Part shown: positions 1 to 64,000 of the stretch, in pieces
How the letters are laid out: every line of letters starts with the position of its first letter
Numbering within the stretch: the first letter of the stretch is position 1
Origin: an uncultured Fibrobacteraceae bacterium
GTDB taxonomy: Bacteria > Krumholzibacteriota > Krumholzibacteriia > LZORAL124-64-63
Length of the DNA: 64,000 bases
Direction: 5' to 3'
Assembly: GCA_964461255.1 (NCBI GenBank)
Contig: CAYWTR010000003.1
Span: 91,144-155,143, forward strand
Notes under the pieces: model-generated
What the model was told of the DNA's origin: nothing
The model's input: only the letters and a program-made list of their open reading frames with translations
Databases searched by the model: none
Program-made: the position numbers and the translations under genes

Positions 1-115
1 CGGGCACGAACTTGGGCATGAACGTGCGCCAGTCGCCGGTCTTGTAGTCGGCGGCGTTGCCGGCTTCGGTGATGATGCCGCCCTCGGCCAGCTCGTGGGC
101 ATGCTTCAGAGTCAT
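1..115 (-). CDS. porD: Pyruvate:ferredoxin oxidoreductase delta subunit (4Fe-4S), N-terminal part only; runs off the window edge
   Basis: Manual translation MTLKHAHELAEGGIITEAGNAADYKTGDWRTFMPKFVP matches the delta-subunit GxxxxxKTGxWR motif. The ATG overlaps the gamma-subunit stop (ATGA). Confidence 0.85.
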   Translation of the reverse strand, partial: MTLKHAHELAEGGIITEAGNAADYKTGDWRTFMPKFVP

Positions 116-693
116 TCGCACACCAGCTCCTTATGGGCGCGCTCGACGGCGGCCAGATTGCCGTCGATGACGGCCTGCGAGAACTTGGACTTGAAGCGTT
201 CGACCAGCGACGCCTTCATGTCCTCCAGGCTCATCAAGTCGGTGGCGGCCAGCAGCGCGCCGATCATCGGCATGTTGGGAATCGACTTGCCGAAGCAGTC
301 GAGGGCGATCTGCGTCGCGTCCACCGTGTAGACCTTGCCGTCGGCGGTCAGCAGGCGGCGGCGGATGGCGGCCGGCGGCTCGCTGGTGTTGACCAGGTAG
401 ACCGTCTCGGCGCGGCCGCCGGCGGTCACGCCAGCCGCGGACGACTCCAACAGCGTCGGGTCGAGGATGATCACGATGTCGGGATTCTCGATGCTGCAGT
501 GGCGCCGGATCGGCGTGTCGGCGATGCGGGTGTAGCCTCGCATCGGCGCGCCGCGCCGCTCCGGCCCGTACTCGGGGAAGCCTTGGCTGTACTTGCCTCG
601 GTCCAGCACCGCCTCGGCCAGGAAGATGGCGGCGGTCTTCGCGCCCTGCCCGCCCCGACCATGCCAGCGGATCTCCACCATGTCGCCTGCCAT
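112..693 (-). CDS. porC: Pyruvate/2-oxoacid:ferredoxin oxidoreductase gamma subunit
   Basis: MAGDMVEIRWHGRGGQGAKTAA...YGPERRGAP...PNMPMIGAL motifs. Start taken as the ATG at 693, not the ORF-track start at 1155. Confidence 0.93.
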   Translation of the reverse strand: MAGDMVEIRWHGRGGQGAKTAAIFLAEAVLDRGKYSQGFPEYGPERRGAPMRGYTRIADTPIRRHCSIENPDIVIILDPTLLESSAAGVTAGGRAETVYLVNTSEPPAAIRRRLLTADGKVYTVDATQIALDCFGKSIPNMPMIGALLAATDLMSLEDMKASLVERFKSKFSQAVIDGNLAAVERAHKELVCE

Positions 694-849
694 AAGCCAC
701 GCTCCTTCTCTGCTGCGCGCCGGCCGGCGCCCCGCGGGGCCGCGACCGGTCGGCCGCGTCAAAGTTAGTGCGCGGCGAGGCCGAAACCAAAAGAAAAGAG
801 CCGGGCGGCCGGGCGTCGGCGCGGACGCGCGGCTCAGACAAGTTGCGCA

Positions 850-878
850 TTGCCAAGGACTGGCGCGATCGCTAGCTT
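850..878 (+). promoter_or_regulatory. Candidate sigma70 promoter for aroB
   Basis: TTGCCA-17 nt-TAGCTT, followed by an AGGGAGG RBS and the ATG at 899. Confidence 0.5.
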
Positions 879-898
879 GCCCGTTAGGGAGGTTTGCC

Positions 899-2038
899 AT
901 GACCCCGCCGGCGACCACCGTGGAATCCGAACGCTCGCTGGCGCTGCGTCTGGGCGGCCGTGAATGCCGCGTGCGCCTGGGGCGCGGCGTCGTGGCGAGG
1001 CTGCCCGCGCTCGTCGGCGAGCAGGCAGCCGCGGTGTTGATCGACAATGCCGTTCCCCACCTGCACCGCCTGCGTCTGGTGCCGGCGTTGCGGGACGCCG
1101 CCCGTCGTCCGCTGCCCACGCGCACCCTGGTCGGCGGCGAGCAGGTCAAGCGCATCGAGGAGCTGGACCACGTCTACCGCTGGCTGGCGCAGGTCCGGCT
1201 GCCGCGGGACGGCATCCTGGTCGGCGTCGGCGGCGGCGCGCTGCTCGACCTGGCGGGGTTCGCCGCCGCCACCTGGCAGCGCGGCGTGCGCTACGTCGCC
1301 CTGCCGACGACGTTGCTGGCCATGGCGGACGCCGCCGTCGGCGGCAAGACGGCGATCGACGCCGGCGGCCTGAAGAACAGCGTGGGCGCCTTCCATCCGG
1401 CGCAGACCGTGCTGGCCGATCCCGATTTCCTGGCCACGATGCCGCGGCGCCAGTGGCGCGGCGGCCTGGCCGAGATGATCAAGGCAGCGGTGATCGGCGC
1501 TCCCGCGCTGTTCGCGGCGCTGGAGCGTCGCGCCGGCGTCCTGGCCCTCCATTTCGCCGACGGCGATCCTGACGCCGCCCCCGCGGCGGCGGCGCTGGCG
1601 CTTCCCTGGTCGGCCTGGATCGACCGCGCGCTGCGCGTGAAGATACGCATCGTGCGCAGCGATTTCCGCGAAACCGGGCCGCGGCGCGCCCTGAACCTGG
1701 GCCACACGCTCGGCCACGCGCTGGAGGCGGCGGGAGGATACACGCACGGCGAGGCGGTGTCGGTGGGGATGGCCGCCGTCGCGCGCCTGGCCGCCCGGCG
1801 CGGCCTCTGCGCCCGGGACGACGCCAGGCGCATCCAGGCCCTGCTGGTCGCCTGCGGGCTCCCGGTCGCCGCCAAGCCACCCCCGCGCCATGAACTGGAG
1901 CGTCTGATCGCCGGCGACAAGAAACGCCTCGGGGGCGAGGTGCGCTGGGTGCTGCCCGCGAGGATCGGCGCCGTGGTCTTGGACCAGTCGGTCAGCATCG
2001 AAGAGGCGGCGGCGGCGGCGCGGGCGACCCGCGGATGA
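899..2038 (+). CDS. aroB: 3-dehydroquinate synthase
   Basis: GGGALLDLAGFAAATWQRG, PTTLLAMADAAVGGKTAI, KNSVGAFH, GLAEMIK and LNLGHTLGHALE motifs. Confidence 0.95.
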   Translation: MTPPATTVESERSLALRLGGRECRVRLGRGVVARLPALVGEQAAAVLIDNAVPHLHRLRLVPALRDAARRPLPTRTLVGGEQVKRIEELDHVYRWLAQVRLPRDGILVGVGGGALLDLAGFAAATWQRGVRYVALPTTLLAMADAAVGGKTAIDAGGLKNSVGAFHPAQTVLADPDFLATMPRRQWRGGLAEMIKAAVIGAPALFAALERRAGVLALHFADGDPDAAPAAAALALPWSAWIDRALRVKIRIVRSDFRETGPRRALNLGHTLGHALEAAGGYTHGEAVSVGMAAVARLAARRGLCARDDARRIQALLVACGLPVAAKPPPRHELERLIAGDKKRLGGEVRWVLPARIGAVVLDQSVSIEEAAAAARATRG

Positions 2039-2060
2039 ACTCCGTCCCTGCCGCCGCCCG

Positions 2061-5000
2061 CTATCTCGCCAGGACCGCCTTGGCCGTGCGCGTCTCGCCG
2101 CCCGCGCTCAGGCGCGCCAGGTAGACGCCCGCGGCCACCGCGTCGCCGCGCTCATCGCGCCCGTCCCAGACCGCCTGATGGCCACCCGCCGCCAGCGGCG
2201 CGTCGATCAGTGTCCGCACGCGCCGGCCGCGCAGGTCGTAAATGCGCAGCTGGATACGACCCTCCCTCGCGACGTCGAAGCCGATCGTCGTGCGCGGATT
2301 GAACGGGTTGGGAGCCACGACCGAGATCCGCAGGGCGGCGGGCGGCAGGCCGCCGTCCACCCCGGTCGTCTCCGGGCGGAGCAGCTGCGAATAGCCGCCC
2401 ATGCGCCCGGCGGCGTCCAGAGCCGCGATGAGGTAATAGGCTCCCGGCGGCGGCGCGCGGTCGATCCAGGCCGCCGTGGGATGGGGCAGCAGCGCCGCGC
2501 TCTTGTCGGGGCCCGGGATGAAGACCGCCGCCGTGTCGCGATAGACCACGTAGGCGGCAACATCGGGTTCGGCGTTGGGAGTCCAGGACAGACGCCAGCC
2601 GCCCTCGGCGTCGGCGGCGACGGCGGCGCCGGCCACGGCGGCGGGCGCCTCGAGTCCGCCCTGCGGCCCGCCTCTGAGCCCGATGTCCGCGCGGGAACCG
2701 TCAGGGTCGTTGCCGGCCGGATCGGGATCTCCCCGGTCGACGCAGGGCGAGTGCAGGCCGAGCGCGTAATCCTCGCCGGGGGCATCGAGGAAGCGCGGAT
2801 CGAGGGCCAGGTCGTGGGCTCCGGGTGTCACGCCGGCGTAATCGCCGCCGGAGTTGTCCCAGATGTCGTTGTGGTCGACGACCAACTGCGTCCCGCCTCC
2901 GGCCAGACCGTTGCCGATGTTGCCGGCGATGATGGTGTTGCGCACCGCGTAGGCGCCCGTGGCGGTCACGAACAGACCGCCGCCGAGCGCGTCGCTGCGA
3001 TTGCCGAGCAGCAGGCAGTTTTCCACGGAGCCGCCGGCGGCGGAGGTCACCATCAACCCGCCGCCCAGGCCGCCGGCGCGGTTGCCAGAGCTCAGCAGGT
3101 TGCGAACGACGGTCGTGCCGCCCTCGAAGGCGCCGCCGCCGCCCCCCCCCGTGCCGGCGCGATTGTCCCGCCAGCGGCCGCCCTGCACCACCGCCGAACC
3201 GCCTCGGACGAGCAGCCCCCCCCCTTTGAGGACGGCGCGGTTGCGCTCCAACACCACGTCCGTCATGCTCAAGTCGGCCGCGTCGGCGAAGAGGGCGCCG
3301 CCCTCGTTGGCGCCGTCGTGATCCGAAAACACGTCCCCGCTGAGAGCGACCGCGCCGCCTTCGACGTGCAGCGCGCCGCCGGTGTTGGCGGCCGTGCTGT
3401 CGCTCAAGGTGTTGGCGGAAAAGAAATTGCCGCGCAACTGGGCTCCCAGGGGCTGATGCAGCGCCAGCGCGCCGCCGCGGGTGGCCACATTGCCGATGAA
3501 CGAGCACGCCTCGATGACCGGGCTGCCTCCCACGGCCAGGATGGCGCCGCCGAGCCCAAACTGCGATCCGAAGGCGGCGCGGCTATTCTCGAACACGCAG
3601 CCTCTCACGGTCGGCGAGGCGCCGACGCTCAGGATGGCGCCGCCGTGGGTTCCCTGGCTCGGCTGATCGAACATCGTGCCCTGGCAATCGTGAAAAGTCA
3701 CGCCGTCGACGCCCGCGAAGTCGCCCGCACCGCTCCAGAAACGCAGCGCACTGCTTAGACCGCGCCAGCGCGTGGGGGTGGCGTCGGGATCGCGCTGGGT
3801 GAAGTCGGCGTTCCAACCTCCGAAAAGCCGAACCGGGCCATTGATGCTGACGCTTTCGATATAGTCGCCGGCGGCGATCATCACCGAATCGAAGCCCGTG
3901 CAGGCCAGCACGGCCGCGCCGATGGTGTGGGCCGCCGTCTCCTGGCTCTCGTAGGGCAGTGTGTTCGAGCCGGTCACCGAGACATAGCGCACCTTGTGAC
4001 CCAGGATGGTCAGCCGCGCGGAGAAACCGTAGCCGTTGTGGATGTTCCCCGCGACGTGCACCAGAAGGCGTCCGCTCGTGGTGGCGACATTGGGCACGGT
4101 CCAGAGATAGCTGCCGGTGTTGGGCACGCCCGCGGCGACCAGCGTCTCGAAGCAGAGATCATCGGCGCTGAAATGGATATCGACCTGCGCCGGCGCCGCG
4201 CCCGCCGTGTCCCACCGCACCTCCGTCTGGGTGTCGGCCCGGATCGCGACGTTGCCGCCCGGGGCCGTCAGCAGGAAGCTCGCGGGCGGCGGCGCGTAGA
4301 TCGGCTGGGTGGCGCCGCTGCCGATGCCGGCGGCGCCGTACTTGATGTAGAAATAGCCCGCCATGCCGAAGCCCGTGCCCCATGAATTCTTGCAGATCCA
4401 GGCGCCCGCGCCGTTGCATAGGCGATCGTCCCAGCCGACCATCAGCACCAGGTGGTTCGTCCAGGGACCGCCTCCCTCGTAGCAGCCGCCCGAGTAGGTT
4501 TCGAAATCGCCCGAGGCGTCGACCGCGCAGGCCACAGGCCCCTCCATGATCGCGGTCTTGAGCTGGTCGATGTCGTTGGGGATGCTGCGCCAGCTGCTGA
4601 GCCGCACGAACGGCAGGTACGCCGTCTGCGTGCACGGCACCAGGTCGGCCAGACCGCCGGCGTACGGCATGCAATGTTCGTCGATGCCGCCGTGATTCAT
4701 CAGGACGTCGTAGGCGGCGGCGGCCCAGCCGCCGCTGCAGCCGGCGCCGTACGGGTTGCAAGAGATGATCTGCTGCTCGGACAGGTCAAGCTCGGGGCCG
4801 TAGTAGATCTTGACGTACGACTCTACCCCCGCCAGCGCCGCGAACGCCCAACACGAGCCGCAGCTGCCCTGGTTCTTGACCGGGGTCACGCCGTTCAGGG
4901 CGCGCCAGTCGAAGGAGGAGGGCAGTGTCTTGGCGACGGGCAGATGCTCGACGCGCGCCTCCCACTGCTTCCAGTCCTGCGGCGACATCACCAGGCCGCC

Positions 5001-5243
5001 GTGCAGGGCGGCTCGTTCCTCCGCCGTCAGACCGCGCAGGAAAGCATCGTCGGCCTCCCAGCTCCAACCGTTGGCCGCGATGGCCTGGCGTGCGGCCTCA
5101 ACCTGGCGCGCGATCTCGTCGGCGGCGGTGGGCGCCGCCGCGGCCAGCATCAGCAGCAGGGCCACGCCCAGCGCCGCGGCGACGGCGCTGCGCTTGTCGG
5201 ATCGGAAACTCGACTGGCGGCCGGGACGATGCAGGTGATTCAT
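2061..5243 (-). CDS. Secreted papain-family (C1A) cysteine peptidase with Ig-like, right-handed beta-helix and C-terminal FlgD-Ig (T9SS-like) domains
   Basis: Signal peptide; FDWR, KNQGSCGSCWAF (catalytic Cys), NHLVLMVGWD (His), WICKNSWG (Asn); repeated GGA/GGG beta-helix coils; C-terminal PNPFNP...IYDLRGRRV...WDGRD...GVY. Confidence 0.88.
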   Translation of the reverse strand: MNHLHRPGRQSSFRSDKRSAVAAALGVALLLMLAAAAPTAADEIARQVEAARQAIAANGWSWEADDAFLRGLTAEERAALHGGLVMSPQDWKQWEARVEHLPVAKTLPSSFDWRALNGVTPVKNQGSCGSCWAFAALAGVESYVKIYYGPELDLSEQQIISCNPYGAGCSGGWAAAAYDVLMNHGGIDEHCMPYAGGLADLVPCTQTAYLPFVRLSSWRSIPNDIDQLKTAIMEGPVACAVDASGDFETYSGGCYEGGGPWTNHLVLMVGWDDRLCNGAGAWICKNSWGTGFGMAGYFYIKYGAAGIGSGATQPIYAPPPASFLLTAPGGNVAIRADTQTEVRWDTAGAAPAQVDIHFSADDLCFETLVAAGVPNTGSYLWTVPNVATTSGRLLVHVAGNIHNGYGFSARLTILGHKVRYVSVTGSNTLPYESQETAAHTIGAAVLACTGFDSVMIAAGDYIESVSINGPVRLFGGWNADFTQRDPDATPTRWRGLSSALRFWSGAGDFAGVDGVTFHDCQGTMFDQPSQGTHGGAILSVGASPTVRGCVFENSRAAFGSQFGLGGAILAVGGSPVIEACSFIGNVATRGGALALHQPLGAQLRGNFFSANTLSDSTAANTGGALHVEGGAVALSGDVFSDHDGANEGGALFADAADLSMTDVVLERNRAVLKGGGLLVRGGSAVVQGGRWRDNRAGTGGGGGGAFEGGTTVVRNLLSSGNRAGGLGGGLMVTSAAGGSVENCLLLGNRSDALGGGLFVTATGAYAVRNTIIAGNIGNGLAGGGTQLVVDHNDIWDNSGGDYAGVTPGAHDLALDPRFLDAPGEDYALGLHSPCVDRGDPDPAGNDPDGSRADIGLRGGPQGGLEAPAAVAGAAVAADAEGGWRLSWTPNAEPDVAAYVVYRDTAAVFIPGPDKSAALLPHPTAAWIDRAPPPGAYYLIAALDAAGRMGGYSQLLRPETTGVDGGLPPAALRISVVAPNPFNPRTTIGFDVAREGRIQLRIYDLRGRRVRTLIDAPLAAGGHQAVWDGRDERGDAVAAGVYLARLSAGGETRTAKAVLAR

Positions 5244-5321
5244 GCGAGACCTCTCCCCGGAATGGTGGCGCAGCAGGATCGCACAACTGCCCGCGAGCGT
5301 GCATTTCTCCATGATAATGCC

Positions 5322-5341
5322 TGATTATCCCCCGATAATCA
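5322..5341. promoter_or_regulatory. AT-rich palindrome, candidate operator upstream of the C1 peptidase
   Basis: TGATTATC-cccc-GATAATCA is a perfect 8-bp inverted repeat about 80 bp upstream of the start codon. Confidence 0.45.
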
Positions 5342-5385
5342 ATTCCCGTGCCTCCAAAACACCGGCGCGGCGCCGTGGCGGTGCG

Positions 5386-7401
5386 TCAGTACACGCCGCA
5401 GGGGTCGATGTCCAGGCTCACATCCACCCCTCGCGCCTGCCCCGCGGCGGCGCGGGCGCAGTCGGCCAGCCATGCCTTCTGCCGCGCCGACATCTCCCCC
5501 TTGATGAGAATCTGCCAGCGATGCCGGTCCTGCAGGCGAGGGAAGACCGCCGGCGCCGGTCCCAGGACCTCGCGCGCCGGGCTCGCCAGCCCCGCGGCGA
5601 GCGCTACCGCCAGGCTGGCGGCGGCGGCTTCGACGGGCGCGGGGCGGCGGCCGCTGACGGCCACGCGCGCGAGCCGGCGCGCGGGCGGATACCCGAGGGC
5701 GCCGCGCAACGCCAGCTCCTGCTCGGCGAACGCCGCGTAGTCGTGCGCGGCGGCGGCGCGGACGATCGGGTGCTCGGGCCTCCAGGTCTGGAAGATGACC
5801 AGGCCCGGACGCGTGCGGCCGGTGCGCCCGGCCACCTGCGTCAGCAGCTGGAAGGTGCGCTCGTCGGCGCGGAAGTCTGGCAGAGTCAGCCCGTCGTCGG
5901 CCGCCAGCACGCCGACCAGCTCGACCTCGGGGAAATGGTGCCCCTTGGCCACCATCTGGGTTCCGACCAGGATCCCCGCGCGCCCGGAGGCGAACGCGGC
6001 GAGGATGCGACCGTGCCCGCCCCGCCCACGCGCGGCGTCCTGGTCCAGGCGCAGCACGGCGGTCTCGGGGAAATGAGCGCGCAGCGCCAGCTCCACCCGT
6101 TCGGTGCCGCCGCCGGCGGGCAGGAAGCGGCTGCCGCCGCAGCCCGGGCAGCGCGCCGGCGCGGGGCGGGCGTGCCCGCAGTAATGGCAGAGCAGGCGAC
6201 GCGGGCGCAGGTGGTAGGTCAGGCCGATGTCGCAGCGCGGGCAGAGGCTGGCCTCGCCGCAATCGGCGCACTGCAGCGCGCGTGCGAAGCCGCGGCGATT
6301 GTAGTAGAGGATGATCTGGCGTCCTCGCGCCAGCGTGTGCTCCATCGCCTCGAGCAGGCGGGCGGAGAACCCTTCGGCAGCGGCGTCGCCGCGCATGTCG
6401 ACGATCTCGACGGCCGGCAGTTCGCCTATGGGGCGGTCGCTCAGATGGAACAGCCGATAGCGGCCGGCGGAGGCGTTGGCGTGGCTTTCCAGGTCGGGCG
6501 TGGCCGAGCCCAGAAGCACCACGGCACCCGCCGCCCGCGCGCGGATCAGGGCGGCGTGCCGGGCGTGGTAACGCGGTTTCTCGTCCTGTTTGTAGGAGAG
6601 GTCATGCTCCTCGTCGACGACGATCACGCCCAGGTCGCGCACGGGGGCGAACAGCGCCGAGCGCGGGCCGACGATCACGCGCAGTTCGCCCGCCGCCGCC
6701 GCCTCGTGGACGCGGCTGCGCTCGCCGGCCGCCAGCCCGCTGTGCAGGGCGCCCACGGCGCCGCCGAAGCGGGCGGTGATGCGCGCCATGGTCTGCGGCG
6801 TCAGCGCGATCTCCGGCAGCAGGAAAATGGCCCCCCGGCCCTGCGCCAGGGCCGCGGCGATCACGCGCAAATAGACCTCGGTCTTGCCGCTGCCGGTCAC
6901 TCCGTGCAGCAACAAGACGCCGAAACGCCTGGCCTGCAGGCCGGCCGCGCCGGCAGCCGCGGCCCGGTCCTGCACCGGCGTCAGGACGATGTCGGCGGGA
7001 TCCGTGGGCTCGCTCAGGGGGTAGGCGGGCGGCGGCGCGGCGCGCGCGGCCCGCGCGCGCGTGCCCGGCGCGGGCGGATGGAACAGCGGCACCACCTCGC
7101 CCAGCGGCAGGGCGTAGTAGTCGGCCAGCCAGAGGGCCAGTTCGAGCCGATCGCGCTCCAGCCGGTAGGCATCCGGCAGGCGCCTCGTCACCGCCCGCAG
7201 CGGGTGCCCGGCGACGTCGCCGGCGGCCGCCGCCTCGCGCGCCGCCACCACCAGCCCGACCACCTGCCGCCGGCGACCGAAGGGCACGACCACCAGATCG
7301 CCGCGTTCGGGCGCGCGCCCTCCTCCCTCGCCGCCGCCGTCCCAGCGGTAGGTGAAAGTATGCGGCAGAGGCACCGGCAGGGCGATCTCGACCAGCAGCA
7401 T
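5386..7401 (-). CDS. priA: Primosomal protein N' (replication restart helicase)
   Basis: LLHGVTGSGKTEVY, IVVDEEHDLSYKQ, two CxxC...CxxC zinc motifs, ILVGTQMVAKGHHFP, and TFQLLTQVAGRTGR. Confidence 0.96.
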   Translation of the reverse strand: MLLVEIALPVPLPHTFTYRWDGGGEGGGRAPERGDLVVVPFGRRRQVVGLVVAAREAAAAGDVAGHPLRAVTRRLPDAYRLERDRLELALWLADYYALPLGEVVPLFHPPAPGTRARAARAAPPPAYPLSEPTDPADIVLTPVQDRAAAAGAAGLQARRFGVLLLHGVTGSGKTEVYLRVIAAALAQGRGAIFLLPEIALTPQTMARITARFGGAVGALHSGLAAGERSRVHEAAAAGELRVIVGPRSALFAPVRDLGVIVVDEEHDLSYKQDEKPRYHARHAALIRARAAGAVVLLGSATPDLESHANASAGRYRLFHLSDRPIGELPAVEIVDMRGDAAAEGFSARLLEAMEHTLARGRQIILYYNRRGFARALQCADCGEASLCPRCDIGLTYHLRPRRLLCHYCGHARPAPARCPGCGGSRFLPAGGGTERVELALRAHFPETAVLRLDQDAARGRGGHGRILAAFASGRAGILVGTQMVAKGHHFPEVELVGVLAADDGLTLPDFRADERTFQLLTQVAGRTGRTRPGLVIFQTWRPEHPIVRAAAAHDYAAFAEQELALRGALGYPPARRLARVAVSGRRPAPVEAAAASLAVALAAGLASPAREVLGPAPAVFPRLQDRHRWQILIKGEMSARQKAWLADCARAAAGQARGVDVSLDIDPCGVY

Positions 7402-7447
7402 GCCGCCATCGTAGCGCCGGCACGCCGTCGCGGCAACGGCCAGCGGC

Positions 7448-7822
7448 TCAACCGTGGCGCACGCCCAGAAGCGTTTGCACCTTTTCGAGCAGGCGTTGGG
7501 GGCTGAAAGGCTTGGTGACGTAGGCGTCCGCGCCCGCCTGCCGACCAAGCTCGCGGTCCTCTCGGCGGCCGCGCGCGGTCAGCAGGATCACGGGGACGTC
7601 GGCCGTGCGGCGATCCTGCTTGAGTTCCCGGCAAACTTCGAAACCGCTGCGCCGCGGCATCATGACGTCGAGCACGATCAGGTCGGGCGGCTCCGCGCGC
7701 GCCTGGGCCAGGGCCTGCTCGCCGTCGGCGACCGCGAGCACACGGTACCCTTCCGCGCCGAGGCTGAATTCGAGGATGTTCAGGATGCTGGCTTCGTCAT
7801 CGCAGATCAGGATGGTGCGCAA
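7448..7822 (-). CDS. Stand-alone response regulator receiver protein
   Basis: ILICDDE, LIVLDVMMP (phospho-Asp), LLTA and KPF; TTG start with a GAGGAGG RBS. Confidence 0.9.
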   Translation of the reverse strand: MRTILICDDEASILNILEFSLGAEGYRVLAVADGEQALAQARAEPPDLIVLDVMMPRRSGFEVCRELKQDRRTADVPVILLTARGRREDRELGRQAGADAYVTKPFSPQRLLEKVQTLLGVRHG

Positions 7823-7885
7823 ACCATTCCTCCTCGCGCTGCGGCAGCCGCCGGCGACGCGCGCGGCGGACCAGAATGGGTATCG

Positions 7886-10519
7886 TCAGCGCGCGGTCAG
7901 GCTTGAGATCGGCTCCGCGGGGGCAGCGTCCTCGGAGGCTTCGCCGGTAGTCGCCTCCTGCTGCAGCGCGGCGATGCAGGAGGCGCGCTGGCGGGCCTCG
8001 AGCAGGAAGGAGGCGGCCAGCCGCGGGCAGAATTGGCTGCCCGCCAGCCGTTCGATCTCCGCCAGCGCCGCCGGCAGCGCCAGCGGCGGGCGGTAGGGGC
8101 GGCCCTGCAGCATGGCGTTGAGGCTGTCGGTCAGGGCCAGCAGACGGGCGCCGATCGGGATCGCCTCGCCCTCCAGGCGGTCGGGATAGCCCTCGCCGTC
8201 ATAGCGTTCGTGATGGTGCGCGATGATCTGCCGCACCTTGGGGGAGGTCTCCAGCGGTTGCAGTATCTCCAAACCGTGGCGCACATGCTGGCGGATCAGG
8301 TCGCGTTCGGCGCCGGAAAGGGGCTGCGGCTTGCGCAGCAGCTGCGACGAGACCCGCGACAGACCGACGTCGTAGAAGCGCAGGGCGAAGGCCAGGTTCT
8401 CCAACTCCTCCTGCGGCAGCTTCAGGCGCCGCGCCGTCGCCAGGCAGATCTCGTGGCAGGCGTCCGCCAGGTGGTCGCAGCGTTCGCGACGCAGCGCCGC
8501 GGCGGTGCGCAGCGCGTCGCGCAACGCCACGAACTCCTCCGCCTGCCGGGTGAAACCGCGCAGGCGCGTCAGCAGATGCGCCACGCGCGGCGCCAACGAC
8601 TCCAGCAGCAGCAGGTCGTCGGCGTTGAAGGCGCGCCCGTCCAGCCGGTTGTTGACATTGACGACGCCGATGCAGGCCAGGCCCTCGAGCAGCGGCACGC
8701 TCAGCAGCGAGGGGGTGGCGTACTGCGGGTCATTGCTGCGTTTGCCCAGCCGCGGATCGGCCGCCACGTCGGTGACCAGCAGACTGCGCCCGCTGACCCA
8801 GACCTTGCCGGCGATCCCCTCCCCGCGTCGGACGCGGGTCGCCTGCACGATGCTCTCGGCCAGCCCCACCGCCGCCTCCACCACGAGCTGGTCGCCATGC
8901 TCGTCGGGCGTCATCAGGGAAACGCTGCGGACCCCCATCGTCTCCCCGATCCAGTGCACCAGCTTCTCCACGAACGCACGAGGATCGTTGAACACCGGTC
9001 GGGCCGCTTCCGCGCGCACGCGCTGCACCACCCGGTTGCGACGCGGCAGCACCACCTGGAACCGCGTCCCCTGCGGGCTGAGATTCTCGGCCCAGATCTG
9101 CCCTTCGTGCCACTGGACGATGTCGCGGCAGATGGCCAGCCCGACGCCCTGGCCGCCGTGCTCGCGCGTCGACGAACCATCGGCCTGGAAGAAGCGGTCG
9201 AAGATGTACTCCATCTTGTCGGCGGGGATGCCGATGCCATCGTCCTCCACCACCAGACGCACGCTGGCGATGCCATCGGTCAGGACTAGCCGGACGCTGC
9301 CGCCGGCGGGCGTGAACTTGAAAGCGTTGTCCAGCAGCTGCGCCACCACCTGGGCCAGCTGCGCCGCGTCGGCGTGAAGCGGCAGGGGCGAGGCCGACAG
9401 CCGCGCCTGGAAGTGGATGCCCTTGGCCGATGCCTGAGCCGCGGCGCGTTTCGCCTCGGCGCCCACCACCTCGGCCAGGTCGATCTCGCTGCGGTTGATC
9501 CGCGCCGGGCCGTCCTCCAGGCGCGACAGGTGCAGGATGTTGTCGATGATGGCGGTCAGCTTTTCGCTTTCCTGATGGATCACGCCCAGGAACTCCTGGC
9601 GCATGGTTTCCGACATCGCCGCCTGATTGTGCACCAGGGTCTCGGTATAGGCCTTGATCGACGTCAGCGGCGTCCGCAGCTCGTGGCTGACGTTCGCCAC
9701 GAAATTGCTCTTCATCTCGTTGAGGTTCTGCAGCAGATCCGAGGCGCGCGCCAGCTCGCCGTTGCTGCGTGCCAGACGCTCGTGCAGCGCCGCCGTGTCG
9801 ATGGCGATGACGGCCTGCGCCGCGAACAGCTCGAGCAGCCGCATGGTGTCGAGCGAGGGGATGCGGCGGTCTTCGGGATCGTCGACGCTCAGATAGCCGC
9901 GCACCTCGCCGTCTGCGGGGTCTCTCAGGGGCACAATCAGCATGTCTTCCTCGTGCCACTCGTCCGGCGCCCTCGCCCCCAGCTGGGGCGTGTAGCCTCC
10001 CGCCGCCACCTCGCTCCACTGTTCGTCCGTGTGGCTGATGAAGTAGCTCTCCGAGAGCTTGAACCTCGGCTGCGTCAGCTTGCGATACTGTTCCAGCGAT
10101 ACCTGCAGCCCGGCCAACTGCGCCTTGCCATCGTCGTCGATGCCGGCGAAGGCCCGCGCCTCGAAGGACTGGGTGGCAGGCGAGTAGATCCGCAGCAGCA
10201 CCATGCGGAAACCCAACGACTCGCGCACCGCCTGCGCGATCTGGTCGAGGACGTCGTTGAGCGAGCGCATCGCCTTGATGCGCGCCGCGAGCTGCAGGAT
10301 TCGCTCCAGGCTGCGCGCGCGGCGCTGCAGCAGCTCGCACCGATCGCGCAGATCGGCCAGGCTTCGCGCGGCATCCGCTTCCCGCGCCCGCCCCTCCGCC
10401 AGCGCCGTCGCCAGGGCGGCGCGCTCGGCCGCCAGCGCCTCGCAACGCGCGGTCATGGCACGCTCGCGGCGGCGGCGTTCGCTCCCGGACAGGCGGGCCA
10501 GGAAATCGGCCATAGCCAT
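7886..10519 (-). CDS. Soluble GAF-HisKA-HATPase-GAF-HD-GYP fusion protein with degenerate HD motif (YD)
   Basis: SHELRTPLTSI, NAFKFT, DDGIGI and GQGVGL kinase boxes; two GAF-like segments; RFYDVG, HHERYDGEGYP and RPYR. Confidence 0.85.
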   Translation of the reverse strand: MAMADFLARLSGSERRRRERAMTARCEALAAERAALATALAEGRAREADAARSLADLRDRCELLQRRARSLERILQLAARIKAMRSLNDVLDQIAQAVRESLGFRMVLLRIYSPATQSFEARAFAGIDDDGKAQLAGLQVSLEQYRKLTQPRFKLSESYFISHTDEQWSEVAAGGYTPQLGARAPDEWHEEDMLIVPLRDPADGEVRGYLSVDDPEDRRIPSLDTMRLLELFAAQAVIAIDTAALHERLARSNGELARASDLLQNLNEMKSNFVANVSHELRTPLTSIKAYTETLVHNQAAMSETMRQEFLGVIHQESEKLTAIIDNILHLSRLEDGPARINRSEIDLAEVVGAEAKRAAAQASAKGIHFQARLSASPLPLHADAAQLAQVVAQLLDNAFKFTPAGGSVRLVLTDGIASVRLVVEDDGIGIPADKMEYIFDRFFQADGSSTREHGGQGVGLAICRDIVQWHEGQIWAENLSPQGTRFQVVLPRRNRVVQRVRAEAARPVFNDPRAFVEKLVHWIGETMGVRSVSLMTPDEHGDQLVVEAAVGLAESIVQATRVRRGEGIAGKVWVSGRSLLVTDVAADPRLGKRSNDPQYATPSLLSVPLLEGLACIGVVNVNNRLDGRAFNADDLLLLESLAPRVAHLLTRLRGFTRQAEEFVALRDALRTAAALRRERCDHLADACHEICLATARRLKLPQEELENLAFALRFYDVGLSRVSSQLLRKPQPLSGAERDLIRQHVRHGLEILQPLETSPKVRQIIAHHHERYDGEGYPDRLEGEAIPIGARLLALTDSLNAMLQGRPYRPPLALPAALAEIERLAGSQFCPRLAASFLLEARQRASCIAALQQEATTGEASEDAAPAEPISSLTAR

Positions 10520-10537
10520 GGCGGACAGGTCGCCTCC

Positions 10538-10924
10538 CTAACGGGGGTGGGCCCGGGCGAGCAGCAGCTGCTGCACCCGCTCCACCAGCCTGGCGATCAC
10601 GAATGGCTTGCGCATGAAGAGGTCGGCACCCGCGGCCAGCACATCCTCCCGCGCCTGGGCATTGGAGGACGCCGAAAGCGCGATCACGATCGTCTCGGCG
10701 TAGCTGCGGTTGCGCCGGATCAACCTGGTGGTCTCCACGCCGTCCAACTTGGGCATCATGATGTCCATGACGATCACCTCGGGACGGAAGACCGCCACCT
10801 TGTTCATGCAGTCGATGCCGTCCCGCGCCGTGGCGACCTGGAACTGCTCGCCCGTGAAGGCGTGGCACAGCAGCTGGGTCAGCGGCGCCTCGTCGTCGAC
10901 GATCAGGATGCGCGGCGCGGCCAT
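10538..10924 (-). CDS. Stand-alone response regulator receiver protein
   Basis: ILIVDDE, VIVMDIMMP and RKPF; the ATG overlaps the upstream stop (TGATG). Confidence 0.9.
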   Translation of the reverse strand: MAAPRILIVDDEAPLTQLLCHAFTGEQFQVATARDGIDCMNKVAVFRPEVIVMDIMMPKLDGVETTRLIRRNRSYAETIVIALSASSNAQAREDVLAAGADLFMRKPFVIARLVERVQQLLLARAHPR

Positions 10925-13875
10925 CAGCGTTCCTCCCCCCGCGCACGTCCCGCGGCGGCCCCGGCGGGGGCATGATCGGCGTCCAGGCCGCCGGAGGGCG
11001 CAAGGCCCTCTTCCCGCAGCACCGCCAGGAAGGCCTCGACCACCACCGGATCGAACTGCGTGCCGGCATGCGCCTTTATCTCTGCCATGATCTCGTCCGG
11101 CGCCAGCCGCGCCCGATAGGGCCGCCGCTGCGTCATGGCGAAGAAGGCGTCCAGCACCGCCAGCACGCGCGCGCCGAGCGGGATGTCGGCGCCCTGCAGG
11201 CCGCGCGGATAGCCGCGTCCGTCAGGCCGCTCGTGATGCGCCAGGATGATGCTCTCCATTTCCGGGGTCTGCAGCAGCGGCGCCACCATCGTCACGCCCT
11301 GAGCGGGGTGCTGCCCGACCTCTTCCCGCTCGTCCGCCGTCAGCGGGCCGGCCTTGAGCACGATGTCCTCGTCGACCGCCACCATGCCGACGTCGTGCAA
11401 CGAGGCCACGTACTGCAGGCGCGCGACCTCGGCGCCGGACATGTCCAGCCGCCGCGCCGTCCGCACCAGCAGCCGCAGCGCCAGGGGCGAGGCGGTGGGG
11501 ATGGCGCTGCGCTTCATCAGGATCAGCGCCTGCAGCGCGTCGACCACGGCCTCCACCCGCCGCGCCGAGGAATCGGCTTGCATCGCCTGGGTCAGCGCCG
11601 CCGAGACCTTCTCGGCAAGCGTCACCAGCAGCGCCAGGTCGTCCTCGTTGAAGGAGCCGCCCGCCACCTTGTTGTTGACGTTGATGACGCCCAACGGCCT
11701 GCCCTGCACCACCAGCGGCACCGACAGCAGCGAGTTGGTCTCGTACTGGTCGCGGTTGCCGGCGGCGAGCAGCCCGTCGCGCTCGACATCCTTGACCAGG
11801 AGCGGCCGCCCCGACTGCAGGACGCGTCCGGCGATCCCCTTGCCGACCGCCACATGCGCGCTCTTGACGATGCCTTCGTTCAGTCCGTAGGCCGACTGCA
11901 CGACCAGGTTGCGCCCCTCCCGATCGAGCAGCATCAGGGAGACGATCTTCGACTCCGTCATCTCCGCGATCATGCGCACGGTCAGACGCAGCAGCTGCTG
12001 AAACTGCGGGCGCGTGGTCAGGTCGCCCAGGATTGCCGCCGTCACCGGATTCAGTTGATGCTCCTTGGGCAGATGGAAGGTGAAGGAGGCCCCCTCGCCC
12101 GGCACGCTCTGCACGTCGATGTGCCCGCCGTGAAGGTCGATGATGTTCTTGACGATGGCCAGGCCCAGCCCCTGCCCCTCGACCCCCTCGGTGCCGCCGC
12201 CCACGCGGTAGAACTGCCGGAAGATGCGCCGCAGATCCTCGGGCGGGATGCCGGGGCCGGTGTCGCTGACGGTGACGCGCACCGTGGCGGCGTCCTCGCA
12301 GGCGCGGACGCAGACCAGACCGCCGGCCGGCGTGTACTTGACGGCGTTGTTGAGGAGGTTCATCAGCACCTGGCGGATCAGATCCGGATCGACCTCGACG
12401 CGGGGCAGCAGGGACGGGCAGGCGATGTCCAGGCGCAGCCCCCTGGCGGCGACGAGCGGCTCGAGCGCGCGCACGGTATCCCGCACCAGCGGCTCCAGGT
12501 CGACAACCTGGCGGTTGAGCAGGCGTTCGCCCAGGTCGCTGCGCGAGAAATCGAGGATCCTGTTGACCATCCGCAGCAGACGCTCCGACTCCTCGCGGAT
12601 CACGCCCAGGAACTCCCGGGTCTGGGTGAAAGCGGGCAGATCGTCCTGGCGCAGCAACGCCTCGGTGTAGGCGCTGATCGAGGTCAGCGGCGTCTTGAGT
12701 TCATGGCTGGCCACGGCCACGAAATCGCCCTGCATCTTGTTGATGCGCGTCAGGGTCTCGTTCTCGGCGTGCAGGGTGGCGAGCTCGCGCCGCACGCGCG
12801 CCAGATGGTGCCCGGCCGCCAGCAGCGGAGCCAGTTGGCCGGCCAGGCGCGCCATGGCGGCGCGCAGATACACCTCGTCGCTTTCGCCCCGGCGCGTGCC
12901 GGCCAGCACGATCAGCGCGGCGCGCCCCGGCTCGCCGACCGGGGTCAGCGTCCAGGCGTCCCAGGCGGGCGCAGCCGCGGGCGGAAAGCCGATCGCGCGC
13001 AGCGTCGCGGCGCCGCCGGACCGGAACGGCTCGGTCTGCTCCACGTGCAGCAGATCGAAGAAGATGGCCGCTTCGCGCGGCAGTTCCAACCATTCCGGCC
13101 AGGTCTGGCCCGCTGCCAGCGCGAGGCAGCGGCGGCCGCCGCTGGCGCCCGGCCCGCAAAGCTCCGCCCAGCCGGGCGCGGCGATGACGGCGGCGAATTG
13201 CACCCCCGGCAGCCGACGCAGCGCCTGCAGCATCTCGACCAGCAGCTCGGCCAGATCGCCCTGTTCGCGCAGCGCCGCGCTGGCGGCCGCGGCGGAGCGC
13301 TGGGCCAGCTCGTCCACCGGTTCCGGCGTCGCCACCCAGCCGGCCGGCAGCGTGCGGCCAGCCGTGCGCACGAGGTAGGTGACCGACAGCATCAACGCGC
13401 CCAACATCAGCGCCATGCCCAACGCCAGCCGGCCGTCGACGCCGCCGGCCGCGTCCGGCCAGCTCCGCAGGCTGGCGACCGCCAGCAGCGCCACCAGCGC
13501 CGCGGAAACGGCGTAGCCGTCGCGCGCCCGGCGGCAGAGCAGGCCGGCATGCGCGGCCGGGAAGACCAGCAGGAGCAGATAGGGACTGGCGACGCCGCCG
13601 GTGAGCAGCAGAACGGGCAGCCAGGCGGCGGCGTCGAAGGCCAGCACCAGACCGGCCCGCAGGCCAGAGCCGCCGGCGGCCGCGTCGCGCGCCGCGAGCA
13701 ACACCAGCAGCAGCTGCAGCGCCGCGCCCACGCCGAAGGCGGCCAGCACAGGCGGCAGCGGGAAGACCAGCCCGCCCAGCTCGCGCGACAGCAAGACCAC
13801 CAGCAGCCCGACCGTGAGCTCGGCCCAGCGCACGTGGCGCAGCAGAAATCGATGGGTGTCTACCGCTCGTTCCAC
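10924..13875 (-). CDS. Membrane-bound HisKA-HATPase-GAF-HD-GYP fusion protein
   Basis: Several N-terminal hydrophobic helices; [24 protein letters not shown] and GQGLGL; a GAF domain; [17 protein letters not shown] and RPYR. Confidence 0.85.
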
Positions 13876-13921
13876 CGGCCGTCCCGCTCCTCCCCGGCGT
13901 TCGGATCCGCGGCGCCGGCGC

Positions 13922-14920
13922 TCAGGGCCGCTGGACGGCGTCGGACGCGGCGCCCGCGATCGCCTCGGCGCCGCCCCCCGCTTCGGCAGGGGCGCGCCGT
14001 TCCTTGACGACCACGCTGCCGGCGATGGTCTTGCCGTAGCTCTTCAGCTCGGCCGCCATGTCGCTCAGGCGCGCGATGTGAGGGAACTGCACCGCCGAGC
14101 CGGTCACCAGCGCGATGGTCAGCGAGATCAGCGGCACCGCTACCTCCGCACCGGAACGGCTGCGGACGCGGACATGGCCGCGTTCCCGATCCTGAGGGTC
14201 GTACAGATCGGCGACCTGCGCGTCGAAATCGCGCACGATCCGCTCGCCGAGCAGTTCGGCGCAGCCGGGCCGGGTGACGATCACGAAGTCGTCGCCGCCG
14301 ACGTGACCGATGAAGAGGTGGGGATCGCCCGCTTCCTGGGCCGCCGCCGTCAGGACGCGCGCCAGGAAGGTGATCGCCTCGTCGCCGCGCGAATACCCGT
14401 AGTGATCGTTGAAGCCCTTGAAGTTGTCGATGTCCAGGTAGAGGAAGCTGAAGGCCTCGCCCGAGCGGATTCGGCGCTGCACTTCCTGGTCGATGGCGTG
14501 GTTGCCGGGCAGGCCGGTCAGCGGGTTGGCGTCGCGCTGCGCCTGGCTCCAATCCAGCATGTTGCGGATGCGCAGCATCAGCTCGTCATGGTTGAAGGGC
14601 TTGGTCAGGTAATCGTTGGCGCCGCCGCGCAGGCCGCGCACCTTCTCCGAGCTCTCCCCCTTGGCGGTCAGCATGATGACCGGGATCCAGCTGGTCTGGA
14701 AATTGGCGCGCAGCCGCTCGAGCATGTGGAAACCATCCATTTTCGGCATCATCACGTCGAGCAGGATCAGGTCGGGCTGGACGGCTTCCAGGCAGTCCAG
14801 CGCCGCCTGGCCATTCTCCGCCAGGGCGACTTCGAAGCCCTCCTGCTGCAGCAGGAATTGCAGGATTTTGCGGATGTGCGGCTCGTCGTCGACAACGAGG
14901 ATCTTGCGCGCGCTGGCCAT
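13922..14920 (-). CDS. Response regulator diguanylate cyclase (REC-GGDEF)
   Basis: Receiver (ILLDVMMP, KPF), then DANPLTGLPGN, DIDNFKGFNDHYGYSRGD and HVGGDDF; ATG at 14920 with a GGGGAG RBS. Confidence 0.92.
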   Translation of the reverse strand: MASARKILVVDDEPHIRKILQFLLQQEGFEVALAENGQAALDCLEAVQPDLILLDVMMPKMDGFHMLERLRANFQTSWIPVIMLTAKGESSEKVRGLRGGANDYLTKPFNHDELMLRIRNMLDWSQAQRDANPLTGLPGNHAIDQEVQRRIRSGEAFSFLYLDIDNFKGFNDHYGYSRGDEAITFLARVLTAAAQEAGDPHLFIGHVGGDDFVIVTRPGCAELLGERIVRDFDAQVADLYDPQDRERGHVRVRSRSGAEVAVPLISLTIALVTGSAVQFPHIARLSDMAAELKSYGKTIAGSVVVKERRAPAEAGGGAEAIAGAASDAVQRP

Positions 14921-15058
14921 GATCTCCCCCGCGAGTTTTCGAGGAAAACGGGGCATCCGGATCCCGTTTATTGGAACCGGCTCGAAGGGTAATCAAGGCA
15001 AATTACATGCCATCAAAAGGATGGGGAGCGAACGGCAGGGAACCGGGGCGCGGGCCGA

Positions 15059-16069
15059 TCATCGCCAGGAATCGAGCGCCCCGCGGGCGAAGGCGTCCAG
15101 ATCCCAGCCGTCGGCGCGCCCGGCGGCCAGCCGGCAGGCGCCGGCATGGGCGATCATGGCGGCGTTGTCCGTGCAGTATGCAGGCGGAGGCGGCAGGAAA
15201 TGCAGCCCGCACGAGGCCGTGGCGGCCGCAACCTGTTCGCGCAGCCTGCGGTTGGCGGCGACGCCGCCCGCCAGGTACACGGCCTGCACCCCGCGCGCGG
15301 CGGCGGCTTGCAAAAGACGGGCGGTCAGCACTTCGACGATCGCCTCCTGCAGTTCGACCGCCACATCGGCCACGTCCTGCGCCGACAGCGGCCGCGGCAG
15401 CTGCGCCACCGCCAGCTTGACCGCCGTCTTGAGCCCGCTGAAGCTGAACACCGGCCGTGGGTCGCCCAGCAACGGACGCGGGAAGCGGAAGCGGCCCGGC
15501 CTCCCCTCGCCGGCCCGCTGATCGATGGCCGGTCCGCCCGGGTAGGGCAGACCCAGTAGCTGCGCGGTCTTGTCGAACGTCTCTCCCGCCGCGTCGTCGA
15601 GCGTGCCGCCCAGACGCTCGTAGCGCCCGATCTCGGCCACGTGCACCAGCTCCGTGTGCCCGCCCGAGACCACGAGCGCCACCGCCGGCAGCCGCAGCGG
15701 CGCCGCCAGCGCGTTGGCCAGGATGTGCCCCTCGATGTGGTGCACGCCGACCACCGGCTTGCCCGCGGTCAGCGCCAGAGCCTTGGCGGTGGCGACCCCG
15801 ACCAGCAACGCGCCGATCAGTCCCGGGCCGTTGGTGACCGCCACGCCGTCGAGATCGCGCAGGCGCAATCCTTGCCGCCGCAGGGCCAGCTCGACCAACG
15901 GCAGCAGGTTGACCAGGTGCGCGCGCGACGCGAGCTCCGGCACGACGCCCCCGAACTGCCCGTGAAGATCGACCTGCGAGGAGACCAGATTCTCCAGCAC
16001 GCCCCGTTCGCGGTCGTACAGGGCCACGCTCGTGTCATCGCAGCTTGTCTCGATGCCGAGCACGAGCAC
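15059..16069 (-). CDS. tsaD: tRNA N6-adenosine threonylcarbamoyltransferase TsaD
   Basis: LGIETSCDDT, GGVVPELASRAH, HHIEGH, VSGGHT, DDAAGETFDK and YCTDNAAMI. Confidence 0.96.
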   Translation of the reverse strand: MLVLGIETSCDDTSVALYDRERGVLENLVSSQVDLHGQFGGVVPELASRAHLVNLLPLVELALRRQGLRLRDLDGVAVTNGPGLIGALLVGVATAKALALTAGKPVVGVHHIEGHILANALAAPLRLPAVALVVSGGHTELVHVAEIGRYERLGGTLDDAAGETFDKTAQLLGLPYPGGPAIDQRAGEGRPGRFRFPRPLLGDPRPVFSFSGLKTAVKLAVAQLPRPLSAQDVADVAVELQEAIVEVLTARLLQAAAARGVQAVYLAGGVAANRRLREQVAAATASCGLHFLPPPPAYCTDNAAMIAHAGACRLAAGRADGWDLDAFARGALDSWR

Positions 16070-16075
16070 GCCGTC

Positions 16076-17644
16076 TCACCCGCCCCCGTCCGGCGCCCTG
16101 CGGCGCTCCAGTTCGGCGAAGGCCCCGCCCAACGCGGCCGCGACCTCGCGCGCCAGCACGCTGCGACGCGATCCTTCGTCCGCCGCGATCCGGCCAGCGC
16201 GGCCGTGCAGGTAAGCGCCCAGAAGCGCCGCCGCCAGCGGCCCGCATCCCTGGGCGAGCAAGCCGCCGATCAATCCCGCCAGCACATCGCCCGTGCCGCC
16301 GTGCGCCAGGGCGTCATCGCCCGTCGGATTGATGTGCACGCCGCCTCCGGGCGCGGCGATCACGGTGGGCGATCCCTTCAGCAGCAGCGTCACTCCCCAC
16401 CGCTCCGCCAGCTCGGGCGCCAGCTCCAGACGCCGCCTATCGATCTCCGAGGCGTGCGTGCCCAGCAGCCGCGCCAGCTCGCCGGCGTGCGGCGTCAACA
16501 CCAGCCGGCCCCGTCCGGCGGGCGTCTTGCCCAGCCGCGCGTGGGCGGTCAGCGCGTCGGCGTCGACCACCGCCGGCAGCTCCAGCGCGTCCAGCAGTTC
16601 CAGCACCCAGCGGTCGGTCTCCGGATCCTCGCCCATCCCCGGGCCGATGGCCACGGCGTGCTGCTTGCGGAGCATCTCCGCGGCCACGGCCGGCGGCCAG
16701 GGGGCCAGCGTGCCGGAGGCCGTCATCGGCAGGGGGCGCACGATCGCCTCGGGCAGCGCGGTCCGCGCGGGCGACGCCAGCGTTTCCGGCAAGGCCACCG
16801 TGACCAGGCCCGCGCCCGAGCGCAGAGCCCCCATGCCGGCCAGCACCGCCGCACCGCCGTAGGCGCGCGAGCCGCCCACGACCAGCACCGTGCCGCAGCG
16901 ATACTTGTGCAGGTCGCTGGCGCGGGCCGGCAGAAGCGCCGCGTAATCGTCCGGAAGCAGCAGCCGGCGGTCGGGGACCAGCTCCTCCACCGCCGCGGGC
17001 GGCAGGCCGATGTCGACCACGGCCAGCTCGCCCACGTGGTCGCGGCCCGGCGGCAGCAGCAGCCCCAGCTTGGGCAGACCCACCGTGACGGTGGCGCTGG
17101 CCCGCACCGCCACCGGATCCACCCGGCCGTTGTCGGCGTCGACCCCCGACGGCACGTCCACGCTCAGCACCGGCGCCCTCAGCCCCTGGAACGCAGCCAA
17201 CAACTCCGCGTAGGGGGCGCGCACGGGCGTCCTGATGCCCGTGCCCAGCACCGCGTCGACCGCCAGCTCCGCGGCCCCGGCGACCTCGCGCCAGCGCGCC
17301 GCCCATTCCCCCGCCGGCGCGGCGACCACGCGCACCGCGGACGGCAGGCGGCCGTGGTTCAGGCGCGCGTCGGGGGCCATGTCCTCCGGCAGCCCGAGCA
17401 GCAGCACCGTGACCTGGAACCCCAAGCTGTCCAGCAGCCGCGCCATCACCAGACCGTCGCCGCCGTTGTTGCCCTTGCCGCAGCAGATCGCCACGCGCCC
17501 TGGCGGCGCCAGGGCGGGGAAAAGGTCGAGCAGCGCCCTGACGATCTCGCGGCCGGCTCGTTCCATCAGCTGCGCGCCAGGCGTGCCCGCCGCGATGGCC
17601 TGGCTGTCCACCCGCGCCATTTCCGCCGCCGTCGCCACGCGCAT
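16076..17644 (-). CDS. nnr: Bifunctional NAD(P)H-hydrate epimerase/dehydratase
   Basis: LMERAG, CGKGNNGGDG, VDAVLGTG, VDVPSG, GGSRAYGGA, VVDADAL, LTPHAGE and GGTGDVLAG. The ATG at 17644 gives better RBS spacing than the one at 17650. Confidence 0.94.
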   Translation of the reverse strand: MRVATAAEMARVDSQAIAAGTPGAQLMERAGREIVRALLDLFPALAPPGRVAICCGKGNNGGDGLVMARLLDSLGFQVTVLLLGLPEDMAPDARLNHGRLPSAVRVVAAPAGEWAARWREVAGAAELAVDAVLGTGIRTPVRAPYAELLAAFQGLRAPVLSVDVPSGVDADNGRVDPVAVRASATVTVGLPKLGLLLPPGRDHVGELAVVDIGLPPAAVEELVPDRRLLLPDDYAALLPARASDLHKYRCGTVLVVGGSRAYGGAAVLAGMGALRSGAGLVTVALPETLASPARTALPEAIVRPLPMTASGTLAPWPPAVAAEMLRKQHAVAIGPGMGEDPETDRWVLELLDALELPAVVDADALTAHARLGKTPAGRGRLVLTPHAGELARLLGTHASEIDRRRLELAPELAERWGVTLLLKGSPTVIAAPGGGVHINPTGDDALAHGGTGDVLAGLIGGLLAQGCGPLAAALLGAYLHGRAGRIAADEGSRRSVLAREVAAALGGAFAELERRRAPDGGG

Positions 17645-17668
17645 GCGCATGACCTCCCTGCCGCCGGT

Positions 17669-18409
17669 TCAGCCCGCCGCGTTCAGGCGGTCGAGCACGT
17701 CGCAGAGCTGCATCATGTCGTCGATCTCGAAGTCGGCGCCCGAATGCTCTCGGCGCTCCCGATCGGTCGAGGCGTACGTGTCTCCGTAGCGGGCGTAGAC
17801 CGTGTGCAGCCCTGCCTCGCCCGCGCCGATGATGTCCCGCTCGGGCCAGTCGCCCACCATGACCGCGCGCGCCGCCTCCACCTCCAGCCGCTGCAGCGCC
17901 AGCTGGAACGGCACCGGACTCGGTTTGCGATGCTGGGTGTCATCGAAGGTCAACACCAGATCGAAGACGTGGTGCAGGCGCAGCATGCACAGGCGTATCC
18001 AGGCCTCGAAACGCGGCGCGTCGCTGACCACCGCCAGCTTGTACCCGTCCTTGAGCAGCCGGTTCAGGGTCAACACCACGTGCGGGTAGGGCACGAGCAC
18101 GCCGTCGCGGGCGCGGCGATAGGCCACGACCGCCGCCGCCAGCACCCGGTCGTCGACCCGTCCCAGCTCCTGTTGCAGGAAGGTGTCGAACACCCGCTGG
18201 TACTCGATGCCGCGATCGTCGTAGATCGCCCTGATGCGCGCCCGTCCCGCGCCCGGGTCGAGGCGCAGCCCGGCGTCGATCATCGCGTCGACGGCGGCTT
18301 CGATCGCGCGCTGCTTGGCGCCCATGAAATCGCACAGCGTGTTGTCCAGATCGAAGATGACGGCCTCGATCGCGCCGCCCGAGCACCGTGGCCGCTTCGC
18401 ATCCTTCAA
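17669..18409 (-). CDS. HAD-superfamily hydrolase/phosphatase
   Basis: VIFDLDNTL (motif I), VVSDA, KPSP and MVGDWPERDIIGA. Confidence 0.88.
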   Translation of the reverse strand: MKDAKRPRCSGGAIEAVIFDLDNTLCDFMGAKQRAIEAAVDAMIDAGLRLDPGAGRARIRAIYDDRGIEYQRVFDTFLQQELGRVDDRVLAAAVVAYRRARDGVLVPYPHVVLTLNRLLKDGYKLAVVSDAPRFEAWIRLCMLRLHHVFDLVLTFDDTQHRKPSPVPFQLALQRLEVEAARAVMVGDWPERDIIGAGEAGLHTVYARYGDTYASTDRERREHSGADFEIDDMMQLCDVLDRLNAAG

Positions 18410-18450
18410 TTGCCCTCACATCCCTTCCGGCGGCCGCGGCCGCCCGCCCG

Positions 18451-18479
18451 ATAGTACGTGGCGGCGCCGCCTCTGCCAA
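18451..18479 (-). promoter_or_regulatory. Candidate sigma70 promoter for the HAD-nnr-tsaD operon
   Basis: Minus-strand TTGGCA-17 nt-TACTAT. Confidence 0.5.
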
Positions 18480-18497
18480 GAGCGGGCGCCCCCTGCC

Positions 18498-18526
18498 TGG
18501 ACAGCGCCCGCCGCCTCTGCCAGAAT
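18498..18526 (+). promoter_or_regulatory. Candidate sigma70 promoter for the CPBP protease
   Basis: TGGACA-17 nt-CAGAAT. Confidence 0.45.
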
Positions 18527-18571
18527 GCGGCCGGCCGCCGCGATCCCGCGCCGGCGGCGGGAGCGCGCGCG

Positions 18572-19408
18572 ATGAGCCATTCGCCCGAGCGCAACGGCGG
18601 TCCGCCCCCCCCCGGCGGGGGCCGCCTCTGGAGCAGCTGGAGCAACGCGCAGCTGCTGCTGTGGAGCGGCGCCTGCCTGGCGGGCAACGCCGTGCTGCAG
18701 AGCCTGCTGTTCACCCTCACCGACAACCTGTTCGTGCCGCTTCTGGGAGGCGGTCTGCTGGGAGTGCTGCTGCCGTGCCGGCTGCTGGCGCGCACCGCCG
18801 GCGGCAGCCTGGCCAGCGAGTTCCGTCTCGGTCCGGTGCGCCCCGCCGTGGCCGTGTGGTCGGCGGCGGCGGCCGCGGCCTCATTGCTGCCGACCGCTTA
18901 CCTGGCCTACGTCTCCCAGCGGCTGCATCCGATCGACCCGACCTGGGCGGCTTTCGAAGCCGAGCATCTGCCGCGCGGCCCCCTGGCGACCACCGTCGCC
19001 TTCGCGGCCGCCGTCGTCGTGGCGCCGCTGGCCGAGGAGCTGCTCTTTCGCGGCCTCCTGCACCGTCTCGGCGCCCGCATCTGGGGCCCCTGGCCCGCGG
19101 CCCTGCTGTCGGCGGGAGCGTTCGCCCTGCTGCACGGGCAGCCATGGTTCCTGCTGGGCCTGCTGGGCCTGGGGCTGCTGTTGGCCTACATCTTCGAGAC
19201 CACGCACTCGGTGACGGCGTGCGCCGTCGCCCACGCGCTGCACAACGGCGTTGCGCTGACCGTGCTGCTGGCGGAGGGAAGGCGCCTCGCGCCCGAGGCA
19301 GCGCCGCCGGCCGCCGCCGACGCGCCGGCGCTCTGGCAGGTGGGAGCCTCGCTGGTGCTCTTGGCGCTCTCTTGCCTGGCCCTGCGGCGCGCCGCCCGCC
19401 GGGCCTGA
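18572..19408 (+). CDS. CPBP/CAAX-family intramembrane glutamic metalloprotease
   Basis: APLAEELLFRG, FALLHG and AHALHNG motifs in a polytopic membrane protein. Confidence 0.92.
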   Translation: MSHSPERNGGPPPPGGGRLWSSWSNAQLLLWSGACLAGNAVLQSLLFTLTDNLFVPLLGGGLLGVLLPCRLLARTAGGSLASEFRLGPVRPAVAVWSAAAAAASLLPTAYLAYVSQRLHPIDPTWAAFEAEHLPRGPLATTVAFAAAVVVAPLAEELLFRGLLHRLGARIWGPWPAALLSAGAFALLHGQPWFLLGLLGLGLLLAYIFETTHSVTACAVAHALHNGVALTVLLAEGRRLAPEAAPPAAADAPALWQVGASLVLLALSCLALRRAARRA

Positions 19409-19429
19409 CCGAGGCCGCCGCCGGCGCGG

Positions 19430-19615
19430 CTACTTGTAGGACACCGGCAGCTCGCGCCCCATGCTGATCTCGCCGTTGTCGATGCGGATGTTGAACCCGC
19501 AGGCGGGATTGTGGCAGACCCAGGCCTTGTAGTGGATGGGGGCTCCGTCGCGCCCGTAGTCGGACAGCGGCAGGAGCATCCCCTCGCCGCACTTCTTGCA
19601 TGAGGGAAACATCAT
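19430..19615 (-). CDS. Small zinc-ribbon-like hypothetical protein (about 60 aa; start could be 19612, 19615 or 19621)
   Basis: MFPSCKKCGEGMLLPLSDYGRDGAPIHYKAWVCHNPACGFNIRIDNGEI, with CxxC and CxxxxC pairs and genome-typical codon usage. Confidence 0.8.
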   Translation of the reverse strand: MMFPSCKKCGEGMLLPLSDYGRDGAPIHYKAWVCHNPACGFNIRIDNGEISMGRELPVSYK

Positions 19616-19684
19616 GGACATGCCGCCCGGCGCGGAATGCTCCGCCCGGCTCACCTCCCGGCGGAATCGGATCTCGCTCGCGGT

Positions 19685-19707
19685 TTCTCTTCAAAAAAAG
19701 AAGAGAA
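19685..19707. promoter_or_regulatory. AT-rich inverted repeat upstream of the zinc-ribbon gene
   Basis: TTCTCTTC-AAAAAAA-GAAGAGAA is a perfect 8-bp inverted repeat. Confidence 0.4.
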
Positions 19708-19801
19708 TCAAACCCCTTTATCACCGCCCACCATACCCTCATCCGCGCCGCGGCGCCACGCCCGCGGCTCGCAATTTCCGCCGCGCGCCCGGGCGCGAGG
19801 A

Positions 19802-21094
19802 TCACGTCTTCTGGGGTTTCTTGCGGGCGGCCGGGAAGAGCACGTTGTTCAGGATCAGCCGGTAGCCCGGGGAGGTAGGATACAGATCCAGATCGGTGGG
19901 GGGATCGCCGACCGCGTGCTGGTAATCCTCCGGATCGTGTCCGCCCAAGAAGGTGAAGGTGCCCTGGCCGCGCTTGCCGTGCAGGTAGCGCACTTCGTCC
20001 GTGCCCGCGACCTCCGCCAGCACCGTCACCGCGCGTTTCAGGTAAGCCCGCCGGAAACTGGTCGTCTGCCCCATGAAACCGTTGATGACGTTGACGTGGC
20101 ACTGCGTCAGCATCGCGGGCACGGGATCGATCTTGGCCGCGAAGTCGAACAGCGTGAAATAGTCGGCTTCCGCCCCCCTCATCTGCGCCACGTCGCCGGC
20201 GTCGATGCTCGAGAACTCGTAGATGAGCGGGTTGGTCACCAGCGTGAATCCCTGGAAGGCGAAGGACCGCTCGTCGTCCCGCGCCTGTTCCCGCCTCGGA
20301 TCCAGGCCGTCGCCGTCGAACTCGGCCGGCACGATGTCGACGCCCAAGTACGCCAGGGCGATGTCGATGGTGTCGGTGGCCGAGCACATGGCGAACAGGA
20401 AACCGCCTCCTTCGACATAGTCGCGGATGCGCAGCGCGACCGCGTGCTTGAGCTGCCACACCTTGGCGAAGCCGAGGGCGGCGGCCAGTTCCTCGTTGAA
20501 CTGCTTCTGCTCCAGGTACCACGGCTCGAGCTGGAAGGCGGCGTAGAACTTGCCGAATTGCCCGGTGAAATCCTCGTGGTGCAGGTGCAGCCAGTCGTAG
20601 CGCGCCAGCTCCCCGGCCAGCACCTCGGTGTCGTAGACCTTGTCGTAGGGGATCTCCGCGTAGTCCAGCGCCAGCACGACGGCGTCGTCCCACGGCTGCG
20701 CGTACGGGGGCGTGTAGACCGCGATGCGGGGCGGCTTCTCCAGCAGCACCTCCTCCATGTTGTCGCGGGCGATCTGCGCGCGGATCGCCGCGACGTCGGC
20801 CTCTCCCACCTCCACGAACGCGACGCCGCGCAGGCGCGCCTCCAGCCGCGCCGCGTCCGTGGCCGGCATCAGAAAGCTGCCGCCGCGATAATTCAGCAAC
20901 CAGCTGACCTTCTGGCCCGCCTCCAGGGCGTGATAGGCGTGGCCGTACGCCCGCAGATGATCGGTCTGGTCCAGGTCCATGGGCACCAGCAGGAAGCCGG
21001 CGGCGCGGACCGGCGCGGCGCCGCCGGCGGCGAGCGCGGCCAGCAGGATGAGCGCGAGAGGGAACGGCGCGGCGCGGCAGCGGCATGTCTTCAT
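19802..21094 (-). CDS. Exported class I glutamine amidotransferase/DJ-1-like protein (recalled as the family often auto-labelled 'asparagine synthetase B')
   Basis: Signal peptide; DQTDHLRAYG, WLLNYRGGSF, DWLHLHHEDFTGQFGKFY, GGFLFAMCSATDT (nucleophile-elbow-like Cys) and GYRLILNNVLFPA. Confidence 0.7.
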   Translation of the reverse strand: MKTCRCRAAPFPLALILLAALAAGGAAPVRAAGFLLVPMDLDQTDHLRAYGHAYHALEAGQKVSWLLNYRGGSFLMPATDAARLEARLRGVAFVEVGEADVAAIRAQIARDNMEEVLLEKPPRIAVYTPPYAQPWDDAVVLALDYAEIPYDKVYDTEVLAGELARYDWLHLHHEDFTGQFGKFYAAFQLEPWYLEQKQFNEELAAALGFAKVWQLKHAVALRIRDYVEGGGFLFAMCSATDTIDIALAYLGVDIVPAEFDGDGLDPRREQARDDERSFAFQGFTLVTNPLIYEFSSIDAGDVAQMRGAEADYFTLFDFAAKIDPVPAMLTQCHVNVINGFMGQTTSFRRAYLKRAVTVLAEVAGTDEVRYLHGKRGQGTFTFLGGHDPEDYQHAVGDPPTDLDLYPTSPGYRLILNNVLFPAARKKPQKT

Positions 21095-23034
21095 GGCAGG
21101 TTCCGCAGGCGGTCGCGAACATCGTCCGCGAACAGGTGATCGGGGTACTGCAGCAGCAGCCGCTCCAGGGTCTGGCGCGCCAGATCGTGCCGGCCGACCT
21201 CGGCCAACAGCCGCGCCCGCAGCGCCAGGGCGTCCGCGGGGTGACGGCCCGCCGGATGGTCGCTCACGAGGCGGTCGCAGGCGTCCAGAGCGTCGTCGAC
21301 GCGGCCGGCGCGGCGATACAGCTGAGCCAGCTCCCAGCGGCCGCGCTCCAGCAGATGCGCCGGCTGCCCCGGGACGGCCGCCGCCGCCGCCGCGGCGACG
21401 AAACGCTCCAGCGCCGCGAGCTGGGAGTCAGGCTGCGCGGCCATTTCATGCAGGGGCGCGCGGGCGTAGAGAGCCAGCAGAGCGGGCCCCCCGGCGGGAT
21501 TCTCCAGCTCCTCCGCGATCGCCAGCGCCAGTTCCAGCGCGTCGTTGGCATAGTCGGCCATCGGGTTGTCCATGGCGATGGTGGCGAGACGATCGCGGGC
21601 GGTCTCCCAGTGGCCTCCCGCCAGGTCGAGGCGGGCCAGCGCGAAATGCGCACCGCCGGCGGCGGCCCGGTCCTGGGAGCTGTGCGCGAGCGCGGTCAAG
21701 ACCAGGCGGCCGCGCGCGGAGTCGCCGGCGGCCAGGTGGCACTCGCCCAGCGTCAGCCGCGCCAGCGCCACGCCCTCCAGTGGCAGGTCGAGATCGGCCA
21801 GCAGCCGTTCCAGGATCGCGGCGGCCTCGGCCGGCCGTCGCAGGACATCTCGCGTGTAACGCGCCAGCCGGATCTGGGCCGCGTAGAGATGCGGCGTGGT
21901 CGGATGCCCCTCGCGCACCAGCGCCAGCAGGCGCTCGAGCTCGCGCACCGCCTGCTCGGGGTCGCGGCCCAGCAGTCCGGAAACGAGCGCGTCCTCGCTC
22001 GCGGCCGCCAGCAGCTCCAGCACGCGCGGGCGCTGCGCGGGCGCCACGGCGCCGGGGACCGCCAGCCGCGCCAGCGTGTCGCGCAGAAACAGGTTGGTGG
22101 CGGCGCGCGCCTCGGGCGCTTCGACCAGCGGCGCCTCCTGCGCCAGGGTCGCGGCCAGCTGCAGCACGCCGAGCGTCGCGCCGCGATCCTCCAGCAGCGG
22201 CGCGACGGCCGCGCCGGCCGCCGCCGCGTCGCCGGCGCGCAGATGCAGGCTCGCCGCCAGCAAGGCCACGGCAGCCAACGGAACGCCTTCGGCAACGCTG
22301 TGGCGCTCGAGCCGGCGGGCGAGACGGCGCGCCTGCTCCGCGCCGGCGACGCCGCCCAGCACTTCGGCGCGCAGCACGGGCGCGTTGATCGGGTTGGCCC
22401 GCGCCTCCGCCGCCAGCTCGTCCGCCGCCTCTTCGACTCGTCCCAGGGCCAGCAGCGCCTGCGCGCGCTGGCGCGCCAGCAGGCGCGGGTCACCGCGACG
22501 CTGGCGCGCCGCGTCGCACAGCGCGAGCGCCTCGGCGGGCCGCTGCGCCTGGAGCCAGAGGTCGGCCGCGATCATCAGCCCGCTGCGCGCTTCGGGAAGG
22601 ACGGCCACGAAGCTGTCCAGAACCGCCGCGGCCGCCTGCGGCCGCTCGAGCGCGATCAAGGCGCGCGCCAACTCCCTCAGCAGGCGAGGATTGTCCGCCT
22701 GCAGCGAGAGGCCTTCGCGGCAGAGGCGCTCAGCCTCCTCGTGGTCCTCCCGCAGTTGCGCCAGCGCCAGCAGGCGCGGGATAAGCTCGCGGCGCGGCGC
22801 GGCCTCCCGCTCGAGCTGTTGCAGCAGGGAGGCCGCTCGGCTCGCGTTGCCGAGCGCGATCAGCCGGTCCACCTCGGCCAATCTCTGCTGCCACATCAGC
22901 GCCGGCAGGGAGAGAGAGCGCGGTGGCGGCGGCGGATCTTGCGCGCCCGCCGGCGCAGGGAAGATGGCAGCGGCGAGCAGAGCCAGCGCCAGCAGCGCCG
23001 CCGCCGCGCGCGGAAACACCCCCGCCGATCTCAT
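21091..23034 (-). CDS. Exported tetratricopeptide-repeat protein
   Basis: Signal peptide; all-helical repeats; C-terminal A...LERLLLQYPD...ADDVRDRL typical of TPR ends. Confidence 0.75.
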   Translation of the reverse strand: MRSAGVFPRAAAALLALALLAAAIFPAPAGAQDPPPPPRSLSLPALMWQQRLAEVDRLIALGNASRAASLLQQLEREAAPRRELIPRLLALAQLREDHEEAERLCREGLSLQADNPRLLRELARALIALERPQAAAAVLDSFVAVLPEARSGLMIAADLWLQAQRPAEALALCDAARQRRGDPRLLARQRAQALLALGRVEEAADELAAEARANPINAPVLRAEVLGGVAGAEQARRLARRLERHSVAEGVPLAAVALLAASLHLRAGDAAAAGAAVAPLLEDRGATLGVLQLAATLAQEAPLVEAPEARAATNLFLRDTLARLAVPGAVAPAQRPRVLELLAAASEDALVSGLLGRDPEQAVRELERLLALVREGHPTTPHLYAAQIRLARYTRDVLRRPAEAAAILERLLADLDLPLEGVALARLTLGECHLAAGDSARGRLVLTALAHSSQDRAAAGGAHFALARLDLAGGHWETARDRLATIAMDNPMADYANDALELALAIAEELENPAGGPALLALYARAPLHEMAAQPDSQLAALERFVAAAAAAAVPGQPAHLLERGRWELAQLYRRAGRVDDALDACDRLVSDHPAGRHPADALALRARLLAEVGRHDLARQTLERLLLQYPDHLFADDVRDRLRNLP

Positions 23035-26000
23035 GGCGTGCCTCCGCCCGGCGGCGACAGACGATCGAGAGCCTGGAAGTAGCGTCGCACGAGCTCGTGG
23101 TATTCCGGCGGCGCCTTCTCGACCGGCTCGCGCCGCTGCCGGCGCGCGTCGCCCTCGCCTTGCGCCCCGGGCGACACCCGCCCGGCGCCCGCGTCGTCGA
23201 AGAGCCTTCGGGCCGTGCGGCTCTCGCGCCTTTGATCGTAGTCCCGCTCGCGCACCGAGTTGTGCGCGTCGAGCAGACGGCCGAGAATGCGTTCCTGGCG
23301 CCGCAGCAGCTCGTCGTCGACCAGGCCCTGCCCCAGGTCGTCGCTGACCCGCTCCATCTCGCGCGCCAGTTCCTCCAGATCACCCAGCAGCCGCTCGCCG
23401 CGCCGGGCCTGCTCGCGCTCCAGATCCCGCGCCTGCCCCGCCAGCCCACTCTGGTCGCCCTGCAGGCGCTGCATCTGCGCGCGCGTCTCCTGACTCAGCC
23501 CCCGTCCCTGCATCTGCCGCCGTAGCTGCTCGGCCAGGCCGTTCAGGCCCGCCTGTTCGCGCGCCATCTGCTGCAGCCTCTGCGCCGAGGGCAGAGGCGA
23601 GCCGCCGCCGCCGCCCTGCCCCATCTGCTCCGCGGCGGTCAGCAGCCCGATGACGACGCGGTTGATGGCGGCCAGCGAGCTGCGCGCGTCTCGCCGAGCC
23701 GCCGTTCCCCACCCCTGCTCCAGACCGCGCACCGTGACGCCCAGCTGCTGGACCACGCCGTCGAGATCGCGCAGCAGGCGGGCGGGAACGGCCGTCGAAC
23801 GCCCGCCGACCTCGTCCAACCGGTCGCGCACGGCGCGGGCGGCGCGCAACAGCCGATTCTGGCGCCGCGTCAGCTCGGCGGCGTGCACGCCGCGCAGATC
23901 GGCGGGAACGAGCTGCGCCACCTCCTCCTGCTGCGCGGAGATGTCGAGCAGTTCTCCCGCCAGGCGTCGCAACGAGGTGGCCAGATGCTGCTGCATCGCC
24001 ATCTGCATCCCCTGCTGCCCCCGCAGCAGCACGTGATAGAGAGCGGCGAGATCGCGCAACGCCTGCTCCTGGGGAGGCTGCGCCGAGGGCGGGGCGCCCT
24101 CGCTCTGCTCGCGCAGGCGGCGCGCGGCCTCGCGCATCTTCTCGGCGGGGCTTTGCTCCGCCAGCCGCCGCAGCGCTTCCTCCAGGCTCCGGGCCATTTG
24201 CTCGGCCGAGGGCGACTGCCTCTCGGCCTGCTCGGCCTGCTCGCCGGCCAGCCGCTCCTGCGCCTCGCGCAGCTGCTCCTGGAGACGCTGCGCCTCTTCC
24301 GCCAGCGCCTCCTGCCGCGCGGCCAGCTCCGCGGGATCCTCCGGCGCCGCCGCGGGTTCGCGCTGCGCCTCCAGCAGCGCCTGCTGTTCGCGCAGCAAGC
24401 GTTCCAGCACGGCGGTCATGCCCTCCATCTCCTGCAGCCTCGACATCTCCTTGAGCAGGGAAATGGCGCGGTCGAGGCGCCGCGCCAGTTCCTCCTGGTT
24501 GCGCGCCACCTCCTCGACCGCCTGTCGCAGCTGCTCTGGCGAAAGCTCGGCGGCCGCCTGCTGCAGCATCGCCAGCAGGTTCTCCAGCTCCGGATTGGCC
24601 ACCTGGCGCAGCAGGTCCGAGACCTCCTCCATCTTTTCGAGCAGCTCGTGCGACAGCAGCCGGTTCTCGTCCAGGCGTTCAAGATCCTGCTGCAACCCCC
24701 GGGCCAGTTCCTCCAGCTCGTTGCGCAGCGCCTGCTGGCGTTGCAGCGCCGCCTCGATTTCCTGGCGCCGCGACCAGTCGGGCAGGGGGTTCTTCCTGAG
24801 TTCGCGCCCGAGCCGCTGCAGGTCGGCGGTCAGGTCGCGCCCGCGCGCGCGCATGCGGTCCAGCTCATCGACGCGCTCGCGTCCCGCCTCGGTCTGCGCC
24901 GCGAGGATCTCGGCGGCCGAAGGCAGCACGAGCCTCAACACCCGCGAGCGGCCGCGCCCCGCGGGTCCCGGCGCACGATTATCCCGCGCCTCCAGACACA
25001 GCAGCAGGGCGTCGCCGGGGACCAGCTCGACTCCCGCAGCATCCACGTGCAGGCGCAGAGCGACCTGCCGATCGGCGGCGCCCATCCCGCCGGCCGCTGC
25101 GCCGTCTGCGGCGACGGTCACGCTCAAGGAACCCCAGGGAGTCTCGCCGGTGCGAAACGGCGCGGCCGCGCCGGGCCGCTCGCCGGCCGACCAGACAGTC
25201 AGACGCGGCCAGGACTCCAGGCTGTCGGCGGGATCCGCCGCCGTCGGCGCGGTCCGCTGCCGCCAGAGCAGCAGATCGAGCCGCGTCAGGCCGTGATCGT
25301 CCGCGGCGTCCGCGGCCAGCTCGATGCGGGCATCTCCGGGCAGCCGCCCGTCATCGTCGGGACGCTCCAAGCGCGCGGTCGGGTTCGCATCGGGCGTCAC
25401 GGCGACTTCGTAGCGCACCCGCGAACCGCCCGCCAGGCCATGACGATCCCGCAGTGCGACCTGGTAGGCCAGCGGCTGGCGCAGCACGATTTCGCCGGAC
25501 AGCTCATGCTCGTGCCTGGCCAGCGGCAGGGTGTCGCCCGCGGCGGTCACGACCGCGGCATGGACGACCGGATGGTTGACGCTGCCCCTCCAGCGCAGGC
25601 GGCTGCCGGCCGGGGCGGTGAGCAGGGCAGGCAGCTGCGACATATCCTGCGCCGGCAGGCCGGTGTAGGCGGGCGGCTCCAGGCGGCCGGCCCAGGATAC
25701 GAGCAGCGGCGGATGAAGCACCTGCACGGTGCGCGCGGGGGTGACGATGCGGTCGCGCCGAAATCGGTAGGAAAAAGTCTCGCGCGTGTCGGGCATCCGC
25801 AGCTCCCAGCGCGTCGCCGCCCCCTCGCGGCCGGCGGGCAGGGGCGGCGCGGGCGCAGCCCGCCACAGACCCGTGCCGCTGCGCAGCTCGGCGGTCACGG
25901 CGGAGCCGCCGGCGCCGAAATCGAGCGCCGCCAGCACCGCCTCCTCCCCCGCGACCACCGCGGCGGGACCGGGCGCCAGGTAAAGGCCTATCTCCGCCGC

Positions 26001-26588
26001 CAAACCCTCGGTCCGCAGCGGGTGCCACAGCCGCTCCCATCCCAACGCCAGGCGGCCGGGATGCCGGGCCTCGGTCCCCGCCAGGAAGACGCCCGCGGCC
26101 AGCACCAGCAGGAGGGTGGCGCCTGCGCCCGACAGCGGCAGCCGACGCCCCGGCACGATGCCGGCCGCTCGCTGCTGGGCCGAGGCGAACAGGCTCGCCA
26201 GCAGAACCGGCGGCACCGCGGGGTCCGCGCCCCAGCGATCCGGCCGCCGCAGCGCCTCCTCGGCGGCCACGAGCAGATTGTCCAGGCCGCCGCCGCTCTC
26301 CAGCGCGCGGCTGAGCGCGGCGGCATCGCGCACTCGCCTCCAGGGGAGCGCCAGACGCGCGTGCAGCACGGCGGCCGCGATCCCCAGCCAGGCCAGCAGC
26401 AGCCCGCTCTTGAGCCACATGCTCGGCGCGGCGAGCGTTCCCAGCGCCGCCGCCGCCAGCAGCCCCGCCCCCCCGGCCGCCGCCAGCAGCGACAGCAGCG
26501 CGTGCAGCAGCAGCCGCCCACGGGCGGCGCGCAGCAACCGCCGCAGCGTGCGCTCGAAACCGAGGCTGGCGGCGCGGTCGGCGGTCAC
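23031..26588 (-). CDS. DUF4175-family membrane protein with Ig-like domains and a long coiled coil
   Basis: N-terminal TM pair; PPAYTGLP; A.DDHGL; L.ARDNR; Q/E/R-rich coiled coil; C-terminal P.EY.ELVRRYF. Confidence 0.75.
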   Translation of the reverse strand: MTADRAASLGFERTLRRLLRAARGRLLLHALLSLLAAAGGAGLLAAAALGTLAAPSMWLKSGLLLAWLGIAAAVLHARLALPWRRVRDAAALSRALESGGGLDNLLVAAEEALRRPDRWGADPAVPPVLLASLFASAQQRAAGIVPGRRLPLSGAGATLLLVLAAGVFLAGTEARHPGRLALGWERLWHPLRTEGLAAEIGLYLAPGPAAVVAGEEAVLAALDFGAGGSAVTAELRSGTGLWRAAPAPPLPAGREGAATRWELRMPDTRETFSYRFRRDRIVTPARTVQVLHPPLLVSWAGRLEPPAYTGLPAQDMSQLPALLTAPAGSRLRWRGSVNHPVVHAAVVTAAGDTLPLARHEHELSGEIVLRQPLAYQVALRDRHGLAGGSRVRYEVAVTPDANPTARLERPDDDGRLPGDARIELAADAADDHGLTRLDLLLWRQRTAPTAADPADSLESWPRLTVWSAGERPGAAAPFRTGETPWGSLSVTVAADGAAAGGMGAADRQVALRLHVDAAGVELVPGDALLLCLEARDNRAPGPAGRGRSRVLRLVLPSAAEILAAQTEAGRERVDELDRMRARGRDLTADLQRLGRELRKNPLPDWSRRQEIEAALQRQQALRNELEELARGLQQDLERLDENRLLSHELLEKMEEVSDLLRQVANPELENLLAMLQQAAAELSPEQLRQAVEEVARNQEELARRLDRAISLLKEMSRLQEMEGMTAVLERLLREQQALLEAQREPAAAPEDPAELAARQEALAEEAQRLQEQLREAQERLAGEQAEQAERQSPSAEQMARSLEEALRRLAEQSPAEKMREAARRLREQSEGAPPSAQPPQEQALRDLAALYHVLLRGQQGMQMAMQQHLATSLRRLAGELLDISAQQEEVAQLVPADLRGVHAAELTRRQNRLLRAARAVRDRLDEVGGRSTAVPARLLRDLDGVVQQLGVTVRGLEQGWGTAARRDARSSLAAINRVVIGLLTAAEQMGQGGGGGSPLPSAQRLQQMAREQAGLNGLAEQLRRQMQGRGLSQETRAQMQRLQGDQSGLAGQARDLEREQARRGERLLGDLEELAREMERVSDDLGQGLVDDELLRRQERILGRLLDAHNSVRERDYDQRRESRTARRLFDDAGAGRVSPGAQGEGDARRQRREPVEKAPPEYHELVRRYFQALDRLSPPGGGTP

Positions 26589-26609
26589 GACGGCATCCTC
26601 CCCTGAGAA

Positions 26610-27326
26610 TCAGGGCCGCGTCAGCGCGTGCATCAGGACGTTGACGGCCATGCGGGCGGCGGCCTCGCGCACCTCGGGGGGATCGCCGTGCACGTCGGGA
26701 TCCTCGAGACCGTCTCCGATGTCGCTCGAGTGGGTGTAGAAGACCAACAACCTGTCTTGCTTGACGATCCCAAAACCCTGCGCCGGCAGGCCGTCGTGTT
26801 CGTGGATCTTGGGCAGACCGGGCAGCACGTAGTGGGCGCGGTAGATGGGGTGATCCGACGGCAGGGGGACCAGGGGCGTGTCGGGGAAAACCTGCCGCAT
26901 CAGTTCACGGAAGGACGCGTCCAGGCCGTAGTTGTCGTCGACCCAGAAGAAACCGCCCGCTTCGAGATAGCGCCGCAGCTCGGCCTGCTCCCGCTCGTCG
27001 AGCGCGATGCGGCCATGCCCGGTCGCATAGATCAGCGGCTGGCGATAGAGTTCGTCGCTGTCAAGGCTGACGACGGCCTCGGTGGCGGCCGTCGGGATGC
27101 CGGTGCGGCGCTCGAATTCGCGCAGCCAATTGGGCAGGGAGCTGGGATTCGCGTACCAATCGCCGCCGCCGCCGTATTTCAGTCGCGCCACGGTCAGCGC
27201 GTCGCCAGGATCGGCCGCGGCGGCGCCCGCCGCCAGCGCGGTCGCCAGCAGCAGCACAGGCGCGCGCGCCCGGCACCAGAGCCGGCCATGCGGCGCCGAG
27301 CTCGCCATGCCAGCCATCGCTCTCAC
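26610..27326 (-). CDS. DUF4159 domain-containing exported protein
   Basis: LKYGGGGDWYANP, TGHG, YLEAGGFFWVDDNYGLD, DHPIY, LPKIHEHDG and DIGDGLED. Confidence 0.85.
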   Translation of the reverse strand: MRAMAGMASSAPHGRLWCRARAPVLLLATALAAGAAAADPGDALTVARLKYGGGGDWYANPSSLPNWLREFERRTGIPTAATEAVVSLDSDELYRQPLIYATGHGRIALDEREQAELRRYLEAGGFFWVDDNYGLDASFRELMRQVFPDTPLVPLPSDHPIYRAHYVLPGLPKIHEHDGLPAQGFGIVKQDRLLVFYTHSSDIGDGLEDPDVHGDPPEVREAAARMAVNVLMHALTRP

Positions 27327-30300
27327 TCCTCCAAGGGCGCCCGCGGCAGCACCACCACGGCAATGGCGCCCCCGCCCTCGCGGTTGCGCAGCGAGATGCG
27401 TCCGCCCATCTTGCCCAGGAGGCTGCGGCAGATCGCCAGGCCGAGACCCGTGCCCTTGCTCTTGGTGGAAAAATAAGGATCAAACAGGCGCGCAGCCACT
27501 TCCGGAGCCAGCCCCGGGCCGTTGTCCTCCCACAGCAGCGCGACCTCGCCGGCCTCGACCCGCCAGCCGACGCGCACCACCAGGGCGCCGGCCTCCCCGC
27601 ATGCCTGCAGACTGTTCTCCATCAGATTCCCGATCACCTTGCCCAGGGAATCGGCGTGTCCGAGAACCGCCGGCACCGCCCCCGCCGTGATCTCGACCCG
27701 CGGTCCCGCGCCCGCCGGCGTGGTGGGGGCGGCCTCCGCGCCGACGGGCGCGACGGCCGCGCCGCCGCCGTCGGCAGGCACCGCGACGATCTGCGCCCGG
27801 TAGCGCGCGGTCACCTCGCGGACCAGACCCGGCAGATCGAGGGGAGCGCAGACCAGATCCTCCGGCCTGCCCAGCAGGCTGAATTCGGTGGCGATGGTCC
27901 GCAGCAGGGAGACTTGTTGGAGAACCTGCTCCACTGTCTGCCGAATGATCTGGTCCAGATCCGCCGCGCGATCGCGGCGGGCCTGGTCCAGGAACTGGAC
28001 TGACAGCTGGATCGGCGTGAGCGGGTTCTTGATCTCATGCGCCACCTGGCGCGCCAGCTCGGCGTTCATCGCCAGGCGCTGGTTGGCCAGGAACTCGGTG
28101 ACGTCCTCAAATACCAGCATCGTGTCGTCGCGGCCGTCGGGCAGCCGCAGCGGCGCCAGCCTGATGCGCAGCGTGCGGCGCGTCTCGGGTTCGGTCAGCT
28201 CGCCGGCGCCGTGCGCGGCTCCGCCCAGCAGACGCCGGCACCGCTGCAGCAGATCGCGGGCGCTTTCCTGGCGCGCCTGCGCCGATTCGGCCGCCGACAC
28301 GCCCAGCAACGCCTGCGCGGCCTGGTTGAGCGCCGCCAATCCTTCTCCGGCGCCGAATATCGCCACGCCCACCGGCACACGGTCCAGCACGGTGGCGAGA
28401 AAACGCTCGCGTTGGGCCAACGCCCTCTGGGCCCGCTCCAGCTCGTCGCGCATGGAACGGAAGGCGGCGCTGAGCGCGCCCACCTCGTGCCGCCCCTCCT
28501 CGGGCAGCGGCGCCGTGTAATCGCCGGCGGCCAGCCGGCGCGTGGCCGTGACCAGCACCCGCACCGGCCCAAAGATGCGCCAGGTCAGCACCAGACCCAG
28601 CAGCGCCGTCGCCAGGAAGATCATGGTCGCCAGCCCAGCCAGGAGCAGGATGGTCTGCTCCCGTTGCCGCGCGAATTCACGTTCGCGCGCCGGGAAGGTG
28701 ACGGCCAGGACCGCCGGCACCGCGCGCCGGCGCAGCCCTTCCCCGTCCTGCTCCAGGGCGAGCGAGGGCAAGGCCTGCGCGCCCGTGAACGCCAGCCGCG
28801 TGCCCGGCGTCGCGGCGAGGTAGGGGCTGGCGGGGTGGCGCAACAGCCCGCGTCCCACCGCCGGCGGCATCAACAGCGGCGCGGCCCCGGAAAAGACGCG
28901 CGCGGGCTCGCTGCTCAGCACGGTCTCGCCGCCCACGCGCAGCGTGACTTCGCCCTGGACGATCTCCGCCAGGCCGCCCAACAGATCCGCGTCGACGCGC
29001 TGGCGGTAGAAGAACCAGCCGTTGGGGCGGCGTTCGGGATGTTGATCCACGCCCTCCGCATCTTCGTCGCCGACACCCGCGAACGCGTCCGGCGGCACCA
29101 CGTCCGACAGGTCGACCGGGATGGCCAGTCCCAGGAACAGGCTGCCCTCGTCGCGCATCACCACCAGGGGGCCCTCCCGGGCGCTGGCCAGAAGCAGCGC
29201 CGCCTCCGCGGCGTCCAGATCGCTCAGTGTTTCGTCGAGCAGCAGGCGGCCGTCGCCCGCGAACACCATGCCCTGCCGCGCCGCGTAAGGCCCGAGAGGG
29301 CGTTGGCCTGCCAGCCGGCTGGCCAGCAGGTCCGCGATGTACTCGCTGCCGGCCAGGGCGCGCGCCTGCTGCCCCAGCAGTCCCTGCAGCTGGGCCAGCG
29401 CGGCCTCCAGTCCGTCGCGCGTCTGGTCGCGCGCGGCGTCGGCGAGGCCGCGTAGGGTCAGGCGATCGACGAAGCTGCCGGCCAGCAGCAGCGGCAGCAA
29501 TCCCAGCAGCAGGGTGGCCAGGAGGATGCGTTCCTGGAAGCCGAGCACGGCCGCGTCGCGTCGCATCGCCAACCGCGCCAGCAGCGGTGGGCAGGCCAGC
29601 GCGCCCAGAAGCAGCAGGCTGAGCAGCAGCAGACGCGAGACGTCGAGCAGGCGGTCCACGAGGCTGGGGATCTCCAGACCGATCAGGTATCCCTCGCCCG
29701 GGTGACCCGCGGCCGGCTGCGGCGCCGCCTTCCAGAGGCAGCGATAGACGGTGCTCCCGATGCGCACCTTGCCGCCGCGCGCCGCCCCGTCGCGCAGCGA
29801 CTCGACCACGGCGGCCGGCGGCAGCTCGGGGAATTGCGCCGGCCCGGCATCGAGCCACCCGGTGGCGTCGCCCCGGAGCAGCAGCAGAGGCCGGTCGATC
29901 TCGGCCCGGGGTTGATACGAGCCTGTCGCGGGCTCGACGGCGCCCCCCTCCAACCTCGCCAGCAGAGTGCGCAGGCGTCGCGAGTGCAGCGGCAGTTCGA
30001 GCCGGATCCACCCCGGCCGATCCAGTCGGGGCGCCTCGCCCCGCATGATCACTTCTTCCCCGCCCGGGTAGCGGCGCCTTTCCGTCTGCAGCAGGAACGC
30101 CTCCGCCGTGGACCACTCCGACCGGCCGGCGACCTCGTAGCCGTAGTCGCGGAAGAAACCCGCCGCGAACAGGCTCTCAACCCTCCCGCCGGCGTCGACG
30201 ATCTCGACCAGGCAGGGCAGTCCCAGATCGTGGATCGCGCTGCGCCGCCACAGTTCGTAGGCCGGCCAATCCTGCCACAGGTCGCCGCTGCCGGGCGTGA

Positions 30301-32161
30301 TGCGGGACGCCTGCGGCAACGCCTCCGTCTCGGCGGCCTGCATGTCGGCCAGAGCGTCCTCGAGCAGGAAGCTCATCAGCTCCTCCTGCGGCTGGACGAT
30401 CTCATCTCCCTTGCGCTGGAGCCAGGCGGCCTCGGCGCGGCCATAGGCCTCGGCCAACCCGCCGTAATTCCAAAGCACCGCCGCCAACAGGGGCGCCAGC
30501 AAGGCCAGCCGCCGCAGCTCCGCCGCCTCGGCCCGGGCCAGAGCGGCCCCCGCCCACAGCAGCGCGACCAGTGACGGCAGCAGAAAACGGGTGGCGGCCG
30601 ACATGCCGGGCAGCGCCAGCGCCGCGGCGAGGGCCAGGCCCAGTGAGACCGCGGCCACCAGGCCGCCGCGGGCCGTTCTGAGCATCCCCGCCGCGGACGT
30701 CTGCACCAGCAGGGCGGCGCCGCCGGCGAACAACAGCAGCGCCAGGTGGAGCACCCAGAAGGACAGGAAGCGGAACGGCGCTCGGGGGCCGATCAGGCGC
30801 GGGTTCGCGTTCTCCACAAAGGTGAACACCAGCTCGCGCAACGCCAGCAGCGCGGGAGCGGCGGCCAGCGCGCAGAGCAGAGGCAGCCAGCGCGGGCGCG
30901 TCTGCCCCGGGTCAGGCCGCGACCATCGCGCAGCAAGCGTCAGCGCCGTCAAGGCGAAGACAGCAGCGGTCACCGCGGCGTCGGCCGCCGAGGCGAACAA
31001 TCCGGCCGCCGCGGTCGTGGCGAAGTAGGCTGGATCCACCAGGCTCGCCCATTCGGCCGTGCGCGCGGGCGATTGCCCCCTGGGGAAGGCGGCGTGCGCC
31101 CAGCGCGGCAAATCCACCGCCACCAGGAGGCCGCGCGCCACCCAGGCCGCGGCCAGCAGACCCATCTGGCCCAGGGCTGCCCGACCCCAGGCCAGGGCGC
31201 TGGCCGACCAGCACAGCAGTCCCAGCAGCAGAGCGCGCGCCGAGGCCCGCCGGGCCTGCTCCGCGGCGGGCGGACCCTGCGCGGTCACGCGCAGCGCCAC
31301 GGCCGCGCCCTCGGCAGTCGCATCGGGCAGCGGCAGCTCCACGCTGGAGCTGGCGAGAATCCCGGCGAAGGCCGGGGGCACAGCCGGATCGCGGCCGGTC
31401 ACGATCTCGCGGCGCAACCGGCGGGCTTCTGCGGCCGCCGGAACAGGCGGGTCACCGAAGCCGTGGCGCGGTTCCGCGGTCGGCGCCAGGCGTGCCTGCA
31501 ACTCCAGGACATGATCGCCGCCGGAGCGCGAGAGGGTCTTGAACCGCCGCCAGTACCACGCTTCGCGTCCCGCCTCGACCCAGCCCCAGGCAGTGGGGCC
31601 GGCGGGCGCGGGCGGCGGCAGAGGGGCGACCCGCTCTCCCCAGGCCACGCGTTCTCCGCTCAGCCAGATGGCGACGCCCAGCGGATACGCCCCCCCGCCA
31701 GGACCGGCCTTCTGCCAGAGCGTTTCCAGATCGCGCGCCAGATCGAAGGGGTCGGCCACGGTCCGCGCCGCGGCCACCTCCGCCAGATCATTCAGCGCCG
31801 ATTCAAGCTGCGCGACGGCGCCGCGCTCCGATGCAGCCGCCGCTTCCAGGGCCTGCCGGTGCGCCGCTTCGTCCGGCCCGCCGCCCTCCTGCAGCGCCCA
31901 GCCCATCGCGGCCAGCAGCAAGGCGGCCTGCAGCGCCGCCAGGAGACGCCAGGCCGCGCGGCGGGCGCCGGCAAGGGAGAATGCCGGCCGCCAGGCGGCG
32001 GCGACGGTTCCCAACGCGGCCGCGGCCGTCAGGATGGCGGGCAGCGTTCCCGTTCCCTTGCCCTGGCCACCCGTCAATAGGAAAGCCGCCCCCTGGAGCG
32101 ACAGGAAGAGGGCGGCAGCCAACTCGGGCGCGTGCGACCTCAAGGCGCGGCGACGGTTCAC
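27323..32161 (-). CDS. Giant (1612 aa) polytopic HAMP/PAS sensor histidine kinase, NtrY-like
   Basis: Many TM segments; HAMP (PVRVLVTATRRLAAGDY); PAS (LDRVPVGVAIF); ARQVAHEIKNPLTPIQLS; NLMENS; EDNGPG; YFSTKSKGTGLGL. Confidence 0.9.
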   Translation of the reverse strand: MNRRRALRSHAPELAAALFLSLQGAAFLLTGGQGKGTGTLPAILTAAAALGTVAAAWRPAFSLAGARRAAWRLLAALQAALLLAAMGWALQEGGGPDEAAHRQALEAAAASERGAVAQLESALNDLAEVAAARTVADPFDLARDLETLWQKAGPGGGAYPLGVAIWLSGERVAWGERVAPLPPPAPAGPTAWGWVEAGREAWYWRRFKTLSRSGGDHVLELQARLAPTAEPRHGFGDPPVPAAAEARRLRREIVTGRDPAVPPAFAGILASSSVELPLPDATAEGAAVALRVTAQGPPAAEQARRASARALLLGLLCWSASALAWGRAALGQMGLLAAAWVARGLLVAVDLPRWAHAAFPRGQSPARTAEWASLVDPAYFATTAAAGLFASAADAAVTAAVFALTALTLAARWSRPDPGQTRPRWLPLLCALAAAPALLALRELVFTFVENANPRLIGPRAPFRFLSFWVLHLALLLFAGGAALLVQTSAAGMLRTARGGLVAAVSLGLALAAALALPGMSAATRFLLPSLVALLWAGAALARAEAAELRRLALLAPLLAAVLWNYGGLAEAYGRAEAAWLQRKGDEIVQPQEELMSFLLEDALADMQAAETEALPQASRITPGSGDLWQDWPAYELWRRSAIHDLGLPCLVEIVDAGGRVESLFAAGFFRDYGYEVAGRSEWSTAEAFLLQTERRRYPGGEEVIMRGEAPRLDRPGWIRLELPLHSRRLRTLLARLEGGAVEPATGSYQPRAEIDRPLLLLRGDATGWLDAGPAQFPELPPAAVVESLRDGAARGGKVRIGSTVYRCLWKAAPQPAAGHPGEGYLIGLEIPSLVDRLLDVSRLLLLSLLLLGALACPPLLARLAMRRDAAVLGFQERILLATLLLGLLPLLLAGSFVDRLTLRGLADAARDQTRDGLEAALAQLQGLLGQQARALAGSEYIADLLASRLAGQRPLGPYAARQGMVFAGDGRLLLDETLSDLDAAEAALLLASAREGPLVVMRDEGSLFLGLAIPVDLSDVVPPDAFAGVGDEDAEGVDQHPERRPNGWFFYRQRVDADLLGGLAEIVQGEVTLRVGGETVLSSEPARVFSGAAPLLMPPAVGRGLLRHPASPYLAATPGTRLAFTGAQALPSLALEQDGEGLRRRAVPAVLAVTFPAREREFARQREQTILLLAGLATMIFLATALLGLVLTWRIFGPVRVLVTATRRLAAGDYTAPLPEEGRHEVGALSAAFRSMRDELERAQRALAQRERFLATVLDRVPVGVAIFGAGEGLAALNQAAQALLGVSAAESAQARQESARDLLQRCRRLLGGAAHGAGELTEPETRRTLRIRLAPLRLPDGRDDTMLVFEDVTEFLANQRLAMNAELARQVAHEIKNPLTPIQLSVQFLDQARRDRAADLDQIIRQTVEQVLQQVSLLRTIATEFSLLGRPEDLVCAPLDLPGLVREVTARYRAQIVAVPADGGGAAVAPVGAEAAPTTPAGAGPRVEITAGAVPAVLGHADSLGKVIGNLMENSLQACGEAGALVVRVGWRVEAGEVALLWEDNGPGLAPEVAARLFDPYFSTKSKGTGLGLAICRSLLGKMGGRISLRNREGGGAIAVVVLPRAPLEE

Positions 32162-32186
32162 CCCGGCTCCTCCCGCGGCGGCCGTT

Positions 32187-32747
32187 TCAGCGCACCGCGC
32201 GCACGCCGGTCAATCCCCAGCGCGATTCGCCCCGCACCAGCGTAAGCAGCAGGCGTTCGGTGCGGACCTCGGCCGCACCGCTGCGGCGGCACTCCCATTC
32301 GGCGACGGCGTGCACGAGACCGCTCTGACCCTCCTGCCGCACGCGGAGAATCCGGAAGGCATCCTGCTCCGTGGCCTGGAACAGATTCTTGAAAAGGTAG
32401 AATGCCTGGCTGGGGCTGTAGTGGTTGCGCGCTCCGCTGGTGGATCCGATCGCGATCTCCGCGCCCTCGCTGGCAACCATGGCCGCCAGCGCCGCATGGT
32501 CCTCCGCCAGCCAGGCGCGGGCCAGCGCTTCCAGCGCCGGCCGCGCCTCTCCGCTGGCGGCGCCCCCCGCCGCGCAGAGGCCCGCCGGCGGACCGGCCAG
32601 GGTCAGGGCGCACAGGCAGGCGGCGGCAACGGCGAGGGCGCCGAAGCGAGAGTGAGGCGTGGGCGGCGCTGCGGTGGGCAAGGGAAACTCCTCGGCGCGG
32701 GCGGAAGACGGACGGGACGAGCTGAAGGCCAAAGTCACGAGCGGCAA
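32187..32747 (-). CDS. Hypothetical exported protein, DUF4783/NTF2-like
   Basis: Hydrophobic signal-like segment, then A..W...D...L and YSPSQAFYLFKNLF, resembling DUF4783 (recalled, not searched). Start uncertain. Confidence 0.55.
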   Translation of the reverse strand: MPLVTLAFSSSRPSSARAEEFPLPTAAPPTPHSRFGALAVAAACLCALTLAGPPAGLCAAGGAASGEARPALEALARAWLAEDHAALAAMVASEGAEIAIGSTSGARNHYSPSQAFYLFKNLFQATEQDAFRILRVRQEGQSGLVHAVAEWECRRSGAAEVRTERLLLTLVRGESRWGLTGVRAVR

Positions 32748-32917
32748 GCTCCATGCCAGCTCGCTGGCTCGCGCTCCCCCCTTCTAATCGTAGCGGATCG
32801 GCCGGTCCGCGGAAAGGGCCGGCAGAGCGCGTGCCGCAAATTGGCCATCCTGGCCCTCCGGGTGGACAGGCCGCAGAGTAGTTCCTTGCCCGCACCGCGG
32901 CGGCCTGCCTTGCGCGC

Positions 32918-32953
32918 AGAGAAACGGGGCGCGCTCCCGCGGGACCGCGCCCC
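32918..32953 (-). terminator. Intrinsic terminator after secF
   Basis: GGGGCGCG...CGCGCCCC stem followed by GTTTCTCT on the minus strand, just downstream of the secF stop. Confidence 0.55.
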
Positions 32954-32986
32954 GGCCAACGGGCCGACGCATCCGCTCCAGCCGTC

Positions 32987-33910
32987 CTACATGGCGGGCT
33001 GCACCGCGCCGCGCTTGCTGGTGACGCGCCGCTCGGTCCACCAGATCAGGATCGGGGAGGCGATGAAGATCGACGAGAAGGTGCCGATCAGCACGCCGAA
33101 GCTCAGACAGAAGGCGAAGTCCCTGATCACCGGGCCGCCCAGGAAGTAGAGAGCCAGCGAGGCGAGCAGCGTCGTGCCGGCGGTCAGGATGGTGCGGCTG
33201 AGGGTGTCGTTGATCGACCGGTTGCAGACCTCGCGGTAGGACTCCTTCCGGCGCTGGCGCATGTTCTCCCGGATGCGGTCGAAGACGACGATGGTGTCGT
33301 TGAGCGAGTAGCCGATGATCGTCAGGAAGGCCGCGATGATGCTGAGCGAGATCTCTTTGTTCAGCAGCGAGAAAACGCCCAGCGTGATGATCACGTCGTG
33401 CAACGTGGCCAGGATGGCGGCGATGCTGTAGCGGAACACGAATCGCACCGTGATGTAGAGCACGATCAGCAGGCAGGCGGCGAGCACCGAGTTGGCGGCG
33501 GAAGTCTTGAGCTCGCCGCCGATCTTCGGCCCCACCGTCTCCTCGCGCCGCATCTCCACGGTGGCCCCGCCCAGTTTTTCAACCAGCGCCTGGCGCATCC
33601 GCTCCGCCGCGCCCACCCCGCCTTCGGCGACGGCGGGGAGGGTGAGCAGGAATTCGTCCTCGTCGCCGAAGTCCTGCACCTGAGCCTCGGCGAAGCCCGC
33701 CTCGGCCATGATGGCGCGGATCCGCCCGATATCGGGAGTGGGAGTGATCTGCACCTGCAACATGGTCCCGCCCGTGAAATCGATGCTCCAGCGCGGGCCG
33801 CCCTTGACCGCCAGCGAGATCGCCCCCGCCAGGATCACGATGAGCGACAGGATGAAGGCGGTCTTGGCCCTGCCGACGAAATCGATGTTGGTATTGCGAA
33901 ATAACTGCAT
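32987..33910 (-). CDS. secF: Protein translocase subunit SecF
   Basis: IDFTGGT, VGPKIGGEL, HDVIITL, IGYSLNDTIVVFDRIREN and TLSRTILT. Confidence 0.97.
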   Translation of the reverse strand: MQLFRNTNIDFVGRAKTAFILSLIVILAGAISLAVKGGPRWSIDFTGGTMLQVQITPTPDIGRIRAIMAEAGFAEAQVQDFGDEDEFLLTLPAVAEGGVGAAERMRQALVEKLGGATVEMRREETVGPKIGGELKTSAANSVLAACLLIVLYITVRFVFRYSIAAILATLHDVIITLGVFSLLNKEISLSIIAAFLTIIGYSLNDTIVVFDRIRENMRQRRKESYREVCNRSINDTLSRTILTAGTTLLASLALYFLGGPVIRDFAFCLSFGVLIGTFSSIFIASPILIWWTERRVTSKRGAVQPAM

Positions 33911-33998
33911 GTCCTGCTCCGGGTTCGCTCGTCTTGCCGGGCGCGCACGGGGCGCGCCGCCGGTTTGCCCTTCGCCGCCGCATCCCGCAGGCGCGGCC

Positions 33999-35687
33999 TC
34001 AGATGCTCAGCTTCGTGCGCCGCGGATCGCGCGTCAGCGCCTCCATGATCACACGGGTCATGACCAGCGCCGTGAAGACGCTGGTGACCACGCCGATGCT
34101 CAGGGTCACCGCGAACCCCTTGATGGGGCCGGTGCCGAACCAGAGCAGGATCACCGAGGTGATCAGCGTGGTGATGTTGGCGTCGAGGATCGTGCGCGTC
34201 GCGTTCGCGTAGCCCGAATCGACTGCCGCGCGCACCGTCTTGTTCTTGCGCAGCTCCTCGCGGATGCGCTCGTTGATCAGCACGTTGGCGTCGACCGCCA
34301 TGCCGACCGTCAGCACGATGCCGGCGATGCCAGGCAGCGTCAAGACCAGCCCGAACTGCGCCAGCACGGCCATCATGACCAGCATATTGACCACCAGGGC
34401 GGCGATGGCGATCAGGCCGGTGGCCTGGTAGTAGATCAGAATGAAGATCACGACGAGCACGGCCCCGATCAGACCGGCGTTGAGCCCCTGGCGGATCGAA
34501 TCGCGGCCGAGGCCCGGCCCTACCGTGCGCTCCTCCTCGATGCGCACGTTGGTCGGCAGCGCGCCGGCGCGCAGCAAGAGCGCCAGGTCGCTGGCTTCCT
34601 CGCTGGTGAAGCTGCCGGAAATCGAGGCCCGTCCGCTGGGGATCTTGCCGCGGATCACCGGGGCCGAGGCGACGCTGCCGTCGAGCGTGATCGCCAGGTG
34701 CCGGCCGATGTTCTCGCCGGTGACCTTGGAGAACTTGCGCGCGCCTTTGCGGTCGAGGCTCATCTCGACCTGCCAGCCGCCCGGCCGCTCCGGATCGGGG
34801 GCGGTGCGGGCGGAGGTGAGTTCGCCGCCTTCCACGTGCGCCTCGGCGTTGAGCACGTAGAGCGGCCGGCCGCGCAGCCCGGAACCGACATTGACAAGCT
34901 CGCGGTCGAACATCAGCACGACGTTCTTGGGAATCACCCGTGCCTCGGGAGCCGCCAGCATGCGTTGCACGCGCGGCAGATCTTCCGCCGCGACGAAGAG
35001 CGGCGTGCCGTGCATCCGGCTGACATTGGGGTCATTGGTGACGTAAGCCGAGAATGGGTGGTCCAGCACCCACGGATCGTCCTCCAGCCGCTCGCCGGCG
35101 GCCACGGGCGCCGGCAGCTCGCCCAGAGGCCCCGTCAGCGCTGTGTCGGTTGCGGCGGCTCCAGGCTCGACCTCCGGCTCGGCCTGTCCCGCATCGCGCT
35201 GGCGGGTGGTCTTGAAAGCCTCGTCCAGACGCGCCAGCAGGCCGGCGACCTCGTCCTCCGGGCGCACCAGCCGGAACTCCAGCCTGGCGGTCTGTCCGAT
35301 CAGATTCTTGGCGCGCTCGGGATCCTGCAAACCGGGCAGCTGCACGATGATGCGGCTCGTGCCCTGCGTCTGGATGATCGGCTCGCTGACGCCGAACTGG
35401 TTGACGCGGTTGCTGATGATCTCCACCACGCGGGCCAGGGCGTCGCGCGCCTGGTCGTGCGTCAACCCCTCCTCGTCGATCTCGAGCACCAGGTGCATCC
35501 CGCCCTGCAGGTCGAGACCGCGGCGGATCGCCTTCTGTTCTATCCTCGCGATCCGCTCGGCCTGCGCCGGATCAGCGCGGTCGGCCGCCGTGATCGACAT
35601 GGCCTGGAAGGTCGGGACAAGCAGGAAGATCGACAGGAGGATCACGCCGGCGCAGAGGGCGGCTCTGATCTGGAGCGAACGGCTCAT
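33999..35687 (-). CDS. secD: Protein translocase subunit SecD
   Basis: GLDLQGG, RVNQFGVSEPII, VGPGLGRDSI, LTLPGIAGIVLTVGMAVDANVLINERIREE and IKGFAVTL. Confidence 0.97.
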   Translation of the reverse strand: MSRSLQIRAALCAGVILLSIFLLVPTFQAMSITAADRADPAQAERIARIEQKAIRRGLDLQGGMHLVLEIDEEGLTHDQARDALARVVEIISNRVNQFGVSEPIIQTQGTSRIIVQLPGLQDPERAKNLIGQTARLEFRLVRPEDEVAGLLARLDEAFKTTRQRDAGQAEPEVEPGAAATDTALTGPLGELPAPVAAGERLEDDPWVLDHPFSAYVTNDPNVSRMHGTPLFVAAEDLPRVQRMLAAPEARVIPKNVVLMFDRELVNVGSGLRGRPLYVLNAEAHVEGGELTSARTAPDPERPGGWQVEMSLDRKGARKFSKVTGENIGRHLAITLDGSVASAPVIRGKIPSGRASISGSFTSEEASDLALLLRAGALPTNVRIEEERTVGPGLGRDSIRQGLNAGLIGAVLVVIFILIYYQATGLIAIAALVVNMLVMMAVLAQFGLVLTLPGIAGIVLTVGMAVDANVLINERIREELRKNKTVRAAVDSGYANATRTILDANITTLITSVILLWFGTGPIKGFAVTLSIGVVTSVFTALVMTRVIMEALTRDPRRTKLSI

Positions 35688-35758
35688 GGAACCCTTCTCC
35701 ACGATGCGTCCGGACGTGCACCGTATGCGGCGCCGGGCCGGACTCGCGCACAGAACAT

Positions 35759-35783
35759 AAAAAAAGACGCTGCGATGCGCGTC
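35759..35783 (-). terminator. Weak terminator-like hairpin plus U7 tract inside the secD 5' leader
   Basis: GACGC-N8-GCGTC followed by TTTTTTT on the minus strand, between the promoter and the secD start. Confidence 0.45.
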
Positions 35784-35853
35784 CTCGCGGCGCGCGGCCG
35801 GCCAGATCGAGACGCAGTTGCGGGGCCGCTCTACCGCCGCATGGCAACGTACC

Positions 35854-35881
35854 AGTATAGCATCCAGAAAGCCCCTGTCAA
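35854..35881 (-). promoter_or_regulatory. sigma70 promoter for secDF
   Basis: Minus-strand TTGACA-16 nt-TATACT, near consensus. Confidence 0.75.
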
Positions 35882-35924
35882 TCCGGGATGCGCATTCCCG
35901 GGCGAGCCGCGCGGCAGGGGGCGA

Positions 35925-37001
35925 TCAGTCGGGCGCGACCTCGCGCAGCCGGTAATGGCGGCTGCCAAGGCCGATCGCCTCCCCATGGGCCAGCTGCCAC
36001 TGCGGCGCATAATCCAGGCCGCACCAAGCCTCAAGACTGCGTCCCGTGCGCCGCGCCACCAGATCGCAGCAGGCCTGATCAGCCGCCACCGGATCGCTGG
36101 CGGCCATCAGCCCCAGGTCCGGGAAGAGGGGCGGACCGGGAGGGTGGAATCCGCCGTCGCCCGACGTCACCCGCAGCAGGAAGGTGAGGCAGGCCAAACG
36201 ATCGAGCTTGCCGGAGACAGCCCCGAGCGCATGCTCGGCCATCCTTTCCTGCAGCAGGCGGGTGTGAGCGGCGTGATCGCGGCGGATCGCCTCGAAATAG
36301 CAGGCGCCCAGGCATTCGCCGCAGGCATTGCAGAGCTGCGCCGCGATCGCCGCGCGGGCACCGTCGTGGCTGATCGCCTGCTGCCCACAGGCGGCGACGC
36401 AGACACCGCAACCCCCACAGTGCGCGGGATCGATGGTCGGGGGCACGGCCATCTGCTGGCGCCGCCAGCCGTCGCGCGACGCCAGGCCCAATCCCAGGCT
36501 GGCGATCGCCGCGGTCAGCACCGCGCCGGCATGCCCCCGCAGGCTGCTCACGTTGACAATGGCCGCCGCCTTGGCCGCGGCCGCCGCAACCTCGACACGG
36601 TCGTAATGCCGACCGGCGATGGGCACCTCGACGACCGCCTCGCCCTGCAGGCCGTCGGCGACCATGAACGGCGCGCCCACCGCCTCCAGCGTGAAACCGC
36701 GCGTGGCGGCCAGCTTGAGCTGCCGCACGGCATCGCCCCGGCCGGCAGCGTAGGCGGCGCCCCCCTCCGTCAGGAACGGTTGCGCCCCGGCGGCGGCGAG
36801 GCGGTCGACAACGGGACGGATCCAGGGCGCGGCCAGCGGCGCCGCTGCCCCCCCTGCTCCCAGGGAGACCTTGACGGCGACGAGCGCCCCGCGCGGCAAT
36901 CTGGACGTCAGCCCCAGCAGGTCATACATTCGCGCGATCTTGGCCCCGATCGTGTAGGGGCCTTCATTCGCCGCCGCGGGCATGAAATAGACATCGGTCA
37001 A
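35925..37001 (-). CDS. DUF362/COG2768-type Fe-S protein with a 2x[4Fe-4S] ferredoxin module
   Basis: VAVKVSLG, PFLTE, PFMVADGL.G, CGGCGVCVAAC, CNACGECLGAC and ASDPVAADQACCD; TTG start with GGAGG 6 nt upstream. Confidence 0.8.
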   Translation of the reverse strand: MTDVYFMPAAANEGPYTIGAKIARMYDLLGLTSRLPRGALVAVKVSLGAGGAAAPLAAPWIRPVVDRLAAAGAQPFLTEGGAAYAAGRGDAVRQLKLAATRGFTLEAVGAPFMVADGLQGEAVVEVPIAGRHYDRVEVAAAAAKAAAIVNVSSLRGHAGAVLTAAIASLGLGLASRDGWRRQQMAVPPTIDPAHCGGCGVCVAACGQQAISHDGARAAIAAQLCNACGECLGACYFEAIRRDHAAHTRLLQERMAEHALGAVSGKLDRLACLTFLLRVTSGDGGFHPPGPPLFPDLGLMAASDPVAADQACCDLVARRTGRSLEAWCGLDYAPQWQLAHGEAIGLGSRHYRLREVAPD

Positions 37002-37063
37002 CGCAAGCCTCCGCGCGATGCCCGGCATCCGGCGGCGCGCTCCGCCAATCTAGGGTGAGGCGA

Positions 37064-37783
37064 ATGCACGAGCAAACTGCTCGCTTTTGTTCCCGGCCGT
37101 GGCCGTCCTCCCTGCGCGCGACGCTGGCGACGATCGGCTGGCTGGGCCTGCTCGGCACCACGCCCTGGCTGCTGGCCGAACCGCAGGTGCCGTCCTGGCT
37201 GGCTCCGGCCCTGGCGCGCCAGGCCAGCGCCCCCCTTCGCGGGGATTACCCTGACAGCGTGCACGCCCGCCTGCAGGAGGACTTCGCGGCGGAGATTGCG
37301 TTCGCCGCCGATGCGCATCTGCGCACCCTGGCCACCGCCCACCGCCAGCCTGACCGCCTGCTGGCGCTGCCGTTCTTCGCGCTGCTGGCAGCCGCGCCGT
37401 GGCTGCCGTCGCGCGGTTTCGCCGCCCGCGGCCGCGCGGTGCGGTCGGCGCTCCTGGCGCTGATCCCCTTGCAGCTGCTGTTCCACGGCACGTCGGTGCA
37501 GCCCCTGCTGGGCGCCTGGATCGACCTCTGGGGAAACCTGACGCAGGCCTTGCTGACGATCCAGATCCTGGCGGATCGTTTCTTCACCGCGCGCGTCGAC
37601 CAGGCGGTCGTGCTCTTCTTCGCCGAGCAGTCGCCGCTGATCGAGGCCGCGCTGCTGCGTCAGCTCTGGGCGCTGCGCGCGGCAGATCTGCTGCTGGCGG
37701 CAGTCGAGGCGGCGCTGTTGTTGTGGCTCGCGCGCTGGGTTCGTCGGGCCGAGGGCGCGCCGCCAACAACTCCGACAGCGTGA
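37064..37783 (+). CDS. Hypothetical membrane protein
   Basis: ATG with a GAGG RBS, several hydrophobic segments and host-like codons; no family recognised. Confidence 0.6.
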   Translation: MHEQTARFCSRPWPSSLRATLATIGWLGLLGTTPWLLAEPQVPSWLAPALARQASAPLRGDYPDSVHARLQEDFAAEIAFAADAHLRTLATAHRQPDRLLALPFFALLAAAPWLPSRGFAARGRAVRSALLALIPLQLLFHGTSVQPLLGAWIDLWGNLTQALLTIQILADRFFTARVDQAVVLFFAEQSPLIEAALLRQLWALRAADLLLAAVEAALLLWLARWVRRAEGAPPTTPTA

Positions 37784-38735
37784 CCAGGCGGATGCCTGCC
37801 GCCTGCAGACGCGGCAGTTCCACCTCGAGCGCCGCCAGCGTCGCGGCATAAGGATGCCCGATGCCGATCGCGGCGCCCGTCCGCCGGGCCGCGAGCGCCA
37901 GGCGCTGCAGCCGCTGCGCCACAACGGACGCGTCGGGCCGACCCTCGTCCAGGAACAGGCGGTTGCTCAGGCACGGAACGCCGTGGCGCGCGGCGGCCGC
38001 CGTCGCGGCCGAGCGTGGCGTGGTCATGCTGTCCAGGAAGAACAAGCCGCGCATGGCCAGCGCCGCCATCAAGGCGTCCATGACCGCGGGATCGGCCGTG
38101 GCGCGGCTGCCCATGTGGTTGCTGACGCCGGCGGCCTCGGGCAGATCGTCGAGCGCGGCCGCGAGCCGCTCCGCGACCTCGCCGGCACCCATGCCGCAGA
38201 GCACCGCCCCTCGGCCGGGATCGACCTCGGGATAGCCTTCCGGCTCCATGGGCAGGTGCAGGATGACCTCGCGGCGCGCGGCCGCGGAGGAGCGTTCGCG
38301 GGCCGCCTGCGCGAAGCGACGGGTGTGGCGCTGGCCCGGCAGGATGGCCAGCGTCAGCGGCGCGTCCAGCGCCAGCAGCGCCCGGGTGACCTCGTTGTCG
38401 TGATGCCCCCAGTCATCGATCACCACCGCCAGCGCCGGTCCCTCCGGGTCCCGCGGCGCCTCCGGCCCGGGCGCCCGCAGGCCGTCCGAGGTGCGCGCGC
38501 GCTCTGCCTCCGAGCGGTCCGCCGCGCGCCGCTCTGCGACCGCGCCGCCCCCGCCGCTCGCCGCGGGCGGCGCCGCGGACCTCTCTTCCCGCGCGCACCC
38601 GCGCGCGAAGAACACGCCGGCGCCGAGCAGCAGCGCGGCGAGCCCGATCCAGGCCAGGCGGGGCCGGACCGCAAGGCGGCGGCGGCGCGGCCGGCGGAGG
38701 CGCCGGGCCCGGCTGGGGCTGGCTTTGGAATTCAC
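37584..38735 (-). CDS. Divergent polysaccharide deacetylase family protein (YibQ/DUF610)
   Basis: LAVVIDDWG, LTLAILP, EVILHLPMEP, GVSNHMGS, FFLDSMT, FLD and AIGIGHP; N-terminal TM anchor. Start uncertain. Confidence 0.88.
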   Translation of the reverse strand: MNSKASPSRARRLRRPRRRRLAVRPRLAWIGLAALLLGAGVFFARGCAREERSAAPPAASGGGGAVAERRAADRSEAERARTSDGLRAPGPEAPRDPEGPALAVVIDDWGHHDNEVTRALLALDAPLTLAILPGQRHTRRFAQAARERSSAAARREVILHLPMEPEGYPEVDPGRGAVLCGMGAGEVAERLAAALDDLPEAAGVSNHMGSRATADPAVMDALMAALAMRGLFFLDSMTTPRSAATAAAARHGVPCLSNRLFLDEGRPDASVVAQRLQRLALAARRTGAAIGIGHPYAATLAALEVELPRLQAAGIRLVTLSELLAARPRPDEPSARATTTAPPRLPPAADLPRAAPRADAAARPRSAATARRRRARPPGRRAR

Positions 38736-38857
38736 CCGTCGCGCTCCCTGCCAAGGCGGCGGAACGACCGCCCCGGCCGTGCTCACGGCGGCAGCCGAGG
38801 AAAGGGGAGCCCCTCCGGACTCCCCCTGGGCGGTGGCCTGCGGCGCGCGCGCCGCTG

Positions 38858-39469
38858 CTAGTTGCTCTCGGTCAGGTCGCGCTGTCCGCGCAGCTGGTAG
38901 AACGACCTGGTCACTCCGTTGACCACCGAATCGCGGGCGACCACGTAGAATTCCTGCTGGCCGCGGACGCTGATCCGGCTGTTGTCGCTCTTGATGAAGT
39001 TGATCTCGACCTGGTACAGCTTGCGTTGCGAGTTCGGGAATTCCGGATCGGTCGGGCCGGTCTGCGACCAGGGCCCGAGCGGGTTGAACAAAGGCATCTG
39101 AATCTGGGAGATGCCGAGCACCTGCGCCCCCGTGTGATCCTGGCCGGGCCTGCCGCTGAAGATATTGTCCGCGATCTCCAGCTCCTGGTCACGGTTGTAG
39201 GGATCGGTCGGGAAGAGCGCCCTCTGGATATCCTCGCTGGTGAACAGGAAACGGAAGTCGGTGTGCAGGACATCGCGGTACTTGGCGACGTCCATCTCCG
39301 TGTAGGCCGCCTTGAAGTTTTCGATCAGCTGATCCGGGGTGTCGGGGAACGGCACCGGCGGCGGAGGCGGACGCCGATCGTCGCCGCCGTCGTCCGGCGA
39401 GAAGATGCAGCCCGCCGCGCCCAGCGCAAGCAGGGCGGCGGCCGCCATCACGGTCATCCTGGCATTCAT
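38858..39469 (-). CDS. Lipoprotein of unknown function (NTF2-like fold inferred)
   Basis: Lipoprotein signal ending LGAAGC; PDTPDQLIENFKAAY...D...Y.DVL..DF.F. Confidence 0.75.
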   Translation of the reverse strand: MNARMTVMAAAALLALGAAGCIFSPDDGGDDRRPPPPPVPFPDTPDQLIENFKAAYTEMDVAKYRDVLHTDFRFLFTSEDIQRALFPTDPYNRDQELEIADNIFSGRPGQDHTGAQVLGISQIQMPLFNPLGPWSQTGPTDPEFPNSQRKLYQVEINFIKSDNSRISVRGQQEFYVVARDSVVNGVTRSFYQLRGQRDLTESN

Positions 39470-39569
39470 GGCTTCGAAACCTCCGGCGTCAATCCGGGCT
39501 CGCGGCCCATGGCCGCGCCGCAGTCGCTATGGCCTGGAAGTGAAATGAGTATAGTCTAGCAAGCTGTGC

Positions 39570-40427
39570 CTAGCCACCCCCCCCTGCCAGGGCCCCGCGC
39601 AAGGCGCCGAGCGTGGGCAGCAGGGCGCCGTCGCCGGGATCGGCTTCCCCTTGCACGTCGCGCCATTCGGTCATGTACCAGAAAGAGCCCTCGAGCGCGT
39701 AGCGGAAGAAGGCCCGTCCCCGATACCGCGTGGCGGTCGTCTGCCCGGGGCTGGTCACCGCAACGGCGTAGATGAATTCCCATTCCGCCTCGGTGCCGGT
39801 CGGTTGTTCGGCAAATACCGTGACGGTCCTTAGCGCCGATTCGACGTTGCTGACGTTGTTGAAAAGCGCATTGATGAAGCCGGCCTCGCGGTCTCGGGTC
39901 CAATTGTCCCAGTCGACGGCCGGGTAATCGCTCAGGGTCTGACCGTCCGGTTCGTAGCGGAAGCCGGAGGATATCTGGTCCAGGTAGCCCACCGCGTCGC
40001 GCGCCCGCAGGGCGATGTCCAGGTTCTCCATGACCGCTTCCGGGCTGATCTTGGGACTGTAGGTCCGCGTGCCGCCGGTCGGCGGTTCGGCCGAGCGCGG
40101 CTCGAACAGGCAGCCTCCCGCGCCCAGACAAAGCAGCAGGCACAGGGCCGCGCCGCGCCGGCGGGCGCTCTCCGCCCGCCCGCCGGCGGGAATCCGCCTC
40201 GCCGCCGCCCGGATCGCAAGGCCCGGGTTGTGCCGCGAAGATTGTGTCCGGATCGGCCGGGTGACAAACCGCCTTGGTGTGCTTGGGCTTGCCGTTGCAG
40301 AGTCCGATCCTCCGGTTCCGGCCCTTCCCGAAGCCAACTCATTGTGCCGAAATGGATTGTGCGGTTTCTCCTCGCCGGCGACACCCTGCCGGAAACAATC
40401 TTCGCGGCACAAGTCAAGGCCCGGCAT
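39570..40427 (-). CDS. Lipoprotein paralog of 38858-39469, carrying a 66-codon in-frame insertion near its N-terminus
   Basis: The ATG at 40427 overlaps the upstream stop (TGATG). LCLLLCLGAGGC lipobox-like motif; SPEAVMENL..A...D...Y.D.I...F.Y aligns with the neighbouring lipoprotein. Confidence 0.7.
   Translation of the reverse strand: MPGLDLCREDCFRQGVAGEEKPHNPFRHNELASGRAGTGGSDSATASPSTPRRFVTRPIRTQSSRHNPGLAIRAAARRIPAGGRAESARRRGAALCLLLCLGAGGCLFEPRSAEPPTGGTRTYSPKISPEAVMENLDIALRARDAVGYLDQISSGFRYEPDGQTLSDYPAVDWDNWTRDREAGFINALFNNVSNVESALRTVTVFAEQPTGTEAEWEFIYAVAVTSPGQTTATRYRGRAFFRYALEGSFWYMTEWRDVQGEADPGDGALLPTLGALRGALAGGGG
40227..40414. mobile_element. Putative MITE/palindromic element (188 bp)
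   Basis: 24-bp inverted repeats at 40228-40251 and 40389-40412 (1 mismatch), flanked by a 10-bp direct repeat CAAGGCCCGG at 40217-40226 and 40415-40424. About 61% GC by hand count (114/188), visibly lower than the flanks. Confidence 0.65.
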
Positions 40428-42526
40428 CAGAACCTCCAATTCAGCGACACATCCGCGTCCCAGTAATCGGCGTTGGTGCGCTGGACGTTGGGGCCGTAGG
40501 CGTTGTACTTGCGCACCGCGGCCTTCAGTTCCCGGCCGCCGCCGCTCCATTTCTTGTTGAAGGTGCCGCCGAGCCAGACCTTGCCGCTGCGCAGGTCGGT
40601 GGTGGTGACCCGACGGCCGAAGGTGTCCTTGATGTCCTTCGTGCGGTCGCTGGCGCCTTCGATCTTGAAGCTGTCGTTGATCTTGTAGGCTAGCCCGAAA
40701 TCGATGGTCGAAATGCGCTGCTCCAGGTCGCGGCTGTAGAAGTCATTGCCGCTGGCGTCGGTGAATACACGCGTGGCGTTGAAGCGCGCGTTGTAGTCGT
40801 GGCGCACGCTCAAGGTCAAACGTTGGTTGGGGCGTATGGTCACGCGCGTGTTCAGGTTTCCGCGCTTGTTGTAGTTGTCGCTGACGCTGACCCCCGCCAG
40901 GCCCGAATAGAGGTAGTCGGTGTACTCGATCGATACGCGGAAATCCTGCTGCAGGCGCAGCCAGCCGGCAATCGGCCAGGAATAGCTGGGTACCACCTCG
41001 TAGGTCTCCCGCACGCTGTTGTTGGCCGACCGGCTGCTGCGGATGGCCACGTCCTCGATGTGGCGCGCCGAGAAAGTCATCGTCGGCTTGAAACCGCCGG
41101 GCAGATCCGAGGTCAGACGCGCCACGAAGCTGCTCTCGTAACGGTCGCGGTCGTTCTCGTTGAACTGGCGCTCGGCGATGTCCTGCTGCAGACCCGTGGT
41201 CCAGTTGAAATTCCATTCGGTGTTCTTGAAGAGCCGCCGCCGCCATTCGAACGTGAAATCGCGCCGCTTGGTGTACTGCCGTCCGCGGGCGGCGGTGGCG
41301 CCGCGGAACACCTGGTCGTCCCAGCGCCAGCCATAGACGTAGCTGACGCGCAGGGAGTCGGCTCCGACCCTCGCGCCCGCGCTCAGATCGACCCTGTCCT
41401 GAAGCCGCTCGCGGAAGCCGGCGTTGCTGGCCCGGAAGCTGTTCTCCTCGACATCGCGCCCCAGATTGGCCGCCAACCTGAACCGGCGATGCCGGTACTG
41501 CTGGCGCAATTCGTAGGAAAGCGCCTCGTTGGTCTCGAGTTCCTGCACGATCTTCTCGCTCACCCCGACCGTGTCGACCAGGCCGTTGGCGTTTCGCCGG
41601 TAGTCCAGGTACTTCTTGCTCAACGATCCTCGCCGGATCGACAGGAAACCGTCGTATCCGCCCAGTGTGACGCCGGCCCGGCCCGCCAGCGAATCCTGGC
41701 TCGCCGAGGAGGGATTCGTCTCTTCGCCGAGCGAGCGGCGGCCGCTGTTGGCGCCGCTGTAGATGGTGGAACTGATGCGCAGGCCCGGCACGGGCGAATA
41801 GCGGCTGCGCAGGGCGGCGTTGAGATTGGATTCGCTGAAGTTGTTGCGCTGGCCCAGGCTGGCCCCGCGCTGGTCGTCCAGCGAGCCGCTCAGGCGCACG
41901 GCGTGGCGCACGGGCCCGGTGCGGGTCCCCAGGCTGTCGAGATCCACGGACGCCTGCTTGAAATCGCGCTTGTTCACGTTGGCGATGCCCGCCGTGTTGA
42001 CGGTGCGATCTTCGCTCCAGTTGTTGGTCATGCGCAGCGACGTGCTGAACCAGCGTCCTTGCGGATCGATGTAGGTCAAGTTGCCGTCGCGACGTTCGAC
42101 GGTCTTGTCCTGCTTGCGATAGGACTCGGTCGAGTAGTTCAGGTTCGCCGAGAGATTGTTCGATCCGCGCAGCAGCAACGCGTTGCGCAGCTCGCCGTAC
42201 CAGCGGACGCGGCTGACCTCGGCGCGCACCCCGACTTGAGGGTCGCGCACCCAGGACAGGATCAATCCCTGGCTTCCTTCCGCGGCTGCTCGCTGCATGG
42301 CCTCCAACAGCTCCGAACCCAGGCCGCCGGTGGCGGCCATGATGCTGTCCTCGCGCGCCGCCGCCAGGCTGTCCGCCAGGGCGCGCGCCGCGCTCTGTTC
42401 CTCGTCCTCGAACTCGTCGAACTGCGCCGCGGCCGGCCAGGCCAGCAGCGCCGCCGCCGCCAACGCCGCCAACGCAGCGCTCGCGGCCGCCGCCGCGCGC
42501 CGCCCAATCGCCCCACGGCGCCTCAC
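40427..42526 (-). CDS. Predicted outer-membrane beta-barrel protein of unknown function (699 aa)
   Basis: The GTG overlaps the rsmA stop (GTGA) with a GGGGAGG RBS. Signal peptide (LLAWPAAA|QF), alternating amphipathic strands and a C-terminal beta-signal DVSLNWRF. Confidence 0.75.
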   Translation of the reverse strand: MRRRGAIGRRAAAAASAALAALAAAALLAWPAAAQFDEFEDEEQSAARALADSLAAAREDSIMAATGGLGSELLEAMQRAAAEGSQGLILSWVRDPQVGVRAEVSRVRWYGELRNALLLRGSNNLSANLNYSTESYRKQDKTVERRDGNLTYIDPQGRWFSTSLRMTNNWSEDRTVNTAGIANVNKRDFKQASVDLDSLGTRTGPVRHAVRLSGSLDDQRGASLGQRNNFSESNLNAALRSRYSPVPGLRISSTIYSGANSGRRSLGEETNPSSASQDSLAGRAGVTLGGYDGFLSIRRGSLSKKYLDYRRNANGLVDTVGVSEKIVQELETNEALSYELRQQYRHRRFRLAANLGRDVEENSFRASNAGFRERLQDRVDLSAGARVGADSLRVSYVYGWRWDDQVFRGATAARGRQYTKRRDFTFEWRRRLFKNTEWNFNWTTGLQQDIAERQFNENDRDRYESSFVARLTSDLPGGFKPTMTFSARHIEDVAIRSSRSANNSVRETYEVVPSYSWPIAGWLRLQQDFRVSIEYTDYLYSGLAGVSVSDNYNKRGNLNTRVTIRPNQRLTLSVRHDYNARFNATRVFTDASGNDFYSRDLEQRISTIDFGLAYKINDSFKIEGASDRTKDIKDTFGRRVTTTDLRSGKVWLGGTFNKKWSGGGRELKAAVRKYNAYGPNVQRTNADYWDADVSLNWRF

Positions 42527-43362
42527 GGCGCCGCCTCCCCGGGCAGCTGCGCGGCCAGGGCGCGCAGCCCCGCCGGCGCGATCTGCTCCGGGCGCTGCGC
42601 CGGATCCAGGCCGGCGGCCGCCGCGGTGGCCGCCGCGTCCGCGGGGGTCATCCCCCAGCCCGCGCGGAGCGCACTGCCGAGCTGCTTGCGGCGGCGGGCG
42701 AACAGGGTCTTGACCACCGCGCGGTAATGCGCCAGTTCGGCCGGCGGCCAAGGCGGCCCCGCCGGCACCAGCCGCACGACGGCCGACTCCACCTCGGGCC
42801 GCGGCCAGAACACCTCTGGCGGCACGCGGCGAAGAGCGCGGATCTCGAAAAGCGCTCCCAGCAGCGCCGCCAGCACGCCGTAGGTCCGGCCGCCCGGCGC
42901 AGCGGTCATGCGCTCGGCGACCTCGCGCTGCACCATCAGAACGGCTCCTGCCAGGCCCTGGCGCCACTCAGCCAGGGCCAGCAGCACGCTGCTGGTCAGC
43001 ACGTACGGCAGGTTGCCCGCCACGACCGGCCTCGGTCCGGCGGCGTCCAGCACCGCCGGCCAATCGAGGCGAGTCAGGTCCTCCTCCAGCAGGCGGAAGC
43101 CTGGGCTGCTCCCCAGCTCGGCCCGCAGGAGCGCGCACAGCTGCCTGTCCACCTCGACCGCCGTGACCGCGGCTCCCGCCGCGAGCAACGGCGCGGCCAG
43201 CGCGCCCGCGCCGGCCCCCAATTCCAGCACCCGCGTTCCCAGCGCGAGCACCTCGGCGGCGATGGCGCGAGCCAGGTTGGCGTCGAGCAGGAAATTCTGC
43301 CCCCGCCGCTTCACCGGCCGAATGCCGTGGGCTCGCAGAAGCGCTAGCTGGCTGCGGCTCAA
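42523..43362 (-). CDS. rsmA: 16S rRNA (A1518/A1519) dimethyltransferase
   Basis: KRRGQNFL.D, VLELGAGAGAL, AVEVD, VAGNLPY, MVQREVAER, YGVL and FWPRPEVESAVV; TTG start with GGAGG. Confidence 0.95.
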   Translation of the reverse strand: MSRSQLALLRAHGIRPVKRRGQNFLLDANLARAIAAEVLALGTRVLELGAGAGALAAPLLAAGAAVTAVEVDRQLCALLRAELGSSPGFRLLEEDLTRLDWPAVLDAAGPRPVVAGNLPYVLTSSVLLALAEWRQGLAGAVLMVQREVAERMTAAPGGRTYGVLAALLGALFEIRALRRVPPEVFWPRPEVESAVVRLVPAGPPWPPAELAHYRAVVKTLFARRRKQLGSALRAGWGMTPADAAATAAAAGLDPAQRPEQIAPAGLRALAAQLPGEAAP

Positions 43363-43564
43363 ACGGCCGGCCTCCCCAGCGTCCGGTTCCGCCGTCGCAC
43401 GGAGCCTCGCGGCCGCTTCCTGGCGACCTCCGCGTCCGGCGGCGGCGGCGATGACTGGACCGTTGACGGTGCGGCCGGCGAGGCCGGCGGTCGCGTTAGC
43501 GAAGCAGCTTGCGGAGCACCCTCCCGCGGGGGGCGAGGTCAGAAGAGAGGCTTGATCGCTCTTG

Positions 43565-43593
43565 ATCTTACCAGCAAGCGCATCAGGTGTCAA
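43565..43593 (-). promoter_or_regulatory. sigma70 promoter upstream of rsmA, at the tatD 3' end
   Basis: Minus-strand TTGACA-17 nt-TAAGAT. Confidence 0.75.
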
Positions 43594-44414
43594 GAGCACG
43601 CCTCCCCGCCACCCTCCGGCGCAGGCATCCGAAACAGCCGGGCGAAGGCGCGAGAAGTCAAGCGGCCGATGGCCGGCGCGTCAAGTCCCAGGATTTCGCC
43701 GACGCGCGCCGCCACCAGCGGCAACCACGCCGGTTCGTTGCGGCGGCCGCGGTGCGGAACGGGCGGCAGCCACGGCGCGTCGGTCTCGAGCAGAAGTCTG
43801 TCCGCCGCGCACCCCGCGACGATCGCCGGCAGCCGGCTCTTCGGATAGGTGATCGGGCCGCCGATGCCGAGCAAGAAACCGTGCCGCTGCGCCCAGGCGA
43901 CCGCGTCCGCGTCCCCGGAGAAGGCGTGCAGGACGCCTCCCCGGGGCGGCACGCCGGCCGCCTCGACGGCGTCCAGCGCCTCCGGCCACGCGTCGCGCAC
44001 ATGCAGGATCACCGGCAGGTCGAGTCGCCGCGCCAGGTCGACCTGCGCCGCCATCGCGGCTGCCTGCGCCGGCCGCGGCGACAGATCGCGGTAGAAATCC
44101 AGGCCGATCTCGCCGATCGCCACCACCCCCGGGCGGACAGCCAGTTCGGCCAAGCGCTCCAGCAGGCGCAGCCCTCCGCGGGTGACGCGCCCGTCGGCTC
44201 CGGCCACGCTCGCCGCGTCATGAGGGTGAATACCGACCGCCGCCACCACGCGTGGATCCGTCTGCGCCAGGGCGACGGCCCGCTCGCTGCTGGCCAGATC
44301 GTAGCCCACGTTCAGCAGCAGCCGCACGCCGGCGGCCGCGGCGCGGTCCATGACGGCGGCGCGGTCGCCGGCGAACTCGTCCCGATCGAGATGGACATGG
44401 CTGTCGATGAACAA
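43590..44414 (-). CDS. tatD: TatD-family DNase
   Basis: FIDSHVHLD, VGIHPH, AIGEIGLDF, PVILHVRDA, GVLHAFSG and LLLETDAPWL.P...RG.RNEP. Confidence 0.95.
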   Translation of the reverse strand: MFIDSHVHLDRDEFAGDRAAVMDRAAAAGVRLLLNVGYDLASSERAVALAQTDPRVVAAVGIHPHDAASVAGADGRVTRGGLRLLERLAELAVRPGVVAIGEIGLDFYRDLSPRPAQAAAMAAQVDLARRLDLPVILHVRDAWPEALDAVEAAGVPPRGGVLHAFSGDADAVAWAQRHGFLLGIGGPITYPKSRLPAIVAGCAADRLLLETDAPWLPPVPHRGRRNEPAWLPLVAARVGEILGLDAPAIGRLTSRAFARLFRMPAPEGGGEACS

Positions 44415-45393
44415 ACGGCCCCCTCAATGGCGCTTGCCCCCGCACCCGCGCGCCGATTGCGCGCGCGGCGAGGGCAGATCCTGCGCCCTGTCCCATTGCA
44501 GGGAGGCCGCTGGCAGGACGGCGGTTTCGGCGGGTTCAGGCGTGGAAAAGAACACCGTGACCAACTCGCGCACCAGATCGAGCTTGCGCACGACGCCCGC
44601 GCGGCCGGCCGCAGCGACGGTGGCGCCGATCCGCGGCAGCCGCGACTGCGCTGCCAGGTAATCGGCATGCTCGAACGCAAGGCAGCAACGCAGCCGCCCG
44701 CACAGGCCCGAAAGCTTGATCGGGCTCAGCGGCAGCTGCTGTTCCTTCGCCATCTTCAGCGTGACCGGGGCGAAATCATCTAGGAAACTGCTGCAGCACA
44801 GCTCGCGTCCGCAGAGACCGAGACCGCCTTGCAGGCGCGCCTCGTCCCGCACGCCGATCTGCCGCAATTCGATGCGCGTGCGGAAGACCGCCGCCAGATC
44901 CTTGACCAGTTCGCGGAAATCGACCCGCTTGTCCGCGGTGAAGTAGAAGGTGATCTTGTTGCGGTCGAAGCGGCGCTCCACCGACACCAGTTCCATCGGC
45001 AAGCGGCGCGCCTGGATCTTCTCGCGCGCGAGGTCGAAGAACTCCCACTCATCGGCGCGGTTCTCGTGCAGGCGGGCCAGATCCTCCGCTCGCGCCAGCG
45101 CGAGCACGCCCTGCTCCGTCGCTTCTCGCCACCAGCGAGGCTTGCCGGAGCCGACGTACGTGGCCTGTCCCAGATCGCGTCCCCGGTCAGCCTCGACCAG
45201 GCAGTAGTCGCCAACCTCCACCGGCACGCGCAAGCGGTTGTTGTAATAGCTCTTGCGATGGCCCTTGAACTGCACGATCACCAGCGAGACGCCCGCCGGG
45301 ATTTCCGCCGGCTCGCTCTCGCGGCGGGTTCGCGCGCGCCGCCCGCGGCGGGCGCCGCCGCGTGCCTCCGGACCTTGCGCGCCGCTGGAGCTT

Positions 45394-46593
<1,200 letters not shown>

Positions 46594-46611
46594 GGAGAAC
46601 CCTCCGTCCGT

Positions 46612-47868
46612 TCAGCGCCGCGGCTCCAGCCAGCTCAGTGGATCCTGCGGCGTCTTGCCGCGGCGGATTTCGAAGTAGAGCAGCGGGCGGCCCTCCCCTT
46701 CGGCCTCTCCCACCTCGGCGATCGTCCGGCCCGCCTCCACGATCTCGCCCCGGCGCACGAGGACTCGCTGCGTGTGGGCGTAGAGAGAGTAGTAACCATC
46801 GCCGTGATCAAGGATAACGCACACGCCATAGCCGGGCAAACTGTCGACCCACTCCACGGTGCCGCCGGACACGGCCTGGATCGGCGCGCCGCGCGGCGCC
46901 GCCAGGGTGACGCCGTTGTGCAGGGTCACGGTCTGGAACTCCGGATGGATGGAGCGGCCGAAGGGACGAACCAGCTCGCCTTCGACCGGCCAGGCCAATC
47001 GCCCCGCGGCGGCGGCGAAAGATCCTGCCGACGGCCTGGGACGGGGCCGGCCAGTCAGACGCTGCTGCTCCAGATCGGCCAGCAGTTCAGTCAGCCGCCG
47101 GGCGCTGGTCTCCAGCTCGGCCAGTCGGGTGTCGACCTCCCGCCGCTGGCGGCGCACGCCCCGCAGCTCCTCGCGGCGTTCGGCCTCGCGCTGCTCCAGG
47201 TTCCAGCGCTCGCGGCGCGCCTCCTCGCGCGCCTCCCAGAGCTGCGCCAGGGCCGCGCGCAGCTCGCTCTCCTGAACGCTCAGCTGCTCGGTGTCTCTTC
47301 GCAGCCGCTCGATCAACTGGCGGTCCACGCGGCCCATCTCGGCGGCGTAGCGCAGGCGCGCCACCAGGGCCGTGTAGCTCTGCGCCGTCAGCAGGACTTC
47401 CAGGTCGCTGCGCGGCCCGCGGCGGTGCAGAGCGCGCAGGCGCCGTCCCACCCGGACCTGGCGTTCGCTCATGCTGGCCTGATGAGCGGCCAGCTCGCCG
47501 CGCAGCGAATCGCTGCGCGCCTGCAACATCCGTTCGCGCGCGTCGAGCTGCTGGAGCAGACGCTTGACCAGACCGATCTCGGTCTCGATCTGGCGCAGGC
47601 GGCCGGCGGCGTCTTGCTCCTGCGATACCAGCTGGTCGGCCCGCTCCCGGTGGGTCTGGATGCGGCGGCGCAGCGACTCGAGCTCGCGCGCGTTATCCGC
47701 GAAGGCCGCCGCGGCGGCGCCGGCGCCGGAGAGATCGGCCGCCGCCGCGCTGTCGGCGGGGGCGTCCTGCGCCTGCGCGAGGCTTCCCGACAGCGCCAGG
47801 GCGACCGCCAGAACAGCCGCCGCGCATCCGCCCCGCAGCGTCCGCGCCGCCACCGCCCGCTCCCTCAC
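46612..47868 (-). CDS. envC: Murein hydrolase activator EnvC (coiled coil plus M23-like domain)
   Basis: The GTG overlaps the ftsX stop. Signal peptide, long coiled coil, LAWPVEG, HNGVT, YG..VILDHG.GYYSLYAH and LYFEIRR. Confidence 0.88.
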   Translation of the reverse strand: MRERAVAARTLRGGCAAAVLAVALALSGSLAQAQDAPADSAAAADLSGAGAAAAAFADNARELESLRRRIQTHRERADQLVSQEQDAAGRLRQIETEIGLVKRLLQQLDARERMLQARSDSLRGELAAHQASMSERQVRVGRRLRALHRRGPRSDLEVLLTAQSYTALVARLRYAAEMGRVDRQLIERLRRDTEQLSVQESELRAALAQLWEAREEARRERWNLEQREAERREELRGVRRQRREVDTRLAELETSARRLTELLADLEQQRLTGRPRPRPSAGSFAAAAGRLAWPVEGELVRPFGRSIHPEFQTVTLHNGVTLAAPRGAPIQAVSGGTVEWVDSLPGYGVCVILDHGDGYYSLYAHTQRVLVRRGEIVEAGRTIAEVGEAEGEGRPLLYFEIRRGKTPQDPLSWLEPRR

Positions 47869-48740
47869 AGCCGCAGGTACTTGCGCAGCGCCGCGTGGCT
47901 GCCCAGCAGCCCCAGCGCCACGCAGAGCAGGATGAAACCGGCGATCTGCCCCGGCGAGAAGAAGAGCAGGCCCGAAATCTGGGGCCGCAGGATCCGGTAC
48001 GCGGCGCCCAGCACCGCCATCGCCATCCCCCCGGCCAGCAGGCCCGTGAGCATGCCCTCGAGCAGATACGGCGTGCGGATGAAGCTGTCGGTGGCCCCTA
48101 CCTGCTTCATGATCTCGATCGCGCGCGCCGACGCGGCCATGGTCAAGCGCACGGTGTTGGAGATCACGAACACCGCGGCCACGAACACGATCAGTCCGAT
48201 CACCAGATCGGCCATCAGAAACAGATTGTTCCAGCGGTCCAGGACCTGCGTCCACTGCTCGCTGAAGGTGACATCATCCACCCCCGGCCAGCGCGCCACG
48301 TCGGCGGCGATCGCGCGCTGCCTGTCGGCGCTGCGGGCGTCGTCGTCCAACGTCAGATGGAACGAGGCGGGCAGCGGGTTGTCGGCCAGCGCGTCCAGCA
48401 GATCGGCCTGTTCCTCTCCCAGCTCGCGCCGGAAATCCGCCAGCGCCTGCTCCTTGCTGATGTAGGAGACGGCGCGCACGCCGGGGATGCGGGTGAACTC
48501 GGCTTGCAGGAAGACGCGCCCGGCCTCGTCGATCGCGTCGTCCAGAAAGACGCGGATGTCGATGCCGCTGCGCGCGTTCTCGAGCAGGGACCCCAGATTG
48601 ATCGTCACCAGCGTGAACAGGGACAGCACCAGCAGCGCCGAGCTCATGATCAGGATGGTGACCAGGGTCGTCAGCTTGCGGCGCCGGAAGCCCGACAGCG
48701 CCTCGCCGGCCAGGTAGTGCAGCTGCGCCCTCCTAAACAT
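47865..48740 (-). CDS. ftsX: Cell division permease FtsX
   Basis: ISKEQAL.DF, NPLPASF, ISNTVRL, IEIMKQVGAT..FIRTPYLLEG; downstream of ftsE. Confidence 0.93.
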   Translation of the reverse strand: MFRRAQLHYLAGEALSGFRRRKLTTLVTILIMSSALLVLSLFTLVTINLGSLLENARSGIDIRVFLDDAIDEAGRVFLQAEFTRIPGVRAVSYISKEQALADFRRELGEEQADLLDALADNPLPASFHLTLDDDARSADRQRAIAADVARWPGVDDVTFSEQWTQVLDRWNNLFLMADLVIGLIVFVAAVFVISNTVRLTMAASARAIEIMKQVGATDSFIRTPYLLEGMLTGLLAGGMAMAVLGAAYRILRPQISGLLFFSPGQIAGFILLCVALGLLGSHAALRKYLRL

Positions 48741-49617
48741 GGGCGTTCTCCCGCCGCGAGACGCCGCCGTCGTCGCCGCCGCCGCCGGACGCGACTCCCG
48801 GAGAGCCCGACGCCTCCGCCTGCTCGGCGCGCTGCCGCGCGCGCGCGCGTTCCTCGGCCGGCCTGTACATGCCGTCGGTCAGGCGCGCCGTGCGCCGGGG
48901 CGGCGGCGGCCGCTCCTCGTCGGAGACCAGGCGGCCTTGATCGACCACCAGCACCCGCTGGCCGAAGGTCTTGACGATGTCATGGTCGTGCGTCGAGAGG
49001 ATGACGCAGGCGCCGCCGTCATTGACCTGGAACAGCAGGTCCAGGATCTCCTGCGCCACGACCGGGTCGAGGTTGCCGGTCGGTTCGTCGGCCAGCAGGA
49101 TCTTCGGGCTGTTGACCATCGCCCGCGCGATCGCCACCCGCTGCTGCTCGCCGCCCGACAGGGTCGGCGGCAGCTGGTGGCGCTTGTGCCAGAGCCCGAC
49201 CTGCGAGAGGGCGCGCGTGACGTTGCGTTTGATGTCGGCGCCCGGCACGCCGGTGACCAGTTGCGCGAAGGCCACGTTCTCGAAAACGTTGCGGTCTTCC
49301 AGGAGACGGAAATCCTGGAAGACAAAGCCGATCTCCCGCCGCAGGCGCGGGATCGACCGCCGGTTCATCCGGGTCGAGATCATGCCGCGCACGATCACCT
49401 GGCCCGTGGTGGGGAAGGCGTCCATCGTGATCAGACGCAGGATGCTGCTCTTGCCGGCGCCGCTGGGGCCCGTCAGGCAGACGAACTCGCCGTTGGCGAT
49501 GCTGAAGGACACGTCGTCCAGCGCCTGCGACGCGGCGAAGGCCAGCCCGACGTGGTGAAAGCCGATGATGGTCCGGGGGTCGAGCGGCCCCTTGTAGATC
49601 TTGCTGTCGACCTTCAA
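48733..49617 (-). CDS. ftsE: Cell division ATP-binding protein FtsE
   Basis: GPSGAGKSS, VFQDFRLL, LSGGEQQRVAIARA, LLADEPTGNLD and STHD; TTG start chosen from the RBS. Confidence 0.93.
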   Translation of the reverse strand: MKVDSKIYKGPLDPRTIIGFHHVGLAFAASQALDDVSFSIANGEFVCLTGPSGAGKSSILRLITMDAFPTTGQVIVRGMISTRMNRRSIPRLRREIGFVFQDFRLLEDRNVFENVAFAQLVTGVPGADIKRNVTRALSQVGLWHKRHQLPPTLSGGEQQRVAIARAMVNSPKILLADEPTGNLDPVVAQEILDLLFQVNDGGACVILSTHDHDIVKTFGQRVLVVDQGRLVSDEERPPPPRRTARLTDGMYRPAEERARARQRAEQAEASGSPGVASGGGGDDGGVSRRENAHV

Positions 49618-49778
49618 AGCGCCTTCCCTGCCGTGAGGGGACACGGCTGGCTGAAAACCGTCCGCAGAGGCGATGGTAAGGCGCCACACCCCTGCGGCAG
49701 GCGCGCCCGCCGCAGCCCGGCGGCGGCCGCCGGCTCCGATCGCCTCGCCAATGCAGGAGCCGTGCCCGGAGAGGCGTC

Positions 49779-51173
49779 TCAGAGCTTCATGTCGACGAAG
49801 AAGCGGCGGCGCAGGCCGTCCACGTAGCGTTCCAGCTCGGCCTCCAGCTTCTGCGACTCGATGGCGCGGCGCAAGCTGTCCTTGACCTCGGCATACGTCA
49901 ACGGGCGTCCAGGCAGCCGTTCCTTCACGTTCAGGATGTAGAAGCCGGCCGGCGTCAGGAACGGTTCGGTCACCTGGCCGGCGTCCAGCCCCTGCAGCGC
50001 CTCCTGGAAGAGGGGCGTCAGGGCGTTGACGCGAAAACCTCCCAGATGCCCGCCCTGGCCGGAGGAGGTGGGGTCGTCGCTGGCCTCGCTCGCGACCTTG
50101 GCGAAGGCCTCGCCGGCGGCCAGCCGCGCACGCACCTCGCCGGCCTCGCGCCGCGCGGCCTCAACGTCGGCGGCCGTGATCTTGACCGGGAGGAAGATCT
50201 GGCTGATGGCGCGGCCTTCGTCGGTGACGGCGTCGAGCCGCACCAGATGCACGCCTCTATCGGTCACGATCGGCGGGCTGACCTGCCCGACCTGCAGCGA
50301 GAACACGGCGTTTTCCAGGTTGCGGTCGAAAAGATCGCCCGCCTTGACCACCCCGAGCACGCCGCCCCGGCGCGCGTTGGGATCCTCGGACCAGACGCGG
50401 GCGACGTCGGCGAACGCGCGCCCCTCGCCCAGGGCCTTGAGCGCCTCGCCGAGCTTGCGCTGCACCTCGCGCTGCACATCCGGAGCCGGCTGCACCGCCA
50501 CCAGAATGCCCCCCAGCACGACGCTGTCGGGCGTCGCCGGCAGCTCGTGGGCGTGCGCGCGGTAGTACTCGTCTATTTCGTTCTCCAGCACCTCGACCTT
50601 GGGCCGCACGAACGAGCGGATGACCGCCGACATGTAGTGGCGGTCCCGCAGCTGCGCCGCGGAACGAGCGCGGTAATCGTCCAGGGTCATGCCGTTCTGC
50701 CGCAGTTCCCTCTCCAGCGTCGCCTGCGAGCCGAAATGGCGCACGAGCTGGCTGATGTTCTCCTCGACGTCCCGCTGCACCTCTTCGTCTTCGACCTTGA
50801 TGTCGGCCTGCTTGGCGGCGGCGATGATCAACTTGCTCTCGACCAACCGTTCCAGCACTTCCTCGCGGATCGCTTCCTCGTCCTCGTCGACCGGCTGCCC
50901 CTCCTGGCGGCGCTCCAGCTGGTACAGGGCGACCTCGCGCTCCAGGTCGCTCATCAGAATGGGTTCCTCATCCACGATCGCCAGCAGGCGATCGACCAGA
51001 ACCAGGGGGGCGCCGGCGGTGTCCGCGGCGGCGGCGACCGCTGCCGTGTCCGCCGGAGCCGGGGAGGCCGGCGACGACGGCGCCCAGGTCCCAGCCAACA
51101 GGATCAGCGACGCCGACCAGAACAGCCCCGGCCGCAGCTCCGGGACGTTGCGGGGGCGATGGTTGCACGGCAT
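49779..51173 (-). CDS. surA: SurA-like periplasmic peptidyl-prolyl isomerase
   Basis: Signal peptide; VDRLLAIVDEEPILMSD (SurA N-domain); two parvulin domains (FADVA..WSED...GG.LG; FAKVA...SDD..S...GG.LG). Confidence 0.8.
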   Translation of the reverse strand: MPCNHRPRNVPELRPGLFWSASLILLAGTWAPSSPASPAPADTAAVAAAADTAGAPLVLVDRLLAIVDEEPILMSDLEREVALYQLERRQEGQPVDEDEEAIREEVLERLVESKLIIAAAKQADIKVEDEEVQRDVEENISQLVRHFGSQATLERELRQNGMTLDDYRARSAAQLRDRHYMSAVIRSFVRPKVEVLENEIDEYYRAHAHELPATPDSVVLGGILVAVQPAPDVQREVQRKLGEALKALGEGRAFADVARVWSEDPNARRGGVLGVVKAGDLFDRNLENAVFSLQVGQVSPPIVTDRGVHLVRLDAVTDEGRAISQIFLPVKITAADVEAARREAGEVRARLAAGEAFAKVASEASDDPTSSGQGGHLGGFRVNALTPLFQEALQGLDAGQVTEPFLTPAGFYILNVKERLPGRPLTYAEVKDSLRRAIESQKLEAELERYVDGLRRRFFVDMKL

Positions 51174-51223
51174 GGCGGGTTCCTTCCGCTGGCGGCCGTC
51201 GCGGGCCGGAAGGGGCGGCCGCT

Positions 51224-51260
51224 GCGGGCCGGCGTCGCCGCTGGGACGGCGCCGGCCCGC
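51224..51260. repeat. GC-rich 14-bp stem-loop between the two PPIase genes
   Basis: GCGGGCCGGCGTCG / CGGCGCCGGCCCGC, near-perfect inverted repeat with no U-tract on the transcribed strand. Confidence 0.5.
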
Positions 51261-51267
51261 GCTGGTT

Positions 51268-53100
51268 TCAGCCGGCCGCGGGCGCCGCGGCCGGCGCGGC
51301 CGCCGGCGTGGCCAGCTCCTCGTAGGCGCGCACCTTGTCCAGATTCTTCTCGTGGATCTTGACCGGGAACTGGCCGCGCCATTCCTCCAGCAGCTGCTGC
51401 AGCTTCGCCTCTTCGCGGCGCTGCCGGATGCGCTGGCCGAGCTCGTTCATGACCTCGTGCTTCTCCGCTTGCCGCTCCGGCTCGACCCTGGACAGGCGCA
51501 CCACGGCCCAGTTCGCGCCCGACTGGAACGGCGCGCTGGCCTGACCGGTCTCCGCCAGGGAGAAGAGCGCGTCGCGCAGGGGATTCTGTTCGTTGGCGCC
51601 CAGCGGGCCGATCTCGCCCTCGCCCTGCTGCGGCACGCCTTTGCCGAAACGCTCCAGCACCTCGCGCCACGGCCGCCCGGACGCGGCCGCTTCGCGCGCG
51701 CGTTCGGCGGCGTCCTTCTCAGCGCAGTAGACCACGTGGCCGCTGCGCTTCTCGGGGAAGCGGTACTGCTGCTGGTGCTCGGCCCAGAAGGCGTCCACCT
51801 CCTCGGGCGGGATGTGACTGTCATCCCGGATTAGATCCTGGTGCAGCTTGCTGACCATCATCTGCTCGCGTTTAAGGTCCACCTCGCCCCGCACGCGCGG
51901 ATCGTCGAGATAGCCGCGTTCCTTTGCCTCCTGGATCAGGAGCTGGCGGTCCAGCACGCCCATGATGTTCTGGCGCAGACCGCCCAGCAGCTGCTCCTTC
52001 TTGGGACGCTCGAACACATTGGAGCGGTCGAACAGGTCCTTGTAGTCGCCCACGGTCCAGACCTCTTCCTTGTCGCCCAACCGCAGGCTGTAGAAGAAGC
52101 GATCCATGTCCGCCAGGGGTATGTTCAAAGGCTGCAGGCGTTCGCGCGGCGTCGGGCGGTTCGTCGCCGGGTCGATCAGCACCTCGTTCTCGGGCAATCC
52201 CTGATAGATGATCCAGAGCGCGGCCTCGTCCATCTTGAAGCCATGCTGGCGCCGGCTCTCCTCGATGAACTCCTTGCGCGCCAGGTTGATCTTGCGGGCG
52301 CGGATGCTGGTGAGAATGCGCTCCTTCAGCGTTTCCAGCGGGGCGACGCGCACGGAGTCGACCCCGTCCAGGCGCACGACCCACCAGCCGTACACCGTCT
52401 CGATCGGCTGGCTGAGCTCCCCATCCTTCAGAGTGAAGATGGCCTTCTCGAAGTTGTCCTCGACCTGGCCCCAGCCGACCTTCATGGTGTAATCGTCGTT
52501 GGGGCCGCGCGAGCCGTCGTTGAACTCGTCCGCGACATCCTCCCACAAGCCGCCGTCGATGACCGCCTGGCGCGCCTTGAACGCGTCGTCCCGGAAGTTG
52601 GTGATGATGAAGCTGCACCGGCGCTGGGACTTCAGGCGGTTGTAATAATCGAGCAGCTCATCGTCGGTCACGGAGCTGGCCGGCTTCTCCACTAGATCTT
52701 CGTGCATCACCCTGCTGGCGTTGTAATCCATAATCTGCAGCGCGGCGCCGTCGATGTGCTCGTCCTGGCCATAGCCCAGCTCCTTGGCCTTCTGCGCCAT
52801 CAATTCCTTGTTGATGATGACTTCGAGGAAGGCGCGCTTGCCGGCCAGGGTGGAGGTGTCGACCAGTTCGCCGTCCTCGCCGCGCGGCAGCTCGTTCGGC
52901 TTGAGCTTGGCCAGGCGATCCTCGTAGTAGGCCCGCGTCACCTTGGCGTCACCGACCGTCGCCAGGACTTCCTGGCCGGCGGGCTGGCGGGCGCAGCCCG
53001 CGGCCGCAAGGGTGAGCGCGCCCAGCGCGAGCGCGGAGCAGAACAAGGCGGCGTCCCGGGCGAAGTCCGGACGCGAAGACGGCTGGCGAAGAACGCTCAT
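51268..53100 (-). CDS. Lipoprotein peptidyl-prolyl isomerase with two parvulin domains (PrsA/PpiD-like)
   Basis: LAAAGC lipobox; EVLATVG; NFEKAIFTLKDGELSQPIETVYGWWVV; second parvulin-like repeat. Confidence 0.82.
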   Translation of the reverse strand: MSVLRQPSSRPDFARDAALFCSALALGALTLAAAGCARQPAGQEVLATVGDAKVTRAYYEDRLAKLKPNELPRGEDGELVDTSTLAGKRAFLEVIINKELMAQKAKELGYGQDEHIDGAALQIMDYNASRVMHEDLVEKPASSVTDDELLDYYNRLKSQRRCSFIITNFRDDAFKARQAVIDGGLWEDVADEFNDGSRGPNDDYTMKVGWGQVEDNFEKAIFTLKDGELSQPIETVYGWWVVRLDGVDSVRVAPLETLKERILTSIRARKINLARKEFIEESRRQHGFKMDEAALWIIYQGLPENEVLIDPATNRPTPRERLQPLNIPLADMDRFFYSLRLGDKEEVWTVGDYKDLFDRSNVFERPKKEQLLGGLRQNIMGVLDRQLLIQEAKERGYLDDPRVRGEVDLKREQMMVSKLHQDLIRDDSHIPPEEVDAFWAEHQQQYRFPEKRSGHVVYCAEKDAAERAREAAASGRPWREVLERFGKGVPQQGEGEIGPLGANEQNPLRDALFSLAETGQASAPFQSGANWAVVRLSRVEPERQAEKHEVMNELGQRIRQRREEAKLQQLLEEWRGQFPVKIHEKNLDKVRAYEELATPAAAPAAAPAAG

Positions 53101-56100
53101 GACAGCTCCTTGACAGGCACCGGCCCGGCGGGTCGGGCGCTCGCGGCGGCTCGCTCCGCCCCGGCGGCCCGACGCAGCCGGTCCAGCAGGTCGAGGGTGA
53201 CGGAGGCGGCGGCGAGCGCGTCCTCCCTCCGGGCAGGCACGCGCATGATGAACTGGTCGGCGGCCTTGAACATGAGCCCCTTGGGCCCGGTTCCCATCAA
53301 ACCGCGCAGTATAGCGGGCGCGGGCGCCCGCCCGCCAGCGAAAAAGAAGGCGACGCCCTGGCGGTCGGCACGCACCTCCTCGACCCCGCAGCGCCCGGCC
53401 AGCAGCCGCAGGCGTTGGGTTTCGAGCAGGTTGGTGACCGGCGGCGGCGGCGCTCCATAACGGTCGTGCAGTTCCTCGCGCAGCCAGCCGAACGCCCGCT
53501 CCTCGCGCAAGCGCGCCAGCCGCCGGTAGAGGTCGAGCTTCTGCTCGGGATCGCCGATGTAGTCGTCGGGCAGATAGGCGGGCAGGCGCAGGTCGATCTT
53601 GACCTCGAGCGCCGCCGCGCCGCCGCCGCCCTTCAGCTCGAGCACCGTCTCCTCCAGGAGCCGGCAATACAGATCGAAGCCGATCGCTTCGATGTGCCCG
53701 TGCTGCTCTTCTCCCAGCAGGTTGCCCGCGCCGCGGATTTCGAGGTCGCGCATCGCGATGTGATAACCGGAGCCGAGAGCCTGGAATTCCTCGAGCGCGG
53801 CCAGTCGGCGCCGCGCCTCCGGCGTCAGCGTCTCCCCCGGCGGCGTCATCAGGTAGGCGAAGGCGCGCGTGCTGGCCCGCCCCACCCGGCCCCGCAGCTG
53901 ATAGAGCTGCGCCAGACCGAAGCGGTCGGCGCGGTCGATGATGATGGTGTTGACGCGCGGCATGTCCAGGCCCGATTCGATGATGGCGGTGCTGACCAGC
54001 ACGTCGAATTCATGGGCCAGGAAGCGCGTCATCACCTTTTCCAGCTCGGCCTCGGCCATCTGACCGTGCGCGATCGCGATGCGGGCCCCCGGAACGGCCG
54101 CGCGCACGCGCGCCGCGGCGGCGGCGATGGTCTCGATGCGGTTGTGCACGTAGAAAACCTGGCCGCCCCGGTGCAGCTCGCGGCGGATCGCCTCGGCCAG
54201 CAGCTCGTCGCTGTGCGCGCACAACTCGGTCTGGATGGGCAGCCGATCGCGCGGCGGCGTGTTGATGACCGACATGTCGCGCGCCCCCATCAGGGCCAGG
54301 TAGAGCGTGCGCGGGATCGGCGTCGCGCTGAGCGAGAGCACGTCGACCTGCTTGCGCAGCTCCTTCAGGCGTTCCTTGTGGCGCACGCCGAAGCGATGCT
54401 CCTCGTCCACGATCAGCAGCCCCAGACGCGCGAAGCGCACGTCGCGCGAGAGCAGCCGGTGCGTTCCGATCAGGATATCGATGTTGCCGTCGCGCAGCGC
54501 AGCCACGATGGCCTTCTGCTCGCGGGCCGTGCGGAAGCGGCTGAGCGTGCCCACGCGGACAGGGAAGTCGCGGAAGCGTTCGGCGAAGGTCTCGCCGTGC
54601 TGCTGGGCGAGGAGGGTGGTCGGGCAGAGCACCGCCACCTGACGCCCCTCGTGCACGACCTTGAAGGCGGCCCTCATGGCAACCTCGGTCTTGCCGTAGC
54701 CGACGTCACCGCAGACCAGGCGGTCCATGGGGCGCGGCGTCTCCAGGTCGCGCTTGACCTCGGCGATGCAGGCCAGCTGGTCGGGCGTTTCCTCGTAGAT
54801 GAAGGAGTCCTCCAGCGCGCGCTGCAGCTCGCCGTCGGGCGGGAAGGCGTGGCCGGGCAGCGCCTGCCGCGCGGCGTACAGTTCCAGCAGCTCCGCCGCC
54901 AGGGCGCGGATCGCCTTGCGGGCGCGCCGAGTGACGCGGGCCCAGGCCGCGCCGCCCAGCTTGCTCAACGCGGGCGGGGTCTCGCTGTCGGCGGCGTGGC
55001 GCTCGACCAGTTCGATGTTCTCGACCGGCACATAGACCTTGTCGCCGTCCGCGTATTCGATCAGCAGGCATTCGCGTTCGGCGCCGTCGGCGGTGATGCG
55101 GCGCAGGCCGCGGTAGCGGCCGACGCCGTACTCGAGATGCACAACGTACTCGCCGCTCTGCAGTCGCCGGGTCTCCTTGACCGGCGCCCCGGCGGCGCGC
55201 CGGTGTCGCGGCGGCCGGCGGTAGCGCTCGAACAGCTCGTGATCGGTGAAGCAGGCCAGGCCCCGCTCCGGCCAGAGGAAGCCGCCCGCGACCGCTCCGA
55301 CCTCGGGGCGCGCGCGGGGCGGCGGCGAGCCCGCCGCCTCGGCGGTCTCGTCCAGCAGCTCGCCCAGCCGGCGCGCCTGCCCCGCGTTGTCGCACAGGAG
55401 CAGGACCCTCTGCCCCGCCGCCTCGTGGCGCGCGATCTCGTCCCGCAGGCGAGCCACGTCGCCCCCCTTGACGTCGGGCCGCTGGGTGGCGAAACGACGC
55501 TGGGCGCCGGGCGCCAGCGCCAACCACGCGGCCCCCGTGTCGCCCGCGATCCATGCTCCCGCCACCAGCAGGTGCGGCCGCGCCGCGTCGGCCAGCGCGG
55601 CGGCCGGAGCAGTCAATTCGTCGGGAGCGGGCAGCAGCGGGTCGCGGCGCAGCCGCGCTTCGCGCAGCCGCGGCAGCTCGGCGTCCTGCAGGGCCGCCTG
55701 GGCGCAGAGCTGCGCCGGATCGCACCAGAACACCGGGGCGCCCGGCGGCAGGTGATCCAGTACGAGGGCGGTGGGCCCGAAGAAGGGCAGGAAAGCCTCC
55801 TGGCCGTCGCCGTGCAGGCGCTCCTCCAGGCGGTTCTCCAGGTCGGCGCGGTCGTGCTCCGCGATCTCGCCCGCCAGCGCCGCCGCTTCCACCCACGCCA
55901 GGGCGCACAGAACCGACTGATCATCCAGCACGAGGTGGCTGACCGGCAGGACGCGCGCGGCCTGGAGCTTGGCGCAAGAGCGCTGGGTCTCGACATCGAA
56001 GGAGCGCAGCGAGACGATCTCGTCGTCGAAGTACTCCACGCGCAGCGGCCGCTGTCCCGGCGGAAACAGATCGATCAGGCTGCCGCGGCGCGCGTAGTCG

Positions 56101-56660
56101 CCGGGGCGCGCCACCACCCCCGCGGCCCGGTAGCCGCGGGCCCCCAGTGCCGCGCACAGGTCGTCGCGGTCGCGCCGCTCGCCGGCGCGCAGGGTCAGCG
56201 CCACCTCCGCCAGGCGCTCCGGGGTGATCACACGTTGCCGCACCGCCGCCAGCGGCGCCACGGCCAGGCGCGGCGAGCCGCCGGCCAGGAGATCGAGCCC
56301 GGCCAGCAGATCGCCGGTCACGCCCGGGTCGGGCGACTTGCGGTCATAGGCCACGACGTCGGCTTGCGGCAGGTGAACGACGGCCTCCGGCCCGAGCCAG
56401 ACGGCCAGGTCGTCCGCGAGCTGCAGAGCCGCCTCGGCCTGCGGCGCCACCACCAGCGCCGTGCGCCCGGCGGCACGGAACCAGGCGGCCAGCAGCAGCG
56501 AGGCCGCCGAACCGTGCAGACCGGACAGCACGACGGCCGGCGGCGGGGCCGCGCCGCCGGCCGCGGGCACCGTCTCTACCCTGGCCAGGGCGGACTCCAG
56601 CCAGGCGATGTCGTCCGCCAGGACGTCGCCGGGCAGCAGCTGGCCGAGCAAGCCGTTCAA
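53097..56660 (-). CDS. mfd: Transcription-repair coupling factor
   Basis: UvrB-like N-module, CarD-like YVVHLEYGVGRY, MDRLVCGDVGYGKTEVA, DEEHRFGV, QLYQLRGRVGR and MRDLEIRGAGNLLG.EQHG. Confidence 0.97.
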   Translation of the reverse strand: MNGLLGQLLPGDVLADDIAWLESALARVETVPAAGGAAPPPAVVLSGLHGSAASLLLAAWFRAAGRTALVVAPQAEAALQLADDLAVWLGPEAVVHLPQADVVAYDRKSPDPGVTGDLLAGLDLLAGGSPRLAVAPLAAVRQRVITPERLAEVALTLRAGERRDRDDLCAALGARGYRAAGVVARPGDYARRGSLIDLFPPGQRPLRVEYFDDEIVSLRSFDVETQRSCAKLQAARVLPVSHLVLDDQSVLCALAWVEAAALAGEIAEHDRADLENRLEERLHGDGQEAFLPFFGPTALVLDHLPPGAPVFWCDPAQLCAQAALQDAELPRLREARLRRDPLLPAPDELTAPAAALADAARPHLLVAGAWIAGDTGAAWLALAPGAQRRFATQRPDVKGGDVARLRDEIARHEAAGQRVLLLCDNAGQARRLGELLDETAEAAGSPPPRARPEVGAVAGGFLWPERGLACFTDHELFERYRRPPRHRRAAGAPVKETRRLQSGEYVVHLEYGVGRYRGLRRITADGAERECLLIEYADGDKVYVPVENIELVERHAADSETPPALSKLGGAAWARVTRRARKAIRALAAELLELYAARQALPGHAFPPDGELQRALEDSFIYEETPDQLACIAEVKRDLETPRPMDRLVCGDVGYGKTEVAMRAAFKVVHEGRQVAVLCPTTLLAQQHGETFAERFRDFPVRVGTLSRFRTAREQKAIVAALRDGNIDILIGTHRLLSRDVRFARLGLLIVDEEHRFGVRHKERLKELRKQVDVLSLSATPIPRTLYLALMGARDMSVINTPPRDRLPIQTELCAHSDELLAEAIRRELHRGGQVFYVHNRIETIAAAAARVRAAVPGARIAIAHGQMAEAELEKVMTRFLAHEFDVLVSTAIIESGLDMPRVNTIIIDRADRFGLAQLYQLRGRVGRASTRAFAYLMTPPGETLTPEARRRLAALEEFQALGSGYHIAMRDLEIRGAGNLLGEEQHGHIEAIGFDLYCRLLEETVLELKGGGGAAALEVKIDLRLPAYLPDDYIGDPEQKLDLYRRLARLREERAFGWLREELHDRYGAPPPPVTNLLETQRLRLLAGRCGVEEVRADRQGVAFFFAGGRAPAPAILRGLMGTGPKGLMFKAADQFIMRVPARREDALAAASVTLDLLDRLRRAAGAERAAASARPAGPVPVKELS

Positions 56661-57889
56661 AAAGTCGATCGCTCCCGGCTGAACGGCGTGATGGCGCGGA
56701 GCCTCTCGACGATGCGCGGCACCACGGCCGCCACGTAGTCGATCTCCGCCTCGGTGTTGTAGCGGGAGAGCGAGAAGCGGATCGAGCCGTGCGCCGAGGT
56801 GAAGGGGATCCCCATCGCCTTCAGCACGTGCGAGGGCTCGAGGCTGCCCGACGTGCAGGCCGACCCGCTGGAGGCGGCGATCCCGGCGCGGTCGAGCAGC
56901 AGCAGGATGCCCTCGCCCTCGATGAAATCGAAGCTCAGGTTGGTGGTGTTGGACAGGCGGCTCGCCCGGTCGCCGTTGACCCGGCTGTCGGGAACGGCGG
57001 CCAGCAACCTGGCCTCCAGCAGATCGCGCAGCGCCTGCACCCGCCCGTTATCCTCGCCCAGATGCCGGCCCGCCAGTTCGCAGGCGGCGCCCAGGCCGAC
57101 GATTCCGGCCACGTTCTCGGTGCCGGCGCGGCGGCCCCGCTCCTGGTGGCCTCCCACGATCAGGGGACGCAGCTTGGTCCCCTTGCGGACGTACAGCGCC
57201 CCCACGCCCTTGGCGGCGTGCAGCTTGTGGCCGGAGAGCGCCAGCAGGTCGATGGTCGAGGAGCGCATGTCCAACGGCAGCTTGCCGACCGCCTGCACCG
57301 CATCGACGTGGAACACCGCCCCCGCTTCCTTGACGATGCGCCCGATCGCCTCGCTGTCGAAGATCACGCCGGTTTCGTTGTTGGCCGCCATCACGCTGAC
57401 GATCGCCGTGTCGGGACGCAGGGCGGCGCGCAGTTCGTCCAGGTCCAGGCGGCCGGCGCCGTCGACCCCCAGGTACGTGACGGCGTAGCCCTGGCGGCTC
57501 TCGAGTTCGCGGCAGAGCCCCAGCACCGCGGGATGCTCTACCTGGGTGGTGATGACGTGCCGGCGTTCGGGATAGGCGCGCAGCGTGCCGACGATGGCGA
57601 GATTGTCGCCCTCCGAACCGCCGGAGGTGAACACGATCTCGCCCGGCGCCGCGGCGCCCAGCAGCCCCGCGACCTGCTCCCGCGCGCGCGCCACCGCCTG
57701 ACCCGCGGCGGCGCCGAACCGGTGCATGCTGGAAGGATTGCCGTAGTGCTCGGTCAGATAGGGCAGCATCGCCTCGAGCACTTCCGGGGCGATGCGCCCG
57801 GTGGCGTTGTTGTCGAGGTAGACGCCGCTCGGCGGCGCCGGCGGCATCCCCTGCAGCAGATGGAAGCCCCCCCCCGCGGCGCCGTTCAC
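56657..57889 (-). CDS. nifS: Cysteine desulfurase NifS (start 57889 GTG or 57847 ATG)
   Basis: YLDNNAT, YGNPSS, FTSGGSE, EHPAV, HVDAVQA, SGHKLHA (PLP Lys) and SSGSACTSGSLEPSHVL. Confidence 0.95.
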   Translation of the reverse strand: MNGAAGGGFHLLQGMPPAPPSGVYLDNNATGRIAPEVLEAMLPYLTEHYGNPSSMHRFGAAAGQAVARAREQVAGLLGAAAPGEIVFTSGGSEGDNLAIVGTLRAYPERRHVITTQVEHPAVLGLCRELESRQGYAVTYLGVDGAGRLDLDELRAALRPDTAIVSVMAANNETGVIFDSEAIGRIVKEAGAVFHVDAVQAVGKLPLDMRSSTIDLLALSGHKLHAAKGVGALYVRKGTKLRPLIVGGHQERGRRAGTENVAGIVGLGAACELAGRHLGEDNGRVQALRDLLEARLLAAVPDSRVNGDRASRLSNTTNLSFDFIEGEGILLLLDRAGIAASSGSACTSGSLEPSHVLKAMGIPFTSAHGSIRFSLSRYNTEAEIDYVAAVVPRIVERLRAITPFSRERSTF

Positions 57890-58776
57890 GACTTCACCTC
57901 GATGACCTCGAGGTCGCCGGCCACGTGCTCGCGCAATTGCGACTCCACCCAGCCCTTGATCGTCGCTTCCGAGGCCGGGCAGCTGGCGCAGGCGCCCGTC
58001 AGCCGCACGTAGACGTCGCGGCCGCGGATGTCCACCACCTCGATGTCGCCGCCGTCGGTGCGCAGCGCACGGGCGATGTCGTTCTCGATCAGCTCGCGGA
58101 TGCGCGTCTCGAGCGGCGGCGCCGGCGCCGGGAGCGGCGGCGCCGGGGGCGGCGGGTAGCCGGCCGGCGCGGAGGCGGGCCGGGGCTGCTCCAGGCGCAG
58201 CTTCTCCCAGCACTCGTCGAGGATGTGCTGGATCTCGGGGTGGCAATCCTGGCAGCCGCCGCCCGCCTTGGTGTAGTGCGTCACGTCCTCGAGCGTCTGC
58301 AGGCGGTTGCGCATGACCGCGTTGCGGATGGTGTCGCGCGTGACGTGGAAGCAGTGGCAGACCAGCACGCCCTGGGACAGCAGCTCGCAGGGGATCTCGC
58401 GTCCCTGCCGCTTGTAGTAGTCGATCATCGCCGCTTCGAGCGCCTCGCGGCCCATCACCGAGCAGTGCATCTTCTCGCGCGGCAGCCCGCCCAGCTCGCG
58501 GGCGATGTCCTCGTTGGTGATGCGGGCCGCCTCTTCCAGGGTCTTGCCCTTGACCATCTCGGTCAGGATCGACGACGAGGCGATGGCGCTGCCGCAGCCG
58601 AAGGTCTGGAACATGGCCTCGGCGATGCGCCCCTCGGCGTCCAGGCGGAAGCTCAGCCGCAAGGCGTCGCCGCACGCCATCGAGCCCACTTCGCCGACGC
58701 CGTCGGCCTGCTCGACCTGGCCGACGTTGCGGGGATTGAAGAAATGATCGTAGACCTTCTCCGAGTAATTCCACAT
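57886..58776 (-). CDS. nifU: Three-domain Fe-S scaffold NifU
   Basis: MWNYSEKV.DHF.NPRN, GSMACGD.L, FGCGSAIASSS and KMHCS; BFD-like CHCF...GGGC..C; C-terminal DGGDIE...L.GACASC. Confidence 0.95.
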   Translation of the reverse strand: MWNYSEKVYDHFFNPRNVGQVEQADGVGEVGSMACGDALRLSFRLDAEGRIAEAMFQTFGCGSAIASSSILTEMVKGKTLEEAARITNEDIARELGGLPREKMHCSVMGREALEAAMIDYYKRQGREIPCELLSQGVLVCHCFHVTRDTIRNAVMRNRLQTLEDVTHYTKAGGGCQDCHPEIQHILDECWEKLRLEQPRPASAPAGYPPPPAPPLPAPAPPLETRIRELIENDIARALRTDGGDIEVVDIRGRDVYVRLTGACASCPASEATIKGWVESQLREHVAGDLEVIEVKS

Positions 58777-58824
58777 GGCGGGCGGGCCTCCCGGGGCGGT
58801 GAGGATCGGCCGCGGGGCCGATAC

Positions 58825-58844
58825 GGCGGCGCCGTGGCGCCGCC
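58825..58844. repeat. Perfect 9-bp inverted repeat upstream of nifU
   Basis: GGCGGCGCC-GT-GGCGCCGCC; hairpin or operator, role unknown. Confidence 0.35.
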
Positions 58845-58875
58845 AGGGCTCAACCTAATGCAAATCCGTCCATAA

Positions 58876-61038
58876 TCAAGGCGCGGCGCTGCCGCTCTCG
58901 TCCTTGCCGCTCCCCCGCGCGACCGCCGATTCTACCAGCAGCAACGCGCAGGCCAAGAGCAGCAGCCAGGCCCCCAGTTCGCGCCCGGCCAGGGCGGCGG
59001 CGAAGGCGGCGGCAGTGGCATCGTCAAGGGCCCGGCCCTCGCCCAGCCCGGCTTCGCGCAGCAGGGACAGCATCTCGCCCGGCTGCATCAGCTCCGGATC
59101 GCCCTCCGCGGCCGGCGGCGCGGCCGCCAGCAGGCCGACCGTGTCCGGACCGGCCAGGAAGACATGGAAGCCCTTGCGCTCGGCGATGCCGGCCGTCAGC
59201 CAGGGCGTGCCGCCCGACCAGGACAGACGGGCGGGCAGCAGCGCCCCGCCGCCGGGCGGCGCCAGGCGCAACGCGCCGGCATCGGCCAGCCGGCCCGAGG
59301 CGGCGACGGCGCGGCCGGCCCGCAGCTGCAGCGGCGCGCCCACCGGCACCGCGCCGGCGCCCGTGGGCGCGGCGAGGGCGGCCACCAGCCGCTGGACGAG
59401 CGGCAGGAACATCGGGCTGAGCGGCAGGTCGCTGGCCTCCAGGGTGAGGTTGAAGGGAAACACACAGAACACGCCCGCGCCGCGCCGCGCCTCGATGAGG
59501 GCGGGCGCCCCGCCGCTGAAGACGAGCGGCGCCTGGTGCTCCCCGGCGTCCAAGGCGTGGAACCGCCGGTACCCGATGTCGGCCAGCGTGGCCAGCGGCT
59601 CGTCGCCGAAGCCCTGGAAGGCGGGATGCCCGGGGGCCAGCAGTCGGGTTCTCTCCTGGCTGGCCGGGGCGCGCGCCCGGAAATCGGCGCGTCCGGGCAG
59701 GGCGAGCGCGGGCAGCAGATCACGCGCCAGCTCCGCGCTCTGTTCGGGATCGCCCAGCCAGAAGACGGCGGCGCCCCCTCCCTCGAGCCAGCCCACGAGC
59801 GCGCCCAGCTGCTGCCGCCCCAGCGGCAGGGGGTCGACCAGCAACGCCACGTCCGCAGCCGCCAGGTCGCCGTCGGTCAGCAGCCCGGCGGGCAGGGCGC
59901 GCACCGCGAACAGACCGTCGCCGGGCGCCTGCCCTTCGCCCGTTGCGACCGCCAGCGGATCGAGAGCCGCGGCGAGCCGCCGCCAGCCGCCGCGCCCGCC
60001 GGCCTCCCCCCGCTCGGCCCCGTGCAGCAGCAGGACGGCCACCCGCTCGCGCACCGCCAGCACGAAGGGGAAGTCGTCATCGACCGGCAGCCGATCGCTC
60101 CGCTTGACCACTCGCCCGCGGTGACGGCCGGCGGCGGGAGCGGCCACGCTGAAGACCACCTCGGATACCGCCCCCTCCTGCCCCAGCGCGACCGCCTCGG
60201 CCACGCGCTGCCCCCCCAGTTCGAGGGCGAACACCTCCCCCGCGCGTTCCTGCCTGACCTCGGCCGCCAGCGCGAAGGTCTCCCCGGCGCGCAAGGCGCG
60301 CAGCGGCAGGCGCACCGCCCGCACACCGCCGTTGGGGACCTGCTCACCCACCCGGTGCAGCAGCAGCCGCGGCCGGCCCGCGGCCGCCAACTCGGCCAGC
60401 GCCGCCCGCAGCGCCCCGGCGTCGACGGCGCCCCGTTGCAGATCCGACAACAGGAAGATGTCGGCCGGTTGCCGCCGCGCCTGGCGGCACCAGCGCACCG
60501 CCTCGCGCAGCGCCGCCGGCAGATCGCAGCCGCCTTCGCCCGCCGTCGTGCCCGCCAGAACAGGGTCCAGCGCCAGCGGCGCCGCGGTCCACTCGCCCAG
60601 CAGAGACGCCGCCGAGTCGCCGGCCCGCACCACCTGCACCTCGCTGCCGGGCGGCAGCGCCGCCGCCAGCTCGGCGCAGGCCAGAACCGCGGCGTCGAAA
60701 CGGGTGCCGCCGTCGAGCTGCGTCTGCATGCTGGCGCTGGCGTCCAGGATGAACACGGCCGAGACGGCGCCGTCGGCCGCGCGCGCCAGACCGGGCAGGC
60801 GGGGACGCGCCACGCCGAGCACCACGCACAGCAAGGCCAGCACGCGCAGCAGCAGCAGCAGCCAGCGCTGCAGGCCGAGCTGTCGCGCGCGGCGGGTCTG
60901 CTCCTCCTCCAGGAAGCGCAGATCGCTGAAGGGCAGCCGTCGCGGGCGCCGCCGCCGCCACAGGTGCAGGATGATCGGCACGGCCACCGCGGCGGCGCCG
61001 GCCAGCAGGCCGGGGTTGACGAAGGTCAGCGGGGCCAC
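58876..61038 (-). CDS. BatA-domain / von Willebrand factor A membrane protein
   Basis: MAPLTFVNP..L...AVPIILHL...LPFSDLRFL...LLLLLRVLA (BatA N-terminus); ILDASASM (MIDAS); FLLSDLQ; C-terminal TM with E(S)AV. Confidence 0.88.
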   Translation of the reverse strand: MAPLTFVNPGLLAGAAAVAVPIILHLWRRRRPRRLPFSDLRFLEEEQTRRARQLGLQRWLLLLLRVLALLCVVLGVARPRLPGLARAADGAVSAVFILDASASMQTQLDGGTRFDAAVLACAELAAALPPGSEVQVVRAGDSAASLLGEWTAAPLALDPVLAGTTAGEGGCDLPAALREAVRWCRQARRQPADIFLLSDLQRGAVDAGALRAALAELAAAGRPRLLLHRVGEQVPNGGVRAVRLPLRALRAGETFALAAEVRQERAGEVFALELGGQRVAEAVALGQEGAVSEVVFSVAAPAAGRHRGRVVKRSDRLPVDDDFPFVLAVRERVAVLLLHGAERGEAGGRGGWRRLAAALDPLAVATGEGQAPGDGLFAVRALPAGLLTDGDLAAADVALLVDPLPLGRQQLGALVGWLEGGGAAVFWLGDPEQSAELARDLLPALALPGRADFRARAPASQERTRLLAPGHPAFQGFGDEPLATLADIGYRRFHALDAGEHQAPLVFSGGAPALIEARRGAGVFCVFPFNLTLEASDLPLSPMFLPLVQRLVAALAAPTGAGAVPVGAPLQLRAGRAVAASGRLADAGALRLAPPGGGALLPARLSWSGGTPWLTAGIAERKGFHVFLAGPDTVGLLAAAPPAAEGDPELMQPGEMLSLLREAGLGEGRALDDATAAAFAAALAGRELGAWLLLLACALLLVESAVARGSGKDESGSAAP

Positions 61039-61059
61039 GCCGCCACCTCCCAGCCGGTC

Positions 61060-61952
61060 TCAGGCGAGCCGGCGTCGCTTGCCCAGAACGGCGTGCAGGG
61101 CCGTTTCGAGCGGCGTGTCCGTGGTCACCTCTACCAGATCGACGCGCGCGCGCCGGCATTCGCGCCGCAGCTCGTCCCGCCACGCCTCCAGGCGCCGCCG
61201 GTAGCCGGCGCGCAGCAGCGCCGGCTCGGCGCGCAGGCGATGCCCGGGTCTCTCCAGGTCCTCGAACTCGTGCTCGCGCCGCAGCTCCAGGTCGATCTCG
61301 CGCGGGTCGAGCACGTGGTAGACGATCACCTCGTGGCCGCGGTGGCGAAAATGCTTCAGGCCGCCCATCACCGCCGCCGGTTCGTCCAACAGGTCGGACA
61401 GCAGGATGATCAGCCCGCGGCGGTGCACTCTTTCCGCCACCGCGTGCAGGACCGGACCCAGGCGCGTGCCCGCTCCGGTGGGAGCTTCCTGCAGGATCTT
61501 CAGCAGCTGGAAGAGCTGCCTCCGCACCGAGCGGGCCGGTGCCACCGCCAGCGGCCGCTCGTCGAAGGTCACCAGCCCCACCGCGTCCTTCTGGTGCAGC
61601 AGCAGGTAACCCAGCGCAGCCGCCAGCAGGCGCGCGTAGTCCAGCTTGCTCGGCCGGCCGGTTTCGGGTCGGAAGGCCATGCTGGCCGAGCAGTCCAGCA
61701 GCAGGGTCGCGCGCAGATTGGTCTCTTCGGCGAAGACCTTCAGGTAGTGGCGGTCGGTCTTGGCGTAGACGCGCCAGTCGAGATGGTTGATCGGATCGCC
61801 CGGCAGGTACTGGCGGTACTCCGCGAACTCGACCGAGAAACCGTGATAGGGGCTCTTGTGCAGGCCGGTCAGGAAACCTTCGACCACCAGGCGGGCGATC
61901 AGGTCCAGGCGGTCCAGCCGGCTGGCCAGCTCCGCGGTCAGGAGGGGGCGGG

Positions 61953-61956
<4 letters not shown>
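61060..61956 (-). CDS. DUF58 domain-containing protein
   Basis: GLHKSPYHGFSVEFAEYRQY.PGD....DWRVYAKTD, EETNL, LDCSASM and LSDLLD; the GTG overlaps the MoxR stop. Confidence 0.92.
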
Positions 61957-62933
<977 letters not shown>

Positions 62934-63108
62934 ACCGCCACCTTTCTGTCCGGCGGTCGCGCCGCGGCCGCGCCGGACGAGTCCCAATGTACGCCCGGCG
63001 CCCGCGGGCGACAACCGCCGCGCCGGCTTTGGAGTTGCGGCCGCGGAACGCCGGCTGCATAGTTACCGCCCGGCGGACACCGCGTTCCGCCCTGGCCAGG
63101 GGGCTTTG

Positions 63109-64000
63109 ATGTTCAAGAAGTTCTACCGCAACGTCGAGCAGCTGCTCCGGCAGATCGACATCGCCGCCGGCACGGAGGAGATGCTGCGCGCCACCGTCCG
63201 CGGCATCGTCGAGAGCTGCGCCGAACCTTACGGCATCGAGAGCGGGCGCCTGTACCGCGAGCGGGCTGCCGATTTCATCCTGATCGAGAGCATGGGCGAG
63301 TACGGCGCGGCCATAACCGGCAAGACCGTGCCCAAGAGCTACCCGATGATCGCCGCGCTGGAGCGCGAGCGTCTTGTGCTGATCACGCCCGACACGCCGG
63401 GATTCGATCCCGCCATCGAGCAGCAGTTCACCCATCTGGACTACGCTGCGGTGCTGATCGAGGCGACGCCCGCCTACATCCTCAGCTTCGGCGTGCGCAA
63501 GACCGAGGACGCGGACACCCTGCGCCTGATCCTCGAGACCATCCGCACGGCCATCAACCTGAAGCTTCGCCAGCGCCTGCTCGAGACGCAGCTGCGCCAG
63601 GCGCAGACCATCCAGCTGAGCCTGCTGCCGCGCCGGCTGCCCCAGCTCGAAGGCTTCGAGCTGGCCGCGGCCACCTTCCCCGCCGAGGAGGTCGGCGGCG
63701 ACATCTACGACGCCCAGGACGTCGAGCCGGGGGTGATCGGCGTGGCCATCGCCGACGCCAGCGGCCACGGCCTGCCCGCCGCCCTGCAGGCGCGCGACGT
63801 CATCACCGGGCTGCGCATGGGGGTGGCCCGCGACCTGAAGTTGTCGGCGACCATCCGGCGACTGAACCAGGTGATCAACAAGAGCGGGCTGTCCAGCCGC
63901 TTCGTGTCGCTCTTCTACGGGGAGATCGAGGAGACCGGCAACATCATCTACGTCAATTGCGGCCATTGCCCGCCGCTGCTGTTCAACCAGCAGGGAGCGG
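63109..64000 (+). CDS. PP2C-family (SpoIIE/RsbU-like) protein phosphatase with N-terminal GAF-like domain; runs off the window edge
   Basis: Manual translation: MFKKFYRNVEQLL...AQTIQLSLLP...EVGGDIYD...IADASGHGLPAAL...FVSLFYG...YVNCGHCPPLL. Confidence 0.88.
   Translation, partial: MFKKFYRNVEQLLRQIDIAAGTEEMLRATVRGIVESCAEPYGIESGRLYRERAADFILIESMGEYGAAITGKTVPKSYPMIAALERERLVLITPDTPGFDPAIEQQFTHLDYAAVLIEATPAYILSFGVRKTEDADTLRLILETIRTAINLKLRQRLLETQLRQAQTIQLSLLPRRLPQLEGFELAAATFPAEEVGGDIYDAQDVEPGVIGVAIADASGHGLPAALQARDVITGLRMGVARDLKLSATIRRLNQVINKSGLSSRFVSLFYGEIEETGNIIYVNCGHCPPLLFNQQGA

Follow-up and report, generated by a model that had tools for sequence, protein, structure and literature searches.

On the minus strand of the window, the 64,000-nt stretch of DNA analysed here, five genes (G1, HK1, R1, HK2 and R2) encode a response regulator, two histidine kinases and two single-domain receivers (Table 1). 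All are open reading frames with which the Pfam assignments agree, confirming the sequence-only reading of five co-oriented genes with these domains. The genes are tightly packed, with gaps in the order G1-HK1-R1-HK2-R2 of 46, -1, 18 and 63 nt, the second being a TGATG overlap in which the R1 start codon shares 1 nt with the HK1 stop. Transcripts of the operon are present in a wastewater metatranscriptome, where contigs from RNA runs bridge the gene junctions with zero mismatches; one contig (7210-13109) covers the R2-priA junction and another (14744-18425) reaches from the G1 region into the tsaD side. The five genes are thus one conserved co-transcribed unit, and tsaD is probably part of the same transcript.

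Table 1. Features of the signalling operon and its neighbours (positions in the window; tsaD and priA are given as context, outside the signalling module).
Gene	Feature	Position	Strand	Basis
tsaD	conserved upstream neighbour	15059-16069	-	
G1	response regulator, REC-GGDDF (REC ~14567-14902, GGDEF ~13991-14530)	13922-14920	-	Pfam
HK1	membrane histidine kinase	10924-13875	-	Pfam, hydropathy, AF2
HK1	six TM helices	13351-13875	-	hydropathy, AF2
HK1	GAF-like domain	12871-13254	-	AF2/Foldseek
HK1	DHp-CA	12061-12732	-	Pfam
HK1	GAF	11593-12003	-	Pfam
HK1	degenerate HD-GYP, 'HDxGM' type	11026-11538	-	Pfam, HD-GYP alignment
R1	single-domain receiver	10538-10924	-	Pfam REC, E 1e-24
HK2	soluble histidine kinase	7886-10519	-	Pfam, 33-sequence alignment
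HK2	GAF	9785-10282	-	Pfam (weak)
HK2	DHp-CA	9038-9715	-	Pfam
HK2	GAF	8573-8986	-	Pfam
HK2	degenerate HD-GYP, 'YDxGL' type	8000-8512	-	Pfam, PDB alignments
R2	single-domain receiver	7448-7822	-	Pfam REC, E 3e-30
priA	conserved downstream neighbour	5386-7401	-	

The long reading frame of G1 extends to 14956, and the ATG at 14920, which agrees with orthologue N-termini and with a Shine-Dalgarno-like GGGAGAG, is the more likely start. Pfam identifies a Response_reg domain (E 2e-34) and a GGDEF domain (E 1e-13), the latter covering only profile positions 5-88 of 161. The signature motif is GGDDF, not GGDEF, and a His replaces the Arg that precedes the GG; D175, D177, K180, N183, D192, GH-GGDDF, K305 and K309 are invariant among 52 homologues. 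N183 and D192 are equivalent to the guanine-specifying N335 and D344 of PleD and, as it contains D192, G1 does not have the Ser of Hypr cGAMP synthases. G1 has no RxxD I-site. The AlphaFold2 (AF2) model (mean pLDDT 88.6) displays a complete GGDEF fold with one inserted beta-hairpin (~residues 261-275), and its best Foldseek matches are WspR (3bre), PleD and DgcR (6zxb). GGDDF domains are usually inactive, as exemplified by PA3258; the GGDDF of GSU1937, however, was shown with a GacA fusion construct to be catalytically competent. Because the GTP- and Mg-binding residues are kept and the modelled fold is WspR/DgcR-like, G1 is probably an active diguanylate cyclase.

Both kinases contain HisKA, HATPase_c, GAF and HD_5/HD matches in Pfam, to which HK2 adds a weak N-terminal GAF. 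The prediction that HK1 is membrane-bound and HK2 soluble is borne out: the N-terminal ~175 residues of HK1 are hydrophobic and form six helices in an AF2 model of residues 1-375, whereas hydropathy revealed no transmembrane segment at the N terminus of HK2. For the HK1 domain that follows these helices the sole Foldseek matches are GAF domains, all weak (E > 0.001). The two proteins share 38% identity and are colinear across 630 amino acids (DHp-CA-GAF-HD-GYP) which, together with the GAF-like fold before the HK1 DHp, identifies them as whole-cassette paralogues with the common layout GAF-DHp-CA-GAF-HD-GYP. The N, G1 and G2 boxes are present in both. The phospho-acceptors are likewise retained, as had been proposed: H391 in HK1, H279 in HK2, and D67, D54 and D52 in G1, R1 and R2, respectively, each Asp being accompanied by the DD pair, T/S and K of receiver domains. 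In an alignment of R1 orthologues D10/D11, D54, S84 and K106 are kept.

Gene order is identical in all seven orthologous Krumholzibacteriota loci (L081-L087) and recurs in more distant ones, and thus the arrangement does not reflect chance. A reduced form with three genes (REC-GGDDF, one kinase and one receiver) is found in an Eisenbacteria metagenome-assembled genome (MAG; L088) and in unclassified MAGs (L089 and L001), where it adjoins tsaD, usually with priA nearby. Of the 11 loci that cover the region, 10 have tsaD immediately upstream of the module; in the other, L089, one small opposite-strand HTH gene intervenes. In most related loci priA lies immediately downstream of R2. Kinase, cyclase and HD-GYP tail are likely to be functionally linked, since a REC-GGDDF gene accompanies an HK-GAF-HD-GYP kinase and one single-domain receiver in two or more named candidate phyla. 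Clear R1-type orthologues (57-70% identity) occur only in L081-L087; R2 is the most conserved partner of the module, at 51-77% identity in each of the 12 related loci, among them those of the Eisenbacteria and unclassified MAGs. This pattern suggests a core module of G1, a GAF-DHp-CA-GAF-HD-GYP kinase and R2. The whole kinase cassette would have been duplicated in this Krumholzibacteriia-like lineage, giving the six-TM 'HDxGM-GYP' HK1 and the soluble 'YDxGL-GYP' HK2, with R1 presumably added there as a second receiver.

The sequence-only reading had the kinase tails destroy or sense c-di-GMP. The first of these roles is not upheld by the residues present. In the GAF-HD-GYP phosphodiesterase PmGH, hydrolysis is essentially abolished by the mutations D183A, H189A, H221A, K225A and D308A, and alanine substitution of E185 markedly reduces activity; Y285A, R314A and K317A, in contrast, do not abolish hydrolysis. 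Both HK1 and HK2 lack equivalents of D183, E185, H189, K225 and D308. HK2 has in addition lost H221, its YDVGL aligning opposite HDIGK in PDB matches. The residue census comprised 137 sequences, mostly HK2-type, plus an HK1-type set (55 for the HD motif, nine for H189). Among these ~190 family members, the D183, H189 and K225 positions are non-canonical in every member examined, and D308 is retained in only two, both HK1-type. In the 137-sequence census K225 is never Lys, D183 and D308 are never Asp, H189 is never His, and H221 is replaced by Tyr in 127 ('YD-GYP'); the 33-sequence HK2 alignment has H279 and D717 invariant and Y716 nearly so. D222, H250, H276, H277, E278, G284, P286 and D305 are nevertheless kept in 137/137, as are Y285 in 135, R314 in 134 and R/K317 in 136. 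Conservation of the KPG motif is only partial, which weighs against the sensing model described below. HK1-type tails retain H221, D222, H250, H276, H277 and D305, with HD[VA]GM in 54 of 55 sequences and a His at the H189 position in none of nine. A His three residues upstream of that position, conserved in 88 of the 137 mostly HK2-type sequences, might stand in for H189.

PmGH with iron at the G-site alone still binds c-di-GMP, and the RxY[R/K] motif, which contacts the guanine base, has been described as a determinant of c-di-GMP specificity. Since catalytic residues are lost while D222, H250, H276, H277, D305, the GYP motif and the RxY[R/K] contacts are near-invariant, the tails are more likely c-di-GMP receptors or adaptors than phosphodiesterases. 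It should be emphasized, however, that the metal site itself (H250, H276, H277, D222 and D305 invariant) is evidently under continuing selection, which could reflect residual or re-wired catalysis and would count against a role restricted to sensing.

We give about even odds to the view that the operon is a two-component/c-di-GMP system of an activated-sludge Krumholzibacteriia-like bacterium in which degenerate tails sense the dinucleotide and do not destroy it. In this model N-terminal GAF-type sensors would read signals that control autophosphorylation at H391 and H279, and phosphate would pass to G1 and the single receivers; the nearly identical DHp alpha-1 helices of HK1 and HK2 suggest that the kinases probably share partners. 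Phosphorylated G1 would dimerize and synthesize c-di-GMP, as do WspR and DgcR, probably without built-in product inhibition as the RxxD I-site is missing. The PmGH-like GAF-HD-GYP module of each kinase is predicted to be unable to hydrolyse the product, owing to the loss of the H-site metal ligands and of the D183/K225 pair. Retaining the G-site ligands, GYP motif and RxY[R/K] contacts, it would instead bind c-di-GMP as a receptor and signal through the helical stalk to the kinase/phosphatase core, closing the loop by sensing, not degradation. R2, and R1 where present, may provide a second output or act as phosphate sinks. Such feedback is plausible, given that the residues contacting c-di-GMP are conserved and that HD-GYP receptors without catalytic activity have precedents. 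Nor is the loop required everywhere, since no kinase gene adjoins G1 and R2 in L090; the oscillator also proposed from the sequence is speculation.

It could be argued that the tails are nucleotide-independent adaptors that hold the GGDEF domain of G1 docked on the kinase and inactive as long as G1 is unphosphorylated, with release once that kinase phosphorylates it, a scaffold or anti-cyclase and not a sensor. In Lysobacter the REC-HD-GYP protein RpfG binds WspR (REC-GGDEF) and inhibits the cyclase independently of phosphodiesterase activity, WspR phosphorylation weakens this binding, and RpfG is also reported to interact with hybrid kinases independently of c-di-GMP (PMC8463545). The invariance of the GYP motif despite the loss of catalytic residues, and the adjacency of a kinase gene to G1 in Krumholzibacteriota, Eisenbacteria and unclassified MAG loci (L090 excepted), are also consistent with docking. 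Docking, however, has no obvious need for either the metal site or the guanine-contacting RxY[R/K] found in ~98% of members, and we regard this explanation as unlikely. Adaptor and c-di-GMP sensor roles are not mutually exclusive.

That the tails, at least of the HD-retaining HK1 type, remain phosphodiesterases whose metal centre has been reduced or re-wired, making the kinases bifunctional, appears quite improbable. The ligands kept in HK1-type tails fit this proposal, as does RpfG, which lacks the E185 and H189 equivalents yet was initially reported as an active phosphodiesterase and for which Bellini et al. still suggest a binuclear centre. Against it stand the substitutions at the positions described above, at most of which a single alanine essentially abolishes PmGH activity, the missing H221 of HK2-type tails, and the YN-GYP protein PA2572, which has no detectable activity. 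Furthermore, L082 and L086 contain a YD-type kinase only and L089 an RD-type kinase, so the module can do without an HD-type tail. Very improbable, in our judgement, is a module not based on c-di-GMP, in which G1 is non-catalytic or has another specificity and the GAF-HD-GYP tail binds a cyclic mononucleotide (at the GAF), pGpG, cGAMP or (p)ppGpp. The non-canonical GGDDF and the half-profile Pfam match point in that direction, as do the kinase GAF domains, which share an N[KR]x5Fx3D pattern and whose closest solved structure (5w10, E 3e-15) was deposited as a cGMP-specific phosphodiesterase; an Rfam search of the window returned zero matches, c-di-GMP riboswitches included. These observations are countered by the guanine-specifying, Mg- and phosphate-binding residues of G1, its complete modelled fold and the RxY[R/K] of the tails.

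The architecture, a transmitter followed by GAF-HD-GYP with no intervening receiver, had been noted as unfamiliar among characterized proteins and, indeed, an HD-GYP census, a 2005 signalling census and full-text literature searches yielded no characterized example. It is not rare, however: clustering at 90% identity gives at least 170 clusters with the HK-GAF-HD-GYP layout in public data, some annotated merely as 'HD domain-containing phosphohydrolase'. The operon is a real, conserved and uncharacterized variant of known two-component/c-di-GMP wiring. The C-terminal half of each kinase resembles PmGH of Persephonella marina (4MCW/4MDZ) in its GAF-helical linker-HD-GYP organization (4mcw alignments: GAF, E 3e-7; HD-GYP, E 1e-18 and 1e-16), HHExxDGxGYP motif and remaining G-site and guanine-contacting residues, but is degenerate and preceded in the same protein by a complete DHp-CA transmitter. 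Regulatory HD-GYP folds with missing metal ligands are also found in DvhD of Desulfovibrio vulgaris (9RBZ/9RC0), whose metal-free HD-GYP binds c-di-GMP and signals through stalk helices, and PA2572 of P. aeruginosa, in which a Tyr replaces the HD histidine as in HK2. For each tail, 9rbz ranks in the first five PDB matches by sequence. In DvhD the HD and HH motifs are both gone, reading SQ and MN, whereas HK1 and HK2 keep D222, HH and D305 and thus probably still bind one metal. Neither DvhD, a dCache-PAS-HD-GYP inside-out receptor, nor PA2572 (REC-YN-GYP) is fused to a kinase.

The proposed logic resembles that of Caulobacter, where a REC-GGDEF cyclase and a single receiver are both kinase targets (PleC/DivJ-DivK-PleD) and kinase activity in turn responds to c-di-GMP (ShkA and CckA-CtrA). 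There, however, the genes are scattered over the chromosome instead of forming one operon, and the sensing modules are unrelated to HD-GYP tails: ShkA is activated by c-di-GMP through a pseudo-receiver domain, and CckA senses it through its catalytic (CA) domain. The resemblance is one of possible working mode, not of family membership. In the RpfG-WspR pair of Lysobacter enzymogenes an HD-GYP protein likewise gates a REC-GGDEF cyclase, dependent on phosphorylation and independent of hydrolysis, but there RpfG is a stand-alone response regulator whose phosphodiesterase domain is active. G1 shares with WspR and DgcR a REC, a helical linker and a GGDEF fold with Mg/GTP-binding residues, and differs by its invariant GGDDF, pre-GG His, hairpin and missing I-site; GGDDF is also the motif of GSU1937, which is a Hypr enzyme (Ser348), whereas G1 retains the Asp. 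Finally, an Aminicenantes hybrid kinase (L025) combines transmitter and HD-GYP on one polypeptide in the expected arrangement, with a receiver between the transmitter and a canonical HD-GYP (DxYTxxHSxRV, HDVGK and DTYD); HK1 and HK2 carry a GAF in the receiver's place.

Five consecutive open reading frames on the minus strand of the window encode a REC-GGDEF response regulator (G1), a membrane kinase (HK1), a receiver (R1), a soluble kinase (HK2) and a second receiver (R2). From G1 to R2 the genes are separated by 46 nt, a 1-nt overlap (TGATG), 18 nt and 63 nt, a spacing that looks operon-like. The ORFs and their Pfam domains bear out the five-gene anatomy described in a sequence-only reading of this DNA, and the phospho-accepting residues that it reported in both kinases and all three receivers were found, the receivers each also keeping the acidic pair, the T/S and the lysine. 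Against NCBIfam the five genes gave generic two-component matches alone, every one below cut-off. The ATG at 14920, at which the earlier reading ended the locus, is a more likely start for G1 than the end of the longer ORF at 14956, as the orthologues begin there and the sequence GGGAGAG precedes it.

Features of the window discussed in the text (window coordinates)
Feature	Position	Strand	Size	Content
Five consecutive ORFs	7448-14956	-		G1, HK1, R1, HK2, R2
G1	13922-14956 or 14920	-	344 aa (332 aa from the likelier start)	Response_reg, GGDEF; phospho-acceptor D67
HK1	10924-13875	-	983 aa	HisKA, HATPase_c, GAF, HD_5/HD
GAF before HD-GYP, HK1	11593-12003	-
R1	10538-10924	-	128 aa	Response_reg; phospho-acceptor D54
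HK2	7886-10519	-	877 aa	Weak N-terminal GAF, HisKA, HATPase_c, GAF, HD_5/HD
GAF before HD-GYP, HK2	8573-8986	-
R2	7448-7822	-	124 aa	Response_reg; phospho-acceptor D52
tsaD-G1 spacer	14921-15058		138 nt	TTTG...TAATTTG
Weak hairpin, then T-run	15024-15010			Terminator scan
HAD-family gene	start 18409	-
Sigma-70-like promoter matches	18451-18526	divergent pair
C1 peptidase	2061-5312	-	1083 aa	Secreted-looking, papain-type
TPR/DUF4175/DUF4159 block, then ORF	19802-27326 and 27323-32161	-	ORF 1612 aa	TPR, DUF4175, DUF4159
SecD and SecF	32987-35702
RNA contigs	7210-13109; 13142-14773; 14744-18425			Wastewater RNA-seq

Both kinases carry the residues of a HisKA-type transmitter (H391, N510, DTGPG at 538 and GQGLGL at 567 in HK1; H279, N398, DDGIG at 426 and GQGVGL at 456 in HK2). 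Neither is a hybrid kinase: Pfam detected a Response_reg domain in neither protein, and a GAF domain directly follows the CA domain. The assignment of one kinase to the membrane and the other to the cytosol agrees with the approximately 175 hydrophobic residues, modelled as six helices, at the N terminus of HK1 and with the lack of an N-terminal transmembrane segment in HK2 of the window. In an AlphaFold2 (AF2) model of HK1 residues 1-375 (pLDDT 77) there comes, after the six transmembrane helices, a domain of mixed alpha/beta structure, for which Foldseek returned solely GAF domains (phytochromes, PDE6 and DosS), all of them weak matches (E > 0.001), and a long helix joins this GAF-like domain to the DHp domain. 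From the DHp to where the HD-GYP domain ends, both kinases are colinear, with 38% identity over 630 residues. On this alignment and model HK1 and HK2 are whole-cassette paralogues of the form GAF-DHp-CA-GAF-HD-GYP, HK1 having an added membrane domain, and the architecture is older than the duplication that separated them. The alpha-1 helices of the two DHp domains are almost alike (that of HK2 is HELRTPLTSIKAYTETL), from which we infer that HK1 and HK2 probably have overlapping receiver partners; among the receivers, the alpha-1 helices of G1 and R2 are closer to each other than either is to that of R1. All seven HK2 orthologues in Krumholzibacteriota have at least one N-terminal transmembrane segment, and in the closest two the N terminus extends about 150 aa further than in HK2 of the window, whose shortening is real and does not stem from a mis-called start, since R1 ends 18 nt upstream.

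The GAF domains that precede the HD-GYP domains contain the pattern N[KR]x5Fx3D, reminiscent of the NKFDE motif in GAF domains that bind cyclic nucleotides, and the solved structure closest to them is 5w10 (E 3e-15). It is possible that a cyclic mononucleotide serves as input at this position. Many HK1-type kinases (among relatives P0261-P0295 and in loci L083 and L084) have no Pfam-detectable GAF domain between the CA and HD-GYP domains, this match being weak or undetected in HK1 of L083-L085, and in several HK1-type kinases GHP replaces GYP. In the HK1 type this middle domain seems to be in decay, and in the HK2 type it is strongly conserved.

The tails of both kinases have the HD-GYP fold, as indicated by Pfam HD_5 matches (E 5e-32 for HK1 and 4e-34 for HK2), by matches to the PDB entries 5z7c, 4r8z, 9rbz and 4mcw, and by the motif HHExx(D/N)GxGYP in each, which in HK2 reads HHHERYDGEGYP. 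The tails were aligned with five canonical HD-GYP domains from other loci examined and with the orthologues. The canonical N-terminal motif, DxYTxxHSxRV, is absent from both (HK2 has RRERCDHLADACH there), HDxGK is replaced by HDVGM in HK1 and by YDVGL in HK2, which PDB alignments set opposite HDIGK, and DxxD is replaced by DAFF and DSLN, respectively. In the GAF-HD-GYP phosphodiesterase of Persephonella marina, PmGH, the metals are bound by E185, H189, H221, D222, H250, H276, H277 and D305 (Bellini et al.). Measured against the seven core ligands, with E185 treated as optional, HK1 lacks one and HK2 two; the putative catalytic pair, D183/K225, and the structural D308 are also substituted in both kinases, and the residues that contact c-di-GMP (Y285, R314 and K/R317) are present.

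HD-GYP residues of HK1, HK2 and 137 family sequences, mostly HK2-type (PmGH numbering)
Residue	HK1	HK2	Family census
D183	R	R	D in 0/137
H189	A	L	H in 0/137 (L, I, V or A instead)
H221	H	Y	Y 127/137, H 7/137
K225	M	L	K in 0/137 (L or M instead)
D308	F	N	D in 0/137
D222, H250, H276, H277, D305	present	present	kept in 137/137
E278, G284, P286			kept in 137/137
Y285	Y of GYP	Y of GYP	135/137
R314	in RPYR	in RPYR	134/137
R/K317	in RPYR	in RPYR	136/137

These substitutions run through the family. Sequences of the HK1 type read HD[VA]GM in 54 of 55 cases, keep D308 in 2 of 55 and have a histidine at the H189 position in none of the nine examined; the single kinase of an Eisenbacteria MAG (locus L088) is HD-type, and that of an unclassified MAG (L089) reads RD. 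A histidine that might stand in for H189 lies three residues upstream of that position in 88 of the 137 census sequences. Bellini et al. showed that alanine at H189, H221, D222, H250, H276 or H277 of PmGH essentially abolishes hydrolysis, as do D183A, K225A and D308A, that Y285A, R314A and K317A cause no substantial loss, and that c-di-GMP binding persists with G-site iron alone. Judged by its alignment, the family retains the G-site ligands, GYP and RxY[K/R], but the H-site is gone, as are the two residues proposed as acid and base, and the most economical reading is that the tail would still bind metal and c-di-GMP without hydrolysing the dinucleotide. It had been proposed that the tails destroy or sense the product of the cyclase. 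With the H-site, D183/K225 and D308 substituted in both kinases, destruction is unlikely; sensing is plausible.

The cyclase partner is also unusual. The receiver of G1 has D23/D24, T97 and K119 in addition to its phospho-acceptor, and the Pfam match to GGDEF stops about halfway along the profile (positions 5-88). The notion that the C-terminal half is some other domain was ruled out by an AF2 model (52 homologues; pLDDT 88.6), in which a helical linker joins the receiver to a GGDEF fold that is complete and has a single hairpin inserted at about residues 261-275. Its best PDB matches by Foldseek were WspR, PleD and DgcR, the top entries being 3bre (WspR), 9g86 and 6zxb (DgcR), with E 4e-25 to 1e-21. 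The signature is GGDDF, invariant in the 52 homologues, and departs from [G/A/S]G[D/E]E[F/Y]. The magnesium and GTP residues D175, K180, N183 and D192 (PleD D327, K332, N335 and D344) are invariant, as are D177, GH-GGDDF, K305, K309, R320 and R321; the PleD numbering comes from a manual alignment, in which K305 and K309 fall at about K442 and R446. As N183 and D192 are the counterparts of guanine-binding residues in PleD, G1 would be GTP-specific and not of the Hypr type; a Hypr cGAMP synthase, considered on account of GSU1937, was ruled out by the invariant aspartate D192, in place of serine, at the specificity position. A GGDDF signature is catalytically competent in Geobacter GSU1937, and the GGDDF-EAL protein PA3258 appears inactive. 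From its residues and model, G1 is probably a non-canonical but functional cyclase. The inhibitory RxxD I-site found five residues before GG[DE]EF, a common but not defining feature, is missing from G1 (ahead of GH-GGDDF, G1 of the window reads GDPHLFI and the consensus of its family xxxDFVGH). Feedback by the product would thus need a source other than G1 itself, in keeping with sensing by the kinase tails.

The neighbourhood is conserved, as the sequence-only reading had suggested should be checked. Seven orthologous loci in Krumholzibacteriota share the order HAD - nnr/yjeF - tsaD - [REC-GGDEF, (HK1), REC, HK2, REC] - priA, HK1 being missing from two of them (L082 and L086). HK2 has more than 120 full-length relatives by database search (43-68% identity), which share one Pfam set; the named ones derive from MAGs of Krumholzibacteria/Krumholzibacteriia or Latescibacteria, and the organism of the window is accordingly a Krumholzibacteriia-like bacterium. 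The GGDEF half of G1 has 3191 relatives at E ≤ 1e-5, from which three contigs were taken for a wider check of gene neighbourhood. L088 and L089 have a reduced form (tsaD - REC-GGDDF - GAF-HK-GAF-HD-GYP - REC) with priA nearby, and in the third, L090 (8001-9642), tsaD is followed by a REC-GGDDF gene and an R2-type receiver with no adjacent HK-HD-GYP kinase, which indicates that the cyclase-receiver pair is able to exist without a neighbouring fused kinase. In L001, which is more distant, tsaD is followed by G1, a pair of kinases, R2 and priA. The best conserved partner is R2 (51-77% identity across loci). By this comparison of gene orders the core module is G1, one kinase and an R2-type receiver, to which HK1 and R1 are lineage-specific additions. 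A scan of contigs for two unspecific peptide motifs, SHELRTPLT and HHE..DG.GY, collected at least 80 loci, mostly of ordinary kinases. Seeming kinase-to-HD-GYP spans in Solirubrobacterales, Phycisphaerae, Pirellulales, Chloroflexi and Undibacterium were rejected when the ORFs were extracted, being joined tblastn pieces of separate genes or kinases without HD-GYP. Only L001 and L002 among the contig-scan loci listed have the true architecture, and the scan thus lends no support to its occurrence beyond the Krumholzibacteriota/Eisenbacteria-like group.

The window sequence occurs in bioreactor and activated-sludge metagenomes, and a wastewater RNA-seq run yielded three assembled contigs that match it without mismatch. 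The first runs from priA into HK1, the second from HK1 into G1, and the third from G1 through tsaD and nnr to the HAD gene, so that the gene junctions are bridged; the region is therefore expressed and probably polycistronic, DNA carry-over in the RNA library being possible. Apparent read joints in which one side comprised 20-22 nt of 72% G+C sequence were treated as chance matches. The spacer between tsaD and G1, through which an RNA contig reads, has a lower G+C content than its surroundings and could, from its sequence, include an internal promoter, or an attenuator, that acts on the signalling genes. Scans for sigma-70 promoters and terminators yielded little beyond a promoter-like site upstream of the HAD gene and the weak hairpin between tsaD and G1. 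The divergent pair of sigma-70-like matches (two found against 0.3 expected from shuffles) lies between the HAD-family gene and a plus-strand gene for an Rce1-like CAAX protease. An Rfam scan of the 64-kb window found no c-di-GMP riboswitch and no other family. Elsewhere, the C1 peptidase was recognized by visible Cys/His/Asn motifs; the corresponding gene after priA in orthologous loci has Peptidase_C1, Beta_helix and FlgD_ig domains. The TPR/DUF4175/DUF4159 block, which we take to resemble a Bat/aerotolerance-type cluster, lies upstream, and where an orthologous locus reaches so far (L082 and L086) the TPR and DUF4175 genes are in synteny.

The mechanism that we favour is one of sensing and feedback. 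The N-terminal GAF-type sensors, together with the membrane domain of HK1, would read signals and set the balance between kinase and phosphatase activities; phosphate would pass to G1, R2 and R1, and phosphorylated G1 would make c-di-GMP; the dinucleotide would bind the degenerate HD-GYP tail, next to which the GAF domain may act as a second input; and the bound tail would modulate its kinase through the helical linker, closing a loop of positive or negative feedback. Taken with all its steps, we regard this scheme as having an even chance of being right. The oscillator that had been offered as one outcome of such a circuit is unsupported, as nothing found indicates one.

It could be argued that the tail is instead a nucleotide-independent adaptor that holds unphosphorylated G1, for which the capture of WspR by RpfG is a precedent; with its c-di-GMP contacts retained, we consider such a role unlikely. 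Somewhat less probable again is that the tail is a residual phosphodiesterase, mainly in HK1. Invariant as they are, the metal ligands could belong to a catalytic site that has been re-wired, and RpfG, which likewise has no equivalents of E185 and H189, cautions against too ready a call of inactivity; the acid/base pair is lost from HK1 as from HK2. That the ligand is not c-di-GMP, or that the chemistry of G1 differs, appears improbable; Galperin and Chou regard the RxY[K/R] motif as largely responsible for c-di-GMP specificity. Returning to the sensing and feedback scheme, we propose, tentatively and with slightly less than even confidence, that the YDxGL-GYP and HDxGM-GYP tails are a new class of c-di-GMP receptor in which the one-metal G-site is kept, the H-site is lost and the domain gates its own kinase, forming with an I-site-less REC-GGDDF cyclase a self-regulating loop within one operon. 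The genes for this loop adjoin tsaD and are usually near priA in Krumholzibacteriota, the Eisenbacteria MAG and related uncultured lineages; if the proposal is true, such conservation implies a core physiological role, for example in a growth or life-cycle switch.

The feature is real and conserved, a new variant of known two-component and c-di-GMP wiring and not a new kind of system. The loss of the H-site and D183/K225, with the G-site, GYP and RxY[R/K] kept, is like a natural separation-of-function experiment on binding versus catalysis. The labels given to these proteins in public records ('HD domain-containing phosphohydrolase', 'RpfG family c-di-GMP phosphodiesterase') are probably wrong for the tail on the residues it carries, making an annotation correction likely. 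For specialists in c-di-GMP the system is a good subject for study in vitro; as the organisms are uncultured, the impact hinges on such work.

In CckA, c-di-GMP is bound by the catalytic (CA) domain. Control of ShkA by c-di-GMP acts via a pseudo-receiver. Known c-di-GMP control of histidine kinases thus uses ad hoc binding sites, and a kinase family with a dedicated degenerate HD-GYP domain would provide a modular, bioinformatically recognisable coupling of phosphorelay to c-di-GMP. It would also join the very few HD-GYP domains on record as signal receivers and not enzymes: DvhD, whose metal-free HD-GYP domain is a c-di-GMP receptor that signals via stalk helices, and PA2572, a YN-GYP protein with undetectable activity but a regulatory role nonetheless. 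No description of a transmitter-GAF-HD-GYP protein was found in the HD-GYP census, a 2005 census of signal transduction or full-text literature searches, consistent with the earlier view that the architecture is uncharacterized. An Aminicenantes MAG (L025, 9368-11968) offers an example of the expected layout, with a receiver between transmitter and HD-GYP: its HisKA-HATPase-REC-HD-GYP hybrid kinase has 867 aa and multiple TM segments, and the HD-GYP domain is canonical throughout; the window kinases, in contrast, are receiver-less and degenerate. Their C-terminal module is homologous to the GAF-HD-GYP module of PmGH but, on its residues, would fall outside the catalytically active group. The logic of the locus is like that of PleC/DivJ-DivK-PleD combined with the c-di-GMP-regulated ShkA or CckA, although the sensing domain used here is unrelated.

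Follow-up and report, generated by a model that had tools for sequence, protein, structure and literature searches.

Insertions of miniature inverted-repeat elements (MITEs) that keep a bacterial reading frame open are known from the Rickettsia palindromic elements (RPEs), QMITEs and ERIC (PMC10969869, PMC5896051). Residues added in frame to a gene have been documented for the QMITE of Coxiella burnetii and for further bacterial MITEs that lie within genes (PMC5896051), and about 10% of the prokaryotic MITEs surveyed across 183,232 genomes were intragenic (PMC11602168). In Neisseria, the hairpins of Correia elements are cut by RNase III at their repeats, which alters mRNA levels (PMC10969869). 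The locus described here lies in a 64-kb window (the whole stretch of DNA that was analysed) and concerns a 188-bp stretch that is very probably a MITE of an IS1-like insertion sequence (IS), inserted in the signal-peptide coding region of a lipoprotein gene. Known intragenic cases, QMITEs among them, are mostly C-terminal or mid-gene, whereas this one sits between the start codon and the signal peptide, and the papers on intragenic bacterial MITEs that were consulted describe no MITE inserted at such a position in a lipoprotein gene. A non-autonomous MITE had already been proposed in the first-pass annotation of the sequence, and the proposal is borne out by the arms, the flanking duplication, the ends that the element has in common with an IS and the insert-free homologues of the host protein.

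The host gene occupies positions 39570 to 40427 on the minus strand and has 285 codons, 219 of them ancestral. Its product is presumed to be a bacterial lipoprotein, in which a hydrophobic core precedes a conserved, presumably lipidated cysteine (codon TGC, 40110 to 40112, minus strand). The mature domain has a predicted NTF2-like fold, modelled as a cone with a pLDDT of at least 95 and matched by Foldseek with a probability of 1.0 to many NTF2/SnoaL-like structures. Upstream lies a large ORF ending in ...NWRF* (40427 to 42967, minus strand), to which the lipoprotein gene would be translationally coupled by a TGATG stop/start overlap (40425 to 40429, minus strand) made of the upstream TGA (40429 to 40427) and the lipoprotein ATG (40427 to 40425). 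Since homologues of the upstream protein measure 701-742 aa, its translation probably begins further downstream than the first GTG. Among the host operon proteins, the sole Pfam match is Polysacc_deac_2, in the product of the fourth gene. The protein database entry for the lipoprotein is a 285-aa protein, insert included.

The inserted element runs from GTTGTGCC to GGCACAAGT (40227 to 40414, no strand assigned) and carries no transposase. Its terminal inverted repeats are 24 nt long, with TTGTGCCGCGAAGATTGTGTCCGG on the left (40228 to 40251, plus strand) and its partner on the right (40389 to 40412, minus strand; CCGGAAACAATCTTCGCGGCACAA on the plus strand). They are 137 nt apart and complementary at 23 of 24 positions (96%), with the one mismatch that had been noticed at first reading. 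The arm 24-mer is found at these two places only in the 64-kb window (0/100 shuffles). Immediately outside, 1 nt and 2 nt from the arms, lie two direct repeats CAAGGCCCGG (40217 to 40226 and 40415 to 40424, unstranded), which are the only copies of this 10-mer in the window and mark a target-site duplication, probably of 9 bp at 40217 to 40225 for the left copy. The background for a perfect 10-bp repeat no more than 3 nt from two points 125-500 bp apart is 2.5e-4 of window positions, and that for a 9-bp repeat in the same geometry test 6.6e-4. Two further features reported earlier were recovered as well. The degenerate third arm TTGTGCCGAAATGGATTGTGCGG extends from 40342 to 40364 (plus strand), has the orientation of the left arm and agrees with it at 19 positions, the differences being one mismatch and three indels. 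The inner 7-nt stem (40250 to 40310, unstranded) is formed by GGATCGG (40250 to 40256) and CCGATCC (40304 to 40310) and is absent from the minimum-energy RNA fold of the element. Neither a second copy of the element nor a transposase gene was found within the 64-kb window, in which tblastn with the family transposase described below gave nothing below E = 0.07.

The origin of the arms emerged from an exact scan of 185,579 species genomes for their 18-nt core, which returned 43 loci. Seventeen of these, mostly from Acidobacteriota and Actinomycetota, were set aside as a coding coincidence rather than IS ends, because the 18-mer spells L-C-R-E-D-C there, a conserved C-terminal Cys motif; it forms the C-terminus of a small ORF, which we take to be probably YceD/DUF177, just upstream of an rpmF(L32)-like ORF. 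Elsewhere, the exact 18-mer TTGTGCCGCGAAGATTGT and a slightly diverged inverted partner bound units of ~1.21 kb (L001, L007, L027, L034 and L035), and like units are bounded by diverged arms, with 1-6 mismatches to the 18-mer, in L061, L068, L078, L079 and L081, which were reached via protein look-ups. Each unit has a single ORF of 365-385 aa (frameshifted in L007). When the ten IS copies are aligned, similarity ends exactly at GTTGTGCC...GGCACAAC; the copies are 50-67% identical overall, and the end downstream of the gene is their best-conserved part. It is this downstream end (IRR) that the left arm of the window element matches, while the third arm resembles upstream-end (IRL) variants such as TTGTGCCGCCGAAATTGTGTCCGG in L068. 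The transposase has at least 3,773 homologues, many of them on contigs of 1.2-2 kb, and a few are named IS1 family transposase by NCBI. Because the genome and metagenome scans required exact 18-20-mers, diverged copies were missed. P0090 and P0118, each present on several contigs, were considered as separate insertions and rejected as one locus sampled many times. Judged from these alignments, the arm in the window is the conserved end of an abundant ~1.2-kb IS1-like IS of uncultured bacteria. The earlier suggestion of a possibly undescribed family holds for the MITE group itself, which is new, but not for its ancestry, which can be traced to this abundant parent.

Besides full-length units, 12 further short copies of 116-218 bp consist of arms only. 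Four are from Krumholzibacteria (L005, L024, L037 and L041), six from Fibrobacteraceae (L013, L017, L020, L040 and two in L042) and two from metagenome contigs (L044 and L060). They have their arms in common and little of their internal sequence; the arm of L024 equals that of the window over all 24 nt, and most short copies, the window's included, end in ...GGCACAAG at one side. Both forms occur together in the MAG MFD05684.bin.2.24, which has four IS copies and two short copies (L024 and L037), and CAYQTJ01 has four short copies (L013, L020 and the two in L042). As far as sequence comparison goes, short copies and IS present the standard picture of MITEs dependent on an IS transposase. The further copies anticipated at first reading therefore exist at the level of the family, in other genomes, but not as siblings with the same interior or elsewhere in the 64-kb window: BLAST of the element against 82 loci aligned the arms only, and a search for translated siblings, with the insert's four open frames against 5.8 billion protein clusters, returned the window's own protein alone.

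The IS copy in L061 is flanked on both sides by GTTTTCTTT, 1-2 nt from its arms and thus in the same geometry as in the window. As this flank is 9 bp, the length seen in IS1, the duplication in the window is probably 9 bp too, the tenth base matching by chance. The 10-bp direct repeat first described is thus real in that it is present on both sides within 1-2 nt of the arms, but the actual duplication is probably one base shorter. No convincing repeat of at least 7 bp was found beside the ends of the remaining nine IS copies and 12 short copies, so that the 9-bp rule rests on two cases; L040 shows an imperfect 9-bp repeat (8/9) at uneven offsets, and in L027 the flanks prolong the inverted repeat instead. 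Missing duplications could reflect old copies, IS-mediated adjacent deletions or recombination between copies.

How close the parent is to IS1 was addressed at the levels of sequence and fold. Pfam gives only sub-threshold helix-turn-helix (HTH) matches to the transposase and no catalytic-domain match, and the NCBIfam model for IS1 (NF033558), which has a cut-off of 100 bits, reaches 28.4 and 22.2 bits, over the N-terminal part only. With hhalign, a 29-sequence profile aligns to E. coli IS1A InsAB' (residues 46-113 to 25-89, probability 85%, E = 5.9e-6) over the zinc finger and HTH, with no alignment past residue 113, that is in the InsB half. The AlphaFold (AF2) model of the transposase, with a pLDDT of 85, has structural matches in the cores of retroviral integrases and in the transposases of ISCth4 and Mos1, and the protein is therefore predicted to be DDE-type with an RNase-H-like core; we know of no IS1 structure that would allow the folds to be compared. 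The arm tip GGTTGTGCCGC is identical to the IS1 left end GGTGATGCTGC at 13 of 23 positions in a tip-anchored comparison (4.5e-4 for random 23-mers). The parent resembles IS1 in its size of ~1.2 kb, in the N-terminal zinc finger and HTH of its transposase, both alignable to InsA, and in the probable 9-bp duplication seen in the window and in L061. It differs in having one uninterrupted ORF of 365-385 aa rather than a programmed -1 frameshift over two ORFs, in a catalytic half that has no sequence alignment to InsB, and in that target duplications are missing from most of its copies. ISfinder lists single-ORF IS1 subgroups too. We refer to the parent as 'IS1-like' and leave strict membership of the IS1 family aside.

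Returning to the host gene, the element and one repeat copy amount to 198 bp, or 66 stop-free codons, and the 285-codon ORF reads MPGL-[DLCRED...SRHN]-PGL-AIR, continuing as PGLAIRAAARR...LCLLLCLGAGG-C, just as had been described. The duplicated target, CAAGGCCCG(G), corresponds to codons 2-5 of the lipoprotein gene. Virtual excision of the 198 bp (the window minus 40226 to 40423, with the junction GATCGCAAGGCCCGGCATCAGA) gives MPGLAIRAAARRIPAGGRAESARRRGAALCLLLCLGAGGC, a 40-residue signal peptide read from the TGATG-coupled ATG. Removal does therefore restore a plausible lipoprotein signal, as predicted, and the insert has moved the putative lipidated Cys (codon 40112 to 40110) from residue 40 to residue 106. 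The frequent presence of IS copies of this family on contigs of 1.2-2 kb, at which assemblers would break, raises the question of whether the insert could be an assembly artefact, a repeat-induced mis-join in a metagenome contig. However, a mis-join would not make a perfect 9-10-bp duplication, an intact two-armed element and an exactly restorable gene, and this explanation is extremely unlikely.

Comparison with orthologues points to the same ancestral state. A search of 5.8 billion protein clusters returned 15 homologues of the lipoprotein (46-63% identity, 195-230 aa), two of which have an organism name, both being Candidatus Krumholzibacteriia MAGs. The first-pass annotation had considered that orthologues might all carry the N-terminal extension; the 66-residue insert is missing from 15/15, their N-termini starting ~25-40 residues before a G-C-L-F-x-P-R motif that follows the hydrophobic stretch and is invariant in 16/16 sequences. 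One of them, P0016, has a longer N-terminus of its own that aligns partly over the insert columns and shares no sequence with the insert. Three orthologous loci (L073, L074/L075 and L076) have the gene order tatD, rsmA, large ORF, lipoprotein and second small protein, followed by a Polysacc_deac_2 gene in L073 and L076 (the L074 contig ends earlier), and the window shows the downstream part of this order. At the junction, L073 and L074/L075 read ...TGG-AAx-TTC-TGATG, with a TTCTGATG overlap identical to that of the window (2 of 3 distinct loci), while in L076 the lipoprotein ATG comes 2 nt after the upstream stop; none of the three has a spacer there. Because the TTCTGATG overlap is the same, the ATG at 40427 is the ancestral, translationally coupled start. 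Orthologous loci at ~60% identity have an uninterrupted junction, but the exact empty allele was not found, the predicted empty-site 22-mer being absent from metagenome_contigs; with the closest orthologues only ~60% identical, the time of insertion is not bracketed.

A true start downstream of the repeats, which had also been envisaged, is part of a reading in which the palindrome belongs to an intergenic spacer as a resident regulatory site, be it an operator, an attenuator or a processing site, and the lipoprotein begins at a non-canonical codon. From the element to the lipobox Cys, the reading frame contains no ATG, GTG or TTG, just ATC, ATT and CTG, of which the ATT at 40193 is preceded by the purine-rich GGCGAGGCGG. 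Some short family copies do lie 13-24 nt upstream of start codons, at 5 of 26 element sides against a background of 6%. This preference for start-adjacent sites was discarded as weak and explained by intergenic location, most family copies being apparently between or at the ends of longer ORFs (as judged in GC-rich loci from ORFs without gene calling). A resident site would, moreover, be at odds with the perfect flanking duplication, with arms that are IS ends, with the absence of a spacer from every orthologous locus and with an excision that recreates the TTCTGATG-coupled start of L073 and L074/L075. Nor was there any Rfam match between 39500 and 41000 at E values up to 1, or any promoter- or terminator-like site in a scan of 39900 to 40700. 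The resident-site reading, already largely refuted, is highly unlikely.

An insert that keeps 66 codons open invites the opposite idea, that the residues have been adopted as a functional N-terminal extension, a new domain or an extended signal region under selection, as has been proposed for Rickettsia palindromic elements. They are in frame, stop-free and located where a signal peptide can sometimes tolerate extra N-terminal residues. However, four of the six frames of the element are stop-free, where dinucleotide-preserving shuffles average 2.4 (P = 0.13), and there is no excess of open frames in the family, with 31 observed over 13 members and 26.5 expected. The combined chance of an outcome that is both in frame and stop-free is ~0.13, including one in three for the length, so that the open frame appears compatible with chance, a matter of luck rather than design. 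The insert is predicted to be disordered (pLDDT 43-48), no other protein among the 5.8 billion clusters has it in any of its four open frames, and the nearly identical arms suggest that the sequence still evolves in the manner of DNA repeats rather than of protein. Neither the sequence nor the structural model gives any sign of selection for the insert as a protein, and its adoption is very unlikely.

The scenario that fits best remains transposition of a MITE. The two copies of the ~20-24-nt end on the element would serve as sites for the DDE transposase of the ~1.2-kb IS1-like IS, an element common among uncultured bacteria, Krumholzibacteria and Fibrobacteraceae included. Supplied in trans, the transposase would have made a staggered cut and inserted the element at codons 2-5, duplicating the 9 (or 10) bp CAAGGCCCG(G). 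Since element and duplication add up to 198 bp with no stop in frame, the ORF would have stayed open and gained, after Met-Pro-Gly-Leu, 66 residues that are predicted to be disordered and precede the original signal peptide. Arms identical at 23/24 positions and a perfect duplication make a recent event probable; an intact mature domain says little either way about the fate of the gene.

On the coding strand, the RNA of the element folds at -101.9 kcal/mol (z = -5.45 against shuffles); the 24-bp stem of the arms closes a long hairpin and begins 12 nt past the coupled start codon. With a stable hairpin so close to the start, and the hydrophobic core and lipobox displaced 66 residues further in, the most likely main consequence would be reduced or perturbed expression of the lipoprotein, whereas any effect on export is pure inference. 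The insertion could even, with a chance somewhat short of even, have knocked out the gene in effect, the open frame being that of a young, undecayed pseudogene. The GC-rich hairpin might block coupled re-initiation or be cut by a double-strand-specific RNase, or the Sec/Lgt/Lsp machinery might miss a leader of 106 residues. The strength and position of the fold, the absence of such a leader from all 15 homologues, an open frame compatible with chance and the cleavage by RNase III of inverted repeats in Correia-element transcripts (PMC10969869) all argue for a knock-out. However, the insertion has left the start codon, coupling signal, hydrophobic core and Cys untouched, and the intact mature domain can be aligned to homologues with neither gaps nor stops, although this would also be expected if the event is recent.

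It is also conceivable, if rather unlikely, that the insertion is not a dead end, and that the 106-residue leader still delivers the lipoprotein or that the hairpin, through processing or attenuation, uncouples the lipoprotein from the outer-membrane-like upstream gene. In either case, a mobile element would have rewired a signal peptide or an operon junction in nature. Rated no higher, and separate from the fate of this gene, is the idea that the parent represents a distinct, very abundant single-ORF IS1-like group, in which an ~18-nt end is conserved among copies that have diverged to 50-60% nucleotide identity. Whichever holds, the locus offers a natural test of how far a lipoprotein signal can be extended at its N-terminus, and of how a 24-bp hairpin affects two genes that are translationally coupled. 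Annotation of metagenome-assembled genomes, in which such inserts otherwise yield mis-annotated long N-termini, can draw on the conserved arm to recognise both the IS and its derivatives.

Set against known systems, the insertion of an IS1-like MITE in this lipoprotein gene is a clean but ordinary kind of event, less special than its appearance suggests. A search of the MITE and IS literature that included Krumholzibacteria gave no paper on Krumholzibacteria among the matches listed. Like Rickettsia palindromic elements, the window element is mobile, small and palindromic and has entered a gene in frame, with the ORF of that gene kept (PMC10969869). However, RPE families are systematically ORF-compatible and lie inside folded proteins, whereas the present family has no excess of open frames, its copy in the window is in a signal peptide and its parent transposase is identifiable. 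With the Correia/NEMIS elements of Neisseria and with ERIC, it has in common a size of 100-200 bp, inverted-repeat ends of ~25 nt and the potential to form long hairpins when co-transcribed. There is, however, no sequence relation to these elements, and Correia elements duplicate TA and have their own consensus. By analogy, Correia-type hairpin processing is a plausible model for what the copy in the window may do to the operon mRNA. New with respect to these systems are the MITE group itself, the connection of this group with an IS1-like IS that is abundant and poorly catalogued, and an insertion site that separates a start codon from a lipoprotein signal peptide.

The outer arms of the window MITE (its 24-nt terminal inverted repeats) are both of the IRR type, that is, they correspond to the downstream end of the parent IS, and a third arm-like sequence at 40342-40364 is closer than they are to variants of the upstream end, IRL, such as that of the IS at locus L068. 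The window MITE may combine an inner IRL'-IRR unit of ~71 bp with an additional outer arm.

Two family members, the MITE in the window and the full IS in L061, are flanked by a target-site duplication. No convincing duplication of at least 7 bp was found among the other family copies examined, i.e. nine full IS loci (L001, L007, L027, L034, L035, L068, L078, L079 and L081) and the short-copy loci L005, L013, L017, L020, L024, L037, L040, L041, L042, L044 and L060. This extends to the IS pair L079/L081, whose members are 97% identical and lie at different sites. The short copy in L040 has only a 9-bp repeat, imperfect and unevenly offset, while the flanks of the IS in L027 (tagtctg/cagacta) prolong the inverted repeat rather than forming a duplication.

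In the full IS copy of L007 (2278-3491), a frameshift splits the transposase gene into a 259-aa and a 133-aa piece; this MAG also contains its sister copies L027 and L035, which share 91-95% DNA identity with it. Identical transposases (P0090 and P0118) are found again and again on 9-12 contigs from different samples (L061-L067 and L068-L072), always at one chromosomal site and beside the same neighbours. It follows that the IS copies of these loci are residents fixed at a single site in widespread populations rather than active multi-copy elements. Four short-copy loci (L005, L013, L042 at 2747-2871 and L060) have a copy ending 13-24 nt 5' of a start codon that has a Shine-Dalgarno-like motif; overall, 5 of 26 element sides lie at this distance upstream of a start codon, against a background of 6%. 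This placement may mean no more than that the copies are intergenic, or it may point to a function in 5' untranslated regions.

The 18-nt arm core, TTGTGCCGCGAAGATTGT, is also found encoding L-C-R-E-D-C within the C-terminal Cys motif (LCREDCxGLCxxCG) of a small ORF, presumably YceD/DUF177, directly upstream of an rpmF(L32)-like ORF, mostly in Acidobacteriota and Actinomycetota MAGs (L002, L004, L006, L008, L010-L012, L014, L019, L021, L023, L026, L029-L032 and L039). The window MITE arm, translated in the window's reading frame, likewise reads LCREDC. The matches in these ORFs were dismissed as a coincidence that inflates match counts for the arm core.

The interrupted lipoprotein has a mature part (39570-40112, minus strand) that belongs to no Pfam family and is predicted to form an NTF2/SnoaL-like cone (pLDDT of at least 95). 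Its gene belongs to a conserved order: tatD, rsmA, a large ORF ending in F, the interrupted lipoprotein, a second lipoprotein (38858-39469) and, last, a Polysacc_deac_2 protein (37584-38786). The large upstream ORF (40427-42967, minus strand), for which there was no Pfam match, has 846 codons counted from the first GTG, whereas its homologues have 701-742 aa; its first ~100 codons, rich in Arg, Gly and Ala, are probably untranslated. Its C-terminus reads ...NWRF, an ending that resembles the C-terminal signal of outer-membrane barrels.
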